Assembly (NCBI GenBank): GCA_040751775.1
Contig: JBFMGD010000008.1
Coordinates: forward strand, 15,431-79,430
Direction: 5' to 3'
DNA from: Bacillota bacterium
GTDB taxonomy: Bacteria > Bacillota > Dethiobacteria > DTU022
Length of the DNA: 64,000 nucleotides
The position numbers and the translations under genes are program-made. Numbering within the stretch: position 1 is the first letter of the stretch; the number at the start of each line of letters is the position of its first letter. Under the pieces are notes generated by a model that was given only the letters and a program-made list of their open reading frames with translations, had not been told where the DNA came from and did no database searches. Shown one piece after another: positions 1 to 64,000 of this stretch.

Positions 1-969
1 CAAGTTTCGGCCGCGCTTCAGTTGGCCGCGAGAGGAATTAAGTTCGATGGGCAGTTGATTATCGCTGCTACCGCTGATGAAGAAACAGGTGGCGGGCTCG
101 GCGCGAAATATTTAATTGACAATTACCCGGAGAAGCTGCAGGCGGATTTTGCGATTAACGAAGGAGCGGAGCAGCCGATCTATCTGGACGGCCGGCTGAT
201 TTATTTCTTTCAGGTCGGCGAAAAGGGGACGGCCTGGTGCCGGATCAAAGCCAAGGGGATATCGTGTCACGGCTCGGTTCCGACTCTGGGTGATAATGCT
301 GTCTTAAAATTAACCCGGGCGCTTTCCGCCTTAGGTGAATACAATCCTGAGGTTAAACTGATTCCGGAAGTCGAAAAGCTTCTGGTTGAGTTGGCCCGGG
401 CTCGCGGACTTTCGTTCCACAGCGATCAAGACGATATTGATCTGCTGCTTAACCGGCTTGATTTGGACAGGGGTTTTACGGAGACCGTACGGGCGATGAC
501 CAGAATGACCGTCTCCCCGAACTGCATACAAGGCGGTCTGAAAACTAATATCGTTCCGGATCGCTGCGAGGCGGAACTGGATATCCGCATTCTTCCGGGA
601 CAAGATCGCAACTATGTAATCGGGCAACTGCGCAGCTTGATCGGTGATCAGATTGAAATTGAAATGATCGATTACCGCGAGCCTACTTTTTCTACTTCTC
701 AGGCTCAGTGCTACAAGTTGATGGAGTCGCTGACCCTGGAATTGGCAGGTGACAAAGTGCTCTGCCTGCCTCATATCTCCACCGGCTCCACCGATTCCAA
801 ATACTTGCGCGGTGCCGGTATACCCGCTTACGGTATCGGTCATATGGCCGCGGGGTTTGACCAAACGGCACGCACGACAGTCCACGGCTGTAATGAACGC
901 ATCGATACGGCCAGTTTACAGTTTAAAACCAGATTTTTAACGGAGCTGGCCCTGCGCTACCTGACTTAA
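1..969 (+). CDS. M20-family metallopeptidase (ArgE/DapE/CPG2-like), 5'-truncated by the window edge
   Basis: The ORF runs in frame from base 1. ADEETGG metal-ligand region and M20 dimerisation/C-terminal architecture. Confidence 0.8.
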   Translation, partial: QVSAALQLAARGIKFDGQLIIAATADEETGGGLGAKYLIDNYPEKLQADFAINEGAEQPIYLDGRLIYFFQVGEKGTAWCRIKAKGISCHGSVPTLGDNAVLKLTRALSALGEYNPEVKLIPEVEKLLVELARARGLSFHSDQDDIDLLLNRLDLDRGFTETVRAMTRMTVSPNCIQGGLKTNIVPDRCEAELDIRILPGQDRNYVIGQLRSLIGDQIEIEMIDYREPTFSTSQAQCYKLMESLTLELAGDKVLCLPHISTGSTDSKYLRGAGIPAYGIGHMAAGFDQTARTTVHGCNERIDTASLQFKTRFLTELALRYLT

Positions 970-1014
970 AAGCGGCATCCCTTCCCTAACGTACTTTGCC
1001 GGTAGAGCGTACAT

Positions 1015-1311
1015 TTGCTTCGGCGGGATGTTAAAACCACCGGTCACACTGTGACAGGAGAAACCGCTACCGTTGACGCCGTGCTCAGCCTCCCTGATGT
1101 CAACAGTATCCTTGAGGGACTGTTCACCCTCTATTTTGAGATGACCACTGATCTGGAGACAGATCCGGAAGCTTTCGAGCAGGCGGTGGCGGAAGCATTC
1201 AAAGAGATGCTCAAAGAGGCGGAGAATACGGAGATGAATGTAACTTTCAATATGGTAATGGAAGATGGAAAATGGAAATTGACGGAGATGCCGGATTTAG
1301 ACAAATTCTAA
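1015..1311 (+). CDS. Small hypothetical acidic protein (98 aa)
   Basis: Open frame with a TTG start. No recognisable domain and start codon uncertain. Confidence 0.35.
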   Translation: MLRRDVKTTGHTVTGETATVDAVLSLPDVNSILEGLFTLYFEMTTDLETDPEAFEQAVAEAFKEMLKEAENTEMNVTFNMVMEDGKWKLTEMPDLDKF

Positions 1312-1325
1312 AAGAAAAGGGAAAA

Positions 1326-1427
1326 CGGGGACACCATACTTAATCCCATTATCTGTTAAATTGGCCATACCTGCCTCCGGCCAGTGCTGCAATATCCTAA
1401 AATGTGGGATTAAGTATGGTGTCCCCG
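1326..1427. repeat. Perfect 23-bp inverted repeat (cggggacaccatacttaatccca / tgggattaagtatggtgtccccg) separated by 56 nt
   Basis: Read directly from the sequence. It lies between convergent genes, so it is either a bidirectional terminator or a MITE-like element. Confidence 0.8.
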
Positions 1428-1546
1428 TTACGATAGCTCTATAATCCCAGGGCTGGATTCGTGAGGTGAAGATCGGCCGGCCCCAACTCTCGCCTTTTTA
1501 GTTGTCAGCAGAACCGTCCCAGTGACAACCAGTGACAATAAGAATC

Positions 1547-2458
1547 TTAATCGCAATTTTGCAGGTATGCTTTTAGCGCCGCTTCTAAATCGGAGAAACT
1601 AATCTCTTTCAGATACCGGCGTTCATTGCTCAAATCGTGGTAACCGTTCCCAAACCAATGCCAAAAGTCTCGTTTGTAACAGCGGTAATCAAAGGCATGC
1701 CCCAGCTTCTCTCTAAACATTTCCTCATACTTTAAGACTAGCGAATGCTTGGTGAACAGTTGGTAATCTTCATCCTCCGGGTCTGAAGGGTTTAAGATGT
1801 TCTTGATATACTTTATATTGGCATCAATTAATGCAGTATCAACAATCCCTGAGTGGGAGGAAATAATCGTTGCGGCCGGCAAGTTTTTTATATACTCCAG
1901 GGTTTTGATGTAACCCTCAAGGTCATAGTGGCTCAGAACTGGAACCGGATATTCGACCAGATCGCCGACAAACAAAACAAGGTCTTCTTTATCATAACAA
2001 ATGGCTGAACAGGCGGTATGCCCCGGTGCATAAATGAACGCCACTTTATCATCCGTGAATTCCATCGTCAGATCAAAAACCAGGTTGGGCAGTTTGATTT
2101 CAATAGTGCCGTCATTGTATATGCCCCTGTATCGCTCGAGATCATATAACCCTCGTTCCCGTATCCGGGTTCTGCAGGTGGTATGGCCGATAATCAAGGC
2201 ATTTTGAAAAGCGCTGTTTCCCCATATATGATCCCAGTCCGCGTGGGAATTAAATAATATCACTTGCTTCTCCGCCAAATCATGCTCTGGCAGATATTGC
2301 TTAACCGGTTCCATATATTTCGGGCCGAGGTGAGTGTCACATAAATAAACCCTGTCATCGGAGCAGATCAAATATACCCCTAATTCGCCGGGCAGGGAGG
2401 ATTCACCGTCTTCAAAGACAAAATGAACGCCTCTTGTTCCTATTTTCTTTATTCTCAT
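1547..2458 (-). CDS. MBL-fold metallo-hydrolase
   Basis: HxHxDH-type motif (HADWDHIWG) and beta-lactamase-fold spacing of metal ligands. Confidence 0.8.
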   Translation of the reverse strand: MRIKKIGTRGVHFVFEDGESSLPGELGVYLICSDDRVYLCDTHLGPKYMEPVKQYLPEHDLAEKQVILFNSHADWDHIWGNSAFQNALIIGHTTCRTRIRERGLYDLERYRGIYNDGTIEIKLPNLVFDLTMEFTDDKVAFIYAPGHTACSAICYDKEDLVLFVGDLVEYPVPVLSHYDLEGYIKTLEYIKNLPAATIISSHSGIVDTALIDANIKYIKNILNPSDPEDEDYQLFTKHSLVLKYEEMFREKLGHAFDYRCYKRDFWHWFGNGYHDLSNERRYLKEISFSDLEAALKAYLQNCD

Positions 2459-2821
2459 GCACGGCCCACCTCCTTGAATGGCTTAGATGGGAGAAACTGT
2501 TGGAAGGGAATCCGGCTTTACGGCTCTCAACGAAAAATTGAAATTCTTTCCGGGTTACCCAAATAACATTACTTTTTAAATTCAACCGGCTTGTAATAAT
2601 ATCCTTCCGATTTTCATCGTTAATCTCTCCGTCTTCAATTAGATTAATTTAAAGTTCAAGCGAAAGCTTTTTGCTAACTTTTTGGTAGACAAGGCAGAAA
2701 TGTTATGATATCATTAAAATTGTTAAGAAAAGAAGTATTTTCTTAACAAATTACTCCCCAATAAAGCAAGATTTCGCCTTAAAGGCCGAGAAAAGGGGTT
2801 CTTAAGATATTCTGGAATATT

Positions 2822-4174
2822 ATGGCGCGATATAAAGCTCTTGTTTGTCAACGGCAGCGCGCTTATCGCCATAGCGGCTTGAGAACGCTGCAGCAATGGT
2901 TGAAGGGGAAAAAGCTGCATTGGGCGCTGTACCTTTTCCTGGCCTCCCTGCTCGTGGTAGGAATCTTGGGGCTGCACAGCCATCTGCGCAGCTATATGTA
3001 TGTAGTCCGCGCGGATGGGCATGAAGTGGGTTTGGTCCGTGATGCTGAAGAAGTGGAGCTGTTTGTTGAAGATTTGATGGAGCAGTGCAGTTCGCTTTAC
3101 GGTATGAAGGTAATGCCGCGCCAGGCGATTACACTAACGCGGGAATTTCGGGCCGGCATGGAAGCTGATCCCCAGCGTGTTATGGAGAACTTGCGGCAGC
3201 GGATCAGCCTGATTACCGAAGCGGTTATGGTTATGGTTGACGGCAGCCCGGTAGTACCGGTATCCACGGAGCAGGATGTAGAAATGGTAGCCGAATTGCT
3301 TTGCTGGGCTTATGTCAGCGAGGATGAAAATGTAATGCTGTTGGAAGCGGAGTTGGTTGAGGAAATAACCGGCGAAAAGTACACTGTGCCGCCGGAGCAG
3401 GTATGTACCCCAGAAAATGTGGCCTCATTGTTAACAAGGCGAGATCAAGATCAGGAGCAGCTGATCGCCTCCCGCGATGTTCTGATTTCCCGTTTTGGCC
3501 GAAATGCGCCGGAGGATATTTACGAGGCGGAGGTACCGGTGGTGCATGTCATCACCGTGGAACAGGCGACGCTGGAGGAACAGATCCCCTTTCCCACGAC
3601 CTATGTCAACAACAGCAACATGTTGATTGGCGAAAACCGGGTCCTCACGGCCGGTGCGGAGGGCCGGAAAGAGGTCACCTACCGGATTACCCGGGAAAAC
3701 GGGGTGGAGACCGCCAGGGAGACGCTTTCGGAGCAGGTAATTAAAGAACCTGTAACCCAGGTTGTCGAGCGCGGTACAGGTAGAAGATTTACCTGGCCGG
3801 TGTCCGGCGGAGGCAGGCTCACGCAGGGTTTTCGCGGCTCGGCCCACATGGGTATCGATATCGCCTCCTCGACGGGGACGCCCATCCTGGCGGCGGACGG
3901 CGGATTCGTGGTCCAGTCTCAAAACGCGTGGCCGATGGGCAACTTTATCGTCCTTAATCACGGCAGCTACTGGACCGTTTACCTGCATCACAGCAGAAAC
4001 CTGGTTTCTGTCGGGCAGAGGGTATCAAGGGGCCAGACCATCGCTTACATGGGATCCACCGGGAACTCCACCGGGCCGCACCTGCACTTTGAAATCCGCC
4101 GCAGCAACGGTTCGGGAGTCTGGAGCAGCTGGCACGCTCATCCCGCCATCAATCCGATGCAATTTTTCCGCTAG
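2822..4174 (+). CDS. M23/LytM-family peptidoglycan endopeptidase with N-terminal transmembrane anchor
   Basis: N-terminal hydrophobic helix. C-terminal HMGIDIA (HxxxD) and HLHFEIR (HxH) M23 motifs intact. Confidence 0.85.
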   Translation: MARYKALVCQRQRAYRHSGLRTLQQWLKGKKLHWALYLFLASLLVVGILGLHSHLRSYMYVVRADGHEVGLVRDAEEVELFVEDLMEQCSSLYGMKVMPRQAITLTREFRAGMEADPQRVMENLRQRISLITEAVMVMVDGSPVVPVSTEQDVEMVAELLCWAYVSEDENVMLLEAELVEEITGEKYTVPPEQVCTPENVASLLTRRDQDQEQLIASRDVLISRFGRNAPEDIYEAEVPVVHVITVEQATLEEQIPFPTTYVNNSNMLIGENRVLTAGAEGRKEVTYRITRENGVETARETLSEQVIKEPVTQVVERGTGRRFTWPVSGGGRLTQGFRGSAHMGIDIASSTGTPILAADGGFVVQSQNAWPMGNFIVLNHGSYWTVYLHHSRNLVSVGQRVSRGQTIAYMGSTGNSTGPHLHFEIRRSNGSGVWSSWHAHPAINPMQFFR

Positions 4175-4680
4175 ATGCGTTTGCCGATTAGGACGGCTTC
4201 CCGCGGCTTGCAGCTGGCCGAATTGTCGCCGCATGGTAACAGTGGGAATATGGTCAACGGCTATCAAGATGGCATCCGGGCGACGGGATACGATTGACAG
4301 CTTCCCTCAGCAGCCGCCTTACCACCTCTTAACTTCTCTCTAATAATGTAGTGACAGCTGGCTTGTTCCTAGGCCTACGAGCCAGATGGTTAAGTTTTAT
4401 GCATGTTCTTCCAAGCGCATGGTATACCCCGGCCCAGCTCCAGCAGCCAGTTCACTGTCCAACATGATATAAAGAATAATGTTTTATGTAGGTTTTTTGC
4501 TCTGTCCAAGTAAGAAGGAGAAAAGTCATATTTTATCGAAACATTAACAAATATAGTTTAATAGCTCTATCTATTTACCCCACTGATGTGATGCGCAGGC
4601 TTAATGGTTGTTTATAAGGAATGCCAGCTATTGTTTCGCTGGTGATCAACGTCCCGCAGCCGAAGAGGAGAATTTCTGTA

Positions 4681-6522
4681 ATGCTGTTGCGTGTGATCAT
4701 TATAGAGGATTCAGAAGATGATACACTGCTGTCGGTGCTTGAGTTGAAAAAGGGCGGGTATGAACCGGTACATATTCGTGTAGAAACAGCCGAAGAGTTG
4801 CGTAAAGCCTTGCGGGATGACAAATGGGACTTGATTATCTGCGGTCATGCTCTGCCCCGCTTCAGCTTTCCTGAAGCCCTGGCGGTACTCCAGGAAAGCG
4901 GCCGAGATCTTCCGTTTATCGCTGTCTCAGCCCTGAAAACCGGCGCCCACGATTTGATTACGAAAGAAAATTTATCCCATCTTACCCTTGCAGTGGAACG
5001 GGAACTGCGTGACGCGGCGTTGCGGGTTGAGTACAGGCGGGCGGAGGAGAGGTTGCGGGAAAACGAGGCGGTCTTGGCAGCGCTTTACCGGAACGCGCCG
5101 GTGATTATGATGCTCCTCGATCAAGAGAGAAAAGTATCTAAACTGAACACTTTTGCCGCCGAATTCACGGGTCAGTCGGCCGCAGAGATGACCGGCATGC
5201 GCGGCGGTGAGACGCTGCATTGCTTGCACTGGTATGACGATCCGGCAGGATGCGGATTCGGACCGGTTTGCCGGCAATGCATGTTGCGTCAAACCGTGAT
5301 CGATACATTTGAAACAGGCAGGAGCCATGACCAAGTAGAGATCAATTATCCTGTGATGATCAAAGGTAAAGTAAAAGAAGCATTTTTCCTTCTATCAACC
5401 GAGAAACTGGTCATCGGAAATCAACCGCGAGTACTGATCTGTTTGCTGCATATTGCCGAGCGTAAGCAATTGGAAAAGGCTCTTAGGACAAGCGAAGCCC
5501 GGTTCCGGTTACTTGCCGAAAACGCCAAAGATATCATCTTTCGGATAGAACTTCTGCCACAAATACACTTTAATTATATCAGTCAAGCGGTCAGTGCTAT
5601 TCTTGGCTACGCCCAGCAAGAGATATATAATAATCCTGCCTTGATCCAGGGAATAATTAACCAATCGTTGCAAGGTTTTGACTTTTCAAATTCAGACTTT
5701 TATGTTAAGCCCTTTGTCTTTCAGTGCAGGCATAAAGACAATAGCGATGTATGGTTGGAGCTGTATCTTTCGCCGTTCTTTAACGATGCGGGTAGACTGG
5801 CGGCAATTGAGGGAATTGCGCATGATGTAACCGAACGCGAGTTAAAAGAAAAGCAACTTAAATCCAGCTATGCCAAAATTGAAGCGCTATCCAATCGCAT
5901 TTTGAGAGCGATGGAAGAGGAGCGGGCTCGTTTGGCCAGGGAACTGCACGATGAAGTCGGGCAAGCTTTAACCGCGGTCAAGCTTGATCTGCAGCTGCTC
6001 AGCGATGAACTGTCAGCTTTTCAAAGGCAAAAGGAGAAGCTATTAAACAGCATTGAGTTGGTCGATACAACCCTGCAGCTTGTTCGCCGGCAATCGGTAT
6101 CACTGCGGCCTCCTGTCTTGGACGACATGGGGCTTGAGTCTGCGATACGGGAAATGGCCCGTGGGTTCAAGAATCGGACAGGCATTCAGACTATTATTAG
6201 GGTGCACGGTTTTCCTAAAAGACTGCCGCGTGATATGGAAACCGCGCTCTATCGCTGTGTCCAGGAATCCTTTACCAATGTGGCACGCCATGCTAAAGCG
6301 ACGAAAGTGACAGTTGATCTAATACTAATTCCTGGAGTTTTATCGATTAGAGTAGAGGATGACGGCATTGGCTTTCAACCCGACGAATTGACCATATCGC
6401 CGGACCACATCGGCCTTACAGGAATTCAGGAAAGAGTGAAACTGCTCCGGGGGAAGATCGGCATAGAATCCGGAGATGGCCGGGGAACCAGGATTGTGAT
6501 CACTGTACCCTGGCATGTATAA
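4681..6522 (+). CDS. Hybrid sensor histidine kinase: N-terminal receiver, 2x PAS, HisKA_3, HATPase_c
   Basis: MLLRVIIIEDSEDD receiver start preceded by a GAGGAG RBS, so the ATG at 4681 is preferred over the tool's 4621. H-box ELHDEVGQALTAVKLDL (NarL-class). ATPase lid VEDDGIGF. Confidence 0.85.
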   Translation: MLLRVIIIEDSEDDTLLSVLELKKGGYEPVHIRVETAEELRKALRDDKWDLIICGHALPRFSFPEALAVLQESGRDLPFIAVSALKTGAHDLITKENLSHLTLAVERELRDAALRVEYRRAEERLRENEAVLAALYRNAPVIMMLLDQERKVSKLNTFAAEFTGQSAAEMTGMRGGETLHCLHWYDDPAGCGFGPVCRQCMLRQTVIDTFETGRSHDQVEINYPVMIKGKVKEAFFLLSTEKLVIGNQPRVLICLLHIAERKQLEKALRTSEARFRLLAENAKDIIFRIELLPQIHFNYISQAVSAILGYAQQEIYNNPALIQGIINQSLQGFDFSNSDFYVKPFVFQCRHKDNSDVWLELYLSPFFNDAGRLAAIEGIAHDVTERELKEKQLKSSYAKIEALSNRILRAMEEERARLARELHDEVGQALTAVKLDLQLLSDELSAFQRQKEKLLNSIELVDTTLQLVRRQSVSLRPPVLDDMGLESAIREMARGFKNRTGIQTIIRVHGFPKRLPRDMETALYRCVQESFTNVARHAKATKVTVDLILIPGVLSIRVEDDGIGFQPDELTISPDHIGLTGIQERVKLLRGKIGIESGDGRGTRIVITVPWHV

Positions 6523-6544
6523 AACAATAAAGTGGTGAAAATAC

Positions 6545-7189
6545 ATGCGGGTTATCTTGGCAGATGATCATGCCATCGTCCGCCAGGGGTTGCGCTCTCT
6601 TTTAGAAAACAAGGCCCAAGTCAAGGTGGTCGGTGAAGCTGCCGACGGCAGAGAAGCGTTATCGCTGGTCAAGCAGCTTCAACCGGATGTGGTGATTATG
6701 GATATCGCCATGGCGGGACTGAACGGACTGGAGGCACTGTTGCAAATGAAAACCAGCGCTCCGTCCGTAAAGGTAATCATCTTATCCATGCACGTGGAAG
6801 ACAATTATGTATTCAGGGCTTTACGTTACGGCGCTTCCGGGTACGTGTTCAAAGGATCCGCGTACGAGGATTTAGAACTGGCGCTGAAGGCTGTGCAAAA
6901 GAATGAAAAGTTTCTTAGCGCCGCAGTTTCCCAGGTGCTGATCAATGGCTACCTGCAAACCTGCCTTAACCCGGATAATCATAATATAGTTGAAATGCTG
7001 TCTCCAAGAGAGCGGGAGATATTGCAACTTGTCGCCGAGGGAAAGAAACGCAGCCAAATAGCCAAAGTTTTGTCGATCAGCGTGAAAACGGTGGACAGGC
7101 ATAAGGATAACATCAAGGAGAAGCTTAATCTGCAGCGGGAAGAAGAACTGGCTGATTTTGCCAAAATGATCGGTATTATAGGTTTATAG
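6545..7189 (+). CDS. NarL/FixJ-family response regulator (REC + LuxR HTH)
   Basis: MRVILADDH…VVIMDIAMAGLNG receiver. C-terminal LSPREREILQLVAEGKKRSQIA LuxR-type HTH. Adjacent to the kinase. Confidence 0.9.
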   Translation: MRVILADDHAIVRQGLRSLLENKAQVKVVGEAADGREALSLVKQLQPDVVIMDIAMAGLNGLEALLQMKTSAPSVKVIILSMHVEDNYVFRALRYGASGYVFKGSAYEDLELALKAVQKNEKFLSAAVSQVLINGYLQTCLNPDNHNIVEMLSPREREILQLVAEGKKRSQIAKVLSISVKTVDRHKDNIKEKLNLQREEELADFAKMIGIIGL

Positions 7190-7222
7190 GTTATATTCAG
7201 ATACTTGTCTTTGATATTTATA

Positions 7223-7258
7223 AGAGTCCCGGGGATATGGGGGCTCTTATCTTTTTTT
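7223..7258 (+). terminator. Rho-independent terminator after the response-regulator gene
   Basis: agagtccc-ggggatat-gggggctct hairpin followed by a U-tract (tatcttttttt). Confidence 0.65.
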
Positions 7259-7357
7259 GGGGAAATTTTTGTCGATTTATGGGGACTGTCCCCATTTACC
7301 GGCAGGTTAGTTTGATTATAGACTAATGGTGGGAAGCAATAATCAATCCAAAGTCTA

Positions 7358-7585
7358 ATGGAGATCAACAGTAAAGCGGCTCAACTTTATCCGTCATACC
7401 GTAAAGAGATCGAAACCGTCGAAACAGTAACTGATGCCGAAAAAGCGCTCCAAGTTGCAGGGCAGCTGATGCCGGCAATCATTTTAATCGATGTGAAGCT
7501 GCTGACGTTAGATTCGGCCTATCCAAATTTCAAAGCGCTCGGTCTTAGACCGCCCAATCTTATTCAAGTAATGCCACAGAAGTAA
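7358..7585 (+). pseudogene. Receiver-domain remnant (beta3–alpha3 region only) immediately upstream of the HD-GYP gene
   Basis: …AEKALQVAGQLMPAIILIDVKLL… resembles the phospho-acceptor region of REC. It lacks the N-terminal DD pocket and is terminated by TAA before 7619. Confidence 0.3.
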
Positions 7586-7618
7586 GAGACCTCCTGTAGC
7601 GGTACGTCAAAAATTGGC

Positions 7619-9985
7619 TTGAAAAGTCCTGTATTTATTGAGTTTTCAAATAGCGGCTGTCAAAGTTCAGGATTAATGTCCACATCGGGAAACGAGGGTA
7701 GTTTTTTGATGGAAAACCCGGCTTTTTTAAAGATCTTTGGCTTTAAGAGCAAAGAAAAGCTTCAGAAATTAATGGAGATCGATCCATACGCTATGCCTGA
7801 TGATAGGAAAGCTTCTTCCGATCATTTGAAAAGGCGCGGAAAAGTAAGCGGTATAGAGGTGAAATTAAAGAATAAAGACGGCACTCCGTGTTGCTCGGTC
7901 ATGGCAAGCTGTGTCTATGACGAAAATGAGAATGTAGCATATTACGATTGCACTATTGACGATATTTCCTGTCACAATAAGGCCGAAGAAGAGTCAAAAG
8001 CCAGGGATGCTTTACTGAAAAAGTTGTCTGATCGGGTACCGGGTGTGATTTATCAATTTCAATTATTCCCAGACGGCAGGTCCTGTCTTCCCTATGCCAG
8101 TGATGGGATCGGCGATATCTTTGAAGTTACCCCTGAGGAAGTTCGTGAAGATGTCACTGCAATTCTTCAACGGCTGCATCAAGATGATTACGAAGAGGTC
8201 AAAAAATCTATCTTGGAATCCTTTAACACTTTACAGCCGTGGGAATACAGTTTTCGAGTTATTTTGCCCAAAGGCGGCGAAAGGTGGTTAAACGGCCGTG
8301 CGGTTTCTGAAAAGTTGGACGACGGAAGCGTTCTATGGCATGGATTCATTGCCGATATCACCAAGCAGAAGCGAGCGGAGGAAGAAATATGCTCTCGCAA
8401 TGAAGCACTTACAGCCCTTAACACTCTCTCGATCCATATGCGTCAAGCTAAAGGCACCACCGATTTGTTGCCTATCGTGCTGGGTAAAGCCCAGAGTTTG
8501 CTACAAACCGAAAATGGAATGGTGATACTGCTTTTGCCGGACCGGAAGCACTTTACGATCGCCTTTGGTAATGGGCATTGGAGAGATATGGTTGGTCGGA
8601 CCTTCCCTTTCGAAGAGGGACTGAGCGGTAACGTCCTGCACATCGAAAAGACATACGTAAGTACGAATTACAGTGTTGAACCCCACGCTTTACCGATAAC
8701 TGATGCCGCCGAGATTGGTCCCATCATGATTGTCCCGATGTTTTCGGAGAAGGTGTTAATCGGAGCCCTGGCGGTCTCACGTAGTTTGACTCCAGAAAGC
8801 CGTTCCTTTACTTCTGCCGAGGTGCGGTTAATAGAGACGATCGGTGAAATGGCCGGTAATGCCCTGTGCCGCCAGCGACTCCACGAAGACGCCCAGCGTC
8901 GTCTCAGGCAGACACAAGCGCTACGCAATATTGACATGGCTATCACAGGGAGCATTGATCTGCGCGTCACCTATAATGTAATCTTGGACGAAATCACCAG
9001 GCAACTGAACATTGATGCCGCCGCCATTGTAAAACTGGAGTCACATACCATGATGCTGAATTACGAGGTCTGGCGCGGTTTTTATACCACGGACCCTGCC
9101 AGTTTTCGCTTGCACATGGGCGAAGGTTATACCGGGCGGACAGCTTTAAATAAGCAAACATGCTTTATTTCTGACTTAAGTAAATCTGTGCTTGATTCAG
9201 CCCAGGGAAGATGGTTTTCTGATGAAGGTTTCTGCACCTACTATGCCGTTCCCCTCATTTCCAAAGGGTACATCCAGGGTGTCTTGGAAGTCTTTCACCG
9301 CAAAAAGTTCGATGCGGATGAAGAATGGATCAGTTTTTTGGATGTTTTGGCTAGTCAGACAGCTATCGCCATCGATAATGCGACCCTATTTCATAACCTC
9401 GAGCGTGCTAACATTGAACTGGTCCAATCCTATGACGCCACCATCGAAGGCTGGGCGTATGCCCTTGACCTCCGGGATGAAGCGACCGAAGGTCACAGTC
9501 AGCGGGTCACAAAGATGACCCTGGATTTATCCCAGCAGATGGATATAACGGAGAAAAGCCTGGCCTATATCAGGCGCGGGGCGCTGCTGCATGACATCGG
9601 TAAAATGGGCATCCCCGACTGCATTCTCCTTAAGCCCGGAAAGCTTACGGAAGAAGAATGGGTAATCATGCGCAGGCACCCCGAGTATGCTTACAAGATG
9701 CTCTCTTCTGTTGAATACCTGCGGCCTGCCTTAGATATTCCTTATTGTCACCATGAAAAATGGGATGGTACCGGCTACCCGCGCGGGCTTAAGAGCAAGG
9801 AGATCCCTCTTGCGGCTCGTATTTTTGCCGTCGTGGATACCTACGACGCGCTGATAAGTGAGCGCCCTTACCGGGAAGCATGGTTAAAAGAAAAAGCTCT
9901 TGCTTACATCCAGGCGCAAAGCGGTAGACACTTTGATCCGCTGGTAGTAGAAATGTTTATGAAGAAAATGGCGTTAGGGTGGTAG
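7619..9985 (+). CDS. PAS/PAS/GAF/GAF-HD-GYP cyclic-di-GMP phosphodiesterase
   Basis: C-terminal LLHDIGK and HHEKWDGTGYPRGL (HD-GYP signature). Upstream PAS and GAF sensor modules. Start codon uncertain (7619, 7676 or 7709). Confidence 0.85.
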   Translation: MKSPVFIEFSNSGCQSSGLMSTSGNEGSFLMENPAFLKIFGFKSKEKLQKLMEIDPYAMPDDRKASSDHLKRRGKVSGIEVKLKNKDGTPCCSVMASCVYDENENVAYYDCTIDDISCHNKAEEESKARDALLKKLSDRVPGVIYQFQLFPDGRSCLPYASDGIGDIFEVTPEEVREDVTAILQRLHQDDYEEVKKSILESFNTLQPWEYSFRVILPKGGERWLNGRAVSEKLDDGSVLWHGFIADITKQKRAEEEICSRNEALTALNTLSIHMRQAKGTTDLLPIVLGKAQSLLQTENGMVILLLPDRKHFTIAFGNGHWRDMVGRTFPFEEGLSGNVLHIEKTYVSTNYSVEPHALPITDAAEIGPIMIVPMFSEKVLIGALAVSRSLTPESRSFTSAEVRLIETIGEMAGNALCRQRLHEDAQRRLRQTQALRNIDMAITGSIDLRVTYNVILDEITRQLNIDAAAIVKLESHTMMLNYEVWRGFYTTDPASFRLHMGEGYTGRTALNKQTCFISDLSKSVLDSAQGRWFSDEGFCTYYAVPLISKGYIQGVLEVFHRKKFDADEEWISFLDVLASQTAIAIDNATLFHNLERANIELVQSYDATIEGWAYALDLRDEATEGHSQRVTKMTLDLSQQMDITEKSLAYIRRGALLHDIGKMGIPDCILLKPGKLTEEEWVIMRRHPEYAYKMLSSVEYLRPALDIPYCHHEKWDGTGYPRGLKSKEIPLAARIFAVVDTYDALISERPYREAWLKEKALAYIQAQSGRHFDPLVVEMFMKKMALGW

Positions 9986-10127
9986 CATAGGTTACTTTGC
10001 TAGAGAAACTCGGATCTGAAAATGGAGACATTTTATGCTTCACAACAATGTTTTCAATTAGCTGATGCTACAATTAATGGGGGCAAAAGGGTTGAGTAAA
10101 ATATTATCAGCATGGTTGTAACTGAAA

Positions 10128-10214
10128 GAACCAATGATTCTTCATGGACATAATATAAATCATGCTACACTTTCTGGTGCAAAGCCTGGATTAATCAATG
10201 TTGCACTCTATGAC
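10128..10214. repeat. Direct repeat copy A, first part (second part at 10421–10447, split by a ~206 bp insertion)
   Basis: About 85% identical to 12758–12844. Shared core agaaccaat[g/t]attcttc[a/c]tggacataatataaatcatgctacac. Confidence 0.75.
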
Positions 10215-10405
10215 TAAGGCGAGTATGATTATCGGCATTCTTGTAAATGCAGTTTCATTGACCAGGTAGAATGTCCTTGATGCTGTAAAAACATGGCTAG
10301 GTCGTGATTAAAGCGGTCGCGGCCGCTTACGGAAAGAGGATCGGCATTATTAAAAAAACCGGCTAGCTCTACATCGTGCAAAGTAAAGAATTAATTTGGC
10401 CAACA

Positions 10406-11043
10406 TCAAAAAGGTAAAGCCGCTTCTCTCTTAATAATTTCATCATTAAATTTATCATTGGGGCCAATTTCAAAGGTCTCCACCCCGTAGCCTTCTTTCA
10501 GTGTGCGGCGCACGTTGGAGCTGATACCCGATGCATCTGCAACCAGCCTTGCTGATAGATCAATAGTCTTATCATCCTGCTTCAGTTTCTTACCATGAAT
10601 CCTGCCGTCGGCATAGATAAAGTCTACAAACTCGGTACCGTATGCATACTCGACGCCAAAGCTTTCAGCCCACCCGGCCAGTCTCGCCAGAAATAGAGGC
10701 AGGTGCATTACGACAAAGGATAAAGGGTGCGCTTGGGATACCGGTCAAAGGCGGATTTACTGATGCCGTATTCAAATTCAGAGACATAATCTTCATCAGC
10801 AGTGGAGGGGGCAGGTACGCCAAACTTCTCAAACGCTTCTTTATCGATATGGAAAATGTCTAGCCGGCTGCCTAATTTCGCTTGGTCAGCCTTCTCCGCC
10901 ACCAAAACCTTGTACCCCTGTTCGGCCATCAGTTTGGCAAAATATGTACCGGCTGTGCCGGCGCCGACCACAATTAGATCATAATAGCTATGCTTCATCT
11001 CATAATCTCCCTGTGAAAACTTGTCGCGAACAAAGTATAGCAA
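10406..11043 (-). pseudogene. FAD-dependent oxidoreductase (geranylgeranyl-reductase-like), frameshifted at ~10708 and 3'-truncated
   Basis: N-terminal DLIVVGAGTAGT Rossmann motif in ORF 10708–11043. The continuation with the DASG motif is in a different frame in ORF 10406–10708. Total ~210 aa versus ~380 expected. Confidence 0.7.
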
Positions 11044-11467
11044 TATTCTGTATTAATTGTCAACTTGAATGTACCCAAAATATCCCAGGTATTTCCCCGG
11101 TTTTCCGATACTCTGAAATTTGTAGTATCGTCGTTCTGTCTGCAAGAGGCCGCACAGAGGGAGCTGAATTTGTGCATGATTAAGACCATTAACCTTCCTA
11201 CCGCAGATACACTAAAGTATAAACTGGAATCCGGTGATGTGGTTTTTGTTAAGAAGGCAACAAGCTTCTTTTCGACCCGATCTGTAAGCCAGTGTATCAC
11301 TGATTTATCGTACCTGCCCAAGACATTGGTTGGCCATAACCATCCTATTTGTAATATCCTCCGTCAATTATAAAAATTTTTCCAGTAATCCATGAAGCCT
11401 CTTCGCTAGCCAAGAACTTGGCGGTATCGGCTATGTCTCCCGGAGTTCCCAGTCTTTACTGGTTCGC

Positions 11468-12040
11468 TTATCCCGGAAAGGCGCTGTTGATTTTCGAAGG
11501 GTGACCACTTTTAACCTCGATGAGTATTATCCCATCTCCAAAGAGAATCCGCATAGTTATTACCAGTATATGTTCACAAACTTTTGGCGACCGGTTGGCA
11601 TACCCCTGGAAAATGTGAATATACCGGACGGCGAAGCCGCGGATACCGAGCAAGTCTGTCGCGTATATGAACAGAAAATCGCGCGGGCCGGAGGCATTGA
11701 TTTTATCGTATTGGGGATAGGCGGAAACGGGCATATCGGTTTTAACGAGCCGCAGGATCATTTAACCGCCGATACCCACCTGACCCATTTAAGCGAGGAG
11801 ACGATCGCGGCAAACAGCAGGTTTTTCGCGCGGCCGGAAGATGTCCCCAGGATGGCTCTAACCATGGGGATAGGAACGATTATGAAAGCGCGCGAGATTC
11901 TCTTGCTGGTCGCGGGCAGAGGCAAGGCCGATATTATTAAGAAAACCCTCGCCGGCGGGGTCAGGACCGATGTGCCCGCCTCCTTATTGCAGGTTCATCC
12001 GCGGGTTACGGTTTTGCTGGAAAAAGCGGCTTCCAGTTGA
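11468..12040 (+). pseudogene. nagB: Glucosamine-6-phosphate deaminase (NagB) 3' fragment, missing ~65 N-terminal residues
   Basis: …VDFRRVTTFNLDEY… matches the NagB TFNMDEY motif and the rest aligns to the NagB C-terminus. No upstream start or N-terminal domain. Confidence 0.7.
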
Positions 12041-12062
12041 CCATGAGATCTATAATTTAATC

Positions 12063-12215
12063 ATTCCTTCCCAGAGGAGATCTCTTCATCACTGCTTTCT
12101 CCGGTAAGAATACGAGCAATGTCGACGCCCTCTTTACGTAGGGCCGCCTTACGGTAGAAGTACCAGGCCATGCCCAGGGCTACGCAGGCCAGGTAGATTA
12201 GTGTTGACTCGATGC
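12063..12215 (-). pseudogene. 3' fragment of an unidentified membrane-protein gene
   Basis: Frame reading …MAAGISTSIESTLIYLACVALGMAWYFYRKAALRKEGVDIARILTGESSDEEISSGKE* has a hydrophobic helix plus a charged tail. It is fused upstream to an unrelated fragment. Confidence 0.3.
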
Positions 12216-12229
12216 TGGTGGAGATCCCG

Positions 12230-12400
12230 GCTGCCATGAACCAGGCAGCGGACTTGTGCGTCCTCCTTCACTTCCCGCATGACAGCGGAAAGTTCGGCCC
12301 AGGTTTCCCGCCGCACGGCGTTGAGCACCGCGGGACGGTTCAGGGTGATCAAACCGACCTGATCTTTGACAGTATAAGTAATGTCGTGTCTCTCCATCAA
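12230..12400 (-). pseudogene. Enoyl-CoA hydratase/crotonase 5' fragment (~55 aa)
   Basis: MMERHDITYTVKDQVGLITLNRPAVLNAVRRETWAELSAVMREVKEDAQVRCLV is a typical crotonase N-terminus. It loses frame before the oxyanion-hole motif. Confidence 0.6.
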
Positions 12401-12700
12401 TCAAACCTCCCCTTTCCGTAAAGTAGGCTTTATCGCGGGGCCGGGGCGCTCATCCGTTTTGCAGGATTTTACCGGGACGGCTCTCCCGGCGCGCCTAAGC
12501 TTTGCCGAGGAGCCGCCGGGCGTTCCCTCCGAGAATCCCTTCCTGATCTCATCGCTGAAAGGCCAGTGCTCCTTGATCTCGTCGATGCCGCGCTTCATGT
12601 CGAGCATCGGGGCGGCGGGTAACCCAACCCTGGATGTTCATACCGATGGCGCCCCATTTCCTGGCTTCGCGAAGCACCTCCACCGGGTCCGGGTCGACCT
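12401..12700 (-). pseudogene. Amidohydrolase-2 family fragments, paralogous to the intact gene at 62059–62922
   Basis: MLDMKRGIDEIKEHWPFSDEI… matches MLDMKRGIDEIREFWPLSDAV… at 62.9 kb. EVDPDPVEVLREARKWGAIGMNIQGW matches EVDPDPVAVLREARKWGAVGLNIQGW. There are internal deletions. Confidence 0.75.
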
Positions 12701-12757
12701 CACTATTTTATTGATTTATAACTGGTTCGCTTACGTCATACTACTGGTTGCTAAAAA

Positions 12758-12872
12758 AGAACCAATTATTCTTCCTGGACATAATATAAATCATGCTACA
12801 CGTTTTAGTGCAAAGTATAGATTATTCAAGGCTGACTCTATGACCGCTTCTTTCTTAATAATTTCATCATTG
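12758..12872. repeat. Direct repeat copy B (uninterrupted)
   Basis: See copy A. It ends 15 bp before the first glycosyltransferase gene. Confidence 0.75.
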
Positions 12873-12886
12873 TTGGTGATCAAGAT

Positions 12887-14080
12887 ATGAGTCGTTTAAC
12901 TCGGCCATCGATCTATGTTGTTACTCCCGGCACCTATCCAATACCGGCCAATCTGACCGGTTCTGTAGAGCTTTCGGTTATGCAGATATTCCCCTACCTA
13001 GCATCATCATATCAGGTTACTGTGATTGGGCGAAAGCAGCAGGGCGTCTTGCCTTCTTTAGATCATGTGGGATTGACGCGAAACCTTTATGTGTGCGGCG
13101 GAAAAGTTAATTTTGTCCAGATCCAGTCAACGATTAAGGATTACCCTGATCAATTGGCCCAACATCTTTCTCAGGGAATCAAATCAATTATTCACGTAGA
13201 AAACAGGCCCGCGTTGGTCAGTCGAATCAAAGAGCGCTACCCGCTATCTAAAATTTGGCTAAATTTGCACTCAATTACCTTTTTAGCGCCAGGCAAAAAT
13301 AATAACCATGATTTGGGTAATGCGCTTTCCCTTGCGGACAGAATTAGCGTGAACAGCGAGTTTTTGAAGCAGTATGTCTCTCATTTATTTCCCGCAATAC
13401 AACATAAAGTGTGGGTAAACTATCCTGGGGTCAACCATTTACATTATTTCCCTAGCTGTGAATCAAAAAATTATTTACGAAGAGGAACGGTTGCCGGTTT
13501 TTCTTCCCATGGACCGGTAATCCTTTATGTCGGCCGATTAAGGAAAATGAAAGGGGTTGATCACTTAATCAGGGCTTTCACCAGGGTCATCTCCGTTTAC
13601 CCATCTGCTCAGCTTTTAGTGATCGGGTCATCGGATTACACTGCTTATAAAGAATCAAGTTACACGCGGAGCCTGAAAATACTTGCTTCTTCATTGGGAT
13701 TGGAAAAGAACATCACCTTTAAGCCCCATACATCCGCCGATGAGCTGGTCAAGTGGTATCAGGTTAGCGATGTTTTTGTCTGTCCCTCGATTGTTAATGA
13801 AGCATTTGGGTTGGTTAACCTGGAAGCGATGTCATGTGGTATCCCGGTGATTGCATCTAAGATTGGTGGGATTCCGGAGGTAGTCGAGCACAATTATTCC
13901 GGTTTATTAGTCCCGCTTGATTACCATGAGGAGAGGTTGGCGGAAGCGATCCTCACTTTGGCCATGCATCCGGAGAGAGCCCGCCTTTTTGGGATGAACG
14001 GTCGTGTGAGAGTGCTTAATAAATTTACCTGGAAACACACGGCCGAGCGGTTAAAAAAGGACTATCAAGATCATTATTAA
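12887..14080 (+). CDS. GT4-family (GT-B) glycosyltransferase
   Basis: C-terminal EAFGLVNLEAMSCGIPVIASKIGGIPEVV (EX7E-type retaining GT4 motif). Confidence 0.85.
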   Translation: MSRLTRPSIYVVTPGTYPIPANLTGSVELSVMQIFPYLASSYQVTVIGRKQQGVLPSLDHVGLTRNLYVCGGKVNFVQIQSTIKDYPDQLAQHLSQGIKSIIHVENRPALVSRIKERYPLSKIWLNLHSITFLAPGKNNNHDLGNALSLADRISVNSEFLKQYVSHLFPAIQHKVWVNYPGVNHLHYFPSCESKNYLRRGTVAGFSSHGPVILYVGRLRKMKGVDHLIRAFTRVISVYPSAQLLVIGSSDYTAYKESSYTRSLKILASSLGLEKNITFKPHTSADELVKWYQVSDVFVCPSIVNEAFGLVNLEAMSCGIPVIASKIGGIPEVVEHNYSGLLVPLDYHEERLAEAILTLAMHPERARLFGMNGRVRVLNKFTWKHTAERLKKDYQDHY

Positions 14081-14110
14081 TGCTCGACCTGACCCGAAAC
14101 AATAAAAGGC

Positions 14111-15679
14111 TTGATCAATGTGTCATTCTGTCATCAAAATATACCATTATACAGGCCGCGTTTATCTGTGGTTATACCGGCAAAAAACGAAGCAAAAACA
14201 ATAGAGAGAGTGATAATGGAAGCCGGATCAGTCACAGATAGTGCCGAAATTATAGTAGTCTGTAACGGCAGTAACGATCAGTCGGCCGACATGGCCCGGA
14301 AAAAGGGAGCCCGTATCATCTGGTGCGAAGAAGATCTTGGTTATGATGTAGGACGTGCTATCGGGGCCAAATATGCAAATGGGGAGATTATCCTTTTTCT
14401 TGACGCTGACTATGTTGTTCCGGCTTTAACTTTAAGAGAGCTTTATTTGGATGTAAAAAGGGGCTATGATGTTGTCTTAAATAAGTACTCGGGCTTTCGG
14501 TCCAGGGTAAAAATTCATGTCACCTCCCAGGCAAAGAGGCTGTTAAATAAATACCTGGCCAAGGACAATTTAATCGGTAGCTCCATGACCACCACCCCCC
14601 ATGCTCTCAGCAGGAGAGCCTTGGAAACGATCGGCTATCATGCCCTGGCCGTGCCACCTTTAGCTTTGGCGAAAGCGGCCCTAAATCAATTGAAGATCCA
14701 CCGTTCGGCCAGGATTGATGTCGGCCGGTTCAACAAACGAAAGCCGAATCGAGAAGAAGTAAAAGACTTAATCATGGGGGATCATGCTGAAGCCATCGCG
14801 TATCTGATCCGGAAGAAGGGGATCAGAGGAGGCTTTGCGGACTTCCAGCGGCACCGCGAGGTTCTTGATCTGATTGAGCATCATGTAACGAGAATCAATG
14901 ATCAAGATAATGGACGCGCAAACAATGACTGTTTAAATTTATCGGTAGTCATACCGGCGCTTAATGAAGAAAAAACAATCGGTCCTCTGATAACAAATCT
15001 CAAACAGTTGCGGCCCAAAGAAATTCTGGTTGTTGAAAATGGTTCCACGGACCAAACATTACGGGTTTGTTATAACCATGGTGTAAAGATTTTATCTTTT
15101 ACCAGCCCGCTTGGCCATGATGTCGGTAGAGCGATCGGCGCCAAAGAAGCAAAGGGAGATTATATCCTTTTTCTCGACGGCGATATTATTTTCACCCCGG
15201 AAGAGTTGAGACCCTATGTGAACTTTTCTAATTGCGGCGCCGATATTCTGTTGAATAATATTAACCCTTTTTTTATGCTGTCTTCCATGATTGATTATAT
15301 CAGTATGGCGAATGCTCTGCTTAACAGTGCTTTATCCTTGCCTCAGCTGCAGTATTCTTCACTTACCTCAATCCCCCATGTGATACGCCGGTCGGCTGTT
15401 AACCTAATCGGTTTTCAAAACCTTGCCGTTCCCCCCAAAGCACTGGCGATCGCCGTGCTAAAGGGACTGAAGATTCAGCAAGCGGCCGGAATTAACGTAC
15501 TGGTTAGAAACCCTGTCAGGGAGCACAACAGGCGCAAAAAAAATAAAATCGAGGAGCTAATCCTGGGAGACCACCTCGAAGCGATTGAGCATGTCCAATC
15601 AGTGATCGGGAATCGCTTATTCCTTCCGGATACCAATCGCCGGCGGTACTTGATCGATCATGAATGGAAGATAATGTAA
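14111..15679 (+). CDS. Tandem-duplicated GT-A glycosyltransferase (two GT2/GT81-like domains in one chain)
   Basis: The two halves align: LSVVIPAKNEAKTI…LGYDVGRAIGAKYANGEIILFLDADYV versus LSVVIPALNEEKTI…LGHDVGRAIGAKEAKGDYILFLDGDII, and LAVPPLALAKAALNQLKI versus LAVPPKALAIAVLKGLKI. Confidence 0.8.
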   Translation: MINVSFCHQNIPLYRPRLSVVIPAKNEAKTIERVIMEAGSVTDSAEIIVVCNGSNDQSADMARKKGARIIWCEEDLGYDVGRAIGAKYANGEIILFLDADYVVPALTLRELYLDVKRGYDVVLNKYSGFRSRVKIHVTSQAKRLLNKYLAKDNLIGSSMTTTPHALSRRALETIGYHALAVPPLALAKAALNQLKIHRSARIDVGRFNKRKPNREEVKDLIMGDHAEAIAYLIRKKGIRGGFADFQRHREVLDLIEHHVTRINDQDNGRANNDCLNLSVVIPALNEEKTIGPLITNLKQLRPKEILVVENGSTDQTLRVCYNHGVKILSFTSPLGHDVGRAIGAKEAKGDYILFLDGDIIFTPEELRPYVNFSNCGADILLNNINPFFMLSSMIDYISMANALLNSALSLPQLQYSSLTSIPHVIRRSAVNLIGFQNLAVPPKALAIAVLKGLKIQQAAGINVLVRNPVREHNRRKKNKIEELILGDHLEAIEHVQSVIGNRLFLPDTNRRRYLIDHEWKIM

Positions 15680-15885
15680 TCTAAATCGAAAAACTTGCTA
15701 CTAAGCATAGGCTTGTTAATTTGGCCTCATTGTCCAAGACGGCGTTTTTACATATTTTATTAGCACACCTTCTTTAATGCTTAATAAGATATATTGGAGC
15801 ATATCTCAGATATATCAACTGAATATATTTAGCAGTATAAACTCAGTTGGTTTAATTAACCAAGGTTAAAAAATGGAGAAATACA

Positions 15886-16812
15886 ATGAACAAAAAGAAA
15901 ATCCTTATTCTCGGTGTGGCCGGTATGCTGGGTCACGCATTGTTTGTCTATCTTTCCAAGCTAGATAATTTGGATGTTTATGGAACCGCCAGAAATATAA
16001 CCGGACTTTCAGGGTTATTTGGATCTGAGCTGATGAAAAAAATACAGGACAATGTGAATGCACATAATTTTGATTCAATTGTTCATATGATCGCCGAAAC
16101 TAAGCCGGATCTGGTCATTAACTGCATTGGTATGATCAAGCAAGTGCCCGCGGCTCGCGATAATATTGAGACAATTTCAATGAATGCGCTTTTACCGCAT
16201 CGGATTGCCAGGATTTGCGGCATTTCCGGGTCACGGTTGTTACAGATAAGCACTGATTGCGTGTTTGATGGTGTAACAGGATCCTACCATGAGAGCGACA
16301 CTCCCAACCCTACGGATCTCTATGGAAGAACGAAACTATTGGGTGAATTAAATGACGCGCATTGTCTCACCCTGCGCACATCGATCATCGGTCATGAACT
16401 TAAGGATAAACATGGACTGATCGAATGGTTCCTTGGACAACAAAGCAGGGTTCGCGGGTTTACAAATGCCATTTATTCCGGGTTCCCAACAGTTGAAATA
16501 GCGTGGATTATCGGTAAATATGTGATCCCGAACCCAAAATTGACCGGACTTTATCATCTATCTGCAGATGCAATTTCAAAATATGATCTGCTCAGATTAG
16601 TTGCCGTTCAGTATAACAAACAAATTGAAATCGAACCTTGCAACGATTTTCATCTGGATCGGTCACTTGATTCTACCTTGTTCCGGCAGGTTACCGGTTA
16701 TAGCTCCCCTCCATGGCCTGAACTCGTCTCTAAAATGTACCAAGATTATATGACAGCGCCACACTATCAAAAAACCAGTTATTGGAAGAGGAACAAAGAA
16801 GTTGCTATTTGA
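15886..16812 (+). CDS. NAD(P)-dependent sugar-nucleotide reductase/epimerase (RmlD-substrate-binding-like; FnlB/CapF-role candidate)
   Basis: ILILGVAGMLGHALF Rossmann motif and extended SDR fold. Sits in a trio with a CapD-type dehydratase and a 2-epimerase. Confidence 0.7.
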   Translation: MNKKKILILGVAGMLGHALFVYLSKLDNLDVYGTARNITGLSGLFGSELMKKIQDNVNAHNFDSIVHMIAETKPDLVINCIGMIKQVPAARDNIETISMNALLPHRIARICGISGSRLLQISTDCVFDGVTGSYHESDTPNPTDLYGRTKLLGELNDAHCLTLRTSIIGHELKDKHGLIEWFLGQQSRVRGFTNAIYSGFPTVEIAWIIGKYVIPNPKLTGLYHLSADAISKYDLLRLVAVQYNKQIEIEPCNDFHLDRSLDSTLFRQVTGYSSPPWPELVSKMYQDYMTAPHYQKTSYWKRNKEVAI

Positions 16813-17860
16813 GAATAAAGTAATCGTCATTACGGGAGGAACCGGGTCTTTAGGGAAGGTGCTGACCCGCCGTTTACTGTTAAATGAATATGGATGTCCC
16901 AAAAAGATCATTATTTTCTCCAGGGACGAAGCAAAACAGCATTTTATGCGTATCGAGTACGAAAAAAGTAAGAAAGCCACGGACGAAGTAATTTACCGCA
17001 ATTTTGAGCGCTTGCTCGAATTCAGGATTGGTGATATCCGCAATTACCACTCTGTCTGTTCGGTACTGAAAGGGGCGGACATTGTAATCAATGCGGCTGC
17101 CCTTAAACAGGTTCCTTCCTGTGAATACTTTACTTATGAAGCCGTGCTGACTAATATTATCGGCGCCCAAAACATTGTGTCGGCCATAAGTGAAAATAAT
17201 CTTGAAATAGAAACGGTAATCGGGGTTTCTACCGATAAAGCCTGCAAGCCGGTCAATGTGATGGGAATGTGCAAGGCTTTGCAAGAACGGGTTTTTATTG
17301 CCGCGAATATTACAATCCCGGGAACCCGTTTTATTTGTGTGCGTTACGGTAATGTTCTCGCTTCCCGTGGCTCCGTAATACCTTTATTTCACGAACAAAT
17401 ATTGCATGGTGGCCCTGTTACCATTACGACAAAAGAGATGACCCGTTTCTTGTTGCCGCTGGAACAGGCTGTGGATACTATTTTTACCGCGATCAAAACA
17501 GCTAATCCCGGTGAGATATATGTTCCCAAGGTTCCTGCGGCAAGAATTGTTGATGTGGCGAAAGGGCTCATCAATAACCGTGAAATAGAGATCGTCTATA
17601 CGGGCATTCGTCCCGGGGAAAAAGTACATGAAATCTTGGTTTCCGATGAAGAAGCCTGGCGAACATTAGTATATGGAGAATATTACATTATCACATCGAT
17701 GCTTCCGGAACTGGCCAAGAAAGAATCAGGTTTACAGGCTTTAAACAAAGAATACAGTTCAGAAAATTCTTTAATGACATTTGAGGAGACCGTGCATCTT
17801 TTAGAGAAGCATCACTTGATGATCGGTCAGGAGATCAAAGAAGAGGAGTTCTTGTCATGA
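16802..17860 (+). CDS. UDP-GlcNAc 4,6-dehydratase, CapD/FnlA/PseB-like
   Basis: KVIVITGGTGSLGKVL N-terminus and polysaccharide-biosynthesis CapD-like fold. Overlaps the upstream gene, consistent with an operon. Confidence 0.8.
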   Translation: MLFENKVIVITGGTGSLGKVLTRRLLLNEYGCPKKIIIFSRDEAKQHFMRIEYEKSKKATDEVIYRNFERLLEFRIGDIRNYHSVCSVLKGADIVINAAALKQVPSCEYFTYEAVLTNIIGAQNIVSAISENNLEIETVIGVSTDKACKPVNVMGMCKALQERVFIAANITIPGTRFICVRYGNVLASRGSVIPLFHEQILHGGPVTITTKEMTRFLLPLEQAVDTIFTAIKTANPGEIYVPKVPAARIVDVAKGLINNREIEIVYTGIRPGEKVHEILVSDEEAWRTLVYGEYYIITSMLPELAKKESGLQALNKEYSSENSLMTFEETVHLLEKHHLMIGQEIKEEEFLS

Positions 17861-18942
17861 AGGTGCTGACGGTTTTAGGGACCCGCCCGGAAATAATTCG
17901 CCTGAGCCGGATCATGCCGGTTCTCGATCGCCTTTGTGACCACGTTGTGGTAAATACCGGCCAGAACTACGACCGGAATCTTAATGCCATCTTTTTTGCG
18001 GAACTGGGCTTGAGACAACCTGACTATATTTTAGCTTGCCAGTGCAAGAGTCCAATTGAACAGATCTGCACAATCCTTGAGGGCTGTGAAAAGGTCATGC
18101 TAAAGGAGCAACCGGATCGGCTCTTGATTCTAGGTGACACCAATAGTACCCTGTCGGCCATGGCCGCCAAAAGAATGGGTATCCCGGTCTTCCATATGGA
18201 GGCCGGCAATCGCTGTTACGACGATCGCGTTCCGGAGGAAGTAAACCGCCGCATCGTTGATCACTGTAGCGATATCTTAATGCCTTATACCGAGCGGAGT
18301 AGAGCCAACCTTATTCGGGAAGGGATTGCCGGTCAGCGGATTTATGTAACCGGCAATCCGATTATGGAAGTTCTGACCTATTATGCCCGGAGGATTGAAG
18401 AAAGCCGGGCTTTACATAAACTTGGTTTGGAGACTAAAAAGTTTTTTTTGGTGACCCTGCACCGGGCAGAGAATGTCGATCTGGAAGAGCGTCTCACTCA
18501 ATTTATCAAAGCGTTCCAACTCTTGAATGCCGAATATCAAATACCGGTGATTTGCAGTCTTCATCCGAGGACGCGATCACAACTCATGAAACGGGGTCAG
18601 ACGCTGGGTGGTGCAGGGATTCGGACTGTTGAACCTCTGGGATTATTTGATTTTGTGCATCTGGAAAAGAGCGCTTTTTGTGTTTTAAGTGACAGCGGGA
18701 CCGTCCAGGAAGAGTGCTGTATTTTGAAAATCCCTAATGTAACGCTGCGGGATGTTACCGAGCGGCCTGAGACGGTTGAAGTCGGCAGTAATATTGTTGC
18801 GGGCTGTGCACCGGAGGCCATCGTAGGGGCTGTAAAAACAGTCCTGGACCGGCCTGGCGATTGGGAACCGCCTCATGAATATTTGGCCGGGAGTGTCAGT
18901 AGCACTGTGGTCAAAATTGTCCTGGGGAATGCTTTGGTTTGA
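17857..18942 (+). CDS. UDP-N-acetylglucosamine 2-epimerase-family enzyme (FnlC/CapG-like)
   Basis: MKVLTVLGTRPEIIRLS…HMEAGNRCYDD… is a WecB-fold epimerase. Its pairing with the CapD and reductase genes suggests the UDP-L-FucNAc / 6-deoxy-L-HexNAc route. Confidence 0.8.
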   Translation: MKVLTVLGTRPEIIRLSRIMPVLDRLCDHVVVNTGQNYDRNLNAIFFAELGLRQPDYILACQCKSPIEQICTILEGCEKVMLKEQPDRLLILGDTNSTLSAMAAKRMGIPVFHMEAGNRCYDDRVPEEVNRRIVDHCSDILMPYTERSRANLIREGIAGQRIYVTGNPIMEVLTYYARRIEESRALHKLGLETKKFFLVTLHRAENVDLEERLTQFIKAFQLLNAEYQIPVICSLHPRTRSQLMKRGQTLGGAGIRTVEPLGLFDFVHLEKSAFCVLSDSGTVQEECCILKIPNVTLRDVTERPETVEVGSNIVAGCAPEAIVGAVKTVLDRPGDWEPPHEYLAGSVSSTVVKIVLGNALV

Positions 18943-18983
18943 GATCTTAGTGGTTGCGGAAGTAAAAAGAAGGGGATGGTTTT

Positions 18984-19820
18984 GTGCAGAAGCAGCCGCA
19001 GAATCAAAATAGGCCGTTTATTTTTGCGGGAAAGTATGATTTATCTTACCTCGTTTTCCCCGATTCCGCCATAGACCAGGATGTGGTGAGAGAGGGCGTT
19101 TACAGTGACTGGACAATACAGCTGCTGAGCCAGTTCCTGCCGGAAAACAGCATTATCCTGGATATTGGAGCAAATATCGGGGGGCTTGCGCTACCGCTAG
19201 CTAAAATGGTAGCTCCTCAGGGCGTTGTTTATGCTTTTGAGCCGGACTTCCAGAATGTAAGCCAACTGCAGATCAATAAGGAGCTGAATCAACTGGACAA
19301 TGTCGTGGTCCTGCCATTGGTTCTGCAGGATGATGCCCAGGTCGCAATGGTTTCCCTGTATATCAGGCGATCCACCGATCAAGAGGGGTTGGTAAATCGG
19401 GGGTTGTCAACCATTTTATGGATGCCGACCGATTATGTCCGAAAGGAAAGAGCCTTCTCCTCGACCATAGATGCCCAGGTCTGGGAACAACGGATCACGA
19501 AAGTTGATCTGATCAAGATCGATGTCGAGGGAGCCGAATTGAATGTCCTGCAGGGCGGTCACCGGACAATTGCCGGGCACCACCCGATCATCCTTTATGA
19601 GTTTTCCTCGGTCATTGATCATATGGCCAGCACTAACAACAGCGCTCAGGCTTATTATTATCTGAAAGAGATGGGATACAGGCAGTATGAAATGGCGAAG
19701 GGCTGGCTCCTGACAGAGATAAATAAACTTGACCGGGACTTCCCGTTAGTAAATATTCTCTGTTTTCATGAATCCAATTTACCGGAATCCTTGAAAACAC
19801 ATCGACTGAAGGGCGGATAA
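18984..19820 (+). CDS. FkbM-family SAM-dependent methyltransferase
   Basis: DIGANIGGLALPLAK…AFEPDFQN…KIDVEGAELNVLQG are FkbM/Methyltransf_21 hallmarks. Confidence 0.8.
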   Translation: MQKQPQNQNRPFIFAGKYDLSYLVFPDSAIDQDVVREGVYSDWTIQLLSQFLPENSIILDIGANIGGLALPLAKMVAPQGVVYAFEPDFQNVSQLQINKELNQLDNVVVLPLVLQDDAQVAMVSLYIRRSTDQEGLVNRGLSTILWMPTDYVRKERAFSSTIDAQVWEQRITKVDLIKIDVEGAELNVLQGGHRTIAGHHPIILYEFSSVIDHMASTNNSAQAYYYLKEMGYRQYEMAKGWLLTEINKLDRDFPLVNILCFHESNLPESLKTHRLKGG

Positions 19821-19824
19821 GTGT

Positions 19825-20589
19825 ATGAACTGCAAGGTATCAATTTTAATTACGACATTTCAGAGACCGCACTTATTAAAGTGGGGGCTGTATTCTTTGG
19901 CCAGACAATACATTCCGTTTACATTTGAAACCCTGGTGATCAATGACGGAGTTAATGATGAAACTGAAGAAATATGTCATAAATATCTGCGAAAGCTCAA
20001 TTTAAAATATCTATTTTCCGGGCAAAGAAATTTAAATGGCGCAATTGAGTGGCGAGTCCCCGGTTTTGCTTTTAATATCGGGGCAAAACAGTCTTTAGGA
20101 AAAGTCTTGATTTTGAGCTGCGCCGAAATGTTTCATCTAAATGACACTGTTTCAAAACTGGCTTATCCCGTATTGAAAAACCCGAACTTACTGGGCATAC
20201 CCGTTGGCAAATCCGACCGGGACGGTATTTTCCTTAACCATCTTAATGAGCACAACGGCCGCTTTACCCCCGCCTTATTTGAGCAACTGCCGGCATTGGA
20301 CGTCCGGCTTCCCTATTTGCTGTCTGTAAGCCGTAGCCAATATAATGCCATCGGGGGATATGATGAGGACTTCACCGGGGTAGCGGCTGAGGACAGCGAT
20401 CTTGTTGACAGGCTGCGGCTAAACGGATGCGGCTATTTTCAAACCAAAGCGGAAACCGTCCATTTATACCACCCGCGTCATTTGGGCGGCACGGAGCACC
20501 ATCCGGCCGTGCAGTATAACCGAAATCTTTATTATACCAGACAAGGCCGGATAGTTAGGAACGAAAAGAGGGAATGGGGTAAGCTATGA
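19825..20589 (+). CDS. Small GT-A glycosyltransferase (module A)
   Basis: VSILITTFQRPHLLKWGLYSLARQ…VINDGVNDETEE… It is paralogous to the C-terminal half of the 23422–25026 protein. Confidence 0.7.
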   Translation: MNCKVSILITTFQRPHLLKWGLYSLARQYIPFTFETLVINDGVNDETEEICHKYLRKLNLKYLFSGQRNLNGAIEWRVPGFAFNIGAKQSLGKVLILSCAEMFHLNDTVSKLAYPVLKNPNLLGIPVGKSDRDGIFLNHLNEHNGRFTPALFEQLPALDVRLPYLLSVSRSQYNAIGGYDEDFTGVAAEDSDLVDRLRLNGCGYFQTKAETVHLYHPRHLGGTEHHPAVQYNRNLYYTRQGRIVRNEKREWGKL

Positions 20590-23432
20590 AATGGCATTTA
20601 AGGAGAATACCCCGCGTCGTTCATTTTTACTGGGGTAATGATACGATTTCATTTTTGAGATACCTCTCTGTTTTCTCGTTTAGACTGTATAACCCGGATT
20701 GGATCATCAAGCTGTACTACCCCAAAACAAAGTTCCGGGGTGCAAAAACCTGGGCCACGCGAGAGCGCTACGGCAAATTCAAAGGGAAAAACTATATCGA
20801 TAAACTCTTTGGCCTGGATGTAGAAAAGATCGAAGTTGATTTTGGGGAAATCGGGTTCGCCAGTGACGTACCTGAAAATTACAAGGCCGATTTTTTACGA
20901 TGGAGAATTTTATCCTTTGAGGGGGGTCTATGGTCCGATATTGATATTATCTATTTTAAACCGGTGGCAGACCTGTATTTCAATCAAGAGGTGAATAAAG
21001 ATACAGAGCTGTGTGTCTGTATAAACGAATATCAAAACAATTCCGTCGGTTTTTTATTGGCGGCGCCGGGAAACGGATTGTGTAAATTTGTTCATGCGCA
21101 ATCTTTTACAAGGTTAAACCTCCAGGATTATCAAAGCATGGGGCCGCTCATCCTTGATGCCTATTTCCCAACTGTCGCTTCCATTAAGGAAAAATTCCCC
21201 GCATTGAACGTATTTAACTTTAAAATGGCAGTGGTCTACCCGGTTCATGACGATCCGCCGCGTAATTGGTGGGCTTCTTCAATTTTTCAGGGCAGCGATC
21301 TATCCCGGATTACAGATGATACGATCGGACTACACTGGTACGCCGGGCACCCTGACGCGGACGAATGGGAAGATAAATTAACAGAAAACAATTTTCACAA
21401 GTTTGATAATGTCCTGGTAAAGGTTATCGGAGAGGTAATGAGGGAGGAGGATCGGAAAAAGTACTCTATCGTCTGCACTTGTAAAATATTCAATGAGCTG
21501 CGCAAGGGCAATTTGGAGCGCTTTGTGCGGCACATCAAGCCGTTGGTGGATGCCCTGGTGGTCTATGACGACGGCAGTACCGACGGGAGTTTTGAATATA
21601 TGCTGCAACACACCCCCTATGTCATCCGCGGCAGTAAAAATGATTTCCTGCATGAGCGGGTCCATAGGCAGATGCTGCTCGATCAGGCGCTTGCACTCTC
21701 ACCCGATTTTATTCTGTGGCTTGACGCGGATGAAGTGCTGACGGCCAACGCCGCTGAAAAATTACAGGAACTCTGTGCCTACTGTGATCAGAACCGTATC
21801 GACGGCCTTAAATTACACGAACTGAATATTTGGCGCAGCCGGACCTGGCGGAGAATTGACAGCCTCTTTAATGATGGGTGGTTCACCCGCCTGTGGCGGG
21901 TTGCTCCCGGTATGATTTATGAGAATATCCATAACCCGGGGCTTCATCAATCGCAATGTCCTTCGACAATACGCGTTATCGAGCCAACGCATGAAATCAA
22001 GGTGCTGCATTACGGTTTTTCTTCCAGGAAGAACCTGGCCTACAAATACCTGGTCTACCGCTCTCACGGTCAGCGCGGTTATGAAATGCTTGACCGGTTA
22101 ATCAGTGAAGAACAGCTCGTATTGGAAAAGGTGCCGCGGGATTTTTTTCCGGCGGAACTGTGGGCCGATGAAGAGCCTCCCCAACCGCTACCCTTTTTGG
22201 AATCGCTGCGTTTCGTGGAAGAACACCGGGAAGAGGTGTTTGGCCCGAAATTCTCGATCATCTGTCCCATAGCTAAAAGTATCGACTGGTTAAAGTTTAT
22301 CTATGAACAGATATTTAAATATACCGATATGACCGACAAGGAGTTTTTCTTTGTCGCCGGCGATGCCAATGAAGCTGTTCTGGCATACCTGCGTGACCGC
22401 TATATCCCGCATTGTATTTTGAAAAACAAGCCTTTGCCGGAAACCGCGCCTACCGGCGGCAACGTTTACCGGGCTTATAACTATGGCGGCAGTAAAGCAA
22501 GAGGGGATTTCCTTGTTTTGATCCATTCCGATATGGCCTTTGCTCCCGGCTGGTTTGATCATCTGATTAAGGCTTATGATGGCGCCAACTGGATCTCGTC
22601 CCGTGTGATCGAGCCGGGCCGGGCGGTAAGCGGGGGGCACGGGTTGATTAAAGATTTCGGCCGCGATCTCCGTTCGTATCAAGAGCCGGCATTCCTACGC
22701 TATGTCTCGGAGACAGCCCTGCCGAAAATCGAAAACAGGGGCGAGTTTATACCGCTTTTGATCCGAAAAGATCATTTTAACCTGGTCGGCGGTTATCCCG
22801 AGGGAGATATCGTTCCGGGCAGCGACATCTTTCAGCCGGTTATGGCCCAAAAAGGAGAACCGTCCATTACCGGTTACGCGGTGTTGCAGCTGAGGCTGGC
22901 CGCAAAGGGGATCAGGCACCAAACCGCCTTTGACAGCCTGATCTACCATTTCCATGGCGGCGAAGCAAAAGAGCCCGAATCGGCGGAAATCCTTCCGGAG
23001 AAAACCAGGATCGCCCTATGCAATGTTGCTCTACCCGGGTCCCTGCCTGCCTCTGTTCAGGTTGACCCGGGCGTTGCCGGGGGCAATGAGGATTATGCCG
23101 GAGCGGCGCGTGAATATATTGACCGGAACCACCCGGAGACCACCGTGATCATTCAGGATGCGACTTCTTCTGAAATCGTTGATCCGTCACGCTATACCAT
23201 CGCCTTATTAAAGGATAACCTGCGCCCCGCAGGATGCCCGCCGGAACGGCAGGAGAACAATTTACGGCTGGCCCGCAAACTGGTTGCCCACTCACTCGCC
23301 ACCGCCCGGTCTTATCCCGAATATGATTTTGAGATTATTCCGGAAGACGCTTCCATCGATCAGTGGATAGGGCTGCTTACCAGGGTTATCCAGGAGATCA
23401 AGATGAGGAAAGGAGAGAAAAATGGTGGATAA
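20586..23432 (+). CDS. 948-aa triple-domain glycosyltransferase: Gly_transf_sug (DXD) + GT2 + GT2-like module D + C-terminal tail
   Basis: ADFLRWRILSFEGGLWSDIDIIY (PF04488-type DXD). DALVVYDDGSTDGS…WLDADEVL (GT2). YRAYNYGGSKARGDFLVLIHSDMAFAPGW (module D). Confidence 0.75.
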   Translation: MKWHLRRIPRVVHFYWGNDTISFLRYLSVFSFRLYNPDWIIKLYYPKTKFRGAKTWATRERYGKFKGKNYIDKLFGLDVEKIEVDFGEIGFASDVPENYKADFLRWRILSFEGGLWSDIDIIYFKPVADLYFNQEVNKDTELCVCINEYQNNSVGFLLAAPGNGLCKFVHAQSFTRLNLQDYQSMGPLILDAYFPTVASIKEKFPALNVFNFKMAVVYPVHDDPPRNWWASSIFQGSDLSRITDDTIGLHWYAGHPDADEWEDKLTENNFHKFDNVLVKVIGEVMREEDRKKYSIVCTCKIFNELRKGNLERFVRHIKPLVDALVVYDDGSTDGSFEYMLQHTPYVIRGSKNDFLHERVHRQMLLDQALALSPDFILWLDADEVLTANAAEKLQELCAYCDQNRIDGLKLHELNIWRSRTWRRIDSLFNDGWFTRLWRVAPGMIYENIHNPGLHQSQCPSTIRVIEPTHEIKVLHYGFSSRKNLAYKYLVYRSHGQRGYEMLDRLISEEQLVLEKVPRDFFPAELWADEEPPQPLPFLESLRFVEEHREEVFGPKFSIICPIAKSIDWLKFIYEQIFKYTDMTDKEFFFVAGDANEAVLAYLRDRYIPHCILKNKPLPETAPTGGNVYRAYNYGGSKARGDFLVLIHSDMAFAPGWFDHLIKAYDGANWISSRVIEPGRAVSGGHGLIKDFGRDLRSYQEPAFLRYVSETALPKIENRGEFIPLLIRKDHFNLVGGYPEGDIVPGSDIFQPVMAQKGEPSITGYAVLQLRLAAKGIRHQTAFDSLIYHFHGGEAKEPESAEILPEKTRIALCNVALPGSLPASVQVDPGVAGGNEDYAGAAREYIDRNHPETTVIIQDATSSEIVDPSRYTIALLKDNLRPAGCPPERQENNLRLARKLVAHSLATARSYPEYDFEIIPEDASIDQWIGLLTRVIQEIKMRKGEKNGG

Positions 23433-25026
23433 TCCCGGTATTTCGATCATCTGTCCGATCGACAAAAGTGTTGCGCTGCTAAAGTTTGTCTATAAACAGG
23501 TATTAAAATATACCGATTTGGCGGACAAAGAATTTTTTTTTGTCGTCACCGGCGCCGGTGACGCCGTCCTGACTTACCTGCGGGATCACTATATTCCTCA
23601 CTATGTCATGGAAAAAACACCCGAACAGAAAACAGAATGGTATATCAACAGTGTTTACCGCGCCTATAATTTTGGAGCGCGTAAAGCACGGGGAAATTTT
23701 TTTCTTTTCATCCATTCCGATATGGCTTTTAATCCGGGCTGGTTGGACAATTTGCTTAAAGCATATAACGGCGCCAACTGTATCACACCCCGCTTAGTTG
23801 AATCGGGAAAGCTGCCCAGCGGGCAGTACGCCATTGCCAAAGATTTCGGCCGCCATCCAAGTTTGTTCAGGAAGTATGATTTTCTGCAATATGTGCCGGA
23901 GATTGCTTTACCCGAAGTGGCGGAGGGAGGGTCGTATATACCGCTCCTGATTCGCCAAGAACATTTTGATCTGGCCGGCGGTTATCCCGAAGGCAATCCT
24001 CTTTCCGGTAGTGACCTTTTTCAACCGGTGATTGCCCGCGAGGGTGAGCCGTACCATGTCGGTTACGAGGTTTTCAGGCGAAAACTGGCCCTGCAGGGGA
24101 TCACGCATCAAACCGTTTTCAGCAGTGTCGTTTATCATTTTCAGCGCGGGGAGACGGATGAGCCGGAAACCACACAAACCCCATCCGGTAAAAAAAAGGC
24201 TTTAAATAATCTTATTGCGGTTGGAATAAACAAGTATCTCGGTAGAAATACAGCGCGGAAAAGGAATTGCCAAGTATCAATTTTGATCTCCACCTTTCAA
24301 CGGCCGCATTTGTTAAAGTGGGGGCTGTATTCGTTGGCCAAACAGGATATTCCGCTTAAATTTGAAACGATCGTGATCAACGACGGCGTGGATGACGAAA
24401 CCGAAGCAATATGTGAAGAATACCGGGAAAAACTTAATTTAACCTACTTGTTTACAGGGCAAAGGAACCTTGACGGTGCGATCAAGTGGAGGGTGCCGGG
24501 GTTTTCTTTAAATATCGGAGCGAAACAGTCAACAGGAAAATTCCTGGTGATCGCCTGTTCGGAGATGTTTCACTTGAACGACACGATCGTCAAGTTAATC
24601 AACCCTTTGCGGAAAAATCCCGACTTTCTGGGCATACCCGTCGGGAAGGATGATACGGACGGCTCTTTTCTCCGGTATATCCAGGAACACGGCGGGAATT
24701 ATGACCAGGAGATGTTTGAAAGCTGCGCCGCGTTGAATGTTCAGCTGCCGTTTTTACTGTCGGTGAGCCGTAAACATTTTTTTGCCATCGGCGGGTATGA
24801 CGAAGACTTTACCGGGATAGCGTATGACGACAACGACCTGGTCCAGAGATTGCAAATAAATGGGTGCAGTTATGTACAGACGGAAGCGAAAACCGTGCAC
24901 TTGTTTCATCCGCGCTGCTGGATCGGCCGGGAGGTAGACCCCGGGTTCCTGTTCAATAAAAACCTTTTTTTTATGAAAAAAGGGAAAGTGGTCCGGAATA
25001 TCAACAGAGAGTGGGGTATACGATAA
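23422..25026 (+). CDS. 534-aa dual-domain glycosyltransferase (module D' + module A')
   Basis: The N-terminal half is paralogous to residues ~550–790 of the 948-aa protein. The C-terminal half is paralogous to the 254-aa GT at 19825. Confidence 0.75.
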   Translation: MVDNPGISIICPIDKSVALLKFVYKQVLKYTDLADKEFFFVVTGAGDAVLTYLRDHYIPHYVMEKTPEQKTEWYINSVYRAYNFGARKARGNFFLFIHSDMAFNPGWLDNLLKAYNGANCITPRLVESGKLPSGQYAIAKDFGRHPSLFRKYDFLQYVPEIALPEVAEGGSYIPLLIRQEHFDLAGGYPEGNPLSGSDLFQPVIAREGEPYHVGYEVFRRKLALQGITHQTVFSSVVYHFQRGETDEPETTQTPSGKKKALNNLIAVGINKYLGRNTARKRNCQVSILISTFQRPHLLKWGLYSLAKQDIPLKFETIVINDGVDDETEAICEEYREKLNLTYLFTGQRNLDGAIKWRVPGFSLNIGAKQSTGKFLVIACSEMFHLNDTIVKLINPLRKNPDFLGIPVGKDDTDGSFLRYIQEHGGNYDQEMFESCAALNVQLPFLLSVSRKHFFAIGGYDEDFTGIAYDDNDLVQRLQINGCSYVQTEAKTVHLFHPRCWIGREVDPGFLFNKNLFFMKKGKVVRNINREWGIR

Positions 25027-25050
25027 TGCTGTCAGTTAAAGAGGGCCGGG

Positions 25051-25971
25051 ATGAGTTTTAAAAGTCCGCAAGTAACCGTTTTGATGCCGGTGTTCAACGG
25101 TGAAAAGTACCTGGAGGAAGCCATCGGCAGTATTTTAAAGCAATCCTTTGTCGATTTTGAGCTGCTGATCATAAACGACGGTTCCACCGACGGCAGTGCG
25201 GCGATCATTAATTCCTATCATGACCCGCGGGTTCGCCCGGTGCACAATGAAAAAAACCTGAAGCTGGCGGCTGCTTTAAACCGGGGTATCGCTTTGGCCC
25301 GGGGGGAATATATCGCCCGGATGGATTGCGACGATCTGAGCCTGCCCGAGCGTTTGAGCAGGCAGGTTTCTTTTCTGGACGAAAACCCGTCCTGCGGGCT
25401 GTGCGCGACAAACGCGGTTGCCGTAAATACCGCGGGAGAGAATCTATTTAACCTGTTTCCGGAAGAAACAGCCGTCCCGCTGGAATGGACATTAATCTGG
25501 GAAAACCCGATCGCTCATCCAACGGTGATGCTGCGTAAGAAATTCCTGTTGGAATTTGATCTCAAGTATCAAGATATTCCGTCGGAAGACTACGACCTGT
25601 GGTGCAGGCTGGTGCTGAGAGCGAAAATTTCCCGCATGTCCGAAGTTCTTTTACATTACCGGTACCATCCCGACAGCTCCTACAATGTAGAAAAAAAGCG
25701 ACATCTTCTGCAGGCCATTGCTTCCAGCCGGGATTTGGCATTTGCCGTCACCCGGCAGGAAATCCCGGTATTTCACGCTGATTTAACGATCTTTCCGAAA
25801 GCCATGGGTGAGCCGCCCAAGGTTTATGACACCGGTAGCGTAAATGAATGGTTGGCCCTGCTGTTGGCTAAATCACGGGAAAAATTTGGCTGGGATGACC
25901 GGGGCTATCAAAACGCTAAAGACGACAGCCGGCGGCTCCTTGCCAGGATAATGCCGGCGGCAAACGCATAG
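25051..25971 (+). CDS. GT2 glycosyltransferase
   Basis: VTVLMPVFNGEKYLEEAIGSILKQSFVDFELLIINDGSTDGS…RMDCDD. About 55% identical to the 39509–40429 protein. Confidence 0.85.
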   Translation: MSFKSPQVTVLMPVFNGEKYLEEAIGSILKQSFVDFELLIINDGSTDGSAAIINSYHDPRVRPVHNEKNLKLAAALNRGIALARGEYIARMDCDDLSLPERLSRQVSFLDENPSCGLCATNAVAVNTAGENLFNLFPEETAVPLEWTLIWENPIAHPTVMLRKKFLLEFDLKYQDIPSEDYDLWCRLVLRAKISRMSEVLLHYRYHPDSSYNVEKKRHLLQAIASSRDLAFAVTRQEIPVFHADLTIFPKAMGEPPKVYDTGSVNEWLALLLAKSREKFGWDDRGYQNAKDDSRRLLARIMPAANA

Positions 25972-25986
25972 CCTAACCTCCTCATG

Positions 25987-27138
25987 TCAACCCTCCTCCC
26001 GGATACCGAAGTCCGGCGGGCGGGTTTTCAGGATTCCGAAATAATGAAAAATAGAGTCGCGGATGCGTTTGGAGGCCTGCCCGTCTCCGTACGGGTTAAC
26101 CGCCCGTGCCATGGCCAGGTAGGTTTTCCTGTTATCCAGAAGCTCCCGGGCGGCGTGGTAGATATCTTGTTGCCGGGTACCCACCAGGCGCACCGTTCCG
26201 GCGGTTATCGCCTCGGGACGTTCGGTAACCTCCCGCAATACCAGCACCGGCCGTCCCAACGCGGGAGCTTCTTCCTGGATGCCTCCCGAATCGGTGAGGA
26301 CAAGGTAACAGCGCGCCATCAGGTTATGAAAGGTAATCGTATCCAGGGGCTCCAGGAGCAGCACCTTCGGGCATTCACCCAGCGCTTTACGTACCGGATC
26401 CCGCACCGCGGGGTTGCGGTGTACGGGAAAAACCAGGTGGTATCCGCTGTCTTTCACCAGCCGCCGCAGGGCGGCACAGATCTCCTCCAGGGAGCGGCCC
26501 CAGCTTTCCCGGCGGTGCACCTCCGCCAGCAGGACCGGCTCGGTGAAATCGAGGGCTTGCAGTCGAGCGTCGCGGAAGCGGAAATCACGCCGCACTGTAG
26601 TCTTCAAGGCATCAATGACGGTGTTGCCGGTGACATAGATCTGTTCCGCCGGGATCCCTTCCCGCAGCAGGTTCTCCCGGGCCCCGGCGGTCGGCGCGAA
26701 GTGCAGGTCTGCCAGAGTCGCGGTAAGGCGGCGGTTAATCTCCTCGGGGAAGGGGCTGTCTTTGCGTCCGGTACGCAGCCCGGCCTCCACGTGTCCGACG
26801 GGACATCGCCGGTAAAAGGCGGCCAGGGCGGCGGTAAAGGTGGTGGTAGTATCGCCGTGAACCAGGACCAGGTCCGGGGCGGCAACAATGATCACTTCTT
26901 CCAGGCCGGCCAGTGAACGGCAGGTAATATCGCTCAGGCTTTGCCGCGGGCGCATCAGGTCCAGATCGTAATCGGGAGAGATGTCGAAAATGTCCAGGAC
27001 CTGATCGAGCATCTCCCGATGCTGTGCGGTAACAGCCACCAGGGCGTTGAACCGCGGGGTATTACGCAGCAGTTTCACCAGAGGCGCCATCTTGATCGCT
27101 TCCGGGCGAGTTCCGAAGATAAAGAGTACCGCCGGCAT
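25987..27138 (-). CDS. wecB: Non-hydrolysing UDP-GlcNAc 2-epimerase (WecB/MnaA type)
   Basis: MPAVLFIFGTRPEAIKMAPLV…HVEAGLRTG…VTGNTVIDAL. Confidence 0.85.
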   Translation of the reverse strand: MPAVLFIFGTRPEAIKMAPLVKLLRNTPRFNALVAVTAQHREMLDQVLDIFDISPDYDLDLMRPRQSLSDITCRSLAGLEEVIIVAAPDLVLVHGDTTTTFTAALAAFYRRCPVGHVEAGLRTGRKDSPFPEEINRRLTATLADLHFAPTAGARENLLREGIPAEQIYVTGNTVIDALKTTVRRDFRFRDARLQALDFTEPVLLAEVHRRESWGRSLEEICAALRRLVKDSGYHLVFPVHRNPAVRDPVRKALGECPKVLLLEPLDTITFHNLMARCYLVLTDSGGIQEEAPALGRPVLVLREVTERPEAITAGTVRLVGTRQQDIYHAARELLDNRKTYLAMARAVNPYGDGQASKRIRDSIFHYFGILKTRPPDFGIREEG

Positions 27139-27238
27139 CGTGGGCTTACAACCTTCCCAGAGATTTTAACAACAGTGCCGCATTTAAAACAGGCTTATTT
27201 CAAAGCATATTCCCGGGAGATATTCTATGTTCATCACG

Positions 27239-28054
27239 TTAGTTTTCCTCTCCCTGGCACGGCGGTATATCCCAGTGCATCGTACCCTTGATTACATAAT
27301 AAGCCAGCGCAAATCTGAGCATGAATTTATCAAGCAGGGGACCATCCTGGCGGCCGGCGACCCACCTTAAAAAATCGGTAAAAACACCGATTCTTTGAAC
27401 CATGATATCCGTTGGAAAAGTGCTCCTGACACTGCTTAAGGGATTATTGCAGTATATCAGCAGCGGCTCCTTCAGGAAAGCGATATCCGTGTACGCGGCC
27501 ACCCGCAGCCAGAAGGCATAGTCTTCGATTAAATCGGGGGTTTCCGGAAAACCCCTCACATTTTCCATCAGGGAAAAGTGCACCAGCCCCGAGCTACAAA
27601 TTACCGGGTTATTCCGGATCAGGTTTTTAAAAATTATTATTTCTTCAGGCCAGTTGGACATCTCACCCGCGATCCCTTTCCCGGGGATGTGGGCATGGGC
27701 GTTGGTGCAAGCGGCGAGGCAATTTAATTTTTTCGCCGCGGCCAGCTGTTTATCCAGCTTTTCCGGCAGCCACTCGTCATCGCTGTCGAGAAATGCCAGC
27801 CATTCTCCCTTGGCTGCCCAAATCCCCCTGTTCCGGGGGACTGCGGGCAGGCCGCTGTGCTCACCTTCCAGCCAGCGGATCCGCGGGTCACCGATAGACT
27901 CTACCATATCCCTGGAACTATCCGTGGAGCCGTCATCACAGACCAGTACCTCGAACGGTGCAAGCGTCTGGTTGAGAGCGCTGTGGATGGCTTTTGCAAT
28001 CAGATCGGCCCTGTTGAAGGTGGGGATGATTACTGAAACAAGATCCATGATCAT
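27239..28054 (-). CDS. GT2 glycosyltransferase
   Basis: VSVIIPTFNRADLIAKAIHSALNQT…VLVCDDGSTDSS…LDSDDEWLPEKL. Confidence 0.85.
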   Translation of the reverse strand: MIMDLVSVIIPTFNRADLIAKAIHSALNQTLAPFEVLVCDDGSTDSSRDMVESIGDPRIRWLEGEHSGLPAVPRNRGIWAAKGEWLAFLDSDDEWLPEKLDKQLAAAKKLNCLAACTNAHAHIPGKGIAGEMSNWPEEIIIFKNLIRNNPVICSSGLVHFSLMENVRGFPETPDLIEDYAFWLRVAAYTDIAFLKEPLLIYCNNPLSSVRSTFPTDIMVQRIGVFTDFLRWVAGRQDGPLLDKFMLRFALAYYVIKGTMHWDIPPCQGEEN

Positions 28055-28140
28055 TCACTCCCGTGTTTTTACTATTCCGGCATTCAGAATTCAGAATGCC
28101 CCAAGAATATGCTTCTCACAATTTACCAACCTTGGATTTA

Positions 28141-29247
28141 CTATAAACGCCAGGGGGCAGCCACCGCGGTATATTTTTTATACCACCCCAGACCTTTGAT
28201 CTGGTCCAGGGGTTCACTATAATCGGGCTTTAACTCCAGGGCTCTCCGGTAATGATGGTACGCTTCTTCCTTTCGCCCCATTAAAGATAAAGCTTCCCCC
28301 GTATAATTTTCGATCAAATGGTCACGCACTGGAGATGCCTCCAGCAAGGTTAAGGCTGCCTGATAATGGCCCGCCATCAGTTTGGCGATCGCTTCGACAA
28401 AGTGCTTTGCTTCGGGGGATACAGCCAATTTGATTGCTTTGCCAATCCAGGCGGGGGCGTCCTTGCCCATGGCCCGCCGCAGGAGGATCAGGGCAATTAT
28501 GGCACAGGCTTTAGCCTGGTTATCGGTTGTACCGGATTTTTCCCAGTCCAATTCGGGAACCAGCTCGGCGATGGTGTGGCGTTCCAGTAACTTCCGCACG
28601 TGTAAAAAATTGTTTTCGTAAGTGCTTTGATTGGTTAGATTGCCGGTATGGCGGCGATACAACAGCAGCGGCTGGGGAACATGAACGTTGAGCCAGCGGC
28701 GTGCCGTCCGGAAGACCATGTCAGTGTCGGTGCCGATATGCAGGGAAGTATCGTACCGGAACGAGTCGAACACAGCCCGGCGGACCATCATGCTCGGGTT
28801 GTTAAAAGGGGTGCCCCACTTCAGAAAGAATCTCAACATGCGCGAGTTCTCGATATTGCCGCTGGCCAAATAGAGAAATGGTTGGTCTTTTTCGTCGATA
28901 TACATGATGTCCGAATGGACAAAACCGATCGCATCGCCGGTGAAGTGTTTTTTTAATATCTCGAAACGCGCCGGAACGGAGATGTCGTCGGAATCCTGAA
29001 AAACGATCAAATCACCTTTGGCCTGGTCAAGGGCCGTATTTCGCGCGGCGGCTTCGCCGCCGTTTTCCTGTTTAAAATACCTGATCCGGGGATCGTTATA
29101 TGATAAGATAATCTCTTCGCTTTTATCGGTAGAACCGTCATTGACAACGATCAATTCGAAGTCTCTTTCGGTTTGATTGAACACGCTTTCCATGGTTTTC
29201 CTTAAGAACTGGGCGGCGTTGTATACAGGCATCATCACACTGATCAC
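28141..29247 (-). CDS. GT2 glycosyltransferase with C-terminal TPR-like domain
   Basis: ISVMMPVYNAAQFL…LIVVNDGSTDKS…QDSDD. C-terminal helical repeats (…AYHHYRRALELKPDYSEPL…). Confidence 0.8.
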   Translation of the reverse strand: MISVMMPVYNAAQFLRKTMESVFNQTERDFELIVVNDGSTDKSEEIILSYNDPRIRYFKQENGGEAAARNTALDQAKGDLIVFQDSDDISVPARFEILKKHFTGDAIGFVHSDIMYIDEKDQPFLYLASGNIENSRMLRFFLKWGTPFNNPSMMVRRAVFDSFRYDTSLHIGTDTDMVFRTARRWLNVHVPQPLLLYRRHTGNLTNQSTYENNFLHVRKLLERHTIAELVPELDWEKSGTTDNQAKACAIIALILLRRAMGKDAPAWIGKAIKLAVSPEAKHFVEAIAKLMAGHYQAALTLLEASPVRDHLIENYTGEALSLMGRKEEAYHHYRRALELKPDYSEPLDQIKGLGWYKKYTAVAAPWRL

Positions 29248-29266
29248 TTGAAATATTGCCTCCTTA

Positions 29267-30046
29267 TTAATATTTATTTAGGAGTTCATCAATCAGATCA
29301 TTTTTATCCGGGGTTTTCCGCCAGTTGGAACCGTTGCAGGTGTGCAGCCAGTCCCCGGTATATTCGATAAAATTATCTACCTGCGGATCATCGCCTTCCC
29401 TTAACCGGACATAGTGCGGCGCCAGCGGCACCAGTATGGTCCTGTCAAAATCCTGATAAAGGGAACGCCAGTTCCCGCCGCCGGTATCACAACCGTACCC
29501 CGGCATAAAATTCACTTTCTTGTTTTTGACATAATCGTATTTAAAAAAACAGAGACCGGGGTGCAGGTACCACCTGAAACCTTGGCCGGGGACGATCCTG
29601 CTTTGGGTAAGGCCGTAAAGAGTGGTTTCCTGTAAAATTTTCCTTATTTTAATCGGCCGGACCGGGTAAATATCATGATCCAGAAAACCGAAGAAGTCTG
29701 CTTTTCTCTTATGGAAATAATTCTTGTAAATCCAGTTCAAAGCAAAACCATGCGATAAACTGGAATTGATTCTTTTGCAGGGAATCCCGGGCAGCCTGAT
29801 ATAGGCGGTATCGAGTTCCCGGCACAGCCGCATGATTTTTTCCTGTTTGAGCGGGTCGGTTGAATTGTCGGCAACGGTATAGGCGTAAGGATCAAGAAAA
29901 TACTTTTTCAACAACCTGATTTGGTGAGCGATCACCAGTTCATTGTTGAAAGCAATTGTGGCGATATCGACCAAATTTGCGTCGGCCGGCGGTTTATCGT
30001 CGCAGTTGAAATGCAAAACATCGTCCAGGGTTAACCGAAAATACAT
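29267..30046 (-). CDS. Hypothetical protein, possible DXD-containing nucleotide-sugar transferase
   Basis: Has a DHD motif (FFGFLDHDIYP) and a GT-A-like hydrophobicity pattern. No firm family assignment. Confidence 0.35.
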   Translation of the reverse strand: MYFRLTLDDVLHFNCDDKPPADANLVDIATIAFNNELVIAHQIRLLKKYFLDPYAYTVADNSTDPLKQEKIMRLCRELDTAYIRLPGIPCKRINSSLSHGFALNWIYKNYFHKRKADFFGFLDHDIYPVRPIKIRKILQETTLYGLTQSRIVPGQGFRWYLHPGLCFFKYDYVKNKKVNFMPGYGCDTGGGNWRSLYQDFDRTILVPLAPHYVRLREGDDPQVDNFIEYTGDWLHTCNGSNWRKTPDKNDLIDELLNKY

Positions 30047-30057
30047 GTTTAATGCTC

Positions 30058-31239
30058 CTAATCCTCGAGTAAACCGAGGTACAGCTTTTCATAATCCCGG
30101 GTGATTTTTTCCCAGGTAAAACTTTGTTGCCATGCCGCAAACCCGTTCTCTTGCATGGCTTCTCTTTTACCGGCGTCATTGAAGAGATCTTCCAAGAGCC
30201 GGACCGACCCAATTATGTCGGCCCTGCTGTAAACATATTCCTTATAATCTATTTCCGTGGGCAATAACAGCCCGCCCCCGGACCACGCCACGATCTCCCC
30301 GGCATTCCCGGCGTCGGTGGTTAAAAACGGCGTTTTTGAAGCCATGGCCTCAAAGAGAACCAGGGGCGAGCATTCGAGATTGGACGGGAAAAGGAAAAGG
30401 TCTGCCGCGTGGTACGCGGCGATAGTGGTCTTTCGGGGCAGTTCGGCCACAATTATTTTTTTACGCGCGAGTGCGGCGGGCGGGGATGAGTTATATGCCG
30501 CCGCCGTTGCCGTGCAGTGCCTGGTGCACCCGCCGCCGCCGAAGGTATTGGCGATCAGCAAAAATGTCGCGTTATTAATCTCTGCCTGCCGGAATATCTG
30601 CAGTGCTTCGGCATGGCCTTTTAAGCCCGTGTGTGATCCCACGTGCAGGATCAGGAAGTGGCCGGCGGGAATGCCCAATTCATGCCGGATATCTACCGCC
30701 GGCCGGGCTTGAAACTCATTGGCCCCCGCGCCGTTGGGAATCAGGGCCGTCCTGGTGATGCCGCATTCACGGGCAAAGTGAATGTCCCGGTAATCGTCCG
30801 AAAGAAAAACATTCATATCGTATTTCTTGAACCATGATTTCATTGACGTAAAATAATCTTTGTACTCCGGCATGTAGAGCCCGGAAAATCCGGTCGGGAC
30901 AAAGACTTTTTTAGCCTTGATCCGGTCCAGGATAGGCAGCATGATATCGGTGGCCCATTGTTGCGCCGCGAAATTGGCGATAATATCGCATTCCGCGTTG
31001 AGTAAAAAGTTGCGGTAGTGCGCCGTTTCCCCGTTCAACCCGCGCACGGCGTTGCCGGAAACAGAGAATTCAACGATCCTGACCCCGTTGATTATTTTGG
31101 CGGTCCTTTCGGGCAACCTGGTTGTGGCCACGGTAACCTCATGCCCCAGTTTAACCAGGCGTTCGGAAAGCTGTTTGACCACCTCCTGCATCCCGCCGAC
31201 GGAGGGAGGGTAAAATTCGACCGTATGCAGTATTTTCAA
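30058..31239 (-). CDS. GT4-family glycosyltransferase
   Basis: MKILHTVEFYPPSVGGMQEVV is the GT4 N-terminal motif, with GT-B C-terminal domain features. Confidence 0.8.
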   Translation of the reverse strand: MKILHTVEFYPPSVGGMQEVVKQLSERLVKLGHEVTVATTRLPERTAKIINGVRIVEFSVSGNAVRGLNGETAHYRNFLLNAECDIIANFAAQQWATDIMLPILDRIKAKKVFVPTGFSGLYMPEYKDYFTSMKSWFKKYDMNVFLSDDYRDIHFARECGITRTALIPNGAGANEFQARPAVDIRHELGIPAGHFLILHVGSHTGLKGHAEALQIFRQAEINNATFLLIANTFGGGGCTRHCTATAAAYNSSPPAALARKKIIVAELPRKTTIAAYHAADLFLFPSNLECSPLVLFEAMASKTPFLTTDAGNAGEIVAWSGGGLLLPTEIDYKEYVYSRADIIGSVRLLEDLFNDAGKREAMQENGFAAWQQSFTWEKITRDYEKLYLGLLED

Positions 31240-32870
31240 GGCTGCCTCCTGTATTTTTCCAGCAATTTCTGTATATAGGCAAACTCACGCTCATACCAGG
31301 ATACGGGAACGGAACCGTCGTACCCGCCCGGTTGGAAATGCGTACTCGCTTCAATCATCTCTTTCAGGCAGGCGCTGTCCAGGCCCTGGTATTCCTGAAG
31401 CCGGTTTACCCAGTAGCGGTAGGTTTCGCCAGCATCGGCCACTTCTCGCCGGGTGCGGGAAAGAGCCCTGGTGCTTAGCGCAAAATGGAAGACCAATCCG
31501 CCGATATTCTGGCCGAAAGCGCCGTCACGCGGGGTGAGCCCGATATAGCTGGTCAGCGGGATGTTAAACTTGGGTCCGAGACGGTTGATGTCGATAAAAT
31601 GGTTGGCCGCCACACCGCTGTCGCACCCGGAGAGGTACGGCTCCCGGCCGGAGACGCCGGAAGCCCTGGTAAACCCGATCGTCTCGGAAACCACCTTGGC
31701 CAGCGCCGTGGGCATGATCCGGTAGAGGTTGTTGGTGCAGGTGAAGACCTCGTTGTCGAAAATACCGCCGTTGGTCCAGTAGCCGATCCATTTCCCCGCG
31801 TAGGTCTGCCACCAGGTATTGATCTGATCCTGGGAAAGGTATGGAACGGACAGCCCCGTATCCAGGCCTACGGAGCTACAGCCGTATGTTTCCAGGAGCC
31901 GGATGGGGAAGGCCAGCCAGTCTTGGCTCAGCGGGAAGAGGTCGGCGTCAATGGCCGCCACGTACTGTTCCTTGACCAGTTTCAAACCATAATCAAGAAG
32001 CAACCCGATATCGGGTTCATGTTTGTTCGGCCTGTCAATGCGGTGGAACTCTATCCCCGGATCACCTTTAAACGCCTCCATCGCCTTTTCAAAACTGCCG
32101 TCGGCACTGGCATCATCCAAAACATAAACTTTTTCGTTTAAGTTTTCATGACGGTTCTGCCGGATCGTCTCCAGGCACGGCTTTAGGAACGGCCAGCTTT
32201 CCCAGTGGGGCAGCAGGACGGCAATCGAGCGGGGATGATCGCGGGCGTCGAGCGTAAAGCCCAGGACGCGGATATGCTTATATTCCTCTTTTATTTGCTG
32301 GCTGAACTCTTTTAACACCGGCGAGGTTGACCTGAGGGTATCGGGAGGGAGGAGCGGGATCCGGACACCCAGGAACTCTTCCAGCTCTCTGAGCCGGTAA
32401 AGAGGCACGCCAAGGGTGTCACTGACATCCATGGTGATCACCACCCGGTAACGGGCCAGGCGGATCATTTCATTAATCACCGCGCACAAGTCCGGCATCT
32501 CTTCCACCGCCGACACGCTGAAGACATAATCAAAGGAGTTGTCGGCAAAGGTTACTTTGGCTGCGTCGCACACGACCAGCTTCTCTGCCGGCCACTTTCC
32601 CGCGTGCAGCGGGTGATCGACTTCATTTAAATTCCGGCAGTCAACAGATATCGTATTGGGGAAATTGGGAAATAAGACGAATGGATATGTCCCCCCGACA
32701 TCCAGGGCTTTACCCGACGAAGGGATGCGGGAAGCCACGTAGGGGTATTCCCAGATCCTTTGCCAGAAGTAATCGGGAAGCGTATTTTGTTTGTTCCAGT
32801 TAATCCACAACGGCAAGCGCAGGTCATTACTGTTGGCCCAGCGGATATCGCTGACGGTCCAGTTTTTCAT
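31236..32870 (-). CDS. Bifunctional class-I SAM methyltransferase / GT2-like glycosyltransferase fusion
   Basis: N-terminal half has ALDVGGTYP (motif I) and FDYVFSVSAVEEMPD. C-terminal half has YVLDDASADGS…IDADLFP (GT-A). Confidence 0.7.
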   Translation of the reverse strand: MKNWTVSDIRWANSNDLRLPLWINWNKQNTLPDYFWQRIWEYPYVASRIPSSGKALDVGGTYPFVLFPNFPNTISVDCRNLNEVDHPLHAGKWPAEKLVVCDAAKVTFADNSFDYVFSVSAVEEMPDLCAVINEMIRLARYRVVITMDVSDTLGVPLYRLRELEEFLGVRIPLLPPDTLRSTSPVLKEFSQQIKEEYKHIRVLGFTLDARDHPRSIAVLLPHWESWPFLKPCLETIRQNRHENLNEKVYVLDDASADGSFEKAMEAFKGDPGIEFHRIDRPNKHEPDIGLLLDYGLKLVKEQYVAAIDADLFPLSQDWLAFPIRLLETYGCSSVGLDTGLSVPYLSQDQINTWWQTYAGKWIGYWTNGGIFDNEVFTCTNNLYRIMPTALAKVVSETIGFTRASGVSGREPYLSGCDSGVAANHFIDINRLGPKFNIPLTSYIGLTPRDGAFGQNIGGLVFHFALSTRALSRTRREVADAGETYRYWVNRLQEYQGLDSACLKEMIEASTHFQPGGYDGSVPVSWYEREFAYIQKLLEKYRRQP

Positions 32871-33712
32871 CTTGACAATCCCTCCGCATTACTGAATATC
32901 AAATCAACTTCCTGGTGGCAAGCGTTGGGCAGATAGCCGCTGTACTTTGCCACATTTATACGGTAACCGAGTTCAAATAGCCGGCCCAATTGATCGACCG
33001 TATATTGAGGGTTGCTTCCGGCCCGGTTTGGCCAAACATTTTGCACCATATTAACCGGGCTGCAAAAAGCAATGGAGTGACGGCTGCACAGAAGGTAATT
33101 TCCCCGGTTCATAAAAATATGCTTATGCGCGGCCATCCGGCCTTCCAGCGTATTCGGGTTTGCAAACCCCAACTGCCGCAGCAAAGGTAAAATATCGCCG
33201 ATCCTGTAAACCGAGCTGGATATCTCCAGGGGATAGCCGAAATCGCCTTCGGCGGAGCTCCAGTCATATTTTAAAAAGCCGCCGGCTGCTTCGCTGAACT
33301 CGGGTAGTTTCTGCGCAATGTCGCGGGAATAACAATATACCGTGTTGGACCCCAATCGAAGGGAAAATCCCAGGGCATCAGTGTTGTTTTCCAGGCCGGC
33401 TGTTACGTTTTCGACGGTAAAGTCCCGGACGAATATAGCGTCGTCTACCAGGAAAAGCACATATGCACCCGTTTCTAAACTTGACAGGACCTGTGGTTTA
33501 AAATCATTTTCCCGGATGAATTCCACGTCACCGTAATCACTGCTCAGCATATGGTAAAGGTCTTCATGGAAAGAGCCGGAAACGGTATAGAGTACCTTCA
33601 ACTGCAGGTTTTGCCTATCCCGGCAATGCAGCGACAGCGAGCTGAATACAGCTTCCAGTTGCATGGCCCTGTCCTTGCTGAAGATCAGTCCAGTAACGGT
33701 ATGGTCTTGCAT
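32867..33712 (-). CDS. Hypothetical protein, possible GT-A glycosyltransferase
   Basis: LIFSKDRAMQLEA…FLVDDAIF pattern. Weak assignment. Confidence 0.35.
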   Translation of the reverse strand: MQDHTVTGLIFSKDRAMQLEAVFSSLSLHCRDRQNLQLKVLYTVSGSFHEDLYHMLSSDYGDVEFIRENDFKPQVLSSLETGAYVLFLVDDAIFVRDFTVENVTAGLENNTDALGFSLRLGSNTVYCYSRDIAQKLPEFSEAAGGFLKYDWSSAEGDFGYPLEISSSVYRIGDILPLLRQLGFANPNTLEGRMAAHKHIFMNRGNYLLCSRHSIAFCSPVNMVQNVWPNRAGSNPQYTVDQLGRLFELGYRINVAKYSGYLPNACHQEVDLIFSNAEGLSR

Positions 33713-33793
33713 GGCTGCCCGCCTTTACCAACATTAATCTATTATATGAGTCGTGATCAGAGTGTGTAACCGGTGATTTACATTTTTGATATA

Positions 33794-34735
33794 TCAGTGA
33801 GAGTTATCCATTTTCTCATTTTTTATATCTAAAAAAATTTTAGCCGCTATTGTATCGGTCATATTTTCCAAAACCCATTTTCTTGGTTTGCAAGCAACTA
33901 ATTTTGCAGGGAGAGCCTCAAGCAGTTGTTCCAGTTCACCGGTGGTCGTCCATTGCATTCCTGTCAGATCGCACAAGTAGGGGCATGCTGAGAAAACGGC
34001 ATACTGCCGGGTTTCGATAACCAGTTCCCGGGGCGACCATACCAGGGTGGGTACATCCATGGACCACGCTTCAGCCAGGGCCAGCCCCTGGCTTTCACTT
34101 TTGCTTAAAAAAACCGCAAAAACACTTTTAGCCAATACATTTTTAAACTGTGCGGCGGTATAGCTGCCGTAAACAACCCTGACGGGATTCCAGCCGTGTT
34201 TAAGCAGGATTCGCTCGACTTGCCCGTTAAAATCTGCCGGTTCTGTTTTCCAGTAAACCAGAACCGTGTTCTCATTAGTAGATCTTATCTCCGGCTTCCA
34301 GTAGTTTTCATCTACACCGGCATACCAGCACCTGATCCTTCCTTTCAGGGCGGGCGCTGTCTCTTCATAAGCGATGCGCACCCAATCGGAAGGCACCAGG
34401 CAGATGTCCAACGCCGGTGAGGAGAAGATTTCCCGGAATCCTTTTGTGCGCACTGTCATCAGGTTTGGTCCGGCCAGCAGTTTATTGATATAACCCTTGT
34501 TTTTCCAGTCGATCGCCTCCATCAGGGTTTCGATGCCGCTTAAGACCGCTACCGTTTCTCCCACTTCGGCCATGTCGCCGGGATTATAATTGAAATGGGC
34601 GTCAATTTTTTGCAGGCCTTCAACCAGGCTGCGCGTAACGGCATAATGGCCGCCGTATCGTTTACCGGCATCGTTTACGGGCTCGGTAAGTAGAGTCAGC
34701 TTCGGATAATTGCTCATGAAAACTCCGCCCCCCAT
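33794..34735 (-). CDS. Putative GT-B glycosyltransferase (GT1/GT4-like C-terminal domain)
   Basis: LSKSESQGLALAEAWSMDVPTLVWSP resembles the EX7E region. Confidence 0.5.
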   Translation of the reverse strand: MGGGVFMSNYPKLTLLTEPVNDAGKRYGGHYAVTRSLVEGLQKIDAHFNYNPGDMAEVGETVAVLSGIETLMEAIDWKNKGYINKLLAGPNLMTVRTKGFREIFSSPALDICLVPSDWVRIAYEETAPALKGRIRCWYAGVDENYWKPEIRSTNENTVLVYWKTEPADFNGQVERILLKHGWNPVRVVYGSYTAAQFKNVLAKSVFAVFLSKSESQGLALAEAWSMDVPTLVWSPRELVIETRQYAVFSACPYLCDLTGMQWTTTGELEQLLEALPAKLVACKPRKWVLENMTDTIAAKIFLDIKNEKMDNSH

Positions 34736-34736
34736 T

Positions 34737-35933
34737 TTAAAGACTTTTCTTGCCGTAAATGACCGGGTAATTGTAACCTGCCGGGGCGTCGATTTTTACC
34801 GCGTAGCCGTATTTTTGCAAAAGATACCGGTGATATTCGATACTTGCCAGGTTGGCCAGGGCAGGACCCTGATGCCCGAGATTTGTCTGGAGAAAGATTT
34901 CGGGATTGTTGGCGCTGATTTTGCGGATGAATTCCTCGAACTTTTCACCGAAATGGTAGAGCACGCAGCAGGAAAAGAAAAAATCATGTCGCAATGCTGA
35001 AAAATCGAGGGTGGCGAGATCGCACTCGATATAGCGGATATTATCCAGGTTTTTCTCGCCGGCAAGGCTGAACAGGTTCTTGACAAAATAAGCCTGTTGG
35101 ACAACATTCTGTCTGGGTAAGTGTTCATTTGTCGGCTGAACCACGTTTTCCGCGCGGTCATAACCATCCACTTTTTGGGCGCCCAGCCGGGACATGTAGA
35201 TGCTGTAAAGACCGGTATTGCACCCGATGTCACAAACTGACTTGCCCCTTAAATCAGGCAAGTTTCCGGCAATAATATAATCCCATTTGCTTTTCCCGCG
35301 TTCCTTGTTGGTCAGGAACTCCGGGCGCTCCTTGAAATCGGGATAGGTGCGTTCGTGAATCACCCTGCCCTGAATTTCGAGCGGCGTATACCACTCCGGA
35401 AAGTCGTCGTGAAAATCGTTAAGATACCGGTCCAACTGGGCCAAAGGCGGCAGTGGATTTTTCTCAAAAACAAAAGCCGCCGGAACTTCTCTGATCCCCT
35501 GGGCAAGCAAGATAGATGCACGATGTACACCGTCCATGATCACATTGATCACGCCGGTTTCTGTTTTGACTTGTTCACAAATAATATAATTGGCTGAATA
35601 AGCTCCTTCCAGGTACTTTTCACCTGTAGACAGCAGCCGCTCAAAATTTTCAACAGAATGTTCCGCTCCGAACCCCACGTTAAGGCCATAGGTCTCCAGA
35701 TATGCATTATAGGATTCTTTTTTACCGTTAATATACTGAAAGTGCGGCGTATCTCTTAATTTGACCAGGGAATGTTCTACCATTCGGCCGGTAGAACCGG
35801 TAATAATCCTGGCGAATATTGTTTCCAAGTCGGTCTTACAGATTAAATAAGGTTCGTCCTTGAGGCCGTTTAAGTTTTCTGGAAGACTCAAATGAAAACT
35901 AAAATTACGATGATCTGCTTTATAGCCATGCAT
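34737..35933 (-). CDS. Two-domain protein with C-terminal class-I SAM methyltransferase
   Basis: KSVCDIGCNTGLYSIYMSRLGAQKVDGYD (motif I/post-I). The N-terminal ~200 aa are unassigned. Confidence 0.65.
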   Translation of the reverse strand: MHGYKADHRNFSFHLSLPENLNGLKDEPYLICKTDLETIFARIITGSTGRMVEHSLVKLRDTPHFQYINGKKESYNAYLETYGLNVGFGAEHSVENFERLLSTGEKYLEGAYSANYIICEQVKTETGVINVIMDGVHRASILLAQGIREVPAAFVFEKNPLPPLAQLDRYLNDFHDDFPEWYTPLEIQGRVIHERTYPDFKERPEFLTNKERGKSKWDYIIAGNLPDLRGKSVCDIGCNTGLYSIYMSRLGAQKVDGYDRAENVVQPTNEHLPRQNVVQQAYFVKNLFSLAGEKNLDNIRYIECDLATLDFSALRHDFFFSCCVLYHFGEKFEEFIRKISANNPEIFLQTNLGHQGPALANLASIEYHRYLLQKYGYAVKIDAPAGYNYPVIYGKKSL

Positions 35934-36120
35934 TAAGTTCTCTCCTTCTGTCTAAAACGGATCGTTAATTCCACAACAGTTTTATGTATTATATGAACCG
36001 GTATAGCCATAATGTCACGGTTGAAAGCATATCCCCATACAATAGAACCAGGGTCAGATTTTGATAGACGAACGTATGCTCATGAAGATAGATTAGTTAT
36101 TGGGGGTATCATTGCACATT

Positions 36121-38076
36121 ATGAAAAAGTGGCTGGTTACCGGGGGGGCCGGTTTCATCGGCTGCAATATGGTTAGGCTGACCATCGCGCAAGGCGGCGT
36201 CCGTATTGTTAACCTCGATAAACTAACTTATGCGGGATGCCTGGAGTCCCTGGCTTCCATGCAAGGCAGCCCCGACCATATTTTTGTCCATGGCAGTATT
36301 GAAGACAAATGTTTGGTCTCGGAGCTGTTAAACAAGTATCAGCCTGACGCGGTGATTAACTTTGCTGCGGAAACCCACGTCGATCGTTCCATCGACGGCC
36401 CCGCGGAATTTATTCAGACCAATATCGTTGGGACGTTCGCACTGCTGGAGGCCGTCCGGGAATACTGGGAGAGTCTGCAAGGTGAACAACGAGATTATTT
36501 CCGTTACTTGCAGATTTCCACGGATGAGGTGTACGGCTCCCTTGACGCCGCGGGATATTTTTCCGAGCAGAACAGGTACGATCCGCGCTCGCCTTATTCC
36601 GCCTCCAAGGCGTCCGCGGATCACCTGGTGCGCTCTTATCACCACACCTACGGTCTGCCCGTGCTAATTACCCATTGTTCTAATAATTACGGCCCCTACC
36701 AGTTCCCGGATAAGCTCATTCCCCTCATGCTGATGAATATTCTTGAGGAAAAACAGCTGCCGGTGTACGGGGACGGGGAAAATGTCCGTGACTGGCTTTA
36801 CGTGGAAGACCACTGCCGGGCCATCCGGAGAGTGTTGGAGCGCGGCCGCAGCGGTGAGTCTTACAATATCGGCGGCAACAATGAAAAAACCAACATTCAG
36901 GTGGTTAATACTCTTTGTGAGTTATGTGACGAGCTGCTGCCGCGCCGGGACGGCCGGAGCCACCGCGGGCAAATCGTTTTCGTGCCGGATCGTCCCGGCC
37001 ATGACCGGCGTTATGCCATCGATGCCGCTAAAATTAAGCGTGAACTGGGTTGGGAGCCTGTGGAAACGCTGGAAACCGGGATGCGCAAAACCGTGGATTG
37101 GTATCTTGATCACAGGGAATGGTGCCGGCGTGTTTGCGCCGGAAAATACGGCGGTGAGCGCCTGGGCCTGGGCCGCCCGGCTCCGCAGGCAAAAAAGAGA
37201 TTAAAAAAAGGGATCATCCTGGCCGGCGGTAGCGGCACCAGGCTTTACCCGCTAACCGCGATCCTAAATAAGCACCTCATGCCGGTTTATGACAAGCCGC
37301 TAATCTATTATCCCTTGACCACCCTGATGCTGGCGGGAATTACGGAGATCCTGGTGATCACTACCCCGCGGGACCGCCGCCTTTTCGAGGAGCTGCTTCA
37401 AGACGGCAGCCGGTGGGGGATCAGTATTCATTACGCGGAGCAGCCCAACCCCGCCGGCGAGGCGCAGGCTTTCCTGATCGGGCGGGAGTTCATCGGCCAT
37501 GATCGCTGCGCGCTAATCCAGGGGGACAATATTTTTCACGGTCACGATCTCGCCGCTTGTTTACAGGAGGCCGCGGCACAAGAAGACGGAGCCACGGTGT
37601 TTGCGTACCGGGTCACGGATCCGGAGCGCTTCGGCGTGGTTGAATTTGACGCGGCAGGCAAGGTCTTAAGCATTGAGGAAAAACCTTTAAGGCCCAAGTC
37701 GAACTATGCCCGGATCGGACTTTTATTTTTTGACAACCAGGTCGTTGGGATGGCCGCCGGCCTTAAACCGTCAGCCCGCGGTGAACTGGAAATGACCGAT
37801 CTTAACAAGCTCTACCTGCAGCAAGGTCAATTACGGGTGAAAAAACTGGGCCAAGGTTTCGCCTGGTTTGATGCAGGCACCCGCCAATCACTGTTGGAGG
37901 CGGCCGTTTTTGTCGAAACAATAGAAAAGTGCCAGGGAATCAAAATTGCCTGTCCGGAGGAGACTGCTTACCGCCTGGGGCTGATTAGCGCCACGCAGGT
38001 GGCAAGGTTGGTTGAACCTTTACAGAAGAACGAATACGGTCAATATCTTCTCAATCTTGTGCAGGGGGTTGATTAA
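36121..38076 (+). CDS. rmlBA: Fused dTDP-glucose 4,6-dehydratase (RmlB) and glucose-1-phosphate thymidylyltransferase (RmlA)
   Basis: N-terminal [16 protein letters not shown]…[12 protein letters not shown] is RmlB. After a KRLKK linker comes [16 protein letters not shown]… (RmlA). The ATG at 36121 is preferred over the TTG at 36100. Confidence 0.85.
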
Positions 38077-38077
38077 A

Positions 38078-38644
38078 GTGAATGTGACTGAAACCAAACT
38101 TCCCGGGGTTAAGATCATTGACCCGAGGGTATTTACTGATACCCGGGGTTTCTTCATGGAAACATGGAGCCGGGCCCGTTATATGAAAGCCGGACTGCCG
38201 GACGTCTTTGCCCAGGATAACCTTTCTTGCTCCATCAGGGGTGTCTTGCGCGGCCTGCATTTCCAGCATCCGAGTGAACAGGGAAAACTGGTTTACGTCA
38301 TCCAAGGCGAGGTATTTGATGTGGCCGTGGATATCCGGGTCAATTCACCTACCTTTGGCCGGTGGGTTGGCGTTATCCTTTCCGGTAACAACAAACGGCA
38401 GCTGTATATTCCCGAGGGTTTTGCCCATGGGTATTGTGTAACCAGTAAAACCGCCCTGTTCGCCTATAAGTGTACGGACTGCTACAATCCCCGGGCGGAA
38501 GGTGCCATCAGGTGGGATGATCCGGATCTTGGCATCAACTGGCCGAATGACCAGCCGATTTTAGCCGAAAAAGACAAGATCTGCCCCCGCCTCAGCGATA
38601 TCCCGTTGGATCGGCTGCCGCGGTACAGGGAGATAGAACGATGA
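38078..38644 (+). CDS. rmlC: dTDP-4-dehydrorhamnose 3,5-epimerase
   Basis: GTG at 38078, two nucleotides after the rmlBA stop, preceded by GGGGG. …FTDTRGFFMETWS…HFQ… cupin fold. Confidence 0.85.
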   Translation: MNVTETKLPGVKIIDPRVFTDTRGFFMETWSRARYMKAGLPDVFAQDNLSCSIRGVLRGLHFQHPSEQGKLVYVIQGEVFDVAVDIRVNSPTFGRWVGVILSGNNKRQLYIPEGFAHGYCVTSKTALFAYKCTDCYNPRAEGAIRWDDPDLGINWPNDQPILAEKDKICPRLSDIPLDRLPRYREIER

Positions 38645-39531
38645 ACGTTATTGCGCCGCCCAGAATTATGCTTACCGGCATGAGCGGCCAGGTTGGCTGG
38701 GAACTGCGGCGGACCCTGGCGCCGCTAGGTGCAGTAGTGGCCCTAAACCGCCGGCAGCTTGATCTGGCGGTTCCGGGCCAAATCCGGGAGCGGGTCAGGG
38801 AGATCAAACCAAACCTGATCGTTAATGCCGCCGCCTACACCGCTGTGGATAAGGCGGAGGAGGAGATGGAACTGTGCAGAGCGGTTAACGGAACAGCGCC
38901 GGGCATCTTGGCCGAAGAAGCAAAAAGCCTGAATGCCGTGCTTATCCATTATTCCACAGACTATGTTTTTGACGGCACCAAGAAGATACCTTACGTCGAA
39001 GATGATGAACCCAACCCGCTGAATATATATGGCCGGACCAAACTGGAAGGGGAACGTGCTGTTCAGGCCGTGGGGGTACCCCATCTGATTTTGCGCGTAA
39101 GCGGGGTTTATGGAAAAAGGGGCAAAAATTTTATGTTAACCGTGTTACGGCTGGCGAGAGAGAAGGGGGAACTGAAGGTAGTTGATGACCAGGTAGGCAG
39201 TCCAACCTGGAGCCGCATGATTGCCGAGGCAACGGCCCAGATACTGGCCCGGGGATATTATGCGCTTTTAGAAAGAGGGGGAGTATACCATTTAAGTGCC
39301 GGGGGAGAGACCAGTTGGTATGGCTTTGCCAGGGCTACATTGGCCCGGAGTGGAAAACCCGGGCTGCATTCCGTCCAAATTATGCCGATTTCCACCGGCC
39401 AGTACCGCTCCGTGGCCCGGCGGCCGGCGTACGCGGTCCTCTCCAACGGTAAATTAAACCGCACATTCGGCATTGCTTTGCCGGACTGGGAAGCGGCATT
39501 GGATCTGGTTATGGATGAGCAGTTATTGTAG
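38641..39531 (+). CDS. rmlD: dTDP-4-dehydrorhamnose reductase
   Basis: MLTGMSGQVGWEL…NAAAYTAVDKAE…YSTDYVFDG is the RmlD pattern. Confidence 0.85.
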   Translation: MNVIAPPRIMLTGMSGQVGWELRRTLAPLGAVVALNRRQLDLAVPGQIRERVREIKPNLIVNAAAYTAVDKAEEEMELCRAVNGTAPGILAEEAKSLNAVLIHYSTDYVFDGTKKIPYVEDDEPNPLNIYGRTKLEGERAVQAVGVPHLILRVSGVYGKRGKNFMLTVLRLAREKGELKVVDDQVGSPTWSRMIAEATAQILARGYYALLERGGVYHLSAGGETSWYGFARATLARSGKPGLHSVQIMPISTGQYRSVARRPAYAVLSNGKLNRTFGIALPDWEAALDLVMDEQLL

Positions 39532-40429
39532 AGAAATAGCGCTTAAGCCGCTTCCGCCCGTCCGTCAAAGCATGGCCATATCTTTCGGCATCCCATCTCC
39601 AATGCTTTCGCGCTTTTTTCAATAGCAAGTTCACCCATCCGGCCGCAGCCTTCCGGTCACAGGGTAGCGGCCTTTCTCCCAGAGCCCGCGGGTATACCGT
39701 CAGGTAGCGGTGGAATGCGGGCGCCTCACGCCCGGCAATCGCCCGGGCCAGTTCCCGACTGGAGGCGATGGCCTGGCGGATGTGTTCATTTTTTCGGGTG
39801 TTAAAGGCGCCGTCGGGACGGTAGCGGTAATGCAGGAGCACTTCCGGCAGCCTGGCGATGCGGGCCTTTAAAGCGAGGCGGCTCCACAGGTCCCCGTCTT
39901 CATCAGGAATCATCCGATACCTCAGGTTGAATTGCCGAAGGGCTGCCATCCTCATTACTGCGGTAGGATGAGCAACGGGGTTATCCCAAAGCAGAATCCA
40001 TTCCAAGGGAGCCGGGGTTTTAGACCACCAGGGGGGTGTAATAATTTTCCCTTCGGAGTTGATTGACCGGACGTTTGTTCCACACAGCCCATATTCAGGG
40101 TTTGCCTCCATAAACTCAACCTGATTGGCCAGGCGCTCAGGCAGGCTGATATCATCACTATCCATCCTGGCCATGTATTCGCCTCCGGCCAGGTCAATAC
40201 CTATATTTAATGCGGCGGCAATTCCCCTGTTCTTTGAACTTTGGACAAGCTTGACCCGCCGATCATTATAAGCATTTACGATAGCGGCACTGGAATCGGT
40301 TGAGCCGTCGTCAATGACCAGGAGTTCAAAGTCGGTGTAAGTCTGGTTTAAGATACTGTCGACTGCCTCCCGCAAATATTTTTCCCCGTTGAAAACAGGC
40401 AACACAACCGTTACTTTCGGCCTCCTCAA
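39509..40429 (-). CDS. GT2 glycosyltransferase (inverted paralogue of 25051–25971)
   Basis: VTVVLPVFNGEKYLREAVDSILNQTYTDFELLVIDDGSTDSS…RMDSDD. Overlaps the rmlD 3' end by 23 bp, convergently. Confidence 0.85.
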   Translation of the reverse strand: MRRPKVTVVLPVFNGEKYLREAVDSILNQTYTDFELLVIDDGSTDSSAAIVNAYNDRRVKLVQSSKNRGIAAALNIGIDLAGGEYMARMDSDDISLPERLANQVEFMEANPEYGLCGTNVRSINSEGKIITPPWWSKTPAPLEWILLWDNPVAHPTAVMRMAALRQFNLRYRMIPDEDGDLWSRLALKARIARLPEVLLHYRYRPDGAFNTRKNEHIRQAIASSRELARAIAGREAPAFHRYLTVYPRALGERPLPCDRKAAAGWVNLLLKKARKHWRWDAERYGHALTDGRKRLKRYFSTITAHP

Positions 40430-40507
40430 TTTATCCCCTTCTCTTCATTTTGCAGATAACATGATCATAATTCATAAAAATACCTCCAAATCGTACGCCT
40501 GTTTCCG

Positions 40508-41267
40508 GTGTTATTTTATGCCCGATCCTTTTTGAGGTGCACTCAGCACAATCTGGTATACGCTAAGCTGATCAAACATATGGGAAAAGAAAAAGCCCGG
40601 CAGTATGCTGAAGCCAATGAATATGCCATTATCTTTATCAAGGAGTTGATTAATCAAAAGAAGATCGACTGTGACTTTTCAAGACAAGCGGCATATGTAT
40701 ATACTCAGTCCGAAAAATACATAAAGCAAATACAAAATGAGGTAGAAGCTGCTTTAAGCCTTGGAATTAAAGCAGCATATATTGAGCAGTTGCCTCTGCC
40801 GTTTGAGATAAAGGCGGCTGAACGTTTTGACAACCAGGCCCAGTTTCATCCCCGCAAGTATTTATTGGCGCTGGCAAAGGAAATACCGGGAGACGGCAGC
40901 CATATATTTGAACAAACCAGGGCGGTAGATTTTCATAATCGAGTTTGCTCAAGAAACATTTGATTACCTGGATATGCCGTTTAGATGGTCAACGCAAGAT
41001 TATACAACCCTGGACGATATTCCTTACGTGGGTAATATAACTTCAAAAAGCCCCAACGTGTACGTAGCCACCGGTTTTAAAAAATGGGGAATGACCAATA
41101 GTACAGTTTCCGCGATCTTGTTAAAGGACTTGATCGTGAAAGGCGAGAGTCCCTGGGCGCCGGTCTATGATCCCTCCAGATTTGAGGGAGATCCCATGAT
41201 CAAAAATTTTGTGAGTATTAATGCCGATGTGATTAAGCATTCAATCAAAGAGGGCATAGAGATTTAG
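40508..41267 (+). pseudogene. DAO-family FAD-dependent oxidoreductase, N-terminally truncated and frameshifted (two fragments)
   Basis: 40508–40963 has the middle region (…FHPRKYLLALAKEI…) and 40974–41267 the C-terminal region (…YVATGFKKWGMTNS…). No Rossmann N-terminus. Confidence 0.6.
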
Positions 41268-41571
41268 TGGTTAAACCCCTTTGATCCGTTTGAGACGGTA
41301 CCGGATTCGATCGTGTTTAGCCAAAGTTTTTTATAGGGAAGCCCGCTTACCGCTTCACGGGCAGCCTTGGCTTTTTCATCCACCTCGCCGGCGAGGCCTC
41401 CATTTGGATGGCCGCCCACGACGCGCAGCAAGGTGCGGATGAAACGAGAGAGATGGTTGCCCAGCAGGGGCGGGCGAAATTTTTAGGTAAGCGCTCCAAG
41501 GGGTTCCACGATGCCGGTGCCTGCTCGGTTGCCCTTATTTTTAAAGTAATGGCGGAAAAGCTTCCGCTGCC

Positions 41572-43128
41572 TTATTGAATTGCCAGGCGTTTGAGCCTTT
41601 GTTGGAGATTTTGTCTGGACATACCCAGGGCTTTGGCTGTTCGCGAAATATTCTGCTGGTTGTTATTCAAAGTCTCGCTAATAATTTCATTTTCTATCTG
41701 TAACAGCAGCTGCTTGAGACTGCGGGACTCACTGTTGTCTTCATAGATAGAGTGGTAACTGTACTTAACCCCTTTATACTTCTGCAGTAGGTGTGCCGGA
41801 ATGTGTCTTAATTCTATTAAGGCGGCGTTTTCTTCAGCAAAGTTCATGGCATGTTCCACGGCATGCAGCAGTTCACGCACGTTCCCGGGCCAACTGTGTT
41901 GATGAAATACGGTCATTACTTCGGGGATCACGTCGCCTACAGCCTTGTTCATAATCTTGTTCGCCTGCCGGATAAAGTGGCGCACCAGGAGAGGCAGATC
42001 GCCCGTGCGATCCCGCAGGGGAGGGATGGTCAAGGTAACCACGGCCAGGCGGTAGTAGAGGTCCTGCCGCAGGCTGTTCCTGTTGATTGCTTCCTGGGGA
42101 TCTGTGTTTAAGGCGCTGATAATCCTCGGATTTACCCGGATATCTGTTTGGCCGCCCAACCTCCGGATTGTTTTTGATTCGAGCACCCGCAGCAATTTGC
42201 TTTGCAGGGAAACGTCCATGGAGCTAATTTCATCCAGGAAAAGGGTTCCCTGGTCCGCTTCTTCAAACAGCCCCGGTTTATCTTCCGACCCGGTAAAGGC
42301 CCCTTTTTTCGTTCCAAAGAGTACGCTTTCCAGCAAAGTGGGCGGGATGGCAGCACAGTTGACGGCAACAAAAGGACTCTTGGCGCGAAGACTGAAATTG
42401 TGTATGCTCTGGGCGAAGAGCTCTTTACCGGTACCGGTTTCTCCATAAATCAGTACCGGTGACATGTTCACGGCAATGCGCCGGGCAAATTCAACAGTTC
42501 CCTGTATCGCGGCGCTTTCTCCGACAATGTCCTCAAAGGTATACTGGGTCCCGTTTTTAGTATGGTTTGTATAGAGCTGTTTTTGCAAATGGATGACAGT
42601 GTCAACCAGCTGCTTCTTCTTGGTTATATCACTGTTTACTGAAACAGCTCCGATAATTTTTCCTTGGAATATAATTGGAAATGTGTTTGTAATGATATTG
42701 ATCTTTGTGCCATTTTTGGTAAAATAGGTTGCCTGGTGGTTTTTCACCGGCTTCCCCGTTTTCAGAACCTTGAGTAGAATACTGCTATCCTCATCAAGCT
42801 GGTAGGCCTCGGTAATATGCTTACCTAAAACATGGGCGGCCTTGTTGTTCTCAATTTGCTCCAGGGCCTTGGAATAAAAAAAGGTTTTACCGGTACTATC
42901 CACAATATGAATACCGTCTTCAATAATATTTAAGGAATGAGCCAGGAGCTCGCGCTCAACTGTTTTAGCCAACCGCGCTGTTTGGTGCCGCCCTATTTCC
43001 GGACCCAAGGTTTTCCCTCCATCAGGTGCAAATATTTTTGCGTTTGTTACTAGATTCGTCGTAACATTCAGAAATCCTGCTCTCTTTTCGGGTGGCAAGA
43101 AATAATTGCACGCAATAATTTCTTGCAC
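41572..43128 (-). CDS. Sigma-54-dependent transcriptional activator (PAS sensor, AAA+ sigma-54 interaction domain, Fis-type HTH)
   Basis: GETGTGKELFA Walker A. A GAFTGA-loop variant region (GAFTGS). C-terminal HTH. Divergent from a -24/-12 promoter. Confidence 0.85.
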   Translation of the reverse strand: MQEIIACNYFLPPEKRAGFLNVTTNLVTNAKIFAPDGGKTLGPEIGRHQTARLAKTVERELLAHSLNIIEDGIHIVDSTGKTFFYSKALEQIENNKAAHVLGKHITEAYQLDEDSSILLKVLKTGKPVKNHQATYFTKNGTKINIITNTFPIIFQGKIIGAVSVNSDITKKKQLVDTVIHLQKQLYTNHTKNGTQYTFEDIVGESAAIQGTVEFARRIAVNMSPVLIYGETGTGKELFAQSIHNFSLRAKSPFVAVNCAAIPPTLLESVLFGTKKGAFTGSEDKPGLFEEADQGTLFLDEISSMDVSLQSKLLRVLESKTIRRLGGQTDIRVNPRIISALNTDPQEAINRNSLRQDLYYRLAVVTLTIPPLRDRTGDLPLLVRHFIRQANKIMNKAVGDVIPEVMTVFHQHSWPGNVRELLHAVEHAMNFAEENAALIELRHIPAHLLQKYKGVKYSYHSIYEDNSESRSLKQLLLQIENEIISETLNNNQQNISRTAKALGMSRQNLQQRLKRLAIQ

Positions 43129-43218
43129 TTTGCCTTGCTCCGATGGCCTCTGGTCCTCCCTAAAACCAACTTTTTCGGCCTTGTTTTATACACGGTTGCC
43201 AATATTAATGTAATTGGA

Positions 43219-43236
43219 TTGGCATCTCTTTTGCAA
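43219..43236 (+). promoter_or_regulatory. Sigma-54 (-24/-12) promoter: tTGGCATctcttTTGCAa
   Basis: GG at 43221–22 and GC at 43233–34 have the canonical 10-nt spacing. Sits 46 bp upstream of the ATG at 43282 and opposite the activator gene. Confidence 0.7.
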
Positions 43237-43281
43237 TAAAAAGAGGTGTGTCGTAAATTGCATAGGGAGGATGTCTGAGAA

Positions 43282-44505
43282 GTGGCAAACATGGCTTATC
43301 TACAGGAAAAACCGATCGCAGTACTGGGTGCGGGCGCCGTGGGCAAAGCCCAGGCGGCTGATTGCACCCTAGCCGGTGCCAGGGTTCGTTTGTGTGACCT
43401 TCACCCGTTTTCAAAGAAGACTCTTTTCGGGGTTCGTGATAGTGGGATTAATTTTTACGGGAGCCAGCTGAACCTTTACAGTTTTGAGCGCTCCGGTGTG
43501 GCCTTTATGGAAAAGGTGACTGAGGATGTAGCGGAGGCCGTTAAAGGCGCGGGCCTGGTTATCGTGGCAACACCGGCTTTCGGTCACCAGGTGTTTTTTG
43601 AAAAATTGATCCCCTGCCTTGAAGACGGCATGGTCATTCATATTTTCCCGGACAACTTCGGGTCGCTGCTGCTGCGCAAAATGATGCGGGAAGCAGGGTG
43701 CGAGAAAAAGGTAATCATCGGGGGTTGGTCCAGCGCGCCTTACGGCTGCCGGGTTGACATAAAAGGCGGCGTCGTCCTTCCCCGGATCCGTGTTTATTAC
43801 CGCGCCATTACCCTGCGAGGGGCCGCCCTCCCCATGGCCGACCAGGAACAGTTCCTGGAAAGCGCCAAATACCTCGGCTCCATGGACGCCATTACTAAAA
43901 ACGGCGGCCTGGATCCCGGCGATACAGTGCTGGATATAGGTTTCAGCAATGTCAACCCCGTTTTGCACTGCCCCGGCACTATTTTAGGCGTAGGGGTGAT
44001 GGAAAACTGGGGCGTGATTTACGGCAAGGACAAATATGATTTTTCTATCTACTCCCATGCGTACTGTCCCTCCATCGCCAAGGTACAGTATGCTTTTTAT
44101 CTCGAAGAATGCGCCCTCGCGGAAGCCATCGGCGTAGGGATCCAGCAGTTTGAGAAGAAGCATTTCTTCCACCGGGAAAGCATATTGGGTGCGGAGTATA
44201 TGGGCCCGGATTATGTCATCCCCTTTGAACAGCACGATTATATCCAATATGGAACAGGTCCCTTTGATATTAACAACCGGTACATTACCGAGGACATTCC
44301 CGTAGGCTGCCATGTTTATCACCAATTGGGTCAAAGATTAGGGGTTAAAACACCGGTGATAGATTCCATGATTAACCTGGCGAATGCGATGATGGAAACA
44401 TGTTATTATGATAAAGGGTACACACTTGCATATCTTGGAATCGGGCATATGGACAAAACAGCATTGAACCGGTATCTTAGGGAAGGCATCTGCGGCGGGG
44501 CATAA
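43282..44505 (+). CDS. NAD(P)-dependent dehydrogenase of the opine-dehydrogenase / ketopantoate-reductase (6PGDH-like) superfamily
   Basis: N-terminal PIAVLGAGAVGKA Rossmann motif. Length (407 aa) and C-terminal helical domain favour the ODH-like type. Confidence 0.55.
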   Translation: MANMAYLQEKPIAVLGAGAVGKAQAADCTLAGARVRLCDLHPFSKKTLFGVRDSGINFYGSQLNLYSFERSGVAFMEKVTEDVAEAVKGAGLVIVATPAFGHQVFFEKLIPCLEDGMVIHIFPDNFGSLLLRKMMREAGCEKKVIIGGWSSAPYGCRVDIKGGVVLPRIRVYYRAITLRGAALPMADQEQFLESAKYLGSMDAITKNGGLDPGDTVLDIGFSNVNPVLHCPGTILGVGVMENWGVIYGKDKYDFSIYSHAYCPSIAKVQYAFYLEECALAEAIGVGIQQFEKKHFFHRESILGAEYMGPDYVIPFEQHDYIQYGTGPFDINNRYITEDIPVGCHVYHQLGQRLGVKTPVIDSMINLANAMMETCYYDKGYTLAYLGIGHMDKTALNRYLREGICGGA

Positions 44506-44552
44506 CCCGTTCTCTTCCCGGTATCGGCCATATTGACGAGGAGGGTTGTCTG

Positions 44553-46028
44553 TTGAATTGGGACAGGTCGAGTTGTAGCAACCAGGTTGACAATGCTTCT
44601 GTACAATTTTCGGTCCTTTCCAGGAATCAGCGTGAGCGCATATTCAGCGCCATCCTGGAAGTCCTGGAGCGCACCGGAACTAAAGTCTATAATGAAGAGG
44701 CTCTGGCCCTGCTCAAGAATGCCGGGTGCCGGTCAGACGGCGAAAGAGTATGGATCCCGTCCCGATTGGTGGAAAGGGCCGTTCGTTCAGCTCCTTCCCG
44801 TGTAACCCTGGCTGATCGTAACGGCAAGAGAAGGCTTTTTTTGGAAGGCAATAACACTTACTTTGGTCCAGGCCCGACAAACCCTTACTTTATTGACCTG
44901 GAAACGGGAGAGCGGCGCAAGGTCACCAAGGAGGACGCCTGCAATGTTGCCACGCTGGTGGACTGTTTGCCTGGTATGGATTTCTGCATGTCCTTGGCCA
45001 GTATTTCCAATGTGACGCCTGTACTGGCGGATGTACATGAAGTGCATGCCATGCTTACATCTACTACGAAACCGGTTGTTACCTGGGCTTTTAACCTCCA
45101 AAACAATGAGACTATCGTCTCCATGTGCGAAGCCGTGGCAGGCAGCGCGGCGGAGTTAAGAGACAACCCGTTTCTAGCGCTCTATGCGGAACCGGCCACA
45201 CCCTTAAAGCATCCCAAGGAATCCCTGGACAAACTTTTTTACATGGCCGAAAAGGAGCTTCCCATTATTTACACCCCGGGGGTCCAGGGTAGCGCCACCG
45301 CTCCCGCTTCCCTGGCCGGGGTGATCGTCATAGCGGCCGCAGATTGCCTGGCGGGGCTGGTCATGCACCAGCTAAAGAAGGAAGGGGCTCCCTTTATTGC
45401 CGGTGGGGTCACCACCAATATGGATATGAAAACCATGATTCATTGTTATGCTTCTTCTCCCGACTTTTGCCTGATGCACGCCGGTTATACCGAGCTGATC
45501 CAACACCTCAACCTGCCTATGTTCAGCACCGCCGGCTGCAGTGATTCCAAGGTGCTGGATATGCAGGCGGCCATCGAGTATGCCCTCTCTATATACAGCG
45601 CCGCCTTAAGCGGCGCCAACCTGGTCCATGATGTCGGTTTTCTGGAATCGGGGATGTCCGCCTCGTTGCAGGGCCTGGTGATGGGTGATGAAATCATCAG
45701 CTACGTGCGCAAAATGGTGCAGGGGATAAGGGTCGACAGCGATACCCTGGCCCTGGATGTAATCGATTCCGTGGGGCCCGGGGGGCATTTCCTGCAGGAG
45801 ATGCATACGCTGCAAAACTTTAAAACGCAATTTTGGCTGCCCAAGTTGATTAACCGTGAGAATTATGCGTCCTGGGATCTGAACGGGAAAATTACCTACG
45901 ACCAGCGGCTCACGGCTAAGGCGCGGCAGCTGCTCCAGGAGCATCAACCACAGCCTCTGGGGGATGATTTAAAAGCCGAATTGCTGAGAATCTTGAACCG
46001 TGCGGAAACGGAAAAAGCAGGTATATAA
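44553..46028 (+). CDS. MttB-superfamily (non-pyrrolysine) quaternary-amine:corrinoid methyltransferase homologue 1
   Basis: TTG start after a GAGGAGGG RBS. N-terminus …SRNQRERIFSAILEVLERTGTKVYNEEALALLKNAGC… matches the MttB-family signature. No in-frame TAG. Confidence 0.8.
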   Translation: MNWDRSSCSNQVDNASVQFSVLSRNQRERIFSAILEVLERTGTKVYNEEALALLKNAGCRSDGERVWIPSRLVERAVRSAPSRVTLADRNGKRRLFLEGNNTYFGPGPTNPYFIDLETGERRKVTKEDACNVATLVDCLPGMDFCMSLASISNVTPVLADVHEVHAMLTSTTKPVVTWAFNLQNNETIVSMCEAVAGSAAELRDNPFLALYAEPATPLKHPKESLDKLFYMAEKELPIIYTPGVQGSATAPASLAGVIVIAAADCLAGLVMHQLKKEGAPFIAGGVTTNMDMKTMIHCYASSPDFCLMHAGYTELIQHLNLPMFSTAGCSDSKVLDMQAAIEYALSIYSAALSGANLVHDVGFLESGMSASLQGLVMGDEIISYVRKMVQGIRVDSDTLALDVIDSVGPGGHFLQEMHTLQNFKTQFWLPKLINRENYASWDLNGKITYDQRLTAKARQLLQEHQPQPLGDDLKAELLRILNRAETEKAGI

Positions 46029-46058
46029 CAAATCAATCCATAGCACAAGGGTGAATTT

Positions 46059-46910
46059 ATGAAAAAGAGAAAAACTGTCGTTGATTTTATGAAAATGAAA
46101 AAACAGGGAGACCAGGTTGCCTGGATCACCGCTTACGAATACCTGGCCGCCTCCTACGCCGAGCAGGCGGGTATGGACATGGTCCTGGTGGGCGACTCCC
46201 TGGGTATGGTTCTCCTGGGATACGAAAGCACTATTCCCGTGACCATGTCTGACTGTATATCCCACTGCCAGGCGGTTCGCCGCGGAGCCCCCAACACCTG
46301 GGTTATCGGAGATATGCCTTTTCTCTCTTACCAGCAGTCCGACCAGCAGGCCGTTGAAAACGCCGGCCGGTTTTTCAAGGAAGCCGGGGTGGATTGCATC
46401 AAGCTTGAGGGTGGGCAGCGGGTCGCCGACCGGATTAAGGCCATCACGAACGGCGGTATGCTGGTGATGGGACATATCGGCCTGACTCCCCAAAGCTCCG
46501 GCCAGCTGGGCGGCTTTGTCGCGCAGGGCCGGGATGTGGGCAGCGCGCGGGAAGTGATCAAGGACGCCCTGGCCGTTGAGAAGGCGGGGGCCTACGCTTT
46601 GCTGGTGGAGGCGGTGCCGCCCGAGGTAACCGCCTTTATGCGAGAGAGGCTCTCTATACCGGTTTACTCCATCGGCGCCGGCCCCTCGGACGGGCAGCTC
46701 TTGATCTCCAGCGACCTGTTAGGTAAGTTCCAGGCTTTCACCCCCAAATTTGTCAAAAAATACGCCAATCTTGCGGAAATTGAAATTAGCGCTTACCGGG
46801 CCTACATTGCAGATGTAAAAAGCGGGGCGTTTCCGGCGGAGGAACACGTTTATCATATTACTGAACCGCCGGAAGCCTTTGCGGAGCTGTTTAAAGAGTT
46901 GGCCGAGTAG
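46059..46910 (+). CDS. panB: 3-methyl-2-oxobutanoate hydroxymethyltransferase (PanB) family protein
   Basis: VGDSLGMVLLGYESTIPVTMSDCISHCQAVRRGAPNTWVIGDMPFLSYQQS…IKLEGG is a strong PanB signature. Confidence 0.8.
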   Translation: MKKRKTVVDFMKMKKQGDQVAWITAYEYLAASYAEQAGMDMVLVGDSLGMVLLGYESTIPVTMSDCISHCQAVRRGAPNTWVIGDMPFLSYQQSDQQAVENAGRFFKEAGVDCIKLEGGQRVADRIKAITNGGMLVMGHIGLTPQSSGQLGGFVAQGRDVGSAREVIKDALAVEKAGAYALLVEAVPPEVTAFMRERLSIPVYSIGAGPSDGQLLISSDLLGKFQAFTPKFVKKYANLAEIEISAYRAYIADVKSGAFPAEEHVYHITEPPEAFAELFKELAE

Positions 46911-46942
46911 CTTATAGCTCCGGGCTCCGCTCCACGAAGGAG

Positions 46943-47653
46943 GTGGTCCATCGCGGGCAAGAAAAGAATGCCGAGATAGGGTGTAAAGGGGGTATAGAGG
47001 TCATAATGGAAGGTGTCACCGTTTTTTTTCAATACTTGTGGGAGATAAGAGATTCCCTGATGCTGTTGACTGCCCGCCACGCCTGGATGTCCCTGGCCGG
47101 GGTGGTATTGGGTACGGTAACCGCCGTTCCCATCGGCGTTTTTATCTCCCGAAGGCCGGGGCTGGCTAACTTCACCATAGATGTGGCGGGAATGCTCTAC
47201 ACGATACCTTCCCTGGCTTTGCTTGGTTTTCTGTTACCCTTTGTCGGTTTGGGGTGGCTGCCTACGATTCTGGCTCTGGTCATCTACTCGTGGCTACCGG
47301 TCTTACGAAACACCTGTACAGGTATTATGAATGTAGATCCCGCCGCAAAAGAAGCGGCCAAAGGAATGGGGGCCACATCGTTTCAACTGCTGCTCCGCGT
47401 TGAGCTGCCGCTGGCTTTACCGGTGATTATGGCAGCCATTCGAACCGTCGCCGTGCTTACCGTGGGTATTACCATTATGGGGGCGCTCGTCGGCGCCAGG
47501 GGTTTGGGCGAGCTGATCTTTCAGGGGCTTTCGATGATGGACAATCGCCTCATCTTGGCGGGAACGATCCCGGTGTCGGCCATGGCGCTTCTGTTTGACC
47601 AGGTGTTGGGTCTTCTAGAGCGAAAGCTCAAGGTTGTAACCGGTAGTGCATGA
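46943..47653 (+). CDS. OpuC/ProW-type quaternary-amine ABC transporter permease 1
   Basis: Multi-helix hydrophobic profile with ABC-TM1 EAA-like loop. Gene order permease–SBP–ATPase–permease. Start may be internal (47004 or 47060). Confidence 0.75.
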   Translation: MVHRGQEKNAEIGCKGGIEVIMEGVTVFFQYLWEIRDSLMLLTARHAWMSLAGVVLGTVTAVPIGVFISRRPGLANFTIDVAGMLYTIPSLALLGFLLPFVGLGWLPTILALVIYSWLPVLRNTCTGIMNVDPAAKEAAKGMGATSFQLLLRVELPLALPVIMAAIRTVAVLTVGITIMGALVGARGLGELIFQGLSMMDNRLILAGTIPVSAMALLFDQVLGLLERKLKVVTGSA

Positions 47654-47706
47654 TGCTGCCGAATATCAATACATCAGTATCATACCAAAAAGAGGAGGAT
47701 TAACGT

Positions 47707-48609
47707 ATGAAGCTTTTCAAAGTTACCGCGTTACTGCTTGCTGTTTTGTTGATGTCGCTGCTGTTTGTAGGGGGTTGTGGTGAACCTGAGCAAGCCGAAG
47801 AGTATACGGTGGTCATCGCCGGCAAAGGATGGGCTGAAAACATGACCCTGGCCTACATGGCTGCTCTGCTCATCGAAGCGAACACGGACCTTAAAGTTGA
47901 CACCACTAAGGTTAATATGGGCCCGACGGAAATGCTTCACCCCGCGCTGGTGGAAGGACAGATCGATCTTTACCCCGAGTACACCGGCACCGCCTGGATG
48001 GTTGTATTAAAGCAGGAAGTCATCCAGGATCGGGTGGAGATTTTTGAAAAGTCGCGTGATGCTTACCAGGAACAATTCGGCATTACCTGCTTAGATCCCC
48101 TGGGCTTCCAAAACACCTTTGCCATCGCCATGCCTCGTGAAAAAGCGGAAGAACTGGGCATTACCACACTTTCCGAACTGGCGGCATTTCCCGATTTAAC
48201 TTTTGTCGGCGATTCTACCACGTTTACCCGGCCTGACGTCTACCTGGGCCTGGCGGAAACCTACGGCTTAAATATGAACCAGGTGATTGTTGATACCGCC
48301 TTCTTCTATGAAGCGCTGGCCCAAGGCCAGGGTGATGTAACGACCTGCTTCTCAACTGACGGCCGCTTAAAGGAATATGGTTTTGTCGTTCTCGAAGACG
48401 ACAAGAGCTTCTTCCCGCCGTACGATGCAATGTTCGTAGTACGTACTGAACTCCTGGAGCAATATCCAGAAATAGCCGAAGCCCTGGCCCCGCTCCTTGG
48501 GACCATCGACGGCGAGACAATGACCGAGTTGAACTACAAAGTTGAAGTAGAACAACAGGAGCCAGAGGATGTAGCCAGAGAGTTTTTGAAAGCGAGAGGG
48601 CTCATCTAG
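47707..48609 (+). CDS. Glycine-betaine/choline/carnitine-type substrate-binding lipoprotein
   Basis: Signal peptide with lipobox LFVGGC. OpuAC/OpuCC-like fold (…YPEYTGTAW…). Confidence 0.75.
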   Translation: MKLFKVTALLLAVLLMSLLFVGGCGEPEQAEEYTVVIAGKGWAENMTLAYMAALLIEANTDLKVDTTKVNMGPTEMLHPALVEGQIDLYPEYTGTAWMVVLKQEVIQDRVEIFEKSRDAYQEQFGITCLDPLGFQNTFAIAMPREKAEELGITTLSELAAFPDLTFVGDSTTFTRPDVYLGLAETYGLNMNQVIVDTAFFYEALAQGQGDVTTCFSTDGRLKEYGFVVLEDDKSFFPPYDAMFVVRTELLEQYPEIAEALAPLLGTIDGETMTELNYKVEVEQQEPEDVAREFLKARGLI

Positions 48610-48625
48610 GCAACAGAGAGGCGGT

Positions 48626-49735
48626 ATGGGTATGACCCGTGAAATCAGTGTAGAACTGCAAAGTGTCAGCAAGCTATACGGCACGGATAAGGTGGTCGAT
48701 GAGGTCAGCCTGACCATTGAAAAGGGTGAAATCTTTGTCTTGATCGGCCCTTCCGGTTGTGGGAAAACCACCACTTTAAAGATGATCAATCAGCTGATAC
48801 CGCATACTTCCGGCCAAATACTGGTTAACGGGGTGGATGTGACGAAGCTCGACGCAGTCGAGCTTCGTCGCTCCATTGGCTATGTTATCCAGTATATTGG
48901 TCTGCTGCCTCACCTTACCATCCAGGAGAATATTACCTTTGTGCTCCAGCTGAAAAAATGCTCCAAAAAGGAGCAGAAAGAACGGGCCCACGAGTTGATT
49001 GAGACCGTGGGGCTTCCTGTTTCTTACCTGAAAAGGTACCCCCGGGAACTGAGCGGGGGGCAGCAGCAGCGGGTCGGTGTGGCCCGGGCCTTGGCCGCCA
49101 ACCCGGAGATCCTGCTGATGGATGAGCCTTTTGGCGCGGTAGATCCCCTTACCCGGGAACAGTTGCAAAATGAACTGCTGAGGCTGCAGGAAACCATTCA
49201 GAAGACCATTGTTTTCGTAACCCACGATATGCAGGAAGCTTTTAAAGTGGGCAACCGTATCGGAATACTGCGGCAGGGCAAACTGGTCTGCCTGGGAACG
49301 GCCATGGAGATCGTCAAGTCGGCAGACGAGTTTGTCCAGAACTTTATCGGTCAAGGCGCCCTTTTCGAGGTGTTGGATACTATCCCCATATCCAGGGTTA
49401 TGCAAAACAATGTCCCCTCCATATCGGAAAATGGAATTGTCAAGCGCGACGGTGATCAAATAAACGGATGGGAAAACGTGTTCGTGCTCGATGCTAAGGG
49501 CGCTTGCCTGGGACTCGTACCACTGGCAGAGTTGGGACCCGATGGGGCGGTATCGCCGGAGAAAATTCACCCGCTCCCCCCCGGTTACCCTCCCGGCATC
49601 TCAGTAAAACAAGCGGTGGAGAAGATGCTATGGGGCGGCCGGACATGGCTTCCGGTAGTTTCAGATGAAGGTCATTTCATGGGCATCGTCACGTTTCAAT
49701 CCTGCGCCGGACTGCTGTTTCAGGAGAGGAGGTAG
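48626..49735 (+). CDS. ABC transporter ATP-binding protein with C-terminal tandem CBS domains (OpuCA/OpuAA-like)
   Basis: GPSGCGKTT Walker A, LSGGQQQRV signature, Walker B LLMDEPFGAVD. CBS-type C-terminus. Confidence 0.85.
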   Translation: MGMTREISVELQSVSKLYGTDKVVDEVSLTIEKGEIFVLIGPSGCGKTTTLKMINQLIPHTSGQILVNGVDVTKLDAVELRRSIGYVIQYIGLLPHLTIQENITFVLQLKKCSKKEQKERAHELIETVGLPVSYLKRYPRELSGGQQQRVGVARALAANPEILLMDEPFGAVDPLTREQLQNELLRLQETIQKTIVFVTHDMQEAFKVGNRIGILRQGKLVCLGTAMEIVKSADEFVQNFIGQGALFEVLDTIPISRVMQNNVPSISENGIVKRDGDQINGWENVFVLDAKGACLGLVPLAELGPDGAVSPEKIHPLPPGYPPGISVKQAVEKMLWGGRTWLPVVSDEGHFMGIVTFQSCAGLLFQERR

Positions 49736-49738
49736 GGA

Positions 49739-50389
49739 ATGGCTTTATTTGCTGATGCCTGGGCCTATTTCACCCTCAAAAGAGAGTTCATGTTCCTGGT
49801 TCTTAAAGACCACGTTACACTGGTTCTCTGGGCAACCCTGTTTACTATCCTCATCGGCGTGCCCGTGGGCATCGTCATCGCCCGGACCAAACGATTAAAA
49901 GAGATCGTGCTCGGCTTTGTCGGCATTCTTTACACCATTCCCATCCTCGCCTTTTTCGGATTTCTTATTCCGATCATGGGCATCGGAACCAGGCCGGCCC
50001 TGGTGGCCCTGATCATATACGGTCTTTTGCCGGTTATCCGCAACACATGCGTCGGGATTAACCAGGTCCATCCGATGACCAAGGAAGCAGCCCTGGGTAT
50101 GGGGGCCAGCAGCCTGCAGCTGCTGTTCCGGGTAGAGATTCCGCTGGCCTTTCCGGTCATTTTTGCCGGAATCCGAACAGCCCTGGTGATGAATTTTTCC
50201 CTGGCTACCTATGCCGTTTTTATCGGGGCGGGGGGCATGGGTAGGATTATTATGCAGGGGATCCGCACCTATAACACCGGGATGCTGCTGGCTGGAATAT
50301 TACTGGTGGTCATTACCACGGTCTTATTGGACCGTTCCGTCGGCCGGGTAGACCATGGTATCCAAAAGCGTTTTAGCCTGGGAAAATAA
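49739..50389 (+). CDS. OpuC-type ABC transporter permease 2
   Basis: Paralogous to permease 1 (…LPVIRNTC[TV]GI…V[DH]P…KEAA[KL]GMGA[TS]S[FL]QLL[LF]RVE[LI]PLA[LF]PVI…). Confidence 0.8.
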   Translation: MALFADAWAYFTLKREFMFLVLKDHVTLVLWATLFTILIGVPVGIVIARTKRLKEIVLGFVGILYTIPILAFFGFLIPIMGIGTRPALVALIIYGLLPVIRNTCVGINQVHPMTKEAALGMGASSLQLLFRVEIPLAFPVIFAGIRTALVMNFSLATYAVFIGAGGMGRIIMQGIRTYNTGMLLAGILLVVITTVLLDRSVGRVDHGIQKRFSLGK

Positions 50390-50405
50390 TTGAGGAGGCT
50401 CTACG

Positions 50406-51404
50406 GTGAGCGAATATGTCCTGCACTATGTCGATGCCCACGTGGGAGGGGAGTCTTTGCGCCTCATTCTGCGGGGCCCGCAGCTCAAGGGAAGCACATT
50501 GTTGGAAAAAAGGGACCATATGATTAAAAATTATGATTTTATCCGTACCGCCATTGTGCTGGAGCCCCGGGGACATGACGACATGTACGGGGCGGTGGCG
50601 GTTGACCCCTGTCACCCCGGCGCAGACCTGGGTATTATCTTTATTGACGGCGCGTTTTATAACAACATGTGCGGCCACGGCTCCATTGCCATCGCCACCA
50701 TTGCCGTTGAACTAGGCCTGGTGCCGTCAAAAGAGCCGGTTACCGATGTGGTCTTGGAAACGGGAGCCGGCCTGGTAACCGTTCAGGTAGAGGTGAAAAA
50801 TGGTAGTGCCGGGGAAGCCGCCTTAAAGGGTGTGCCTTCCTTCCTCTACCGTGCCGGCCAGTCCATTCAGCTGCCGGGGCAAACCGTATCGGTGGATATC
50901 GGTTTCGGGGGCAACTTTTTCGTCATCGTCGAAATGGACCACCTGGGCCTTAAGCACTCTAAAGAAAATATCCCGGATTTTATCCGCTACGGGCTGGCCA
51001 TTCGGGAAGCAGTCAACCAAAATATTCCCGTCGCCCACCCTGAAAAACCGTACATTAACTCCGTTGAAGATATCCTCTTTGTTAAAGAACCGGACTTTCC
51101 CGGCGATACCCATAAAAGCCTGGTCGTCCTGGGGCATGCCATGGTGGACCGCTCCCCCTGTGGAACCGGGACCTGCGCCCGCATGGCCATGCTTTATGCC
51201 GGGGGAAAGCTCGGAAAGGGAACCCCTTTTTATCACGAAAGTATCACCGGCGCACTCTTTGAAGGGATGGTATTGGGTGAGACCGCAGTGGGAGATTTCC
51301 CGGCCGTACTCCCCCAAGTGAAAGGGCGGGCTTTTATTACCGGGATCGGAAATCTGTTGATTAACTCCGCCGACCCCCTCAAGTACGGCTTTTCGCTTCG
51401 CTAA
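50406..51404 (+). CDS. Proline racemase / 4-hydroxyproline epimerase family enzyme (both catalytic cysteines present)
   Basis: GTG start after GAGGAGG. NMCGHGS (first Cys) and DRSPCGTGTCARMA (second Cys) are conserved. Confidence 0.8.
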   Translation: MSEYVLHYVDAHVGGESLRLILRGPQLKGSTLLEKRDHMIKNYDFIRTAIVLEPRGHDDMYGAVAVDPCHPGADLGIIFIDGAFYNNMCGHGSIAIATIAVELGLVPSKEPVTDVVLETGAGLVTVQVEVKNGSAGEAALKGVPSFLYRAGQSIQLPGQTVSVDIGFGGNFFVIVEMDHLGLKHSKENIPDFIRYGLAIREAVNQNIPVAHPEKPYINSVEDILFVKEPDFPGDTHKSLVVLGHAMVDRSPCGTGTCARMAMLYAGGKLGKGTPFYHESITGALFEGMVLGETAVGDFPAVLPQVKGRAFITGIGNLLINSADPLKYGFSLR

Positions 51405-51444
51405 ATTAAATTGATGTTTCGCTGAAAGAAGAGGCAGGGTTAAG

Positions 51445-52872
51445 ATGACAACTCGAAAGCTATCACCATTGAAGCTCTTAATGGAAGGAGACCTGACGCG
51501 GATTCATGATGCGTCGGTTAAGGTTCTTGAAGAGACTGGGATGGTGTTTCAAAAACGGGAAGCTTTGGAGATATTTAAAAAACACGGAGCCAAAGTTTCC
51601 GGTAATACAGTCTATATCCCCCGGAAAATGATTGAAAATGCATTGGCCCAGTGCCCCAGAACTGTGAAATGGCGGGCGAGGAATGAAGAGAAATCCATCG
51701 AAGTGGGAAGAGGATTTCATGTTCAGGCGGGCGGAGGATCCGTCTATATCCAGGATGCTGACCATGGCCGCCGGAAGAGTAAGTTGGTGGATTTCACCAA
51801 CATGCAAAAGCTTTACCAGTCCAGCGACGTCATCGATGTAGTTGGGTTCACCCCGGTGGACGCAAGCGACTTAAATCCGGAGTGCAAGCACCTGCATATG
51901 CAACACGCGATCCTGTTTAATACGGATAAGCCGATTCACGGACATGTATGTGGTGGGAAAAAAGCGGGCCAAATGTTGGATATGGCCGAAATCGCCTTTG
52001 GCGAAGAGGGTTTGATGAAGAATCACCACGTGATGGGGCTTTCCATAAATACCATTTCCCCCTTAGGTTTCGGCGAAGAACAAATCGATACCCTGATGGA
52101 ATATGTCAGCCGGAATCAGATTATTATTGCTGCTCCTTTGGCGATCGGCGGAGTAAGCGCGCCTTTGAGTCACGTGGGGATGACGGTCCTGGTGAACGCG
52201 GAAATCCTGGCCATGATCGTTCTGGTGCAGTTGCTCAATCCGGGAAACCCGATCATTACTGGGCCTTCTTCATCATTTGCCGACATGAAGACAGGCGCTT
52301 ACTGCGCGGCTTCACCCGACGGGATGCTGCATCTCATCACCCATATTCAATTAAGCCGGGATCTTTACCGCCTTCCTACCCGCGTGCTCGGCGGTGCCTG
52401 TGATTCCAAGGCAGTTGACGCCCAGGCCGGATTCGAGACCATGCAGAACCTGATGCTGAGCATCTTTGCCGGTTCCGATATGATTGCCCATGCCAGCGGG
52501 GTGTTGGATGGGCTCATGACCATATCCTACGAGAAGATGATTATTGACGAAGAACTGGTTCGCAGGGCAAGATATTTAATCACGCGACCGGTGGAAGTAT
52601 CAGACCGGGAGCTGTCAGTTGATGTAATCGGCGAAGTGAGTCCCGGAGGCAGCTATCTTTTGCATCACAGCGTCTACGAAAAATGCCGGGATCTGTTCCA
52701 GCCGGGGGTATCAGGATGCTCCAATTTCGGGGAGCAGCAGGGCAGCAGTGATATCATGATGCAGGCCAACAAGACCTTCAAGGATCGGTTGGCGAAGGCG
52801 CCGGAAACGCTCCTTGATCCGGTGGTGGACCTGGAATTAAGGTCTTACATGGATCGCTTAATGAACAGTTAA
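51445..52872 (+). CDS. MttB-superfamily (non-pyrrolysine) methyltransferase homologue 2
   Basis: …LTRIHDASVKVLEETGMVFQKREALEIFKKHGAKVSGNTVYIPRKMIENAL… is the MttB-family N-terminus. Uninterrupted frame. Confidence 0.8.
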   Translation: MTTRKLSPLKLLMEGDLTRIHDASVKVLEETGMVFQKREALEIFKKHGAKVSGNTVYIPRKMIENALAQCPRTVKWRARNEEKSIEVGRGFHVQAGGGSVYIQDADHGRRKSKLVDFTNMQKLYQSSDVIDVVGFTPVDASDLNPECKHLHMQHAILFNTDKPIHGHVCGGKKAGQMLDMAEIAFGEEGLMKNHHVMGLSINTISPLGFGEEQIDTLMEYVSRNQIIIAAPLAIGGVSAPLSHVGMTVLVNAEILAMIVLVQLLNPGNPIITGPSSSFADMKTGAYCAASPDGMLHLITHIQLSRDLYRLPTRVLGGACDSKAVDAQAGFETMQNLMLSIFAGSDMIAHASGVLDGLMTISYEKMIIDEELVRRARYLITRPVEVSDRELSVDVIGEVSPGGSYLLHHSVYEKCRDLFQPGVSGCSNFGEQQGSSDIMMQANKTFKDRLAKAPETLLDPVVDLELRSYMDRLMNS

Positions 52873-52883
52873 CCAGCCGGATT

Positions 52884-54317
52884 TTACAGCACATTCTCCG
52901 GATTCCAAATGCCAATGGAATCATAGGTGTCTTTTAGTTTTTGCAACTCCCTGATATACTCGCCGGGGGCCATCTTCAGGAACATCGTTTTTTTCAATTT
53001 CCCTATGCCGTGCTGCGTTTCAATTTTCCCTTCTTTGCCTGCGAACTCTTCCGCCCATTGCTCCAGCAAATACCGGCCTTTTTCATATTGAAGATAATTT
53101 ACGGGCAGCAGATTTACATGGAGACGATTTTCGCCGATGTGGCCGAAAATTGATGCTTTTAGCCCTGCCGCCGCCAGGTCCGTCTCGTATTTGGTAATCG
53201 CCGCCGGCAAGTCAATATTCTCCAGGCCTATGTACGATTCCAACTTGGTTAGGCGCGGCTCCTCCTGTCTTACTCTTTCCGTAAATAGATTGGCGCACTC
53301 GGCTGCCGCATGGCGAAAAGCTCTCAGCTTTTCAACCTCTGCCTCCCCGGCGACCGCCCAGGCCCGGTCCGGGTCGCTGTTTGACCTCAGGGCCAGGTCC
53401 ATTAACATTTCAGCTATCTCTTCAACGGCCTCCTCCTGCCGGTTGTGAAATTCAAGGTAAATTGATGCGGTAACCGTCGAATCGATCTCCGGGATATGTT
53501 TTAAACTTGTAAACCCTGCTTTTCTCTCCCGGATCAGCTCTAGGGTTGCTCCGTCGATATATTCCGCCGCGGCAAGGCCTGCGCTCTCCAGCTGCAAATC
53601 CGCTGCGACTAGGTAATCAGCAAAGGCAAACAGCGCTTCTTTCTCTTCAAAAAAAAAGGTGAAGCCCCATATTTCCTTGGGCTTCGGCTGCAGCTTTAAG
53701 GTAAGCTCCGTGAAGATGCCGAACAACCCCTCGCCGCCCAGGAACAGGTCCAGTAAATCTATATGGCCCCCAGGGAAAGGGATCAGGGTCTTGCCCCGCT
53801 GTAGTTCCAGCACGGCCCCGCTGGAGAGGGCTATTTTAGCCCCTGCAACATACTCCCTGGCTTCCCCGTACCGGCGGGAGCAGGGTCCCCTGGCGTTGCA
53901 CGAGGCGACGCCTCCCGCGGTCGCGGAACTTTCAGTGGGGTCGGGCGGCCAGCACAGCTCCTCTTCATATCTCAGCATTTTCAACTCTCGATTCAGTTCC
54001 CGCAGGGTAATGCCCGGTTCAACTTTAAGCAGGGTCTCCCCCCGGCCGGTGCTGATGAAGCGTTTGACCCGGTTCATTTTCGACAGGTTGAGGATATGGC
54101 CTCCCGGTGGAACCGCCCCTCCGGCAATACCGGTTTTGCCACCCTGGATGGTAATGGGGACATTTTTCTCCCTCATCCGGGCTACAATTTCTGCGATCTC
54201 CGGCTCAGACTGGGGAAAAGATATGCTTGCGGCTGTTCCGGCCAGCTTTGATTCGTCGGTTAAATAGTCGCGGTATTTTTCTGCCAACGGGAAGATTAAC
54301 GATCCCGCCATAAGCAT
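52884..54317 (-). CDS. FAD-binding PCMH-type oxidase (GlcD/D-lactate-dehydrogenase-like) 2
   Basis: FAD_binding_4 region (…PITIQGGKTGIAGGAVPPGGHILNLSKMNRV…). Adjacent to etfA. Confidence 0.75.
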   Translation of the reverse strand: MLMAGSLIFPLAEKYRDYLTDESKLAGTAASISFPQSEPEIAEIVARMREKNVPITIQGGKTGIAGGAVPPGGHILNLSKMNRVKRFISTGRGETLLKVEPGITLRELNRELKMLRYEEELCWPPDPTESSATAGGVASCNARGPCSRRYGEAREYVAGAKIALSSGAVLELQRGKTLIPFPGGHIDLLDLFLGGEGLFGIFTELTLKLQPKPKEIWGFTFFFEEKEALFAFADYLVAADLQLESAGLAAAEYIDGATLELIRERKAGFTSLKHIPEIDSTVTASIYLEFHNRQEEAVEEIAEMLMDLALRSNSDPDRAWAVAGEAEVEKLRAFRHAAAECANLFTERVRQEEPRLTKLESYIGLENIDLPAAITKYETDLAAAGLKASIFGHIGENRLHVNLLPVNYLQYEKGRYLLEQWAEEFAGKEGKIETQHGIGKLKKTMFLKMAPGEYIRELQKLKDTYDSIGIWNPENVL

Positions 54318-54331
54318 CTCCCCTCCTTTAA

Positions 54332-55297
54332 TCAGCGCTTTTTATCCCGGATAAGCAGCTTTACCAACTCATCCAGGACCGGTTCATAATCATCAATAAC
54401 AGCCACATCCGCAGCCTGCACCAGGGGGGCCCCTTCATCGGTATTGATGGCGATGATCCGTTCGCTTTGCTCGATGCCGGCAAAAAAAGCGGCGGCTCCT
54501 GATACACCGGCGGCGATACACAACCGGGGTTTGGTGATGGCACCGGATACCCCGACCAGCCGGTGCAGCGGAGTCCAGGCGCTCATGGCCACCGGCCGGC
54601 TTACTCCCAGCTCTGCACCGATTACCCCGGCGACCTCTTTGAGACGGCCGGCTTTTTCCTTGCTTTTTACGCCCCTGCCGGCCACCAGGATAAATTGAGC
54701 CTGCTCCAGGCCGCCGCCGGTTTCCGCTTCTGTAAATTGATAATCTTCGCCGCATCCCTCTTTTGCAAAGCCGGCCATATCCACTTCCGATATCTCTTGA
54801 ATGTTTTTTCTGGTGGAAGATTGAACAGCGGCTGAGCCTTTGGCAATGGAGAGGCAAAAAGGTTTTTTACGAAGCAGAAACTTGCCCTGCAGGTAATTGG
54901 CGTAAACCGCCTTGTAACAGATGAACTGATTTTCCACCAACTCCAGCTTATTGACAGCCACCAAGGAACTTCCCCCCATCCGGTAGGCGAACCGGACCGC
55001 CATTTCGCTGCCGAAAAAGTTGCCGGGGAATAGATATAAATCTGCAACCCGGTCCCGCTCCAGCGTTGTCAAGATCTCCAGGGCGCTTTCCGGGTAATGC
55101 CTTTTAACCTTGACCATCTTGAGAGAGGAGGTCGGCGAGTGGGCGATTAAATCTTGTTTCCGGCTATCGTTGCTGTAAAAAATGATGCTGTTGCCCGCCG
55201 TAGGCCCCTCCGGGCAAGCGTCCAGGAAGCCCCGGACCTCTCCTGCCTGGGAGTGAAAGTCCCCTGAACAGCCGTTTAAAACCGCCGTACATTTCAT
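54332..55297 (-). CDS. etfA: Electron-transfer flavoprotein alpha subunit
   Basis: C-terminal …CIAAGVSGAAAFFAGIEQSERIIAINTDEGAPLVQAADVAVIDD…. Start placed at MKCTAV, giving an ATGA overlap with etfB. Confidence 0.8.
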   Translation of the reverse strand: MKCTAVLNGCSGDFHSQAGEVRGFLDACPEGPTAGNSIIFYSNDSRKQDLIAHSPTSSLKMVKVKRHYPESALEILTTLERDRVADLYLFPGNFFGSEMAVRFAYRMGGSSLVAVNKLELVENQFICYKAVYANYLQGKFLLRKKPFCLSIAKGSAAVQSSTRKNIQEISEVDMAGFAKEGCGEDYQFTEAETGGGLEQAQFILVAGRGVKSKEKAGRLKEVAGVIGAELGVSRPVAMSAWTPLHRLVGVSGAITKPRLCIAAGVSGAAAFFAGIEQSERIIAINTDEGAPLVQAADVAVIDDYEPVLDELVKLLIRDKKR

Positions 55298-56106
55298 AAC
55301 TGCTCCAACCACTCTTTCAGATACGCATCGTAGAGGGCCCTGGCTTTTTCAGCCGGGGTGGCCCCCTGGACAATTACCCCTTCCCTGTTGCGGTCGATTA
55401 GCGCCAACCCCTGCAGTTCACAACCGGTATCGAAGCAATTAAAAATACCCTGGAGGCCAAACTGCTCCAGGTCCATAACCTCGATCTCTTTTTTTCCGCA
55501 GGCGTATTTTTCCTTGAGGGTCGGCACTCTCAGGTAAGCGTTCGGCACATTCCCCACGGCCAGGACGCAGGGGGTTCTGACTGTCTGTTGCACCAGGCCG
55601 CCGTCCACCATGGCTGTAACCTTGAGACGGCTTGCTTCGCCGGGCTCCACTCTGGTGACCTGGGTAATACACGGCCACTTGAGCATTTCGGCCGCCAGCA
55701 GGGGTGTCTTGGCGTTGTCGCCCACGCCGCTTTGCCGGCCCATGATCAGTAAATCCTGTTTGCCGTAAAGTTCCACGTAACGGCATATTACCGAGGCTAC
55801 AGCCTCCGGTGAAAACCTGGCCTCAACACTGTTTTCAATTCTTACCGCCTTGGCAAATTGCAAGGCGTATAAAGTTTTTAAATAGATATCCGCCTTCTCG
55901 TCGCCGATGGTTAGCGCCGTGAGGTTAACGCTCTGACCGGCGCTTTCGGAAAACCGCAAAGCCATTTCAAGAGCACTTTCATCATAGGCATTGAGAATTG
56001 TTTTCGCATAGCCGGTCTCCACCCGTAAGAGACTGTCTATAAACCAGTCGCTTCCGGCGAGCTGATCCAGGTCGGGGACCACTTTGAAACATACCAGTAT
56101 ATCCAT
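55294..56106 (-). CDS. etfB: Electron-transfer flavoprotein beta subunit
   Basis: MDILVCFKVVPDLDQL… is an EtfB N-terminus. Confidence 0.8.
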   Translation of the reverse strand: MDILVCFKVVPDLDQLAGSDWFIDSLLRVETGYAKTILNAYDESALEMALRFSESAGQSVNLTALTIGDEKADIYLKTLYALQFAKAVRIENSVEARFSPEAVASVICRYVELYGKQDLLIMGRQSGVGDNAKTPLLAAEMLKWPCITQVTRVEPGEASRLKVTAMVDGGLVQQTVRTPCVLAVGNVPNAYLRVPTLKEKYACGKKEIEVMDLEQFGLQGIFNCFDTGCELQGLALIDRNREGVIVQGATPAEKARALYDAYLKEWLEQL

Positions 56107-56108
56107 GA

Positions 56109-57551
56109 TTACCGCCTCGGAAAGATCGTTCCCCTGTTCATGATCCCGTTGGGATCAAAAGCTTTTTTCAAGGTTTCCACGATGTAGTACGAAGAGCCGT
56201 ACTCGTCCTTGATCCAGGGGGTCCGGTGTTTGCCGACTCCATGGTGGTGGCACATGGAGCCCCCGGCCTTGATGGTTTCTTCCACGATAATTTTCTTGAT
56301 GGGCAGGTGATACTTGGTAATCTCTTCTTCCGGCTTGCAGTCGACGACATTGTAGTAGTGGACAAAGTACATGTTAGTGCCGTTCAGATAGCTGTGGGAG
56401 GAATGGCCGCCGATCAGGGTGATATCGGGTATTTCATTGCGGATCCTTTCAACGCAAATCTCATAGATGTCATTGATGATCCCCCAGTTGGCCGATATCT
56501 CGGTGGTGTTGCCGATATTTTTCGTTTCCACGATTTCAGCTCTTTCCTCGGCAACCTTGGAAACATCCCAGTTCAAATTGTTGAACCATACCTGGATATA
56601 TTTCGGGTCAACTTTTTGACATTCTTCGGATTGGGCCACGATCTCTTCAATGGCGCGGCCGGTGGCATCGGCGAGGGGTTTGGGGCCCTCGGCCATAAAG
56701 ATGAGCACGCATTTGTTCCCGGCGAAATGGGAGAAATGGTAGGCTCCGTCTTCCGGATCGTAAAGGCGGGCCACGGAAGGCCTGTAGCCGTTGGCCATTA
56801 CTTCCCGCAGGAGTTCAAAACCTGTTTTCATCCTGTCCAGGGTGTAACCCAGGAGAATGATATTTTCCGGCATAAATTTAAAGATTTTTACCGTCACCTC
56901 GGTGATATAGCAGATCGCCCCTTCGTTGCCGATGATGACGTGCCTGATATCGGGACCCGCCGCTCTGCGGGGTACATTCTTGATTCTCGTAATTTCGCCG
57001 TTGGGGAAGACCGCTTCCAGACCCACCACCATCTCTTCGATTCCGCCGTAGAGGGTTGAAAACTGGCCGATACTCCTGGTGGCAACCAGGCCGCCCATTT
57101 GCGCCAGGGGTTTGGACTGGGGGGAATGGCCCGTGGTATATCCCTGTTCCCGCAACCGGTCCTCCAGAACCTGAAGGGGTGTGCCGCACTGGCAGGTGGC
57201 CTGCATGTTATAGGTGTCTATCTGGATAATTTGATTCATTCTAGAACCATCAACGACGAGTGAATTTTCCACGGCGGTCTCCAGGCCGCCTTCCGTTGCC
57301 GAATGACCGGTACGCGGTACGACGTTGATCCGGTGCTCGTTGGCAAATTTTAAAACAGCCGACACCTCAGCCGTACTGTGTACATAAACCACCGCTGCCG
57401 GTATTGGCTGGGTGTAGACGCCGTGCAGCTCCTCAAACCTTCTGAACCGGTCCACGCTGCTTTCTTTTAAAACCTGCTCGTCGGTAATGACCTGATCCTC
57501 TCCCAGGATTTCCATCATCTTCTCCACGATTTGCTCCCTTGCCATCGGCAT
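56109..57551 (-). CDS. FAD-binding PCMH-type oxidase (GlcD-like) 1
   Basis: …NVVPRTGHSATEGGLETAVENSLVVDGSRMNQI… FAD_binding_4. C-terminal HHHGVGKHR oxidase C-terminal motif. Confidence 0.75.
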   Translation of the reverse strand: MPMAREQIVEKMMEILGEDQVITDEQVLKESSVDRFRRFEELHGVYTQPIPAAVVYVHSTAEVSAVLKFANEHRINVVPRTGHSATEGGLETAVENSLVVDGSRMNQIIQIDTYNMQATCQCGTPLQVLEDRLREQGYTTGHSPQSKPLAQMGGLVATRSIGQFSTLYGGIEEMVVGLEAVFPNGEITRIKNVPRRAAGPDIRHVIIGNEGAICYITEVTVKIFKFMPENIILLGYTLDRMKTGFELLREVMANGYRPSVARLYDPEDGAYHFSHFAGNKCVLIFMAEGPKPLADATGRAIEEIVAQSEECQKVDPKYIQVWFNNLNWDVSKVAEERAEIVETKNIGNTTEISANWGIINDIYEICVERIRNEIPDITLIGGHSSHSYLNGTNMYFVHYYNVVDCKPEEEITKYHLPIKKIIVEETIKAGGSMCHHHGVGKHRTPWIKDEYGSSYYIVETLKKAFDPNGIMNRGTIFPRR

Positions 57552-57639
57552 AACGCTAAGCTCCTTTGCTTTTATTATTTCAGGGCCGCTCGGCTCCAGC
57601 GCACTCCAGGCGGCCGGCCGCCTTTTAGACTATATTAGA

Positions 57640-59079
57640 TTATCGAAATATGGGGTATGATTTTTTCAAGATCTCGTCCGTGTAAACAGTGATATCTTTA
57701 TAGACTTCGTCATTCATTCTGCGGTATAAAGCGGTGTTGGCTTTATCGGGCAGGAATCTGTCCCTTATCTTAACCATTTTTTCTATGGCCGTTACGTAAC
57801 CGTCGTGTATGCCGGTGGCCACCGCGGCACAGATGGCCGCGCCCAGGCTGGCGGAACCGTTAACCGCATTTCTGGTCGTGGGGATGCCGAAAACATCGGC
57901 AAATATCTGCATGAACAGGTCGCCGTTGGATCCTCCCCCGGAAATAATAAGTTCTTTAAGTTTGATACCCAGTTCAGCGCACATGGCGTCGGCATGGTTT
58001 TTCATAGTCAAAGCGATCCCCTCCAGGATGGAGCGGAACATGTGGCCCCCGGTGTGGCGTACGTCAAAACCGATCATCAAGCCCTTCTTGTAGGGCGTTT
58101 CCGGGCGGGCTAACCAGTCCAGCACGGTCATCAAGCCGTCGCTGCCGGGAGGAACCTTTTCCCCTTCGTTGTTTAAATAGACTTCCGCGGGGATGCCCAG
58201 TGCCCGGGCTTTCAGCGCAACCTCATCACCCAGAAGATCTTTCATCCAGCTTATTGTCCACATTCCCCTGCGGATGCCGGTACTCTCGTATAAATAGTGG
58301 TGCGGCATGGATGCAAGGTTGGTAAAGAAATGTGCTGCCTCCTTCACGACTTTATGGCCGTACACCATGGATGTAATATAGGTCCCCAGGGAAACCAGGG
58401 CGGTGTTACCGGGGAGCAGGCCGGCACCCAGAGCTTCCACCGCTTTGTCGTTGGCCGTGGCGATGACGGGGATGCCGGCGGGAATGCCCGTGGCCTCCGC
58501 CGCTTTTTCCGTGACATATCCGGCGATGGTTCCGGGCAGCAGCAGATTGAAGAGCATCTCCCGGGGAATGTTGTACTGCTTGAAAATTTCCGGGTTATCG
58601 CTCCATTGCCATGTATCCTTGTCAATGGGCCATTGACCTTCGTAGTTGGCGACCGTGTCGCTGAACTCACCGGTAAGACGGTGGGTCATATAACCGGTGG
58701 TGGTGGTCACATATTTAACCTGAGGATCGAGGTGTTCATAAGGCCTGGAGAGCCTTAAATCCATCCAGCTGATAACCGGAGATGCCAGGGAGCCGTCTTC
58801 TTTTAATAGAACCCTGCAGCAGCGAATAGTGCACAGCCCTAAACCGATGATATCTTTAACGTTTCCGGTAAAACGCCGCATAGCCTGCTTGCTCGCCGCT
58901 GTAAGAGAGTCCCACAGGTCATCATCCGGATGCTCCACCACTCCCGGCCCGGGTAAACTCATCGCTCGTAAATCCTGTCTTCCTTCACAGATCACGTTCC
59001 CTTCAAGGTCGAAGATGACGACCTTTGAGCTCTGCGAGCCGCCGTCAATGCCGATAATATATTTTTTTGCCATTTTCAA
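57640..59079 (-). CDS. FGGY-family carbohydrate kinase (glycerol-kinase-like)
   Basis: MKMAKKYIIGIDGGSQSSKVVIFD…VVEHPDDDLW is a GlpK/XylB-type N-terminus. FGGY C-terminal domain. Confidence 0.8.
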   Translation of the reverse strand: MKMAKKYIIGIDGGSQSSKVVIFDLEGNVICEGRQDLRAMSLPGPGVVEHPDDDLWDSLTAASKQAMRRFTGNVKDIIGLGLCTIRCCRVLLKEDGSLASPVISWMDLRLSRPYEHLDPQVKYVTTTTGYMTHRLTGEFSDTVANYEGQWPIDKDTWQWSDNPEIFKQYNIPREMLFNLLLPGTIAGYVTEKAAEATGIPAGIPVIATANDKAVEALGAGLLPGNTALVSLGTYITSMVYGHKVVKEAAHFFTNLASMPHHYLYESTGIRRGMWTISWMKDLLGDEVALKARALGIPAEVYLNNEGEKVPPGSDGLMTVLDWLARPETPYKKGLMIGFDVRHTGGHMFRSILEGIALTMKNHADAMCAELGIKLKELIISGGGSNGDLFMQIFADVFGIPTTRNAVNGSASLGAAICAAVATGIHDGYVTAIEKMVKIRDRFLPDKANTALYRRMNDEVYKDITVYTDEILKKSYPIFR

Positions 59080-59111
59080 CTTCCCGCCCTTCTGCAGCTT
59101 TGGCTCTGCGG

Positions 59112-59894
59112 CTACCTGACCAGGTAGCCGCCGTCCACCACCAGGATATGACCATTGACGTAATCTGAAGCCCTACTGGCCAGGAATACAATGGCCCCCA
59201 TCAGGTCCGCGGGATCACCCCAGCGATTGGCCGGAACATGGTCCATCACTCTTTTATTTGCCTCGGGGCTGTTCCTGGTTTTGACCGTCAGCTCGGTAGC
59301 GTAATATCCCGGGGCAAGACCATTTACCTGAATATTAAATTGGGCCAGCTCGTCGCAGTAGGCCTTAGTGAAACCGGCCAGCCCGTGTTTCGTCGCCGCA
59401 TATGCCGGAGACCACTGGCCCCCCAGGAACGAAAACAGTGAGCAGATGTTGATGATCTTTCCGCTTCTTTGGGGGATCATTTTTTTTGCCGCTGCATGGC
59501 TTAGTTCGAAAGGTGCAGTAAGGTTAACGGCAAGCATCGGATCCCATGCGCTTCGACCGAATTCAAGGACATTTTGTTCATTAATACAGACACCGGCGCT
59601 GTTCACCAGAATATCAACAGAGCCAAGAGTATCAACACAGGCGTCAATGACTTTTAGGGCTGCTCCTTTTTCCGTGATATCTGTTTTCATAAATGCAAAC
59701 TTCACCCCTTCACTTTCGATCAGGGTTTTGGTGGCGCCGTCATCTTCGGCGAGGCTTGGAATAAACAGGTTCGCCCCGGCCTTGGCCAAGGCCAAGGCAA
59801 AAGCCTGTCCCAGCCCTGTGTTTCCACCGGTAATGATGGCGTTCTTGCCCTTTAATGAAAAGTGGTCCATGGAGAAGTCCTTAATACCCATCAT
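59112..59894 (-). CDS. Short-chain dehydrogenase/reductase (KduD/gluconate-5-DH-like)
   Basis: KGKNAIITGGNTGLG (TGxxxGxG), active-site YAATK and PG motif. Start placed at MMGIKDF after the GGAGGG RBS rather than at the tool's 59939. Confidence 0.8.
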   Translation of the reverse strand: MMGIKDFSMDHFSLKGKNAIITGGNTGLGQAFALALAKAGANLFIPSLAEDDGATKTLIESEGVKFAFMKTDITEKGAALKVIDACVDTLGSVDILVNSAGVCINEQNVLEFGRSAWDPMLAVNLTAPFELSHAAAKKMIPQRSGKIINICSLFSFLGGQWSPAYAATKHGLAGFTKAYCDELAQFNIQVNGLAPGYYATELTVKTRNSPEANKRVMDHVPANRWGDPADLMGAIVFLASRASDYVNGHILVVDGGYLVR

Positions 59895-59947
59895 CAATCC
59901 CTCCGCTTTAATCGGTTTCGAAATAGACATGGAGAGCATGCAATTTC

Positions 59948-59997
59948 AAAAAAAAGAGAAAAAAGCACACTTCCATACGGAAATTACTTTTCTCTCT
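59948..59997 (-). terminator. Leader terminator-like hairpin (candidate GlpP-responsive antitermination site)
   Basis: On the minus-strand transcript: AAGAGAGAAAAG–(21-nt loop containing a UUCC/GGAA mini-hairpin)–CUUUUUUCUCU then U8. That is an 11-bp stem with one G·U, ending ~45 nt before the SDR start. Confidence 0.55.
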
Positions 59998-60084
59998 TCA
60001 CTAGTAATTTAATTAAAGTATAAAATTTATTTCAATAAATGTCAATGAGCTGGTGTTTAGGTTTTTCCAGGTAACTACCGAACT

Positions 60085-60648
60085 TTACAAGCCCCATACT
60101 TCGGGGTTAGTTGAACAAATAGCCGTTGCGCCGGCTTTTAGGGCGGCCACGACGTCCTCCTTGCAGCAGATCAAGCCGCCTGAAATTATCGGTATCTTCG
60201 TTTTCTCCATAACCCAGGAAATTAGTTTAGGCCAACCCGGTAAGATTTCTATATAATCGGGTTGAGAGAGCTCAATTTGCTTATCGAGATTTCCGAAAGA
60301 AAATGAGTCAATAACGAACAACCTGTGAACGGTAATCAAACCCTGAGATTTGGCTGCTTTAAGCATAGCTGCTTTGGCGCTCAAAATACCGTCTGCCCGG
60401 GTATTATCTTTCATGTATTGAATAACAATCTCTTTGTTGGCAAAGCCTTCGAGCAGATCAACATTAATAAAGGCCATCTTTCCGCTGTCTTTAATTTTTT
60501 GGGCTATTTCAATGATATTTAAAACATTGCCGTATAGAATAAAGACGATTTTGCAATCAGAGGCCAGGACAGCCTTTAAACCCTCGTCGTCTTTGATAGC
60601 CGGTATGATGGGATAATCTTCCAATATGGTATCCAGCTTTTTATTCAT
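60085..60648 (-). CDS. glpP: GlpP-family glycerol-3-phosphate-responsive antiterminator
   Basis: PIIPAIKDD…VHRLFVIDS…ILPGW…IPIISGGLI…EDVVAALKAGATAICSTN aligns with B. subtilis GlpP. Start at MNKK (60648) follows GGAGG; the upstream ATG at 60675 would translate the RBS itself. Confidence 0.8.
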   Translation of the reverse strand: MNKKLDTILEDYPIIPAIKDDEGLKAVLASDCKIVFILYGNVLNIIEIAQKIKDSGKMAFINVDLLEGFANKEIVIQYMKDNTRADGILSAKAAMLKAAKSQGLITVHRLFVIDSFSFGNLDKQIELSQPDYIEILPGWPKLISWVMEKTKIPIISGGLICCKEDVVAALKAGATAICSTNPEVWGL

Positions 60649-61266
60649 TTTTCCTCCGTAAAAAAAGTGCTTCACTAATCATTTTATAATATATCTTCAT
60701 AGATGCCCACTCATTTCTTTACTACCATTCATGCCGCTTTGCTAGATTAACCTGTTTTTACAGAGCTTTTACCTGACTTCAATTTAGAATTAACACTCCT
60801 TTGATATAGTATATATTAGTTTAGTAATGCTGCATTTCCGGGTACATTTTGGCAAAGTAATAGCCGCTGCTTCCGTAAGCGGGAAAATAGGAAGCGATGA
60901 TCACTTTTTCCGCGATTACCTAATGCCCGTCTTTGGTTATTACAGCGCATGGGTTGCCTTCATGAAAATCTACCGCCCTGGTTCCATGCGCTTTCTTTGA
61001 CATTGCCATCTCCGGAATAGGGTAGGGCATACGCGAGGTAGTAATATATTGGGGATTTACCGTATGTTTTATTGTAACGCCACAGCTTCTCTACTTAACC
61101 CGGGTTTTTTTAAAATAATATTGACATTCATGTCATAATCTTTATATAATATATAAAAACCATTCATAAGATTATTTAAATTAAGTTTTCTCCTTATTAC
61201 AACAGTTATTTGGTCCGAATAAGCAGCCGTACATGGATTTCGGGTAGAACAGTACGGGTCCGGGAG

Positions 61267-61887
61267 CTATTCGGTAGTTTGGTATACACCGCCGGTGTAA
61301 AGCTCAAACAAGTTCTCGCTGATTTGTTCGATATCGTTTTCACGCTCCCAGACGATATCCCATAAAAATTCCCGGATCATATAGACAATACCCTTGGCGA
61401 TGATTTTTGTCTGAAGCGGCCTGGCCAGGTGGTGTTCCTGGGAATAATGCAGATCTTCGATCGTCCGCTCAATGAAGCGGTTAAAAATGTCGTCCCAGTA
61501 GCTGCGGGTCACCTTTGAATGGCCCAGGGCATCCCATATAATTTGAAATACATGGCGGTTTTCCCTGGCCAGTTTCAGCACGCTGTAAATCTGGTTGTAT
61601 ACTATTTCACGCACATCCGCATAACGGGAAGGACTGTAGTTGATGTAAACAACTTTTCCGATCTTTGTCATTACGTCGTCCACCAGGTTTTGCAGCAGCT
61701 CTTCTTTGTCTTTGAAATGGATATAGACTGTCCCGTAGCCTATTCCGGCCCGGCTGCTGATATCCTTAAAGGTGGTTCCGGTGTACCCTTTTTCCAGAAA
61801 AACCGACTTGGCCGACTCAAGAATAGCTTTTCTGGTGCAGGCTGAACGTTTTTTACGGCCGTCGATTTTTGTTTCATGTTTTTCCAT
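61267..61887 (-). CDS. TetR/AcrR-family transcriptional regulator
   Basis: N-terminal HTH (…AKSVFLEKGYTGTTFKDISSRAGIGYGTVYIHF…). Confidence 0.85.
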   Translation of the reverse strand: MEKHETKIDGRKKRSACTRKAILESAKSVFLEKGYTGTTFKDISSRAGIGYGTVYIHFKDKEELLQNLVDDVMTKIGKVVYINYSPSRYADVREIVYNQIYSVLKLARENRHVFQIIWDALGHSKVTRSYWDDIFNRFIERTIEDLHYSQEHHLARPLQTKIIAKGIVYMIREFLWDIVWERENDIEQISENLFELYTGGVYQTTE

Positions 61888-62058
61888 ACGGTTCCCTCCC
61901 CATAAGTCATTATAACGTAGACTACTTTTTTTGCAAAGCCGCAGGCGCCGCTGTCAAATGGGCCGCTGTAAATATCTTTCCTTTCCACGAGCTTGAACAG
62001 GAGATTTGGAGAATGGATCAGTTCGCCCGAATTATATCTAATAAGGAGGTTACGGCCA

Positions 62059-62922
62059 ATGAGTTATGTTGACTTCAGGGTGCTGATACCGCCCAAAGAA
62101 CAGTTTAGCGCCCTTTCGGAACAGGCAGCACCGGCGTATATGGAAAACTATATAAAAATGTTTGGCATCGATCTCTCCGAGTGGGTTCAGTATATCGGTG
62201 TTCCTGAACTGCTTGCGGAAATGGACCGCTCCGGGGTAGACCTGGCTGTGGTCCATGCCGAGATGAATTGGGGCCATATCAGCCGAGAGCTGAATGAAGC
62301 GGCCCGGGCCAGCGTGGCCCAGGCTCCTGACCGACTGGTGGGGGTGGTGACGATCGATCCCGAGGTAGATCCGGATCCGGTAGCAGTGCTGCGCGAGGCT
62401 CGCAAATGGGGAGCCGTCGGCTTGAATATCCAGGGTTGGGTCTACCAGCGCCGCATTAATGATCCTTATTTTTATCCCGCATACGACTATCTGCAGAAAC
62501 ACGATATGATTCTTTTCAGCCATACCGCTGTAAATTACAGCACCGACCGGTATATAGAATATTCACGGCCGGTCTACCTGGATATGATCGCCTGCGATTT
62601 TCCCAAACTGAAGATCGTGGCCATGCACGGTGGTTGGCCATGGGTAAACGAGCTCTGCGCTGTCTGCTGGAAACACAGCAACGTTTACTTCGAATTCGGC
62701 GGCCACCGGCCCAAGTATTTAATCAACCCCGGTTCGGGCTGGGAGACGCTTTTCAATTACGGGCGTAAAATCTTAAGTGGGCAAATGCTTTATGCCACCG
62801 AATGGCCGATGCTCGACATGAAACGCGGCATCGACGAAATCAGGGAGTTCTGGCCGTTAAGTGACGCTGTTAAAGAGGGGATTCTCGGTAAAAATGGCTT
62901 GAGACTGCTCGGCAGGCTCTAA
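62059..62922 (+). CDS. Amidohydrolase-2 (PF04909-type) family metal-dependent hydrolase
   Basis: ATG at 62059 after AAGGAGG, preferred over the tool's 61993. …VVHAEMNW…HTAVNYS…AMHGGWPW… TIM-barrel hydrolase motifs. Confidence 0.75.
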   Translation: MSYVDFRVLIPPKEQFSALSEQAAPAYMENYIKMFGIDLSEWVQYIGVPELLAEMDRSGVDLAVVHAEMNWGHISRELNEAARASVAQAPDRLVGVVTIDPEVDPDPVAVLREARKWGAVGLNIQGWVYQRRINDPYFYPAYDYLQKHDMILFSHTAVNYSTDRYIEYSRPVYLDMIACDFPKLKIVAMHGGWPWVNELCAVCWKHSNVYFEFGGHRPKYLINPGSGWETLFNYGRKILSGQMLYATEWPMLDMKRGIDEIREFWPLSDAVKEGILGKNGLRLLGRL

Positions 62923-62969
62923 TCTCCACTATTAATGAAGAATTATTAAAACGAAAGGAGTAACCATCA

Positions 62970-64000
62970 ATGCAAGAGTTAACCATTAACTATCAGAACC
63001 TGGCGGATTTGCTGGAGCGCAGTACTGTTGCTTACGGCGAGCGGCCGCTGTTCTTTTTTCCCGATGACGATCAGGAGATTAGCTACGCTACCTTTTACTG
63101 CTTAGTAAACAAAGCGGCCAACATGATGCAGGGTTTGGGAATCAAAAAAGGGGACCGTGTATCGGTGATGCTCCCCAACATCGTAGAGTTTCCGGTGCTC
63201 TGGATGGCGATCGCCAGGCAGGGTGCGGTGATGGTTCCCACAAATAACAGCTACCAGTCATCTGATTTGAAATATGTGCTCAATGATTCAGGTGCGAAAG
63301 CGATCTTTATCCATAAAGAATACTACCCTGTTCTGGAAGGGATCCGCGCCGATTGCCCAGCGCTGGAACATGTGGTAGTCCTTGGTGGCGAGGCTCCTTC
63401 CGGGACTGCCGAATTCGCAATGCTGATGGCCTCGGCCGATGACCGCTACACCGGTCCCGCCCCGGACCTGGAGGACCTGGTCAATATCCAGTACACCTCG
63501 GGTACTACCGGTTTTCCGAAGGGCTGCATGCTCACCCACAAGTACTGGCTGCAGCTGGGCCGGGCCGCCTCGGATTATGTCGCTATTCGGGACGATGATC
63601 GAGACCTCTGTGCCCAGCCGTTTTACTATATGGACGCCCAGTGGAATACAGTTCTTTGCATGATGCGCGGCATCGCCCTGGTAGTGATGAAGCGTTTCTC
63701 TTCTTCACGTCACTGGAAGGTATGCAAGGAATACGACGTTACTTTCTTCTATTGCATCGGCACTATGCCCGTCTATCTCGCTTCCATGCCCGATGATCCG
63801 GAAAATGAGCAGCAGCATAAACTGCGGGCGGTAATCTGCTCCGGTATCTACCCGCAACTGCACGAATACTTCGAAACCCGCTGGAATGTCCCCTGGCGAG
63901 AAGCCTTCGGGATGACCGAGACCGGGGTGGACCTGCTGGTGCCGCTGGCAGATACGGAATGTGTCGGCAGCGGGGCAATGGGGAAACCGATCCCATCAAA
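62970..64000 (+). CDS. AMP-dependent synthetase/ligase (acyl-CoA synthetase family), 3'-truncated by the window end
   Basis: ATG at 62970 after AAAGGAG. AMP-binding motif YTSGTTGFPKGCMLTH. Open to the window edge. Confidence 0.8.
   Translation, partial: MQELTINYQNLADLLERSTVAYGERPLFFFPDDDQEISYATFYCLVNKAANMMQGLGIKKGDRVSVMLPNIVEFPVLWMAIARQGAVMVPTNNSYQSSDLKYVLNDSGAKAIFIHKEYYPVLEGIRADCPALEHVVVLGGEAPSGTAEFAMLMASADDRYTGPAPDLEDLVNIQYTSGTTGFPKGCMLTHKYWLQLGRAASDYVAIRDDDRDLCAQPFYYMDAQWNTVLCMMRGIALVVMKRFSSSRHWKVCKEYDVTFFYCIGTMPVYLASMPDDPENEQQHKLRAVICSGIYPQLHEYFETRWNVPWREAFGMTETGVDLLVPLADTECVGSGAMGKPIPS

Follow-up and report, generated by a model that had tools for sequence, protein, structure and literature searches.

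The window analysed here, that is, the whole stretch of 64,000 nucleotides, contains a panB-family hydroxymethyltransferase gene (46059..46910, + strand) placed among genes for methyl transfer and betaine uptake. The genes of this putative operon are ordered as an opine-dehydrogenase-like oxidoreductase, an MttB-superfamily methyltransferase, PanB, an ABC transporter, a proline racemase and a second MttB. The panB gene starts with ATG and encodes 283 aa, and the limits of its open reading frame are exact. It is separated from the preceding MttB gene by 30 nt, with a Shine-Dalgarno-like AAGGGTG before panB, and from the first OpuC-type permease gene by 32 nt, the permease being preceded by the Shine-Dalgarno sequence GAAGGAGG; moreover, no convincing terminator was found between the genes of the operon. 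A putative sigma-54 type -24/-12 promoter element, TGGCATCTCTTTTGC (43220..43234, +), is intergenic and 48 nt ahead of the first gene, and it is a consensus match only, with one mismatch to TGGCAC-N5-TTGC. Because of these short gaps with their Shine-Dalgarno sequences, the missing terminator and the upstream element, panB is predicted to be co-transcribed with its neighbours. Divergent to the operon lies a PrdR-like sigma-54 enhancer-binding regulator (41572..43128, - strand) composed of PAS, AAA+ and Fis-type HTH domains, which matches the Pfam models Sigma54_activat (213.9 bits), PAS_9 and HTH_8, and for which the top NCBIfam model is PrdR with 383 bits, below the cut-off of 795. The same regulator is found in this position at the related loci L004, L013, L090, L092, L096-L100 and L112. 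The first-pass annotation had described panB as embedded in a methyltransferase/betaine-uptake operon, and this is borne out by the window as well as by many independent loci, where the arrangement is kept despite reordered genes. As for the immediate neighbours that it named, MttB is directly upstream and the OpuC-type transporter directly downstream of panB, but the reductase is found two genes upstream rather than directly so.

That the gene encodes a PanB homologue, as had been proposed, is confirmed by profile scores, catalytic residues and predicted fold. In fact the protein matches Pfam PF02548 (Pantoate_transf) with 330.8 bits (cut-off 28.7) in an alignment that spans positions 2-259 of the 259 in the profile, and it passes the NCBIfam panB equivalog TIGR00222 (304.7 bits, cut-off 207.55) as well as NF001452 (326.9 bits, cut-off 272). 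Its closest solved structures are exclusively PanBs, namely 1m3u (212 bits) from E. coli, then 1oy0 from M. tuberculosis and 1o66 from N. meningitidis. The AlphaFold model (pLDDT 83.9) has the (beta/alpha)8 barrel of the PEP-mutase/isocitrate-lyase superfamily, which is the same fold as in these enzymes and in 1o68 of N. meningitidis, and when it is compared with the PDB by Foldseek, the top 28 matches are PanB (TM 0.75-0.90), followed by methylisocitrate lyases. The E. coli enzyme is 42% identical to the window PanB and has the motifs LVGDS and HxGLTPQS in common with it, and in the alignment with 1m3u the equivalents of D45, S46, D84, K112, E114, H136 and E181 are all kept. Moreover, the catalytic and Mg2+-ligand residues are invariant across the complete sequences among 55 aligned members of the clade to which the protein belongs. 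Judged by its residues and predicted fold, the product is a bona fide, catalytically intact enzyme of the ketopantoate-hydroxymethyltransferase type.

The first gene of the operon (43282..44505, +) encodes an NAD(P) oxidoreductase which the first-pass annotation had compared with ketopantoate reductase or opine dehydrogenase. Only the second likeness holds: the protein matches Pfam Octopine_DH (PF02317) with 112 bits and finds its best PDB match in 1bg6, an N-(1-D-carboxyethyl)-L-norvaline dehydrogenase (CENDH; 80 bits), while the PanE model TIGR00745 (cut-off 141) reaches 17 bits and aligns with no more than the Rossmann N-terminus. Together with MttB group I and the proline racemase, the opine-type dehydrogenase forms the conserved core of related loci. 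Considering its family, and that it persists in operons without PanB, we rejected the idea that it pairs with PanB as a ketopantoate reductase.

The two methyltransferases are both non-pyrrolysine members of the MttB superfamily, with uninterrupted reading frames and no in-frame UAG. The gene directly upstream of panB (44553..46028, +; Pfam MTTB, PF06253, 325.9 bits) belongs to group I and matches the MtgB structures 2qne/9yce with 217 bits; the last gene of the operon (51445..52872, +; 368.8 bits) belongs to group III and matches MtgB 9yce with 268.8 bits. In the group I protein, the residues Y97, R312 and F356 by which MtgB binds glycine betaine are replaced by P, F and G, with H348 retained, which argues against glycine betaine as the substrate of the panB-adjacent MttB. 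The group III protein retains both R312 and H348, the carboxylate-binding residues of characterised MttB-superfamily members (PMC13080624). The carboxylate-binding Arg is thus kept in the window only in the group III gene; it is present in all characterised members, whereas it is absent from groups I and II here. A corrinoid protein and an MT2 gene are both missing from the window; however, related loci do carry such components, namely a corrinoid protein and a Pterin_bind MT2 in the same operon at L092, RACo with a corrinoid protein and MT2 at L099/L100, and MT2 with a corrinoid protein at L112. By analogy with these loci, the MttB system of the operon is expected to deliver methyl groups to tetrahydrofolate (THF). 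PanB is no substitute for the missing MT2, since L092 and L112 hold both a Pterin_bind MT2 and PanB, and since its 2-oxo-acid and Mg2+ residues are all conserved.

Downstream of panB lies an OpuC/ProU-type ABC transporter of four genes (46943..50389, +; Pfam BPD_transp_1, OpuAC with 207.9 bits, and ABC_tran), which consists of a permease (46943-47653, +), an OpuAC substrate-binding protein (47707-48609, +), an ATPase (48626-49735, +) and a second permease (49739-50389, +), and which scores 329 bits with the NCBIfam model TIGR01186 (proV) at a cut-off of 326.6. It is followed by a proline-racemase-family enzyme (50406..51404, +; Pfam Pro_racemase, PF05544, 345 bits), whose best PDB match is the proline racemase 7pb3 (315 bits). 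Its motifs NMCGHGS and DRSPCGTGT align with 7pb3 and 6j7c, so that the Cys/Cys pair is kept, and this presence of both catalytic cysteines does not fit a 3-hydroxyproline dehydratase. With the NCBIfam proline racemase model it reaches 357 bits, whereas the equivalog cut-off is 556, and the substrate may be either Pro or Hyp. Altogether the gene content predicts that the operon imports and demethylates a proline-betaine-like compound, probably proline betaine or N-methylproline. The skeleton of this compound would finish as L- or D-proline, as is suggested by the racemase with its two catalytic cysteines and its identity of about 50% with proline racemases of known structure.

This predicted route follows the same logic as the aerobic Hpb pathway of Paracoccus and Rhodobacter (PMC3950512), in which a betaine is taken up, stepwise N-demethylated, 2-epimerised or racemised, and finally oxidised as a D-imino acid. 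The enzymes are different: the Hpb pathway uses Rieske and flavin demethylases where MttB/corrinoid is found here, an enolase-type epimerase instead of the proline-racemase type, and a flavin D-amino-acid oxidase instead of an NAD(P) opine-type dehydrogenase, and it has no PanB counterpart (PMC3950512). Among MttB-superfamily systems, MtgBCA of Desulfitobacterium hafniense and MtpB, MtcB, MtyB and MthB of Eubacterium limosum likewise use a non-pyrrolysine MttB. As in the loci related to the window, they work with a cognate corrinoid protein, a pterin-binding MT2 and RACo, with THF as the final acceptor (PMC13080624). However, PanB, opine dehydrogenase and proline racemase go unmentioned for the characterised systems in searchable papers, while the window operon has all three. 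In a full-text literature search, no paper was found on PanB in MttB systems, or on PanB with betaines or ectoine; the arrangement of panB in a betaine-demethylation operon, which recurs in many genomes, is therefore undescribed in the searchable literature.

Unlike the known PanB enzymes, the window PanB is not beside panC or panD and is instead predicted to be co-transcribed with MttB, transporter and racemase genes. A location of panC and panD just outside the operon, together with this being the only panB of the genome, had been named beforehand as what would point to a simple biosynthetic gene; panC and panD are not nearby, and tblastn with E. coli PanC and PanD found no match in the 64-kb window. 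In the same way, a Pfam scan of the main ORFs of the window (mostly >=150 aa, that is, at least this long) revealed no Pantoate_ligase, Asp_decarbox or ApbA domain. At the level of the clade, neither PanC nor PanD occurs within 10 kb of panB at any of 47 loci in species-representative genomes (0/47), and PanC is adjacent in 8 of 26 PanBs outside the clade. As neither the window (panC, panD, panE) nor the 10 kb around these 47 loci (panC, panD) holds the other genes, a pantoate branch would be without visible continuation.

The clade itself is tight, with 63-86% identity over several phyla and a mean column identity of 80%. It could be supposed that its members are simply the housekeeping PanB of these lineages, whose pan genes are scattered, and that the place beside MttB has no functional meaning. 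We regard this as unlikely. In its favour are the canonical and very strongly conserved sequence and the highly varied contexts, some of them housekeeping neighbourhoods: for example, members with 71-76% identity are found as a pair with an uncharacterised TIM-barrel protein within the region ileS...spoIVA-gpsA-plsY-der. Nevertheless, panB has been retained in the operon through several independent rearrangements, following MttB group I, MttB group II or the racemase, and with transporters of OpuC, LIV or Opp type, and a sole essential gene mid-way in an inducible sigma-54 operon would be costly. Moreover, identity across phyla is 63-77%, well above the 40-48% by which panC-linked PanBs resemble the window protein, and Anoxynatronum buryatiense has two clade copies in differing contexts which are only 76% identical. 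Such divergent double copies and cross-phylum spread suggest an accessory, mobile function rather than a housekeeping one. In fact, the enzyme is optional even in its operon. Among the operons of orthologues of the adjacent MttB, which were collected independently of PanB, PanB occurs in L094/L104, L095/L105, L099 and L100 and as a fragment in L093, whereas L096, L097, L098, L101 and L103 lack it; only about half of these operons thus contain the gene.

The clade also has sequence features of its own which distinguish it from other PanBs. In the motifs of the substrate pocket, IPVIGIGAG becomes IPVYSIGAG (I200Y and G201S) and DGQILVMHD becomes DGQLLISSD, with the changes V179L, C182A and I212L and small residues at position 215; most but not all of the pocket-motif residues are conserved in the 55 clade members examined. 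Besides, there is a C-terminal extension, a helix of about 17 residues with invariant F274, F278 and E280. Such conserved changes could point to a different 2-oxo acid. As for genomic partners, the TIM-barrel protein adjoins panB at 31 of the 47 species-representative loci, and other neighbours include FolD, IlvD, aminotransferases and MttB. The TIM-barrel partner comes in two related forms, unk312 and unk420 (73%, E = 3e-5). We considered whether this partner is a distant MttB relative for which MttB substitutes in the operon, and hhalign finds no relation between them (probability 2%). Further members with 71-76% identity adjoin FolD, a bona fide IlvD (728 bits), aminotransferases or a GDH-like dehydrogenase, and a PanB-unk312-GDH-like unit stands beside DoeA/DoeB-like genes of ectoine type.

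These features bear on the possibility that the enzyme runs in reverse, perhaps with a new 2-oxo-acid specificity, as a lyase which releases a C1 unit by splitting a C3-hydroxymethyl or C3-aminomethyl 2-oxo acid into a smaller 2-oxo acid and methylene-THF, so that skeleton carbon would feed the folate pool. The operon, or other clusters of the clade, would have to make a suitable substrate, for instance ketopantoate, 4-hydroxy-2-oxobutanoate or 4-amino-2-oxobutanoate. According to PMC7611260, and to Sugantino 2003 as cited in PMC13488298, PanB catalysis is freely reversible and enzymes of the family accept various 2-oxo acids. The clade-specific pocket changes and the clade-wide lack of panC/panD linkage agree with this possibility, and so do the neighbours that can make 2-oxo acids (GDH-like dehydrogenase, aminotransferase, IlvD-family dehydratase), the neighbouring FolD, which would oxidise the released C1, and the ectoine-type neighbours, whose product diaminobutyrate could yield 4-amino-2-oxobutanoate. 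However, the clade keeps I202 in the lining of the nucleophile pocket and changes I212 only to Leu; by its score the neighbouring IlvD is a true dihydroxy-acid dehydratase; the same PanB enzyme is found in housekeeping regions, and about half of the orthologous operons do without it; and the proline skeleton yields no acid of this kind, since D-proline oxidation gives pyrroline-2-carboxylate, equivalent to 5-amino-2-oxopentanoate. A reverse lyase is thus possible but rather doubtful. Action of PanB on proline-derived 2-oxo acids, either on pyrroline-2-carboxylate or by dehydration or aldol cleavage of 4-hydroxy-pyrroline-2-carboxylate, is unsupported, and it also agrees badly with how little the enzyme differs between unrelated contexts. 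A wider form of the reverse reading, which we hold to be quite improbable, would make the whole clade a non-pantothenate, THF-dependent C-C lyase or C1 shuttle of anaerobes, often with the TIM-barrel partner, that converts osmolyte-derived (betaines, ectoine) or other C3-hydroxymethyl/aminomethyl 2-oxo acids to pyruvate or another 2-oxo acid plus methylene-THF.

It is also conceivable, though very improbable, that PanB handles formaldehyde, if some step of the operon such as oxidative loss of the last N-methyl group frees it and PanB traps it on THF or on a 2-oxo acid. PanB enzymes can use free formaldehyde without THF, according to PMC7611260 and to Sugantino 2003 as cited in PMC13488298, and an auxiliary detoxification would suit an enzyme that some of the operons lack and that is found paired with FolD. 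But no component of the loci is known to produce formaldehyde, opine dehydrogenases oxidise the carboxylate-bearing carbon and not the N-methyl, and the two or three MttB paralogues already suffice for the methyl groups.

The explanation that we tentatively prefer to those above is ordinary PanB chemistry, with C1 exchanged between methylene-THF and a small 2-oxo acid; the link which this makes to the folate pool would be optional. The enzyme would enolise a small aliphatic 2-oxo acid with the help of Mg2+ and transfer C1 reversibly between this and 5,10-methylene-THF. Induced together with the operon, it would thereby couple 2-oxo-acid metabolism, where the gene is present, to the folate C1 pool that demethylation fills. 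Our best guess for the direction is C1-consuming, from methylene-THF and 2-oxoisovalerate to 2-dehydropantoate and free THF. Such a substrate-induced pantoate branch would also regenerate free THF, the acceptor of the methyl groups. PanB probably takes no part in degrading the betaine skeleton. Of the three readings offered in the first-pass annotation, the regulated, C1-consuming pantoate-type branch fits best, because the canonical active site is intact and because the FolD, IlvD and aminotransferases beside the 71-76% identical members elsewhere can supply methylene-THF and 2-oxoisovalerate; the reverse role and the new specificity are weakened by the absence of PanB from about half of the operons and by its close relatives in housekeeping neighbourhoods, though the conserved pocket-motif changes of the clade still speak for them. 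Against the pantoate branch, it is not obvious what benefit comes from making ketopantoate when betaine is available.

MttB-superfamily operons are mined to predict the use of quaternary amines by anaerobes, gut bacteria included. If PanB is a working component of this widespread type of operon, the three-component picture of MT1, corrinoid protein and MT2 misses a link between folate C1 and 2-oxo acids. Meanwhile, genome pipelines give every member of the clade the name "3-methyl-2-oxobutanoate hydroxymethyltransferase" and would take it as a sign of pantothenate prototrophy, which is a concern for an enzyme without panC/panD at the 47 loci that usually travels with a TIM-barrel family of unknown function. 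Should it be a plain PanB, the locus would be a tidy example of a cofactor gene under substrate control, of modest interest; if the C-C lyase reading is true, it would represent an undescribed route by which skeleton carbon, besides the N-methyl groups, enters the folate C1 pool.

By all sequence and fold tests run, the ORF at 46059-46910 (+), with a product of 283 aa, belongs to the PanB family. It covers the entire Pfam profile PF02548 (330.8 bits) and scores 304.7 bits against the NCBIfam panB equivalog TIGR00222 (cut-off 207.55); its closest PDB sequence matches are the solved PanBs 1m3u, 1oy0 and 1o66, and the top 28 Foldseek matches of its AlphaFold model (pLDDT 83.9) are all PanB structures, with TM of 0.75-0.90. 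All seven residues with which E. coli PanB binds Mg2+ and its 2-oxo acid (D45, S46, D84, K112, E114, H136 and E181; PMC13488298) are likewise kept. The only family feature it fails to show is the usual genomic association with panC/panD, which is typical of PanB but not defining.

As the first-pass annotation had proposed, the gene is embedded in a methyltransferase/betaine-uptake operon. A PrdR-like sigma-54 enhancer-binding regulator (41572-43128, -) is followed on the plus strand by an opine-dehydrogenase-family protein (43282-44505), MttB (44553-46028), PanB, an OpuC/ProU-type ABC transporter (46943-50389), a proline-racemase-family protein (50406-51404) and a second MttB (51445-52872), and 48 nt upstream of the operon's first gene there is a -24/-12 element, TGGCATCTCTTTTGC. 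Since the gaps flanking PanB are short (30 and 32 nt), each with a Shine-Dalgarno sequence, and no convincing terminator was found between the operon genes, PanB is very probably co-transcribed with its neighbours. The upstream reductase, earlier likened to either ketopantoate reductase or opine dehydrogenase, proves to be a relative of the latter (PF02317, 112 bits; PDB match 1bg6), and its identity as PanE is ruled out. As for the racemase, both catalytic cysteines are present, and its identity to solved proline racemases is about 50%. Among the main ORFs of the window, mostly of at least 150 aa, the Pfam scan found no panC, panD, panE, corrinoid protein or MT2 (the pterin-binding methyl-corrinoid:THF methyltransferase), and tblastn agrees; of the two signs proposed for a simple biosynthetic gene caught in the operon, panC/panD nearby and no other panB in the genome, the first is absent from the 64-kb window.

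Between a glycosyltransferase and the regulator, two adjoining short ORFs (40508-41267, +), the first of 151 aa matching the mid-part of a DAO-type FAD oxidoreductase and the second of 97 aa, may together be a decayed gene. A convergent cluster (52884-60675, -) contains two GlcD-like FAD oxidases along with EtfA/EtfB, an FGGY kinase, an SDR and a GlpP-type antiterminator. Its Etf/FAD-oxidase part is syntenic beside the MttB operon in the related loci L013, L014, L017, L094, L104 and L105; the cluster may have a functional tie to that operon, or may be a glycerol-type operon unrelated to it. Within the large glycosyltransferase/polysaccharide cluster (~12-40 kb), a 658-aa ORF (36100-38076, +) carries both a dTDP-glucose-4,6-dehydratase-type domain and a nucleotidyltransferase domain, and may be a true fusion or reflect a wrong upstream TTG start.

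The window PanB belongs to a distinct clade. Protein clusters with 70-86% identity to it number more than 120, and scanning a single genome for each species (80 loci) revealed a clear identity gap, with one group at 63-77% and the remainder at 55% or below. In a neighbour-joining tree, which is approximate, all PanBs adjoining PanC/PanD fall outside this clade. Among its 47 full-length members in species representatives, none has PanC or PanD within 10 kb, while PanC is adjacent in 8 of 26 non-clade PanBs; of the clade genes, 31/47 directly adjoin an uncharacterised protein family, and 6/47 have FolD, 4/47 MttB, 3/47 an aminotransferase and 2/47 IlvD as a neighbour. The clade extends over Bacillota, Synergistota, Desulfobacterota and Chloroflexota MAGs, and Anoxynatronum buryatiense carries two copies only 76% identical, in different contexts. 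Pocket motifs defined on 1m3u carry substitutions that are conserved in the clade (IPVIGIGAG to IPVYSIGAG and DGQILVMHD to DGQLLISSD, along with V179L and C182A), and a conserved extra C-terminal helix is present; I202, whose mutation alters nucleophile scope (PMC7611260), is retained, and I212 is Leu.

The same PanB is seen in quite different neighbourhoods. The members P0018 and P0038, which occur on many contigs and share 74% identity with the window protein, are paired with the uncharacterised partner in a two-gene unit inside the core housekeeping region ileS-divIVA-sepF ... spoIVA-gpsA-plsY-der. In Moorella, the clade PanB lies beside a true IlvD (728 bits) and a second PanB; in M. thermoacetica Y72 (L006:5113-12778) the cluster holds a LarA-like nickel-pincer isomerase, this IlvD, the non-clade PanB (47% identical to the clade copy), a LUD-domain protein, the clade PanB and an MFS transporter, and adjoins a PrpR-type sigma-54 regulator. 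At about 20 loci, a PanB-partner-GDH-like unit lies beside DoeA/DoeB-like, EutA-like and TRAP genes; at L047:8374-20496 and similar loci (Gudongella, Soehngenia, Tindallia, Anoxynatronum, Alkaliphilus) the neighbours are a DoeA-like protein (ectoine hydrolase model, 470 bits), DoeB2/CpsA-like amidohydrolases, a EutA-like racemase, an IclR regulator and a TRAP transporter, a possible cluster for ectoine-type degradation in anaerobes. The partner has 312-aa and 420-aa forms related by hhalign (for example L047:10917-11855, L009:7019-8281, L108:10891-12153 and L113:8638-9897), has no sequence match in Pfam, NCBIfam or PDB and no copy in the window, and is confidently modelled as a TIM barrel (pLDDT 89) with weak likeness to class II aldolases.

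The MttB-PanB pairing recurs at many independent loci with varied gene orders and transporters, as judged from our own ORF picks grouped by BLAST: MttB-MttB-PanB-OpuC-racemase-MttB (L001); MttB-PanB-LIV-type ABC-OCD-OctDH-MttB-racemase (L004), OctDH being the opine-dehydrogenase-family protein; OctDH-MttB-PanB-OpuC-racemase (L013/L014); OctDH-MttB-Asp/Glu-type racemase-MttB-PanB-LIV-MttB in Ca. Formimonas warabiya (L090), and the same with MT2 and a corrinoid protein in Dehalobacterium (L112); and OctDH-MttB-MttB-PanB-LIV-racemase-corrinoid protein-OCD-Pterin_bind MT2 (L092). RACo, corrinoid proteins and MT2 are present in addition at L099 and L100, which indicates that the system is standard corrinoid-dependent methyl transfer to THF; the order at these two loci is racemase, PanB, FolC-like ligase. 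This Mur-ligase protein of folylpolyglutamate synthase type, another folate-related neighbour, is followed by a Rex-type redox repressor (L099:12595-15741, L100:16465-19631). The operon MttBs form three orthologous groups. Group III (window 51445-52872) keeps R312 and H348, which bind the substrate carboxylate in MtgB, R312 being common to all characterised quaternary-amine methyltransferases of the superfamily (PMC13080624); R312 is replaced by F or W in group I (window 44553-46028 and orthologues) and by Y in group II, further Arg-less examples being L001:80-1519 and L092:6993-8459. Such a pattern points to successive demethylations, each acting on a different N-methylation state.

A reciprocal metagenome search with group I MttB, independent of PanB, gave 13 orthologous loci. 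PanB is present in L094/L104, L095/L105, L099 and L100 and absent from L096, L097, L098, L101 and L103, while L093 carries a PanB fragment; L096-L098 keep the OctDH-MttB(I)-racemase core, and transporter genes directly follow MttB(I) in L101 and L103. PanB is therefore a frequent yet facultative operon member.

Because PanBs 71-76% identical span all these settings (MttB operon, housekeeping region, FolD, IlvD and GDH-like units), they most likely share one reaction, and the intact canonical site argues that it is a PanB-type transfer of C1 between methylene-THF and a small 2-oxo acid. Two themes run through the neighbouring genes and correspond to these two substrates: some would supply folate C1 (MttB/MT2, FolD, FolC), others 2-oxo acids (IlvD, aminotransferase, amino-acid dehydrogenase). 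A reverse, C1-releasing reaction or a new substrate is possible though doubtful: the betaine skeleton in the window operon appears to end as proline, which offers no hydroxymethyl-2-oxo acid for cleavage, and half of the orthologous operons do without PanB. On this basis we tentatively favour PanB as an auxiliary link. This has four weak points, which keep the reverse or new-substrate reaction alive: no visible pantothenate continuation, the clade-specific pocket substitutions, the mobile, multi-copy character of the clade, and a thin physiological rationale. A housekeeping PanB simply hitch-hiking in the operon is rated unlikely, slightly below the reverse or new-substrate reaction, and formaldehyde trapping is a minor possibility.

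For the described MttB systems (MtgB, MtpB, MtcB, MtyB, MthB), no association with PanB, opine dehydrogenase or proline racemase is reported, and no paper tying MttB systems, betaines or ectoine to PanB was found in the searchable full-text literature. To sum up, a known enzyme type is represented here by a distinct clade in a conserved operon association not previously described, with a putative function: PanB may serve as a co-induced link, probably C1-consuming, that joins the methyl-loaded folate pool to 2-oxo-acid metabolism.

What the first reader, a model, noticed from the sequence alone, without database searches (positions are those of the whole stretch)
52884..59939. GlpP-led operon encoding SDR, FGGY kinase, two GlcD-like FAD oxidases and EtfBA: candidate Etf-coupled polyol or glycerol-phosphate oxidation
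The gene order on the minus strand is glpP – leader – SDR – FGGY kinase – FAD oxidase – etfB – etfA – FAD oxidase. GlcD-like oxidase plus EtfAB is the architecture of electron-confurcating lactate dehydrogenase (LctBCD) in anaerobic Firmicutes. Here it is doubled, and combined with a glycerol-kinase-like enzyme, an SDR and a glycerol-3-phosphate-responsive antiterminator. This suggests an anaerobic route in which a phosphorylated polyol or hydroxy-acid (possibly G3P itself) is oxidised with Etf as the electron acceptor, instead of GlpD/GlpABC. Such a module is not among the characterised Etf systems.
Basis: inference. Interest (0 to 1): 0.7.

Follow-up and report, generated by a model that had tools for sequence, protein, structure and literature searches.

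The report
Firmicute version of E. coli's ygc operon
The genes are real and form one riboregulated operon. It is the anaerobe's version of the widespread, still uncharacterised E. coli "ygc" cluster, and its key flavoenzyme resembles ether-lipid synthase rather than lactate dehydrogenase, which gives testable ideas about what this unknown pathway degrades.

Summary
On the minus strand lie a GlpP-family antiterminator, a promoter plus leader terminator, and then SDR, FGGY kinase, FAD enzyme Ox1, EtfB, EtfA and FAD enzyme Ox2.

- **Orthology.** The module matches the E. coli K-12 ygc cluster, whose function is unknown: YgcW 72%, YgcU 69%, YgcE 55%, YgcP 52%, YgcR 34%, YgcQ 31% identity.
- **Conserved core.** Across 80 loci from many phyla the core is SDR + YgcU-like enzyme + kinase. 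Etf is an accessory.
- **Ox1** is alkyl-DHAP-synthase-like. Its counterparts of Arg419, Tyr578 and the HHH loop are invariant in 84/84 orthologs.
- **Ox2** is LctD-like.
- **The window's only Etf** lacks the bifurcating FAD motif and the NAD motif. Relatives carry a second, bifurcating-type Etf after Ox2. The window does not.
- **The leader** is a conserved terminator/antiterminator RNA with 84 copies in 49 loci, including E. coli. It shows three-way covariation and is absent from Rfam.
- **Transporters** under the same control are BCCT, OpuA-type or MFS.

Most likely this is a catabolic operon for a glycerol- or polyol-bearing, betaine-like solute. The proposed steps are oxidation to a ketone, phosphorylation, then flavin-dependent attack on a substituted-DHAP intermediate. 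Electrons would pass to a dedicated non-bifurcating Etf. The substrate is unknown.

The parts
60085..60648 (-). GlpP/YgcP-family RNA-binding antiterminator. ATG start shown; the longest ORF starts at GTG 60675.
   Evidence: PF04309 covers the full length, E=5e-59. 52% identical to E. coli YgcP and 71% to the L086 homolog.
60017..60045 (-). Sigma70-like promoter of the operon, lying between the glpP stop codon and the leader.
   Evidence: TTGACA-17-TATACT, 11 of 12 matches. The same promoter and spacing are conserved in L005.
59948..60009 (-). Leader RNA. 5' box AATTACT at 60003-60009; its partner AGTAATT at 59982-59988, inside the terminator's 5' arm; terminator hairpin at 59953-59999; U-run at 59948-59955.
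   Evidence: Terminator dG -22.6 kcal/mol, z -6.8; 5' hairpin alone -2.7. Conserved in 84 instances in 49 loci with three-way covariation. No Rfam match.
59112..59894 (-). SDR, ortholog of YgcW and KduD/gluconate-5-dehydrogenase-like. Probable start is ATG 59894; the longest ORF runs to 59939.
   Evidence: 72% identical to YgcW. NCBIfam KduD 328 bits against a cut-off of 369. Closest solved structures are KduD 4z9y and Ga5DH. GGAGGG lies 3-4 nt before ATG 59894 (sequence).
57640..59079 (-). FGGY-family kinase, ortholog of YgcE.
   Evidence: 54.5% identical to YgcE over 477 aa. All NCBIfam equivalogs (XylB, LsrK, GlpK) are far below cut-off. Closest solved relative is LsrK 5ya0 at 135 bits.
56109..57551 (-). 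Ox1: VAO-fold flavoenzyme, ortholog of YgcU and alkyl-DHAP-synthase-like.
   Evidence: 69% identical to YgcU. Best PDB hits are ADPS 2uuu (7e-45) and 4bby; LctD scores only 1e-22. R262, Y395 and H435-437 align with ADPS Arg419, Tyr578 and His615-617 and are invariant in 84/84 orthologs.
55294..56106 (-). EtfB' (YgcR-type small Etf subunit), lacking the bifurcating-type motifs.
   Evidence: PF01012. 34% identical to YgcR. It has VGDNAKTPL and SVEAR in place of DGDTAQVGP and RxFxG.
54332..55297 (-). EtfA' (YgcQ-type large Etf subunit). Divergent domain I and no ferredoxin domain. The longest ORF starts at GTG 55312.
   Evidence: Only the ETF_alpha domain is detected. 31% identical to YgcQ. The FAD-domain alignment to LctC and others covers residues 176-320. 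53% identical to L086 EtfA1 from 55297 onward.
52884..54317 (-). Ox2: LctD/D-lactate-dehydrogenase-like flavoenzyme and last gene of the operon. Its stop codon lies 11 nt from the stop of a convergent MttB gene.
   Evidence: Best PDB hits are LctD 7qh2_C (2e-32, full length) and then mitochondrial D-LDH. The counterparts of His377, His384 and His423 are kept; Glu422 is Gln. 100% identical to an NCBI 'Bacillota bacterium' MAG protein, with a large family in anaerobes.

Best explanation
This is the strictly anaerobic Bacillota version of the conserved but functionally unassigned ygc catabolic cluster of E. coli.

**Regulation**
- The operon (SDR, kinase, Ox1, EtfB', EtfA', Ox2) is transcribed from its own promoter.
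- It is held off by a strong leader terminator.
- The upstream YgcP/GlpP-family protein, presumably loaded with a phosphorylated pathway intermediate, is inferred to stabilise a weak 5' hairpin. That hairpin shares seven bases with the terminator's 5' arm, so read-through follows.

**Proposed chemistry (inferred, not shown)**
1. A solute carrying a terminal glycerol-like 1,2-diol is imported. In relatives this is done by BCCT, OpuA-type or MFS carriers placed behind the same leader.
2. The KduD-like SDR oxidises the secondary alcohol to a hydroxy-ketone.
3. The FGGY kinase phosphorylates the terminal CH2OH, giving a 1-substituted dihydroxyacetone phosphate.
4. Ox1 keeps every catalytic residue of alkyl-DHAP synthase. 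It is proposed to attack the activated C1 through flavin chemistry, releasing the substituent and a C3 phosphate that enters central metabolism. No aldolase or isomerase is conserved in these clusters.

**Proposed electron flow**
- Electrons left on Ox1's flavin go to the dedicated one-FAD-type (non-bifurcating) Etf'.
- The outlet differs by lineage: YgcN/YgcO (FixC/X-like) to quinone in Enterobacterales; the LctD-like Ox2 in anaerobes, alone as here or together with a second, bifurcating Etf in relatives.
For: **Shown**
- Orthology of six proteins to the ygc cluster.
- The SDR + YgcU-like + FGGY triad recurs in essentially all of 80 loci across Proteobacteria, Bacillota, Actinomycetota, Chloroflexota, Planctomycetota and Desulfobacterota. 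Etf is present in only a subset.
- Ox1 groups with ADPS, with invariant Arg, Tyr and HHH.
- The SDR's nearest relatives are KduD and gluconate 5-dehydrogenase. By established knowledge, these oxidise the penultimate CHOH next to a CH2OH.
- Kinase placement.
- EtfB' lacks the b-FAD and NAD motifs, whereas the second EtfB of relatives has them.
- In the loci sampled, YgcNO and Ox2 never occur together.
- Promoter, terminator and an alternative helix with covariation are present.
- The leader also precedes a BCCT gene (L082), an MFS gene (L084, E. coli yqcE) and an OpuA-type ABC operon (L067).
- The L067 binding protein is ProX/OpuC-like. It keeps 3 of 4 cage tyrosines and the 3 carboxylate ligands of A. 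fulgidus ProX (the residue roles are recalled from memory).
- BCCT or OpuA genes lie in or next to the cluster in many independent lineages.

**Literature**
- ygcU was still only 'a FAD-binding oxidoreductase' in 2026 (PMC13012123).
- yqcE-ygcE is CRP-activated (PMC8085971).
Against: - There are no experimental data for any step, and the substrate is not identified.
- The ADPS-type residues could equally serve an ordinary dehydrogenase.
- The cofactor content of Etf' cannot be read from sequence. Its motif, VGDNAKTPL, matches neither bifurcating nor canonical Etfs.
- The role of Ox2 as an electron outlet rests only on its complementary distribution with YgcNO. Ox2 keeps most LctD catalytic residues, so it may have a substrate of its own.
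- This window has no transporter inside the operon. The nearby OpuA system sits in a convergent MttB cluster that may be an independent pathway.
- E. coli uses MFS carriers, not betaine-type ones.
- Many loci, including Bacillaceae, Actinomycetota and several Serratia and relatives, have no Etf in the cluster. That fits either O2 or a housekeeping Etf as acceptor, or a redox-neutral reaction.
Confidence: 0.5

Rival explanations
1. A glycerol-kinase-like enzyme makes G3P or another polyol phosphate. This is oxidised by GlcD-like oxidases, with EtfAB acting as an electron-confurcating acceptor (NAD+/ferredoxin), as in LctBCD.
For: - A GlpP-family regulator and an FGGY kinase are present.
- Ox2 is LctD-like over its full length.
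- Close relatives do carry an Ox2-EtfB2-EtfA2 module with the DGDTAQV and RxFxG motifs and an EtfA ferredoxin domain.
Against: - The window has only one Etf pair. It lacks both bifurcation motifs and the Fd domain.
- Ox1 is ADPS-like, not LctD/GlcD-like.
- The kinase is far below the GlpK cut-off, 117 against 498 bits.
- The SDR is the most conserved member (72% to E. coli) and has no role in plain G3P oxidation.
- The triad also occurs in Bacillaceae, whose model species use the canonical GlpK/GlpD route (general knowledge; not checked in these genomes).
Confidence: 0.12
2. An ordinary neutral sugar-alcohol pathway of the tetritol or pentitol type. The SDR makes a ketose, the kinase makes a ketose phosphate, and Ox1 is a ketose-phosphate dehydrogenase that feeds Etf. 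The betaine-type transporters would be neighbours by coincidence.
For: - The SDR resembles the GolD/DthD and gluconate 5-dehydrogenase families.
- The kinase's best models are XylB and LsrK.
- E. coli and 12 other loci use MFS carriers.
- CRP activation is typical of sugar operons.
Against: - No isomerase, aldolase or epimerase is conserved in more than 35 diverse loci.
- BCCT or OpuA genes recur in several unrelated lineages and sit behind the same leader in L082 and L067.
- The ADPS-type catalytic set is invariant.
Confidence: 0.2
3. Ox1 catalyses a redox-neutral, ADPS-type substitution or hydrolysis. Etf', with YgcNO or Ox2, serves only to re-oxidise an accidentally reduced flavin when O2 is absent.
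For: - The triad works without any Etf gene in most aerobic lineages.
- ADPS itself is redox-neutral and needs oxidised FAD (established knowledge).
- Etf is found mainly in anaerobes and facultative anaerobes.
Against: - Two to four conserved genes, tightly coupled to Ox1 (2-nt gap here), is a heavy investment for repair.
- E. coli pairs the Etf with a full FixC/X-like quinone reductase.
Confidence: 0.1
4. The gene string is a chance juxtaposition of unrelated units: a sugar kinase/SDR unit next to a lactate-utilisation Etf unit.
For: Two different oxidase subfamilies are present, and there is an 88-nt gap between the kinase and Ox1.
Against: - The same set recurs from E. coli to Fusobacteriota.
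- No internal terminator rises above chance.
Confidence: 0.02

Closest known systems
E. coli K-12 ygc cluster (ygcN-ygcO-ygcP / ygcQ-ygcR-ygcS-ygcU-ygcW / yqcE-ygcE; b2766-b2776), function unknown
   Same: - Orthologous SDR (72%), YgcU-type flavoenzyme (69%), FGGY kinase (55%), GlpP-family protein (52%), EtfB (34%) and EtfA (31%).
- The same leader RNA stands before ygcW and yqcE.
   Different: - The window is a single operon.
- It has no YgcN/YgcO (FixC/X-like) and no MFS carriers in the operon.
- It carries an LctD-like second flavoenzyme (Ox2) that E. coli lacks.
Alkyl-dihydroxyacetonephosphate synthase (ADPS/AGPS; PDB 2uuu, 4bby)
   Same: Best solved relative of Ox1. Arg419, Tyr578 and the His615-617 loop are all conserved.
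   Different: - Ox1 is 480 aa and lacks the N-terminal extension.
- It sits in a catabolic operon with a kinase, an SDR and a dedicated Etf.
- Whether it forms a flavin-N5 adduct is untested.
Electron-confurcating lactate dehydrogenase Ldh-EtfAB (LctBCD) of Acetobacterium woodii (PDB 7qh2)
   Same: Ox2 aligns over its full length with LctD and keeps the counterparts of His377, His384 and His423. Relatives place a bifurcating-type EtfBA directly after Ox2.
   Different: - In the window the only Etf lacks DGDTAQVGP, RxFxG and the Fd domain.
- Ox2 has Gln in place of the metal ligand Glu422.
- No lactate permease is present.
Bacillus subtilis GlpP / glpD-leader antitermination
   Same: Same protein family (PF04309), and a leader terminator stands directly before the regulated operon.
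   Different: - The target operon is not glpD/glpFK.
- The leader motif defined here is conserved in Enterobacterales, Bacillota and Fusobacteriota and is not in Rfam.
- The ligand is unknown.
E. coli FixABCX and YdiQRST (Etf plus FixC/X-like partners)
   Same: In Enterobacterales, YgcQR-YgcNO has the same four-gene logic.
   Different: The window replaces the FixC/X-like pair by Ox2. The YgcR-type EtfB is very divergent: it is about equally distant from all solved Etfs, at 34-54 bits.

Membership tests
ygc-type cluster (E. coli YgcW/U/E/P/R/Q orthologous set) | Each protein is the best match of its E. coli counterpart at high identity over the full length. | tested here: met
   BLASTP 72/69/54.5/52/34/31% identity, E from 1e-36 to 0.
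ygc-type cluster (E. coli YgcW/U/E/P/R/Q orthologous set) | Conserved co-location of SDR + YgcU-like enzyme + FGGY kinase. | tested here: met
   Seen in essentially all of 80 loci; the exceptions are mostly loci cut short by a contig end.
ygc-type cluster (E. coli YgcW/U/E/P/R/Q orthologous set) | Shared leader RNA before the operon. | tested here: met
   The window leader at 59948-60009 matches the motif found in 49 loci, including E. coli K-12.
Electron-bifurcating Etf (LctBC/EtfAB type) | b-FAD recognition motif DGDTAQVGP in EtfB (PMC9232219). | tested here: not met
   The window has VGDNAKTPL. The second EtfB of L082-L084 has DGDTAQVSG.
Electron-bifurcating Etf (LctBC/EtfAB type) | NAD-binding motif RxFxG in EtfB. 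| tested here: not met
   The aligned segment is SVEAR.
Electron-bifurcating Etf (LctBC/EtfAB type) | EtfA arginine contacting N5 of the b-FAD (Arg205 in LctC); an N-terminal ferredoxin domain in the Lct and Car types. | tested here: inconclusive
   There is no Fd domain: EtfA is 326 aa with no CxxCxxCxxxCP. Domain I is too divergent to align.
LctD / D-2-hydroxyacid dehydrogenase clade (for Ox2) | Metal ligands His377, His384 and Glu422, catalytic His423 and Arg328 (PMC9232219). | tested here: inconclusive
   Both His ligands and His423 are kept. Glu422 is Gln. The arginine is probably R335. The family is mixed at these positions.
Alkyl-DHAP synthase (for Ox1) | Catalytic Arg419, Tyr578 and His615-617 loop (roles recalled from the ADPS literature). 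| tested here: met
   R262, Y395 and H435-437 align with them and are invariant in 84/84 orthologs.
Alkyl-DHAP synthase (for Ox1) | N-terminal domain and long-chain alcohol tunnel; acyl/alkyl exchange activity. | tested here: not met
   The alignment starts at ADPS residue 137 or 203, and Ox1 is only 480 aa. Activity is not testable here.
GlpP antiterminator | Full-length PF04309 domain and a terminator-containing leader before the target operon. | tested here: met
GlpP antiterminator | Glycerol-3-phosphate as the activating ligand. | not testable with these tools
   The target genes are not glp genes, so the ligand may be a pathway-specific phosphate ester.
Glycerol kinase GlpK / xylulokinase XylB | Score above the NCBIfam equivalog cut-off. 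| tested here: not met
   XylB 174 against 380, LsrK 156 against 528, GlpK 117 against 498 bits.
KduD | Score above the NCBIfam equivalog cut-off. | tested here: not met
   328 against 369 bits: close, but below.

The most novel reading that the evidence does not exclude
The ygc triad is a new kind of catabolic route.
- A 1-substituted glycerol is converted by SDR and kinase into a 1-substituted DHAP. One candidate is the ether-linked head group left after deacylation of betaine lipids such as DGTS; another glyceryl-betaine is also possible.
- An alkyl-DHAP-synthase-like flavoenzyme then cleaves the C1-substituent bond by ADPS-type flavin chemistry run in the degradative direction.
- A private Etf carries off the electrons.
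- The whole system is switched by a YgcP-bound leader RNA that is conserved from E. coli to Clostridia.
Probability: 0.2. Interest if true: 0.85.

Novelty: new variant of a known kind. Interest (0 to 1): 0.62.

Why it matters
- **An open question in E. coli.** No function for the ten-gene ygc block of E. coli K-12 turned up in the literature held here or in NCBIfam (June 2026).
- **Where to focus.** The window shows that the same module is spread across at least six phyla. That separates the essential core (SDR, kinase, ADPS-like flavoenzyme) from the interchangeable electron outlets: quinone-linked YgcNO, LctD-like Ox2, and Ox2 plus a bifurcating Etf.
- **Concrete handles for experiments:**
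  - an invariant ADPS catalytic set, which suggests carbanion/flavin-N5 chemistry on a DHAP-like ketone;
  - betaine-type uptake systems in the same regulon, which narrow the search for the substrate;
  - a short leader RNA not found in Rfam 15, with clear terminator/antiterminator covariation, which can serve directly as a reporter for the inducer.
- **Possible payoff.** If the ether or substituent-cleavage idea is right, it would be the first catabolic use of ADPS chemistry.

Tried and rejected
- **Exact-sequence look-ups.** Look-ups of the window's Ox1 and of P0001 found no contig on record, so the source genome could not be inspected beyond the window.
- **Literature searches.**
  - Searches on ygcU, ygcE, ygcW, ygcP and related names returned mostly noise (YGCY splicing motifs, journal codes) and no functional study.
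  - Combined searches for FGGY with ADPS, and for FGGY with BCCT, Etf and antiterminator, found nothing.
  - A search on homoserine betaine and DGTS catabolism found no bacterial pathway.
  - The Etf classification paper (J Bacteriol 2017) is not held. The motif definitions were therefore taken from the Ldh-EtfAB structure paper.
- **Transporter specificity.** NCBIfam typing of the BCCT and OpuAC proteins gave no head-group specificity; all scored well below the equivalog cut-offs.
- **Leader alignment.** Re-aligning trimmed leaders with MAFFT put the 5' box in two registers. I therefore did not build a covariance model and counted covariation with an explicit pattern instead.
- **Readings considered and rejected.**
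  - The TetR gene (61267-61887) as part of the unit: it is not conserved next to the cluster in L005 or L086.
  - A hidden second Etf pair in the window: tblastn found none.
  - An internal terminator in the 88-nt kinase-Ox1 gap: there is no U-run and the fold is no better than shuffles.

Full report
**1. What is in the sequence**

Pfam and NCBIfam confirm every family:
- G3P_antiterm (E=5e-59);
- an SDR whose best model is KduD (328 bits, cut-off 369);
- an FGGY kinase;
- a FAD_binding_4/FAD-oxidase_C protein (Ox1);
- EtfB;
- an EtfA in which only the C-terminal FAD domain is recognisable;
- a second FAD_binding_4/FAD-oxidase_C protein (Ox2).

The genes are packed, with gaps of 32, 88, 2, overlap and 14 nt. 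Terminator-like hits inside the string are no more frequent than in shuffled sequence (15 against 13.3). The one longer gap has no U-run and folds no better than shuffles.

Between the glpP stop and the SDR lies an 11/12 sigma70-type promoter (60045..60017). It is followed by a 21-bp hairpin and a U8 run (dG -22.6 kcal/mol, z -6.8). So glpP is a separate unit, and the six enzyme genes form a promoter-leader-operon.

Two start codons need correction:
- The SDR most likely begins at ATG 59894, behind GGAGGG.
- EtfA most likely begins at ATG 55297.

The organism is an uncultured Bacillota bacterium: Ox2 is 100% identical to an NCBI MAG protein.

**2. It is the ygc cluster**

I recalled that E. 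coli K-12 has an unexplained block with the same families, so I fetched it and compared the proteins.

| Window protein | E. coli protein | Identity |
|---|---|---|
| SDR | YgcW | 72% |
| Ox1 | YgcU | 69% |
| Kinase | YgcE | 54.5% |
| GlpP | YgcP | 52% |
| EtfB | YgcR | 34% |
| EtfA | YgcQ | 31% |

Ox2 has no E. coli counterpart. Instead, E. coli has YgcN/YgcO (FixC/FixX-like) and two MFS carriers.

No held paper assigns a function:
- In March 2026, ygcU was still just 'an additional FAD-binding oxidoreductase' (PMC13012123).
- yqcE-ygcE is listed as CRP-activated (PMC8085971).
- NCBIfam (June 2026) has no specific model for any member.

**3. Core and accessories**

A genome scan with YgcU/Ox1 returned 80 loci at 58-78% identity. 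They come from Enterobacterales, Bacillaceae, Actinomycetota, Desulfobacterota, Chloroflexota, Planctomycetota, Oscillospiraceae and others. I annotated them against the window and E. coli proteins.
- SDR + Ox1 + kinase are essentially always together.
- Etf' (YgcR/Q type) is present only in a subset:
  - Enterobacterales, always with YgcN/O;
  - a few anaerobes or microaerophiles.
- Bacillaceae, Actinomycetota and several Serratia, Erwinia and Pantoea have the triad without any Etf. In Bacillaceae it often comes with an RpiR/SIS regulator instead of GlpP.
- No aldolase, isomerase or dehydratase is conserved anywhere.

**4. The two flavoenzymes are different things**

Ox1:
- Its best solved relatives are alkyl-DHAP synthases (2uuu E=7e-45, 4bby E=1e-41). 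LctD reaches only E=1e-22.
- In the alignment, Ox1 R262, Y395 and H435-H437 fall on ADPS Arg419, Tyr578 and the His615-617 loop. The roles of those residues I take from memory of the ADPS literature.
- These five residues are invariant in all 84 orthologs collected.

Ox2:
- Its best hits are LctD of the A. woodii confurcating lactate dehydrogenase (E=2e-32, full length) and mitochondrial D-LDH.
- Using the active-site list in PMC9232219, Ox2 keeps the counterparts of His377, His384 and His423. It probably keeps the arginine too, but has Gln for the metal ligand Glu422.
- The Ox2 family is large in anaerobes and is mixed at these positions.

**5. The Etf**

PMC9232219 states that bifurcating EtfB proteins carry DGDTAQVGP (b-FAD) and RxFxG (NAD), and that non-bifurcating ones lack the first.
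- The window EtfB has VGDNAKTPL and SVEAR at these places. E. coli YgcR and the first EtfB of three other clusters look the same.
- EtfA has no ferredoxin domain.

I looked up five Ox2 homologs: Anaeromicrobium, a C. hylemonae-type contig, Sebaldella and two metagenome or MAG contigs. All sit in the same cluster, and all carry a second Etf pair directly after Ox2.
- That second EtfB, checked in three of the clusters, has GKQTTDGDTAQVSG and R(S/A)F(S/A)G.
- In L086 its EtfA has an N-terminal 2x CxxCxxCxxxCP domain.

So relatives really do contain an LctBCD-like unit (Ox2-EtfB2-EtfA2), next to a separate Ox1-Etf' unit. The window lacks the second pair:
- tblastn finds none in the 64 kb.
- The Ox2 stop codon is 11 nt from a convergent MttB gene.
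- Desulfobacula (L051) and a Caldilineaceae MAG (L048) show the same 'orphan Ox2' layout.

YgcN/O and Ox2 never occur together in the loci sampled. Five of the Ox2 loci were found through Ox2 itself, so that count is biased.

**6. The leader is a conserved RNA element**

The window leader is nearly identical in the closest relatives L005 and L086. A pattern search then found it across phyla.
- The motif is (A/G)TTAC(T/C) - 5 to 16 nt - GAGAAA(A/G)GTAA(C/T) - loop - (C/T)TTTCTC - U-run.
- There are 84 instances in 49 loci.
- Both E. coli K-12 divergent promoters carry it, before yqcE and before ygcW. Neither copy is annotated in the RefSeq record.

On a 28-sequence alignment:
- The terminator helix is 94.8% paired, against 55-64% when slid, with six pairs showing double changes.
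- An alternative helix between the 5' box and seven bases of the terminator's 5' arm is 97.4% paired, against 14-57% when slid.

In the larger set the covariation is as follows.

| Positions compared | Main state | Alternative state | Exceptions |
|---|---|---|---|
| Box position 2 / its stem partner | G-C in 56 | A-T in 28 | none |
| Last box base / 5'-arm partner / 3'-arm partner | T-A-T in 72 | C-G-C in 10 | 2 |

One base covarying with two alternative partners is what a terminator/antiterminator switch predicts.

The 5' hairpin alone is weak (-2.7 kcal/mol). The default state is therefore termination, and a protein is needed to hold the alternative fold. That fits a GlpP-type mechanism, which is established for B. 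subtilis glpD and inferred here. Rfam 15 has no match.

**7. What the regulon imports**

The leader stands before:
- a BCCT gene that heads the operon in Anaeromicrobium (L082);
- an MFS gene in Sebaldella (L084) and E. coli;
- an OpuA-type ABC operon in Salsuginibacillus (L067).

BCCT or OpuA-type genes lie in or beside the cluster in Schaalia, Propionibacterium, three Bacillaceae, Oscillospiraceae, the C. hylemonae-type contig, L086 and this window.

The L067 binding protein is closest to A. fulgidus ProX and B. subtilis OpuCC. It keeps Lys13, Tyr63, Thr66, Tyr111, Arg149 and Tyr214 of ProX; Tyr190 is His. The residue roles are from memory.

This points to a cationic or zwitterionic, betaine-like head group. 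It does not prove it, and E. coli's carriers are MFS.

**8. Mechanism**

What follows is inference from the anatomy.
- KduD and gluconate 5-dehydrogenase are the SDR's nearest relatives. They oxidise the CHOH next to a terminal CH2OH.
- FGGY kinases of the LsrK, XylB and GlpK kind phosphorylate such a terminal CH2OH.
- Together they would turn X-CH2-CHOH-CH2OH into X-CH2-CO-CH2-OP, a 1-substituted DHAP. That is the substrate type of ADPS.
- ADPS chemistry needs exactly such a ketone to acidify C1. This would explain why the SDR is the most conserved partner of Ox1.
- Ox1 could either swap X for water, giving DHAP without net redox. Or it could leave the flavin reduced and give a 2-oxoaldehyde phosphate. 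The dedicated Etf' in anaerobes and in E. coli argues for net electron flow there. Aerobes without Etf could use O2 or a housekeeping Etf.
- The lack of any downstream aldolase or isomerase fits a C3 product that enters glycolysis directly.
- Ox2's role is the weakest point. It may be the electron outlet for Etf' in organisms without quinones, reducing a 2-oxo acid. Or it may be a second substrate dehydrogenase.

**9. Verdict**

- It is wrong about the nature of the first oxidase, about bifurcation in this window, and probably about G3P.
- It also missed that the module is the E. coli ygc cluster.
- I rate it a new variant of a known but functionally unassigned kind, with moderate to high interest. 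The comparison yields direct experimental handles on an open y-ome problem, together with a leader RNA that is not in Rfam 15.

Noticed in passing
window 59948-60009 (-); L001 (E. coli K-12) 10507-10567 (+) and about 10300-10362 (-): A short leader RNA with a 5' box, a terminator and three-way covariation is conserved from E. coli to Bacillota and Fusobacteriota: 84 copies in 49 loci. It has no Rfam match and is not annotated in the K-12 RefSeq record.
   Followed up: yes
window 41572-52872: A convergent neighbouring cluster holds a sigma54 activator, an octopine-DH-like gene, two MttB-family methyltransferases, a PanB-like gene, an OpuA-type ABC transporter with an OpuAC binding protein, and a proline-racemase-like gene. 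A similar set (2 MttB, racemase, BCCT, octopine-DH-like) flanks the cluster in L086. It may process the released quaternary amine, or it may be an independent betaine pathway.
   Followed up: partly
L082 10453-12251; L083 10491-12253; L084 10442-12278; L085 11441-13317; L086 11470-13451: Relatives carry a second Etf pair after Ox2. It has the bifurcating DGDTAQV and RxFxG motifs (checked in L082-L084), and in L086 the EtfA has a 2x[4Fe-4S]-type N-terminus. The window, L048 and L051 lack this pair.
   Followed up: yes
window 60680-61260: A low-GC spacer (0.39-0.41, against about 0.53 in the operon) lies between the TetR gene and glpP. It contains short ORF fragments such as ...AVITKDGH* and VIIASYFPAYGSSGYYFAKMYPEMQHY*, which look like remains of a FAD-dependent oxidoreductase gene.
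   Followed up: no
L083 14948-15832 and 18385-19212; L084 12296-13081: SurE-family and ARMT1/DUF89-family phosphatase genes are embedded in the clusters of gut and Fusobacteriota relatives. This hints that a phosphorylated product, such as a released head group or a side product, is dephosphorylated.
   Followed up: no
Ox2 family, P0001-P0120 (window Ox2 residues 335, 435, 436): The Ox2 family splits into two active-site types: Arg...Glu-His (the majority, LctD-like) and Leu...Ser-Tyr. The window protein has the rarer Arg...Gln-His.
   Followed up: partly
window 59894-59939 and 55297-55312: The longest-ORF starts of the SDR and EtfA are probably too far upstream. The U-run of the leader terminator ends only 8 nt before ATG 59939, whereas ATG 59894 has a GGAGGG Shine-Dalgarno sequence.
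   Followed up: yes
L012 3076-3171: In Limnobaculum the terminator part of the leader is flanked by A-runs and U-runs on both sides and lacks the 5' box on either strand. It may act as a bidirectional terminator between the divergent genes.
   Followed up: no

Follow-up and report, generated by a model that had tools for sequence, protein, structure and literature searches.

In antitermination systems of the BglG/SacY/LicT type, a weak 5' RNA structure that overlaps the 5' arm of a terminator wins only when a ligand-controlled protein binds. Proteins of the PF04309 family have a phosphate-binding TIM-barrel fold, and direct binding of GlpP to the glpD leader RNA is reported to have been described by Glatz in 1998. 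In B. subtilis, GlpP acts on the leader terminators of glpD, glpFK and glpTQ (PMC9604022; PMC10573289, citing Holmberg & Rutberg 1991/1992 and Glatz et al. 1996); the HutP system is another described case of antitermination (PMC2425495). GlpP-type antitermination has been established so far for the Bacillus glycerol regulon. For the ygc cluster of E. coli, CRP binding in the ygcW<>yqcE spacer (PMC3105977) and activation of yqcE-ygcE by CRP (PMC8085971) have been described, and a search of the open-access literature on ygc genes, PF04309 and the term 'responsive antiterminator' yielded no study of ygc regulation beyond CRP-site and high-throughput mentions. A riboswitch-prediction paper that names ygcW was set aside, its windows lying 3.5-4.2 kb away from the element described below.

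The locus analysed here lies in a 64-kb window (the whole stretch of DNA that was analysed), where an earlier note had described an intrinsic-terminator-like hairpin between a glpP gene and an SDR gene and had read it as a GlpP antitermination target. The features of the locus are listed in Table 1. The upstream gene is a clear PF04309 member, as that note had it: the protein scores 199 bits against the Pfam model (cut-off 27) and matches the Listeria GlpP structure (PDB 3KTS) with E = 3e-23, its start at 60648 being set by an identical database protein of 187 aa (P0001). It is about 52% identical to E. coli YgcP, the match to Listeria GlpP is far weaker (86 bits), and an NCBIfam scan of the regulator gave no match to a GlpP model. 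Domain scans of the gene cluster detected no PRD, CAT, HutP or ANTAR domain, and the glpP-like protein is presumed, by analogy with its family, to be the trans-acting antiterminator. The genes downstream do not form a glpFK/glpD (glycerol) operon but are orthologues of E. coli ygcW/E/U/R/Q. Pfam and NCBIfam identified none of glpF, glpK, glpD, glpT and glpQ among the controlled genes; the FGGY kinase falls short of the GlpK models (110-118 bits against cut-offs of 498-590), and NCBIfam returned only sub-threshold names for the operon enzymes. Thus, of the proposed GlpP target, the class of mechanism stands, with a conserved leader terminator and a PF04309 gene, whereas the glycerol regulon gives way to a ygc-type operon. 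With a YgcP orthologue and ygc-type genes, glycerol-3-phosphate as the inducer is an assumption.

Table 1. Features of the leader and of the neighbouring genes in the window
Feature	Position	Strand	Basis or detail
glpP-like (YgcP-type) gene, 187 aa, PF04309 G3P_antiterm	60085..60648	-	Pfam
Sigma-70 promoter, TTGACA-17-TATACT	60017..60045	-	11/12 consensus match
Complete leader element, 62 nt	59949..60010	-	Model R1: 83.7 bits, E = 3e-14
P1 5' strand, AAUUACU	60003..60009	-	Pairs with 59988..59982
P1 loop, 14 nt, purine-rich, AGUGAAGAGAGAAA	59989..60002	-	Conservation across copies
P1 3' strand, AGUAAUU	59982..59988	-	Folding, P1 pairing test
P2, 6 bp, AUUUCC/GGAAGU, GUAU loop	59969..59984	-	5/6 pairs with compensatory changes
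Intrinsic-terminator-like hairpin and U-run	59948..59999	-	Folding energy, z-score, covariation, RNAalifold
Spacer to SDR gene	59889..59947	-	SD GGAGGG 59904..59899; ATG ATG 59894..59889
Controlled operon	52884..59894	-	Pfam and NCBIfam scans
SDR, ygcW-like, KduD-like	59894..59112	-	
FGGY kinase, ygcE-like	59079..57640	-	
FAD oxidase, ygcU-like, GlcD-like	57551..56109	-	
ETF beta and alpha	56106..54332	-	
Second GlcD-like FAD oxidase	54317..52884	-	

The 11-bp stem and U8 described earlier are indeed present on the minus strand: AGAGAGAAAAG (59997..59987) forms a stem with CUUUUUUCUCU (59965..59955) that includes one G.U, and a T-run of 8 (59955..59948) follows whose first T doubles as the final base of the stem. 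When the whole element was folded with ViennaRNA, the hairpin was recovered as one single 21-bp stem (59999..59953, -23.0 kcal/mol) interrupted by one bulged G (59968) and closed by a GUAU tetraloop (59978..59975). The UUCC-GUAU-GGAA mini-hairpin, which had been assigned to a 21-nt loop, therefore exists as the top of this stem (P2), but the loop itself does not, as the region pairs. The 21 stem pairs are made of 5 G-C, 4 G.U and 12 A-U. The 65-nt element folds with z = -4.97 relative to 200 dinucleotide shuffles (mean -9.4 +/- 2.7 kcal/mol), none of which (0/200) folded equally well; the value for the whole 190-nt spacer is only -2.2. By computation, the structure thus has the stable stem-loop and the directly 3' U-run of an intrinsic terminator, with an A/U-rich stem, and the U-run is found in essentially all copies of the element. 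The hairpin is absent from the list of a simple terminator scan because of its A/U-rich stem, its bulge and its 21 pairs, which exceed the 20-pair limit of that scan; the terminator call is accordingly based on covariation and on the energy of folding. Between the last U (59948) and the ATG of the SDR gene (59894) lie 53 nt and not the approximately 45 nt given before.

The near-consensus promoter sits between the stop codon of the glpP-like gene (TAA 60087..60085) and the hairpin. The leader sequence AAAUUACUAGUGAAGAGAGAAAAGUAAUUUCCGUAUGGAAGUGUGCUUUUUUCUCUUUUUUUU (60010..59948, minus strand) begins seven bases past this promoter, and a transcription start is predicted at about 60010, which would be the first base of the leader element. 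As the promoter is upstream of the hairpin, the latter belongs to a promoter-proximal leader and is more than the tail of glpP; the earlier note had located the leader correctly between glpP and the SDR gene but had missed the promoter that the leader carries ahead of the hairpin. It had also argued that no separate promoter lies behind the hairpin, and our scan of the 53-nt spacer found no promoter-like site there. It should be noted that homologues of the SDR protein align from ATG 59894, the listed ORF start at 59939 being an in-frame upstream ATG. Of the 130 distinct upstream regions scanned, 40, mostly those of Bacillota and Spirochaetota copies, have a promoter that matches at least 10 of the 12 consensus positions and ends 5-10 nt ahead of the element, a spacing which would place the element at the extreme 5' end of the transcript.

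The earlier note had also overlooked an alternative helix at the 5' end. The complete leader element consists of P1, a purine loop, P2, the terminator 3' arm and the U-run. P1 is a 7-bp helix (AAUUACU/AGUAAUU); its loop also supplies most of the 5' arm of the terminator lower stem, and its 3' strand is at the same time the top of that lower stem and the base of P2. Since the P1 3' strand and loop are common to P1 and to the 5' arm of the terminator, the two folds compete. By inference from the modelled structures, P1 and the full terminator would strictly exclude each other, although an H-type pseudoknot that combines P1 with the lower stem of the terminator is sterically conceivable. P1 together with P2 is the minimum free energy structure of the first 40-42 nt (-4.6 kcal/mol, against -2.3 kcal/mol for P1 alone), and is displaced by the terminator (-23.0 kcal/mol) once the 3' arm has been transcribed. 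On these folding energies the RNA by itself should terminate, and a stabilising factor is required for P1 and P2 to prevail. The P1 loop is the best conserved stretch of the element: AGAG-A-A-AG varies little or not at all over 37 copies, and the conservation persists among 62 distinct copies. The purine loop is therefore likely, as judged from its conservation, to be the recognition sequence for a protein, and helix P1 is likely, in the modelled fold, to be both the antiterminator and the protein target. The loop of P2 is variable, and in some Spirochaetota copies an insertion of 50-60 nt takes its place. The consensus of the element reads AAUUACUAG-N-GAnGAGAGAAAAGUAAYUUCC-loop-GGAAGnnnGCUUUUCUCU-U7.

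A covariance model, R1, was built on the terminator structure from a curated seed of 19 sequences (A3), with model-based alignments (A5-A7) derived from it, and 80 genomic loci were retrieved with a profile of 38 close GlpP-like proteins. On the window and these 80 glpP-anchored loci, R1 gave 67 sense-strand matches at E < 1e-3. The window holds a single sense match (model positions 1-62), full length and 54 nt upstream of the SDR gene, with no second sense copy found by R1 in the 64 kb; the weaker matches on the opposite strand are reverse complements of the hairpins. The element was present in almost every orthologous locus examined, so that the absence which the earlier note would have taken as refuting its reading was not found. 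In nearly all of the 80 loci, SDR, FGGY and FAD-oxidase (and ETF) genes adjoin the glpP-like gene, in varying order and orientation. As a check blind to glpP, metagenome contigs were scanned with a degenerate pattern of the element, which gave 120 loci. Sixty-six of these were R1-positive, with an SDR, FGGY or FAD-oxidase gene in 62 and a glpP-like gene in 25; the other 54 were R1-negative chance matches, with such an enzyme gene in one and a glpP-like gene in none. At the 41 R1-positive loci without a glpP-like gene, the sequence mostly ends short of the position expected for it. Altogether, more than 180 R1 matches comprising 101 distinct sequences were collected from six phyla: Bacillota (Syntrophomonadaceae MAGs, Sporomusa, Geosporobacter, Cohnella), Spirochaetota, Acidobacteriota (Holophagaceae), Chloroflexota (Anaerolineaceae), Actinomycetota (Streptomyces, Arthrobacter) and Pseudomonadota (Serratia, Rahnella, Ewingella, Photobacterium). 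No family of Rfam 15 matched anywhere in the window at the gathering score, and in E-value mode the best sub-threshold matches to the leader had E of about 1, none of them credible. The element is thus a candidate new RNA family for Rfam.

Both helices covary. In the terminator, 96% of the cells are paired and compensatory change is seen at 13 of 17 pairs, slid controls being far worse; in P1, 98.4% of the cells are paired (15-62% in slid controls) with compensatory change at three of seven pairs (alignment A5). These counts come from related sequences in alignments fitted to the model, and hence overstate the number of independent events. RNAalifold, supplied with no structure, predicted the same terminator hairpin with 16 pairs, 12 of which show compensatory change, and one pair of the lower stem is A-U in 48 sequences, C-G in 7 and U.G in 4. 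Among 100 distinct copies, one P1 pair alternates between A-U (44) and G-C (55) and another between U-A (89) and C-G (9), the C-G variant being that of the E. coli ygcW leader (GUUACC/GGUAAC). The outermost P1 pair is weak, with A.C in 11 of the 100 copies.

The perfect inverted repeat that underlies P1 (TTACT-N14-AGTAA) overlaps the predicted start site, and a palindromic operator would also predict symmetric covariation; the repeat could thus be read as a DNA operator bound by a dimeric factor at +1..+30, besides or instead of an RNA helix, the hairpin then being an ordinary attenuator. However, non-Watson-Crick cells in the 6-bp core of P1 are 10 G.U wobbles and 2 mismatches in the 100 distinct copies, with only one A.C/C.A pair, and this excess of wobbles fits an RNA helix and is strand-specific RNA behaviour. 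Moreover, the loop is better conserved than the half-sites, and no gene for a DNA-binding regulator recurs along with the element: the TetR gene is peculiar to the window, and the E. coli cluster has none. We therefore regard a DNA operator as very unlikely.

The genes behind the element bear on its function as well. The element precedes the SDR operon in most loci and a FAD oxidase or FGGY kinase gene where the gene order differs, and second copies stand before genes for a transporter of the BCCT (about 516 aa) or MFS (about 430 aa) type, a FAD oxidase or the FGGY kinase. This spread over operon and transporter genes, as read from the sequences, appears regulon-like. In all but two of 73 loci (71) the glpP-like gene is not part of the controlled unit, and the PF04309 gene is the only regulator conserved with the element. 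In the arrangement of the window, the hairpin must also stop read-through from glpP, and a plainer reading would make it a constitutive terminator of glpP, with the SDR operon transcribed from elsewhere or regulated at initiation only (for example by a TetR-family neighbour or CRP). Such a reading has on its side the window and 31 other loci, in which the hairpin is on the same strand a few hundred nt past glpP with no terminator between, and the CRP-like sites at enterobacterial copies. It is nevertheless highly unlikely: a near-consensus promoter stands between glpP and the hairpin and none after it, a plain terminator would require neither an unvarying 5' sequence nor a covarying helix ahead of it, and in 39 loci where glpP is divergent, convergent or distant the element is still found before SDR, transporter or kinase genes. 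The place before the SDR operon is kept with glpP divergent or convergent in loci L010, L019, L028, L029 and L044, in Serratia and in E. coli. That the element stays with its target genes when glpP is divergent, convergent or kilobases off indicates that it is more than a terminator for glpP.

Linkage alone cannot tell whether the PF04309 protein is a regulator or a pathway enzyme; a role as putative regulator is supported, by analogy, from family precedent and from the position of the gene. This bears on whether the leader could be a riboswitch, with P1 and its loop (possibly in a pseudoknot with the 3' arm) as the aptamer and the PF04309 protein as an enzyme or unrelated. A small structured element very strongly conserved over six phyla, with two alternative structures that each covary, placed in front of catabolic as well as transporter genes and covered by no Rfam family, would suit a riboswitch, and the linkage to glpP is no stronger than that to the enzymes. 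Nonetheless, the candidate aptamer would be tiny (a helix of 6-7 bp with its 14-nt loop, plus a P2 that varies in size), the protein linked to it is of the one family for which antitermination at such leaders has been reported (PMC9604022), glpP is placed apart from the controlled unit in 71/73 loci as a regulator would be, and the purine box resembles that of glpD leaders. We thus hold a riboswitch to be unlikely. Equally improbable in our view is that the element represents an uncatalogued cross-phylum RNA class that senses a metabolite directly, or does so only in a ternary complex with YgcP and the ligand; the PF04309 protein would then act as an enzyme or co-sensor and not as a classical antiterminator.

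Identical matches from gut metagenomes were traced by megablast to the ygc cluster of E. coli, carried by 5416 of the 5426 complete genomes of this species. In E. coli K-12, the genes are laid out as ygcN ygcO ygcP / ygcQ ygcR ygcS ygcU ygcW <> yqcE ygcE, and RefSeq annotates them as a FAD-dependent oxidoreductase (ygcN), a ferredoxin-family protein (ygcO), a "glycerol-3-phosphate responsive antiterminator" (ygcP), ETF subunits (ygcQ, ygcR), an MFS transporter (ygcS), a FAD oxidase (ygcU), an SDR (ygcW), an MFS transporter divergent from ygcW (yqcE) and an FGGY kinase (ygcE). R1 gave a match in each of the two leaders, at L201 10238..10173 for ygcW and at L201 10379..10441 for yqcE, whereas an Rfam scan of the intergenic region between the two genes gave nothing credible. 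The E. coli cluster therefore resembles the window in its orthologous gene set, with proteins 52-72% identical to those of the window, and in having the same leader element before ygcW and yqcE. By contrast, it has two divergent leaders behind CRP-type promoters, with ygcP about 6 kb off in another operon, while the window has the glpP-like gene directly upstream and a promoter of the sigma-70 consensus type. More generally, the strong promoter is replaced at Enterobacterales copies by a CRP-like TGTGA-N6-TCACA site with a weak -10, in agreement with the CRP binding (PMC3105977) and CRP activation (PMC8085971) described for this spacer. In six phyla and in almost all E. coli genomes, the PF04309 family is thereby paired with a leader RNA that covaries, and direct tests of how a long-standing E. 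coli y-gene cluster is regulated come within reach.

Taken together, the sequence evidence makes it most likely that the hairpin serves as terminator in an attenuator of transcription that depends on a protein and controls a ygc-type catabolic operon. As for the mechanism, we consider it probable, by analogy with GlpP on glpD, that a YgcP/GlpP-type protein, once it carries a phosphorylated inducer, blocks termination by keeping hold of P1 and the loop. We infer the following course of termination, inducer-dependent protein-RNA binding and read-through. The RNA would start at about 60010 from the promoter at 60045..60017, and its first ~30 nt would fold as P1 around the conserved purine loop (..GAGAGAAA). 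P1 being weak, the loop and the P1 3' strand would re-pair into the 21-bp terminator after the 3' arm CUUUUUUCUCU has emerged, and RNA polymerase would stop in the U-run, 53 nt ahead of the SDR gene, so that the operon would be off by default and read-through from glpP ended too. When the inducer is present, the YgcP orthologue would bind P1 and the loop, the 5' arm of the terminator would be sequestered and the operon would be transcribed. The phosphorylated product of the FGGY kinase is probably the inducer, in analogy to GlpK and G3P. The ligand that enables YgcP to bind the RNA should be a pathway intermediate, which offers a route to the ygc substrate, and P1 with its GAGAGAAAAG loop provides a specific target for studying RNA recognition by PF04309 proteins.

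The leader was finally compared with those of the canonical glp genes, for which the B. subtilis glpD 5' UTR was taken from Table S4 of PMC9604022 and further loci from O. iheyensis (glpP-glpF-glpK-glpD) and T. caldiproteolyticus (glpP-glpD). In B. subtilis, the glpD leader contains a GGUC/GACC helix around a 14-nt loop, CUGAGAUGAGGAGA, and the 3' strand of this helix continues as part of a strong terminator's 5' arm. The glpD leaders of O. iheyensis and T. caldiproteolyticus have AAGUUAAUAA at their start and a GGAGA-N3-GGAGARACC box that abuts the terminator and resembles, by eye, the GWGA-N3-GAGAAAAG of the family found here; the P1 loop of the window likewise resembles the GAGAUGAGGAGA box of glpD leaders. 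In both systems, then, a PF04309 protein is encoded adjacent to its target; a sigma-70 promoter is followed by a short leader, an intrinsic terminator and the operon, with termination by default, as predicted for the window; and a GAGA...GAGA purine box, as seen by eye, lies directly 5' of the terminator 5' arm and overlaps it (CUGAGAUGAGGAGA|GACC in glpD, AGUGAUGAGAGAAA|AGUAA in relatives of the window). The earlier note had seen here exactly the arrangement of the glpFK and glpD leaders and had called for a comparison with B. subtilis glpD. The layout of glpD is borne out by this comparison, but the exactness is not: R1, run with filters off at E <= 10, gave no match in the glpFK/glpD leaders of O. 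iheyensis and T. caldiproteolyticus, and the targets of the window are ygc-type SDR/FGGY/FAD-oxidase/ETF genes and BCCT/MFS transporters instead of glpFK/glpD/glpTQ. R1 also gave no match on the L. monocytogenes locus L204, an uninformative case since no glp genes adjoin it. Folding predictions for canonical glpD leaders give a P1-like helix only inconsistently, with one seen in B. subtilis and an unclear picture in the other two. Since R1 finds no canonical leaders and the P1-like helix is inconsistent, we do not claim a common RNA family with the glpD leaders; by analogy, the element may work like the glpD leader and share its recognition logic.

Two further traits set the element apart from the glp leaders, namely that it starts at +1 with a well-defined, covarying P1 followed by P2, and that it also occurs in Gram-negative bacteria and in Actinomycetota. 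The BglG/SacY/LicT (with the RAT hairpin), HutP and ANTAR systems are alike in logic, with protein fold and RNA sequence unrelated. Among described systems, the present one thus compares best as a variant of GlpP antitermination that has its own uncatalogued leader RNA, serves a different pathway and extends over a very wide host range, including E. coli K-12.

In the spacer between the divergent ygcW and yqcE genes of E. coli, two divergent copies of the leader element were found, one ahead of each gene, and the ygc cluster itself was present in 5416 of the 5426 complete E. coli genomes; the annotation of strain 2017C-4109 lists both ygcQ and ygcS as pseudogenes. In Serratia and its relatives (L032-L054), every copy of the element is preceded, at a distance of 60-70 nt, by a CRP-like TGTGA-N6-TCACA site. 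In Enterobacterales a CRP-like site occupies the place that is taken in Bacillota by a consensus -35/-10 promoter, and this arrangement suggests that the element is coupled to catabolite control in these hosts.

The Spirochaetota copies listed in the table carry an insertion of 50-60 nt in place of the P2 hairpin, with P1, the loop and the lower terminator stem all retained. Regarding the locus L016, deposited as 'Patescibacteria group bacterium', its organisation and leader sequence are nearly identical to those of the Sporomusa loci L014 and L015, and the label of this metagenome-assembled genome is probably a binning or taxonomy error. A search with R1, the covariance model of the element, did not find a window-like element in the glpFK leader of O. 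iheyensis; a terminator-like hairpin, AAAAGGAACCUUUAUAGGUUUCUUUUUUU, is located directly 3' of the canonical glpP of this species.

In related Bacillota, the same leader element accompanies a BCCT transporter. In the window, genes encoding an OpuAC/ABC betaine-type transporter, a proline-racemase-family protein and an MttB-family methyltransferase are convergent with the operon. Taken together, these genes and the BCCT leader copies hint at a substrate that is possibly osmolyte-like or quaternary-amine-like. In the non-coding gap upstream of glpP, a sigma-70 consensus site contains the palindrome TGACATTCATGTCA and is oriented antisense, into the TetR-family gene.

Coordinates of the features described in the window and in the related loci
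Feature	Location	Strand	Remark
E. coli ygcW element copy	L201 10173-10238	minus	
E. coli yqcE element copy	L201 10379-10441	plus	
Spirochaetota copies with P2 insertion	L023 4093-4202; L024 1337-1449; L025 4081-4192; L030 4132-4225		
Element copies in related Bacillota (BCCT)	L010 1574-1640; L012 5721-5786; L013 5841-5906; L026 4453-4519		
O. iheyensis terminator-like hairpin	L202 7545-7578		
Convergent genes	window 47707-52872	plus	
SDR Shine-Dalgarno GGAGGG	window 59899-59904	minus	
CUCUCC, anti-SD candidate	window 59931-59936	minus	3' of terminator; pairing in MFE
Non-coding gap, ~620 nt	window 60649-61266		between TetR-family gene and glpP
Sigma-70 consensus TTGACA-18-TATAAT	window 61121-61150	plus	perfect 12/12 match
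TetR-family gene	window 61267-61887	minus	

In the minimum free energy fold of the 122-nt leader, the Shine-Dalgarno sequence of the SDR gene was paired with CUCUCC, and this predicted helix may sequester the Shine-Dalgarno sequence. RNA thermometers are known for glpF and glpT of B. subtilis (PMC10573289), and the predicted helix of the window may be of a similar type.
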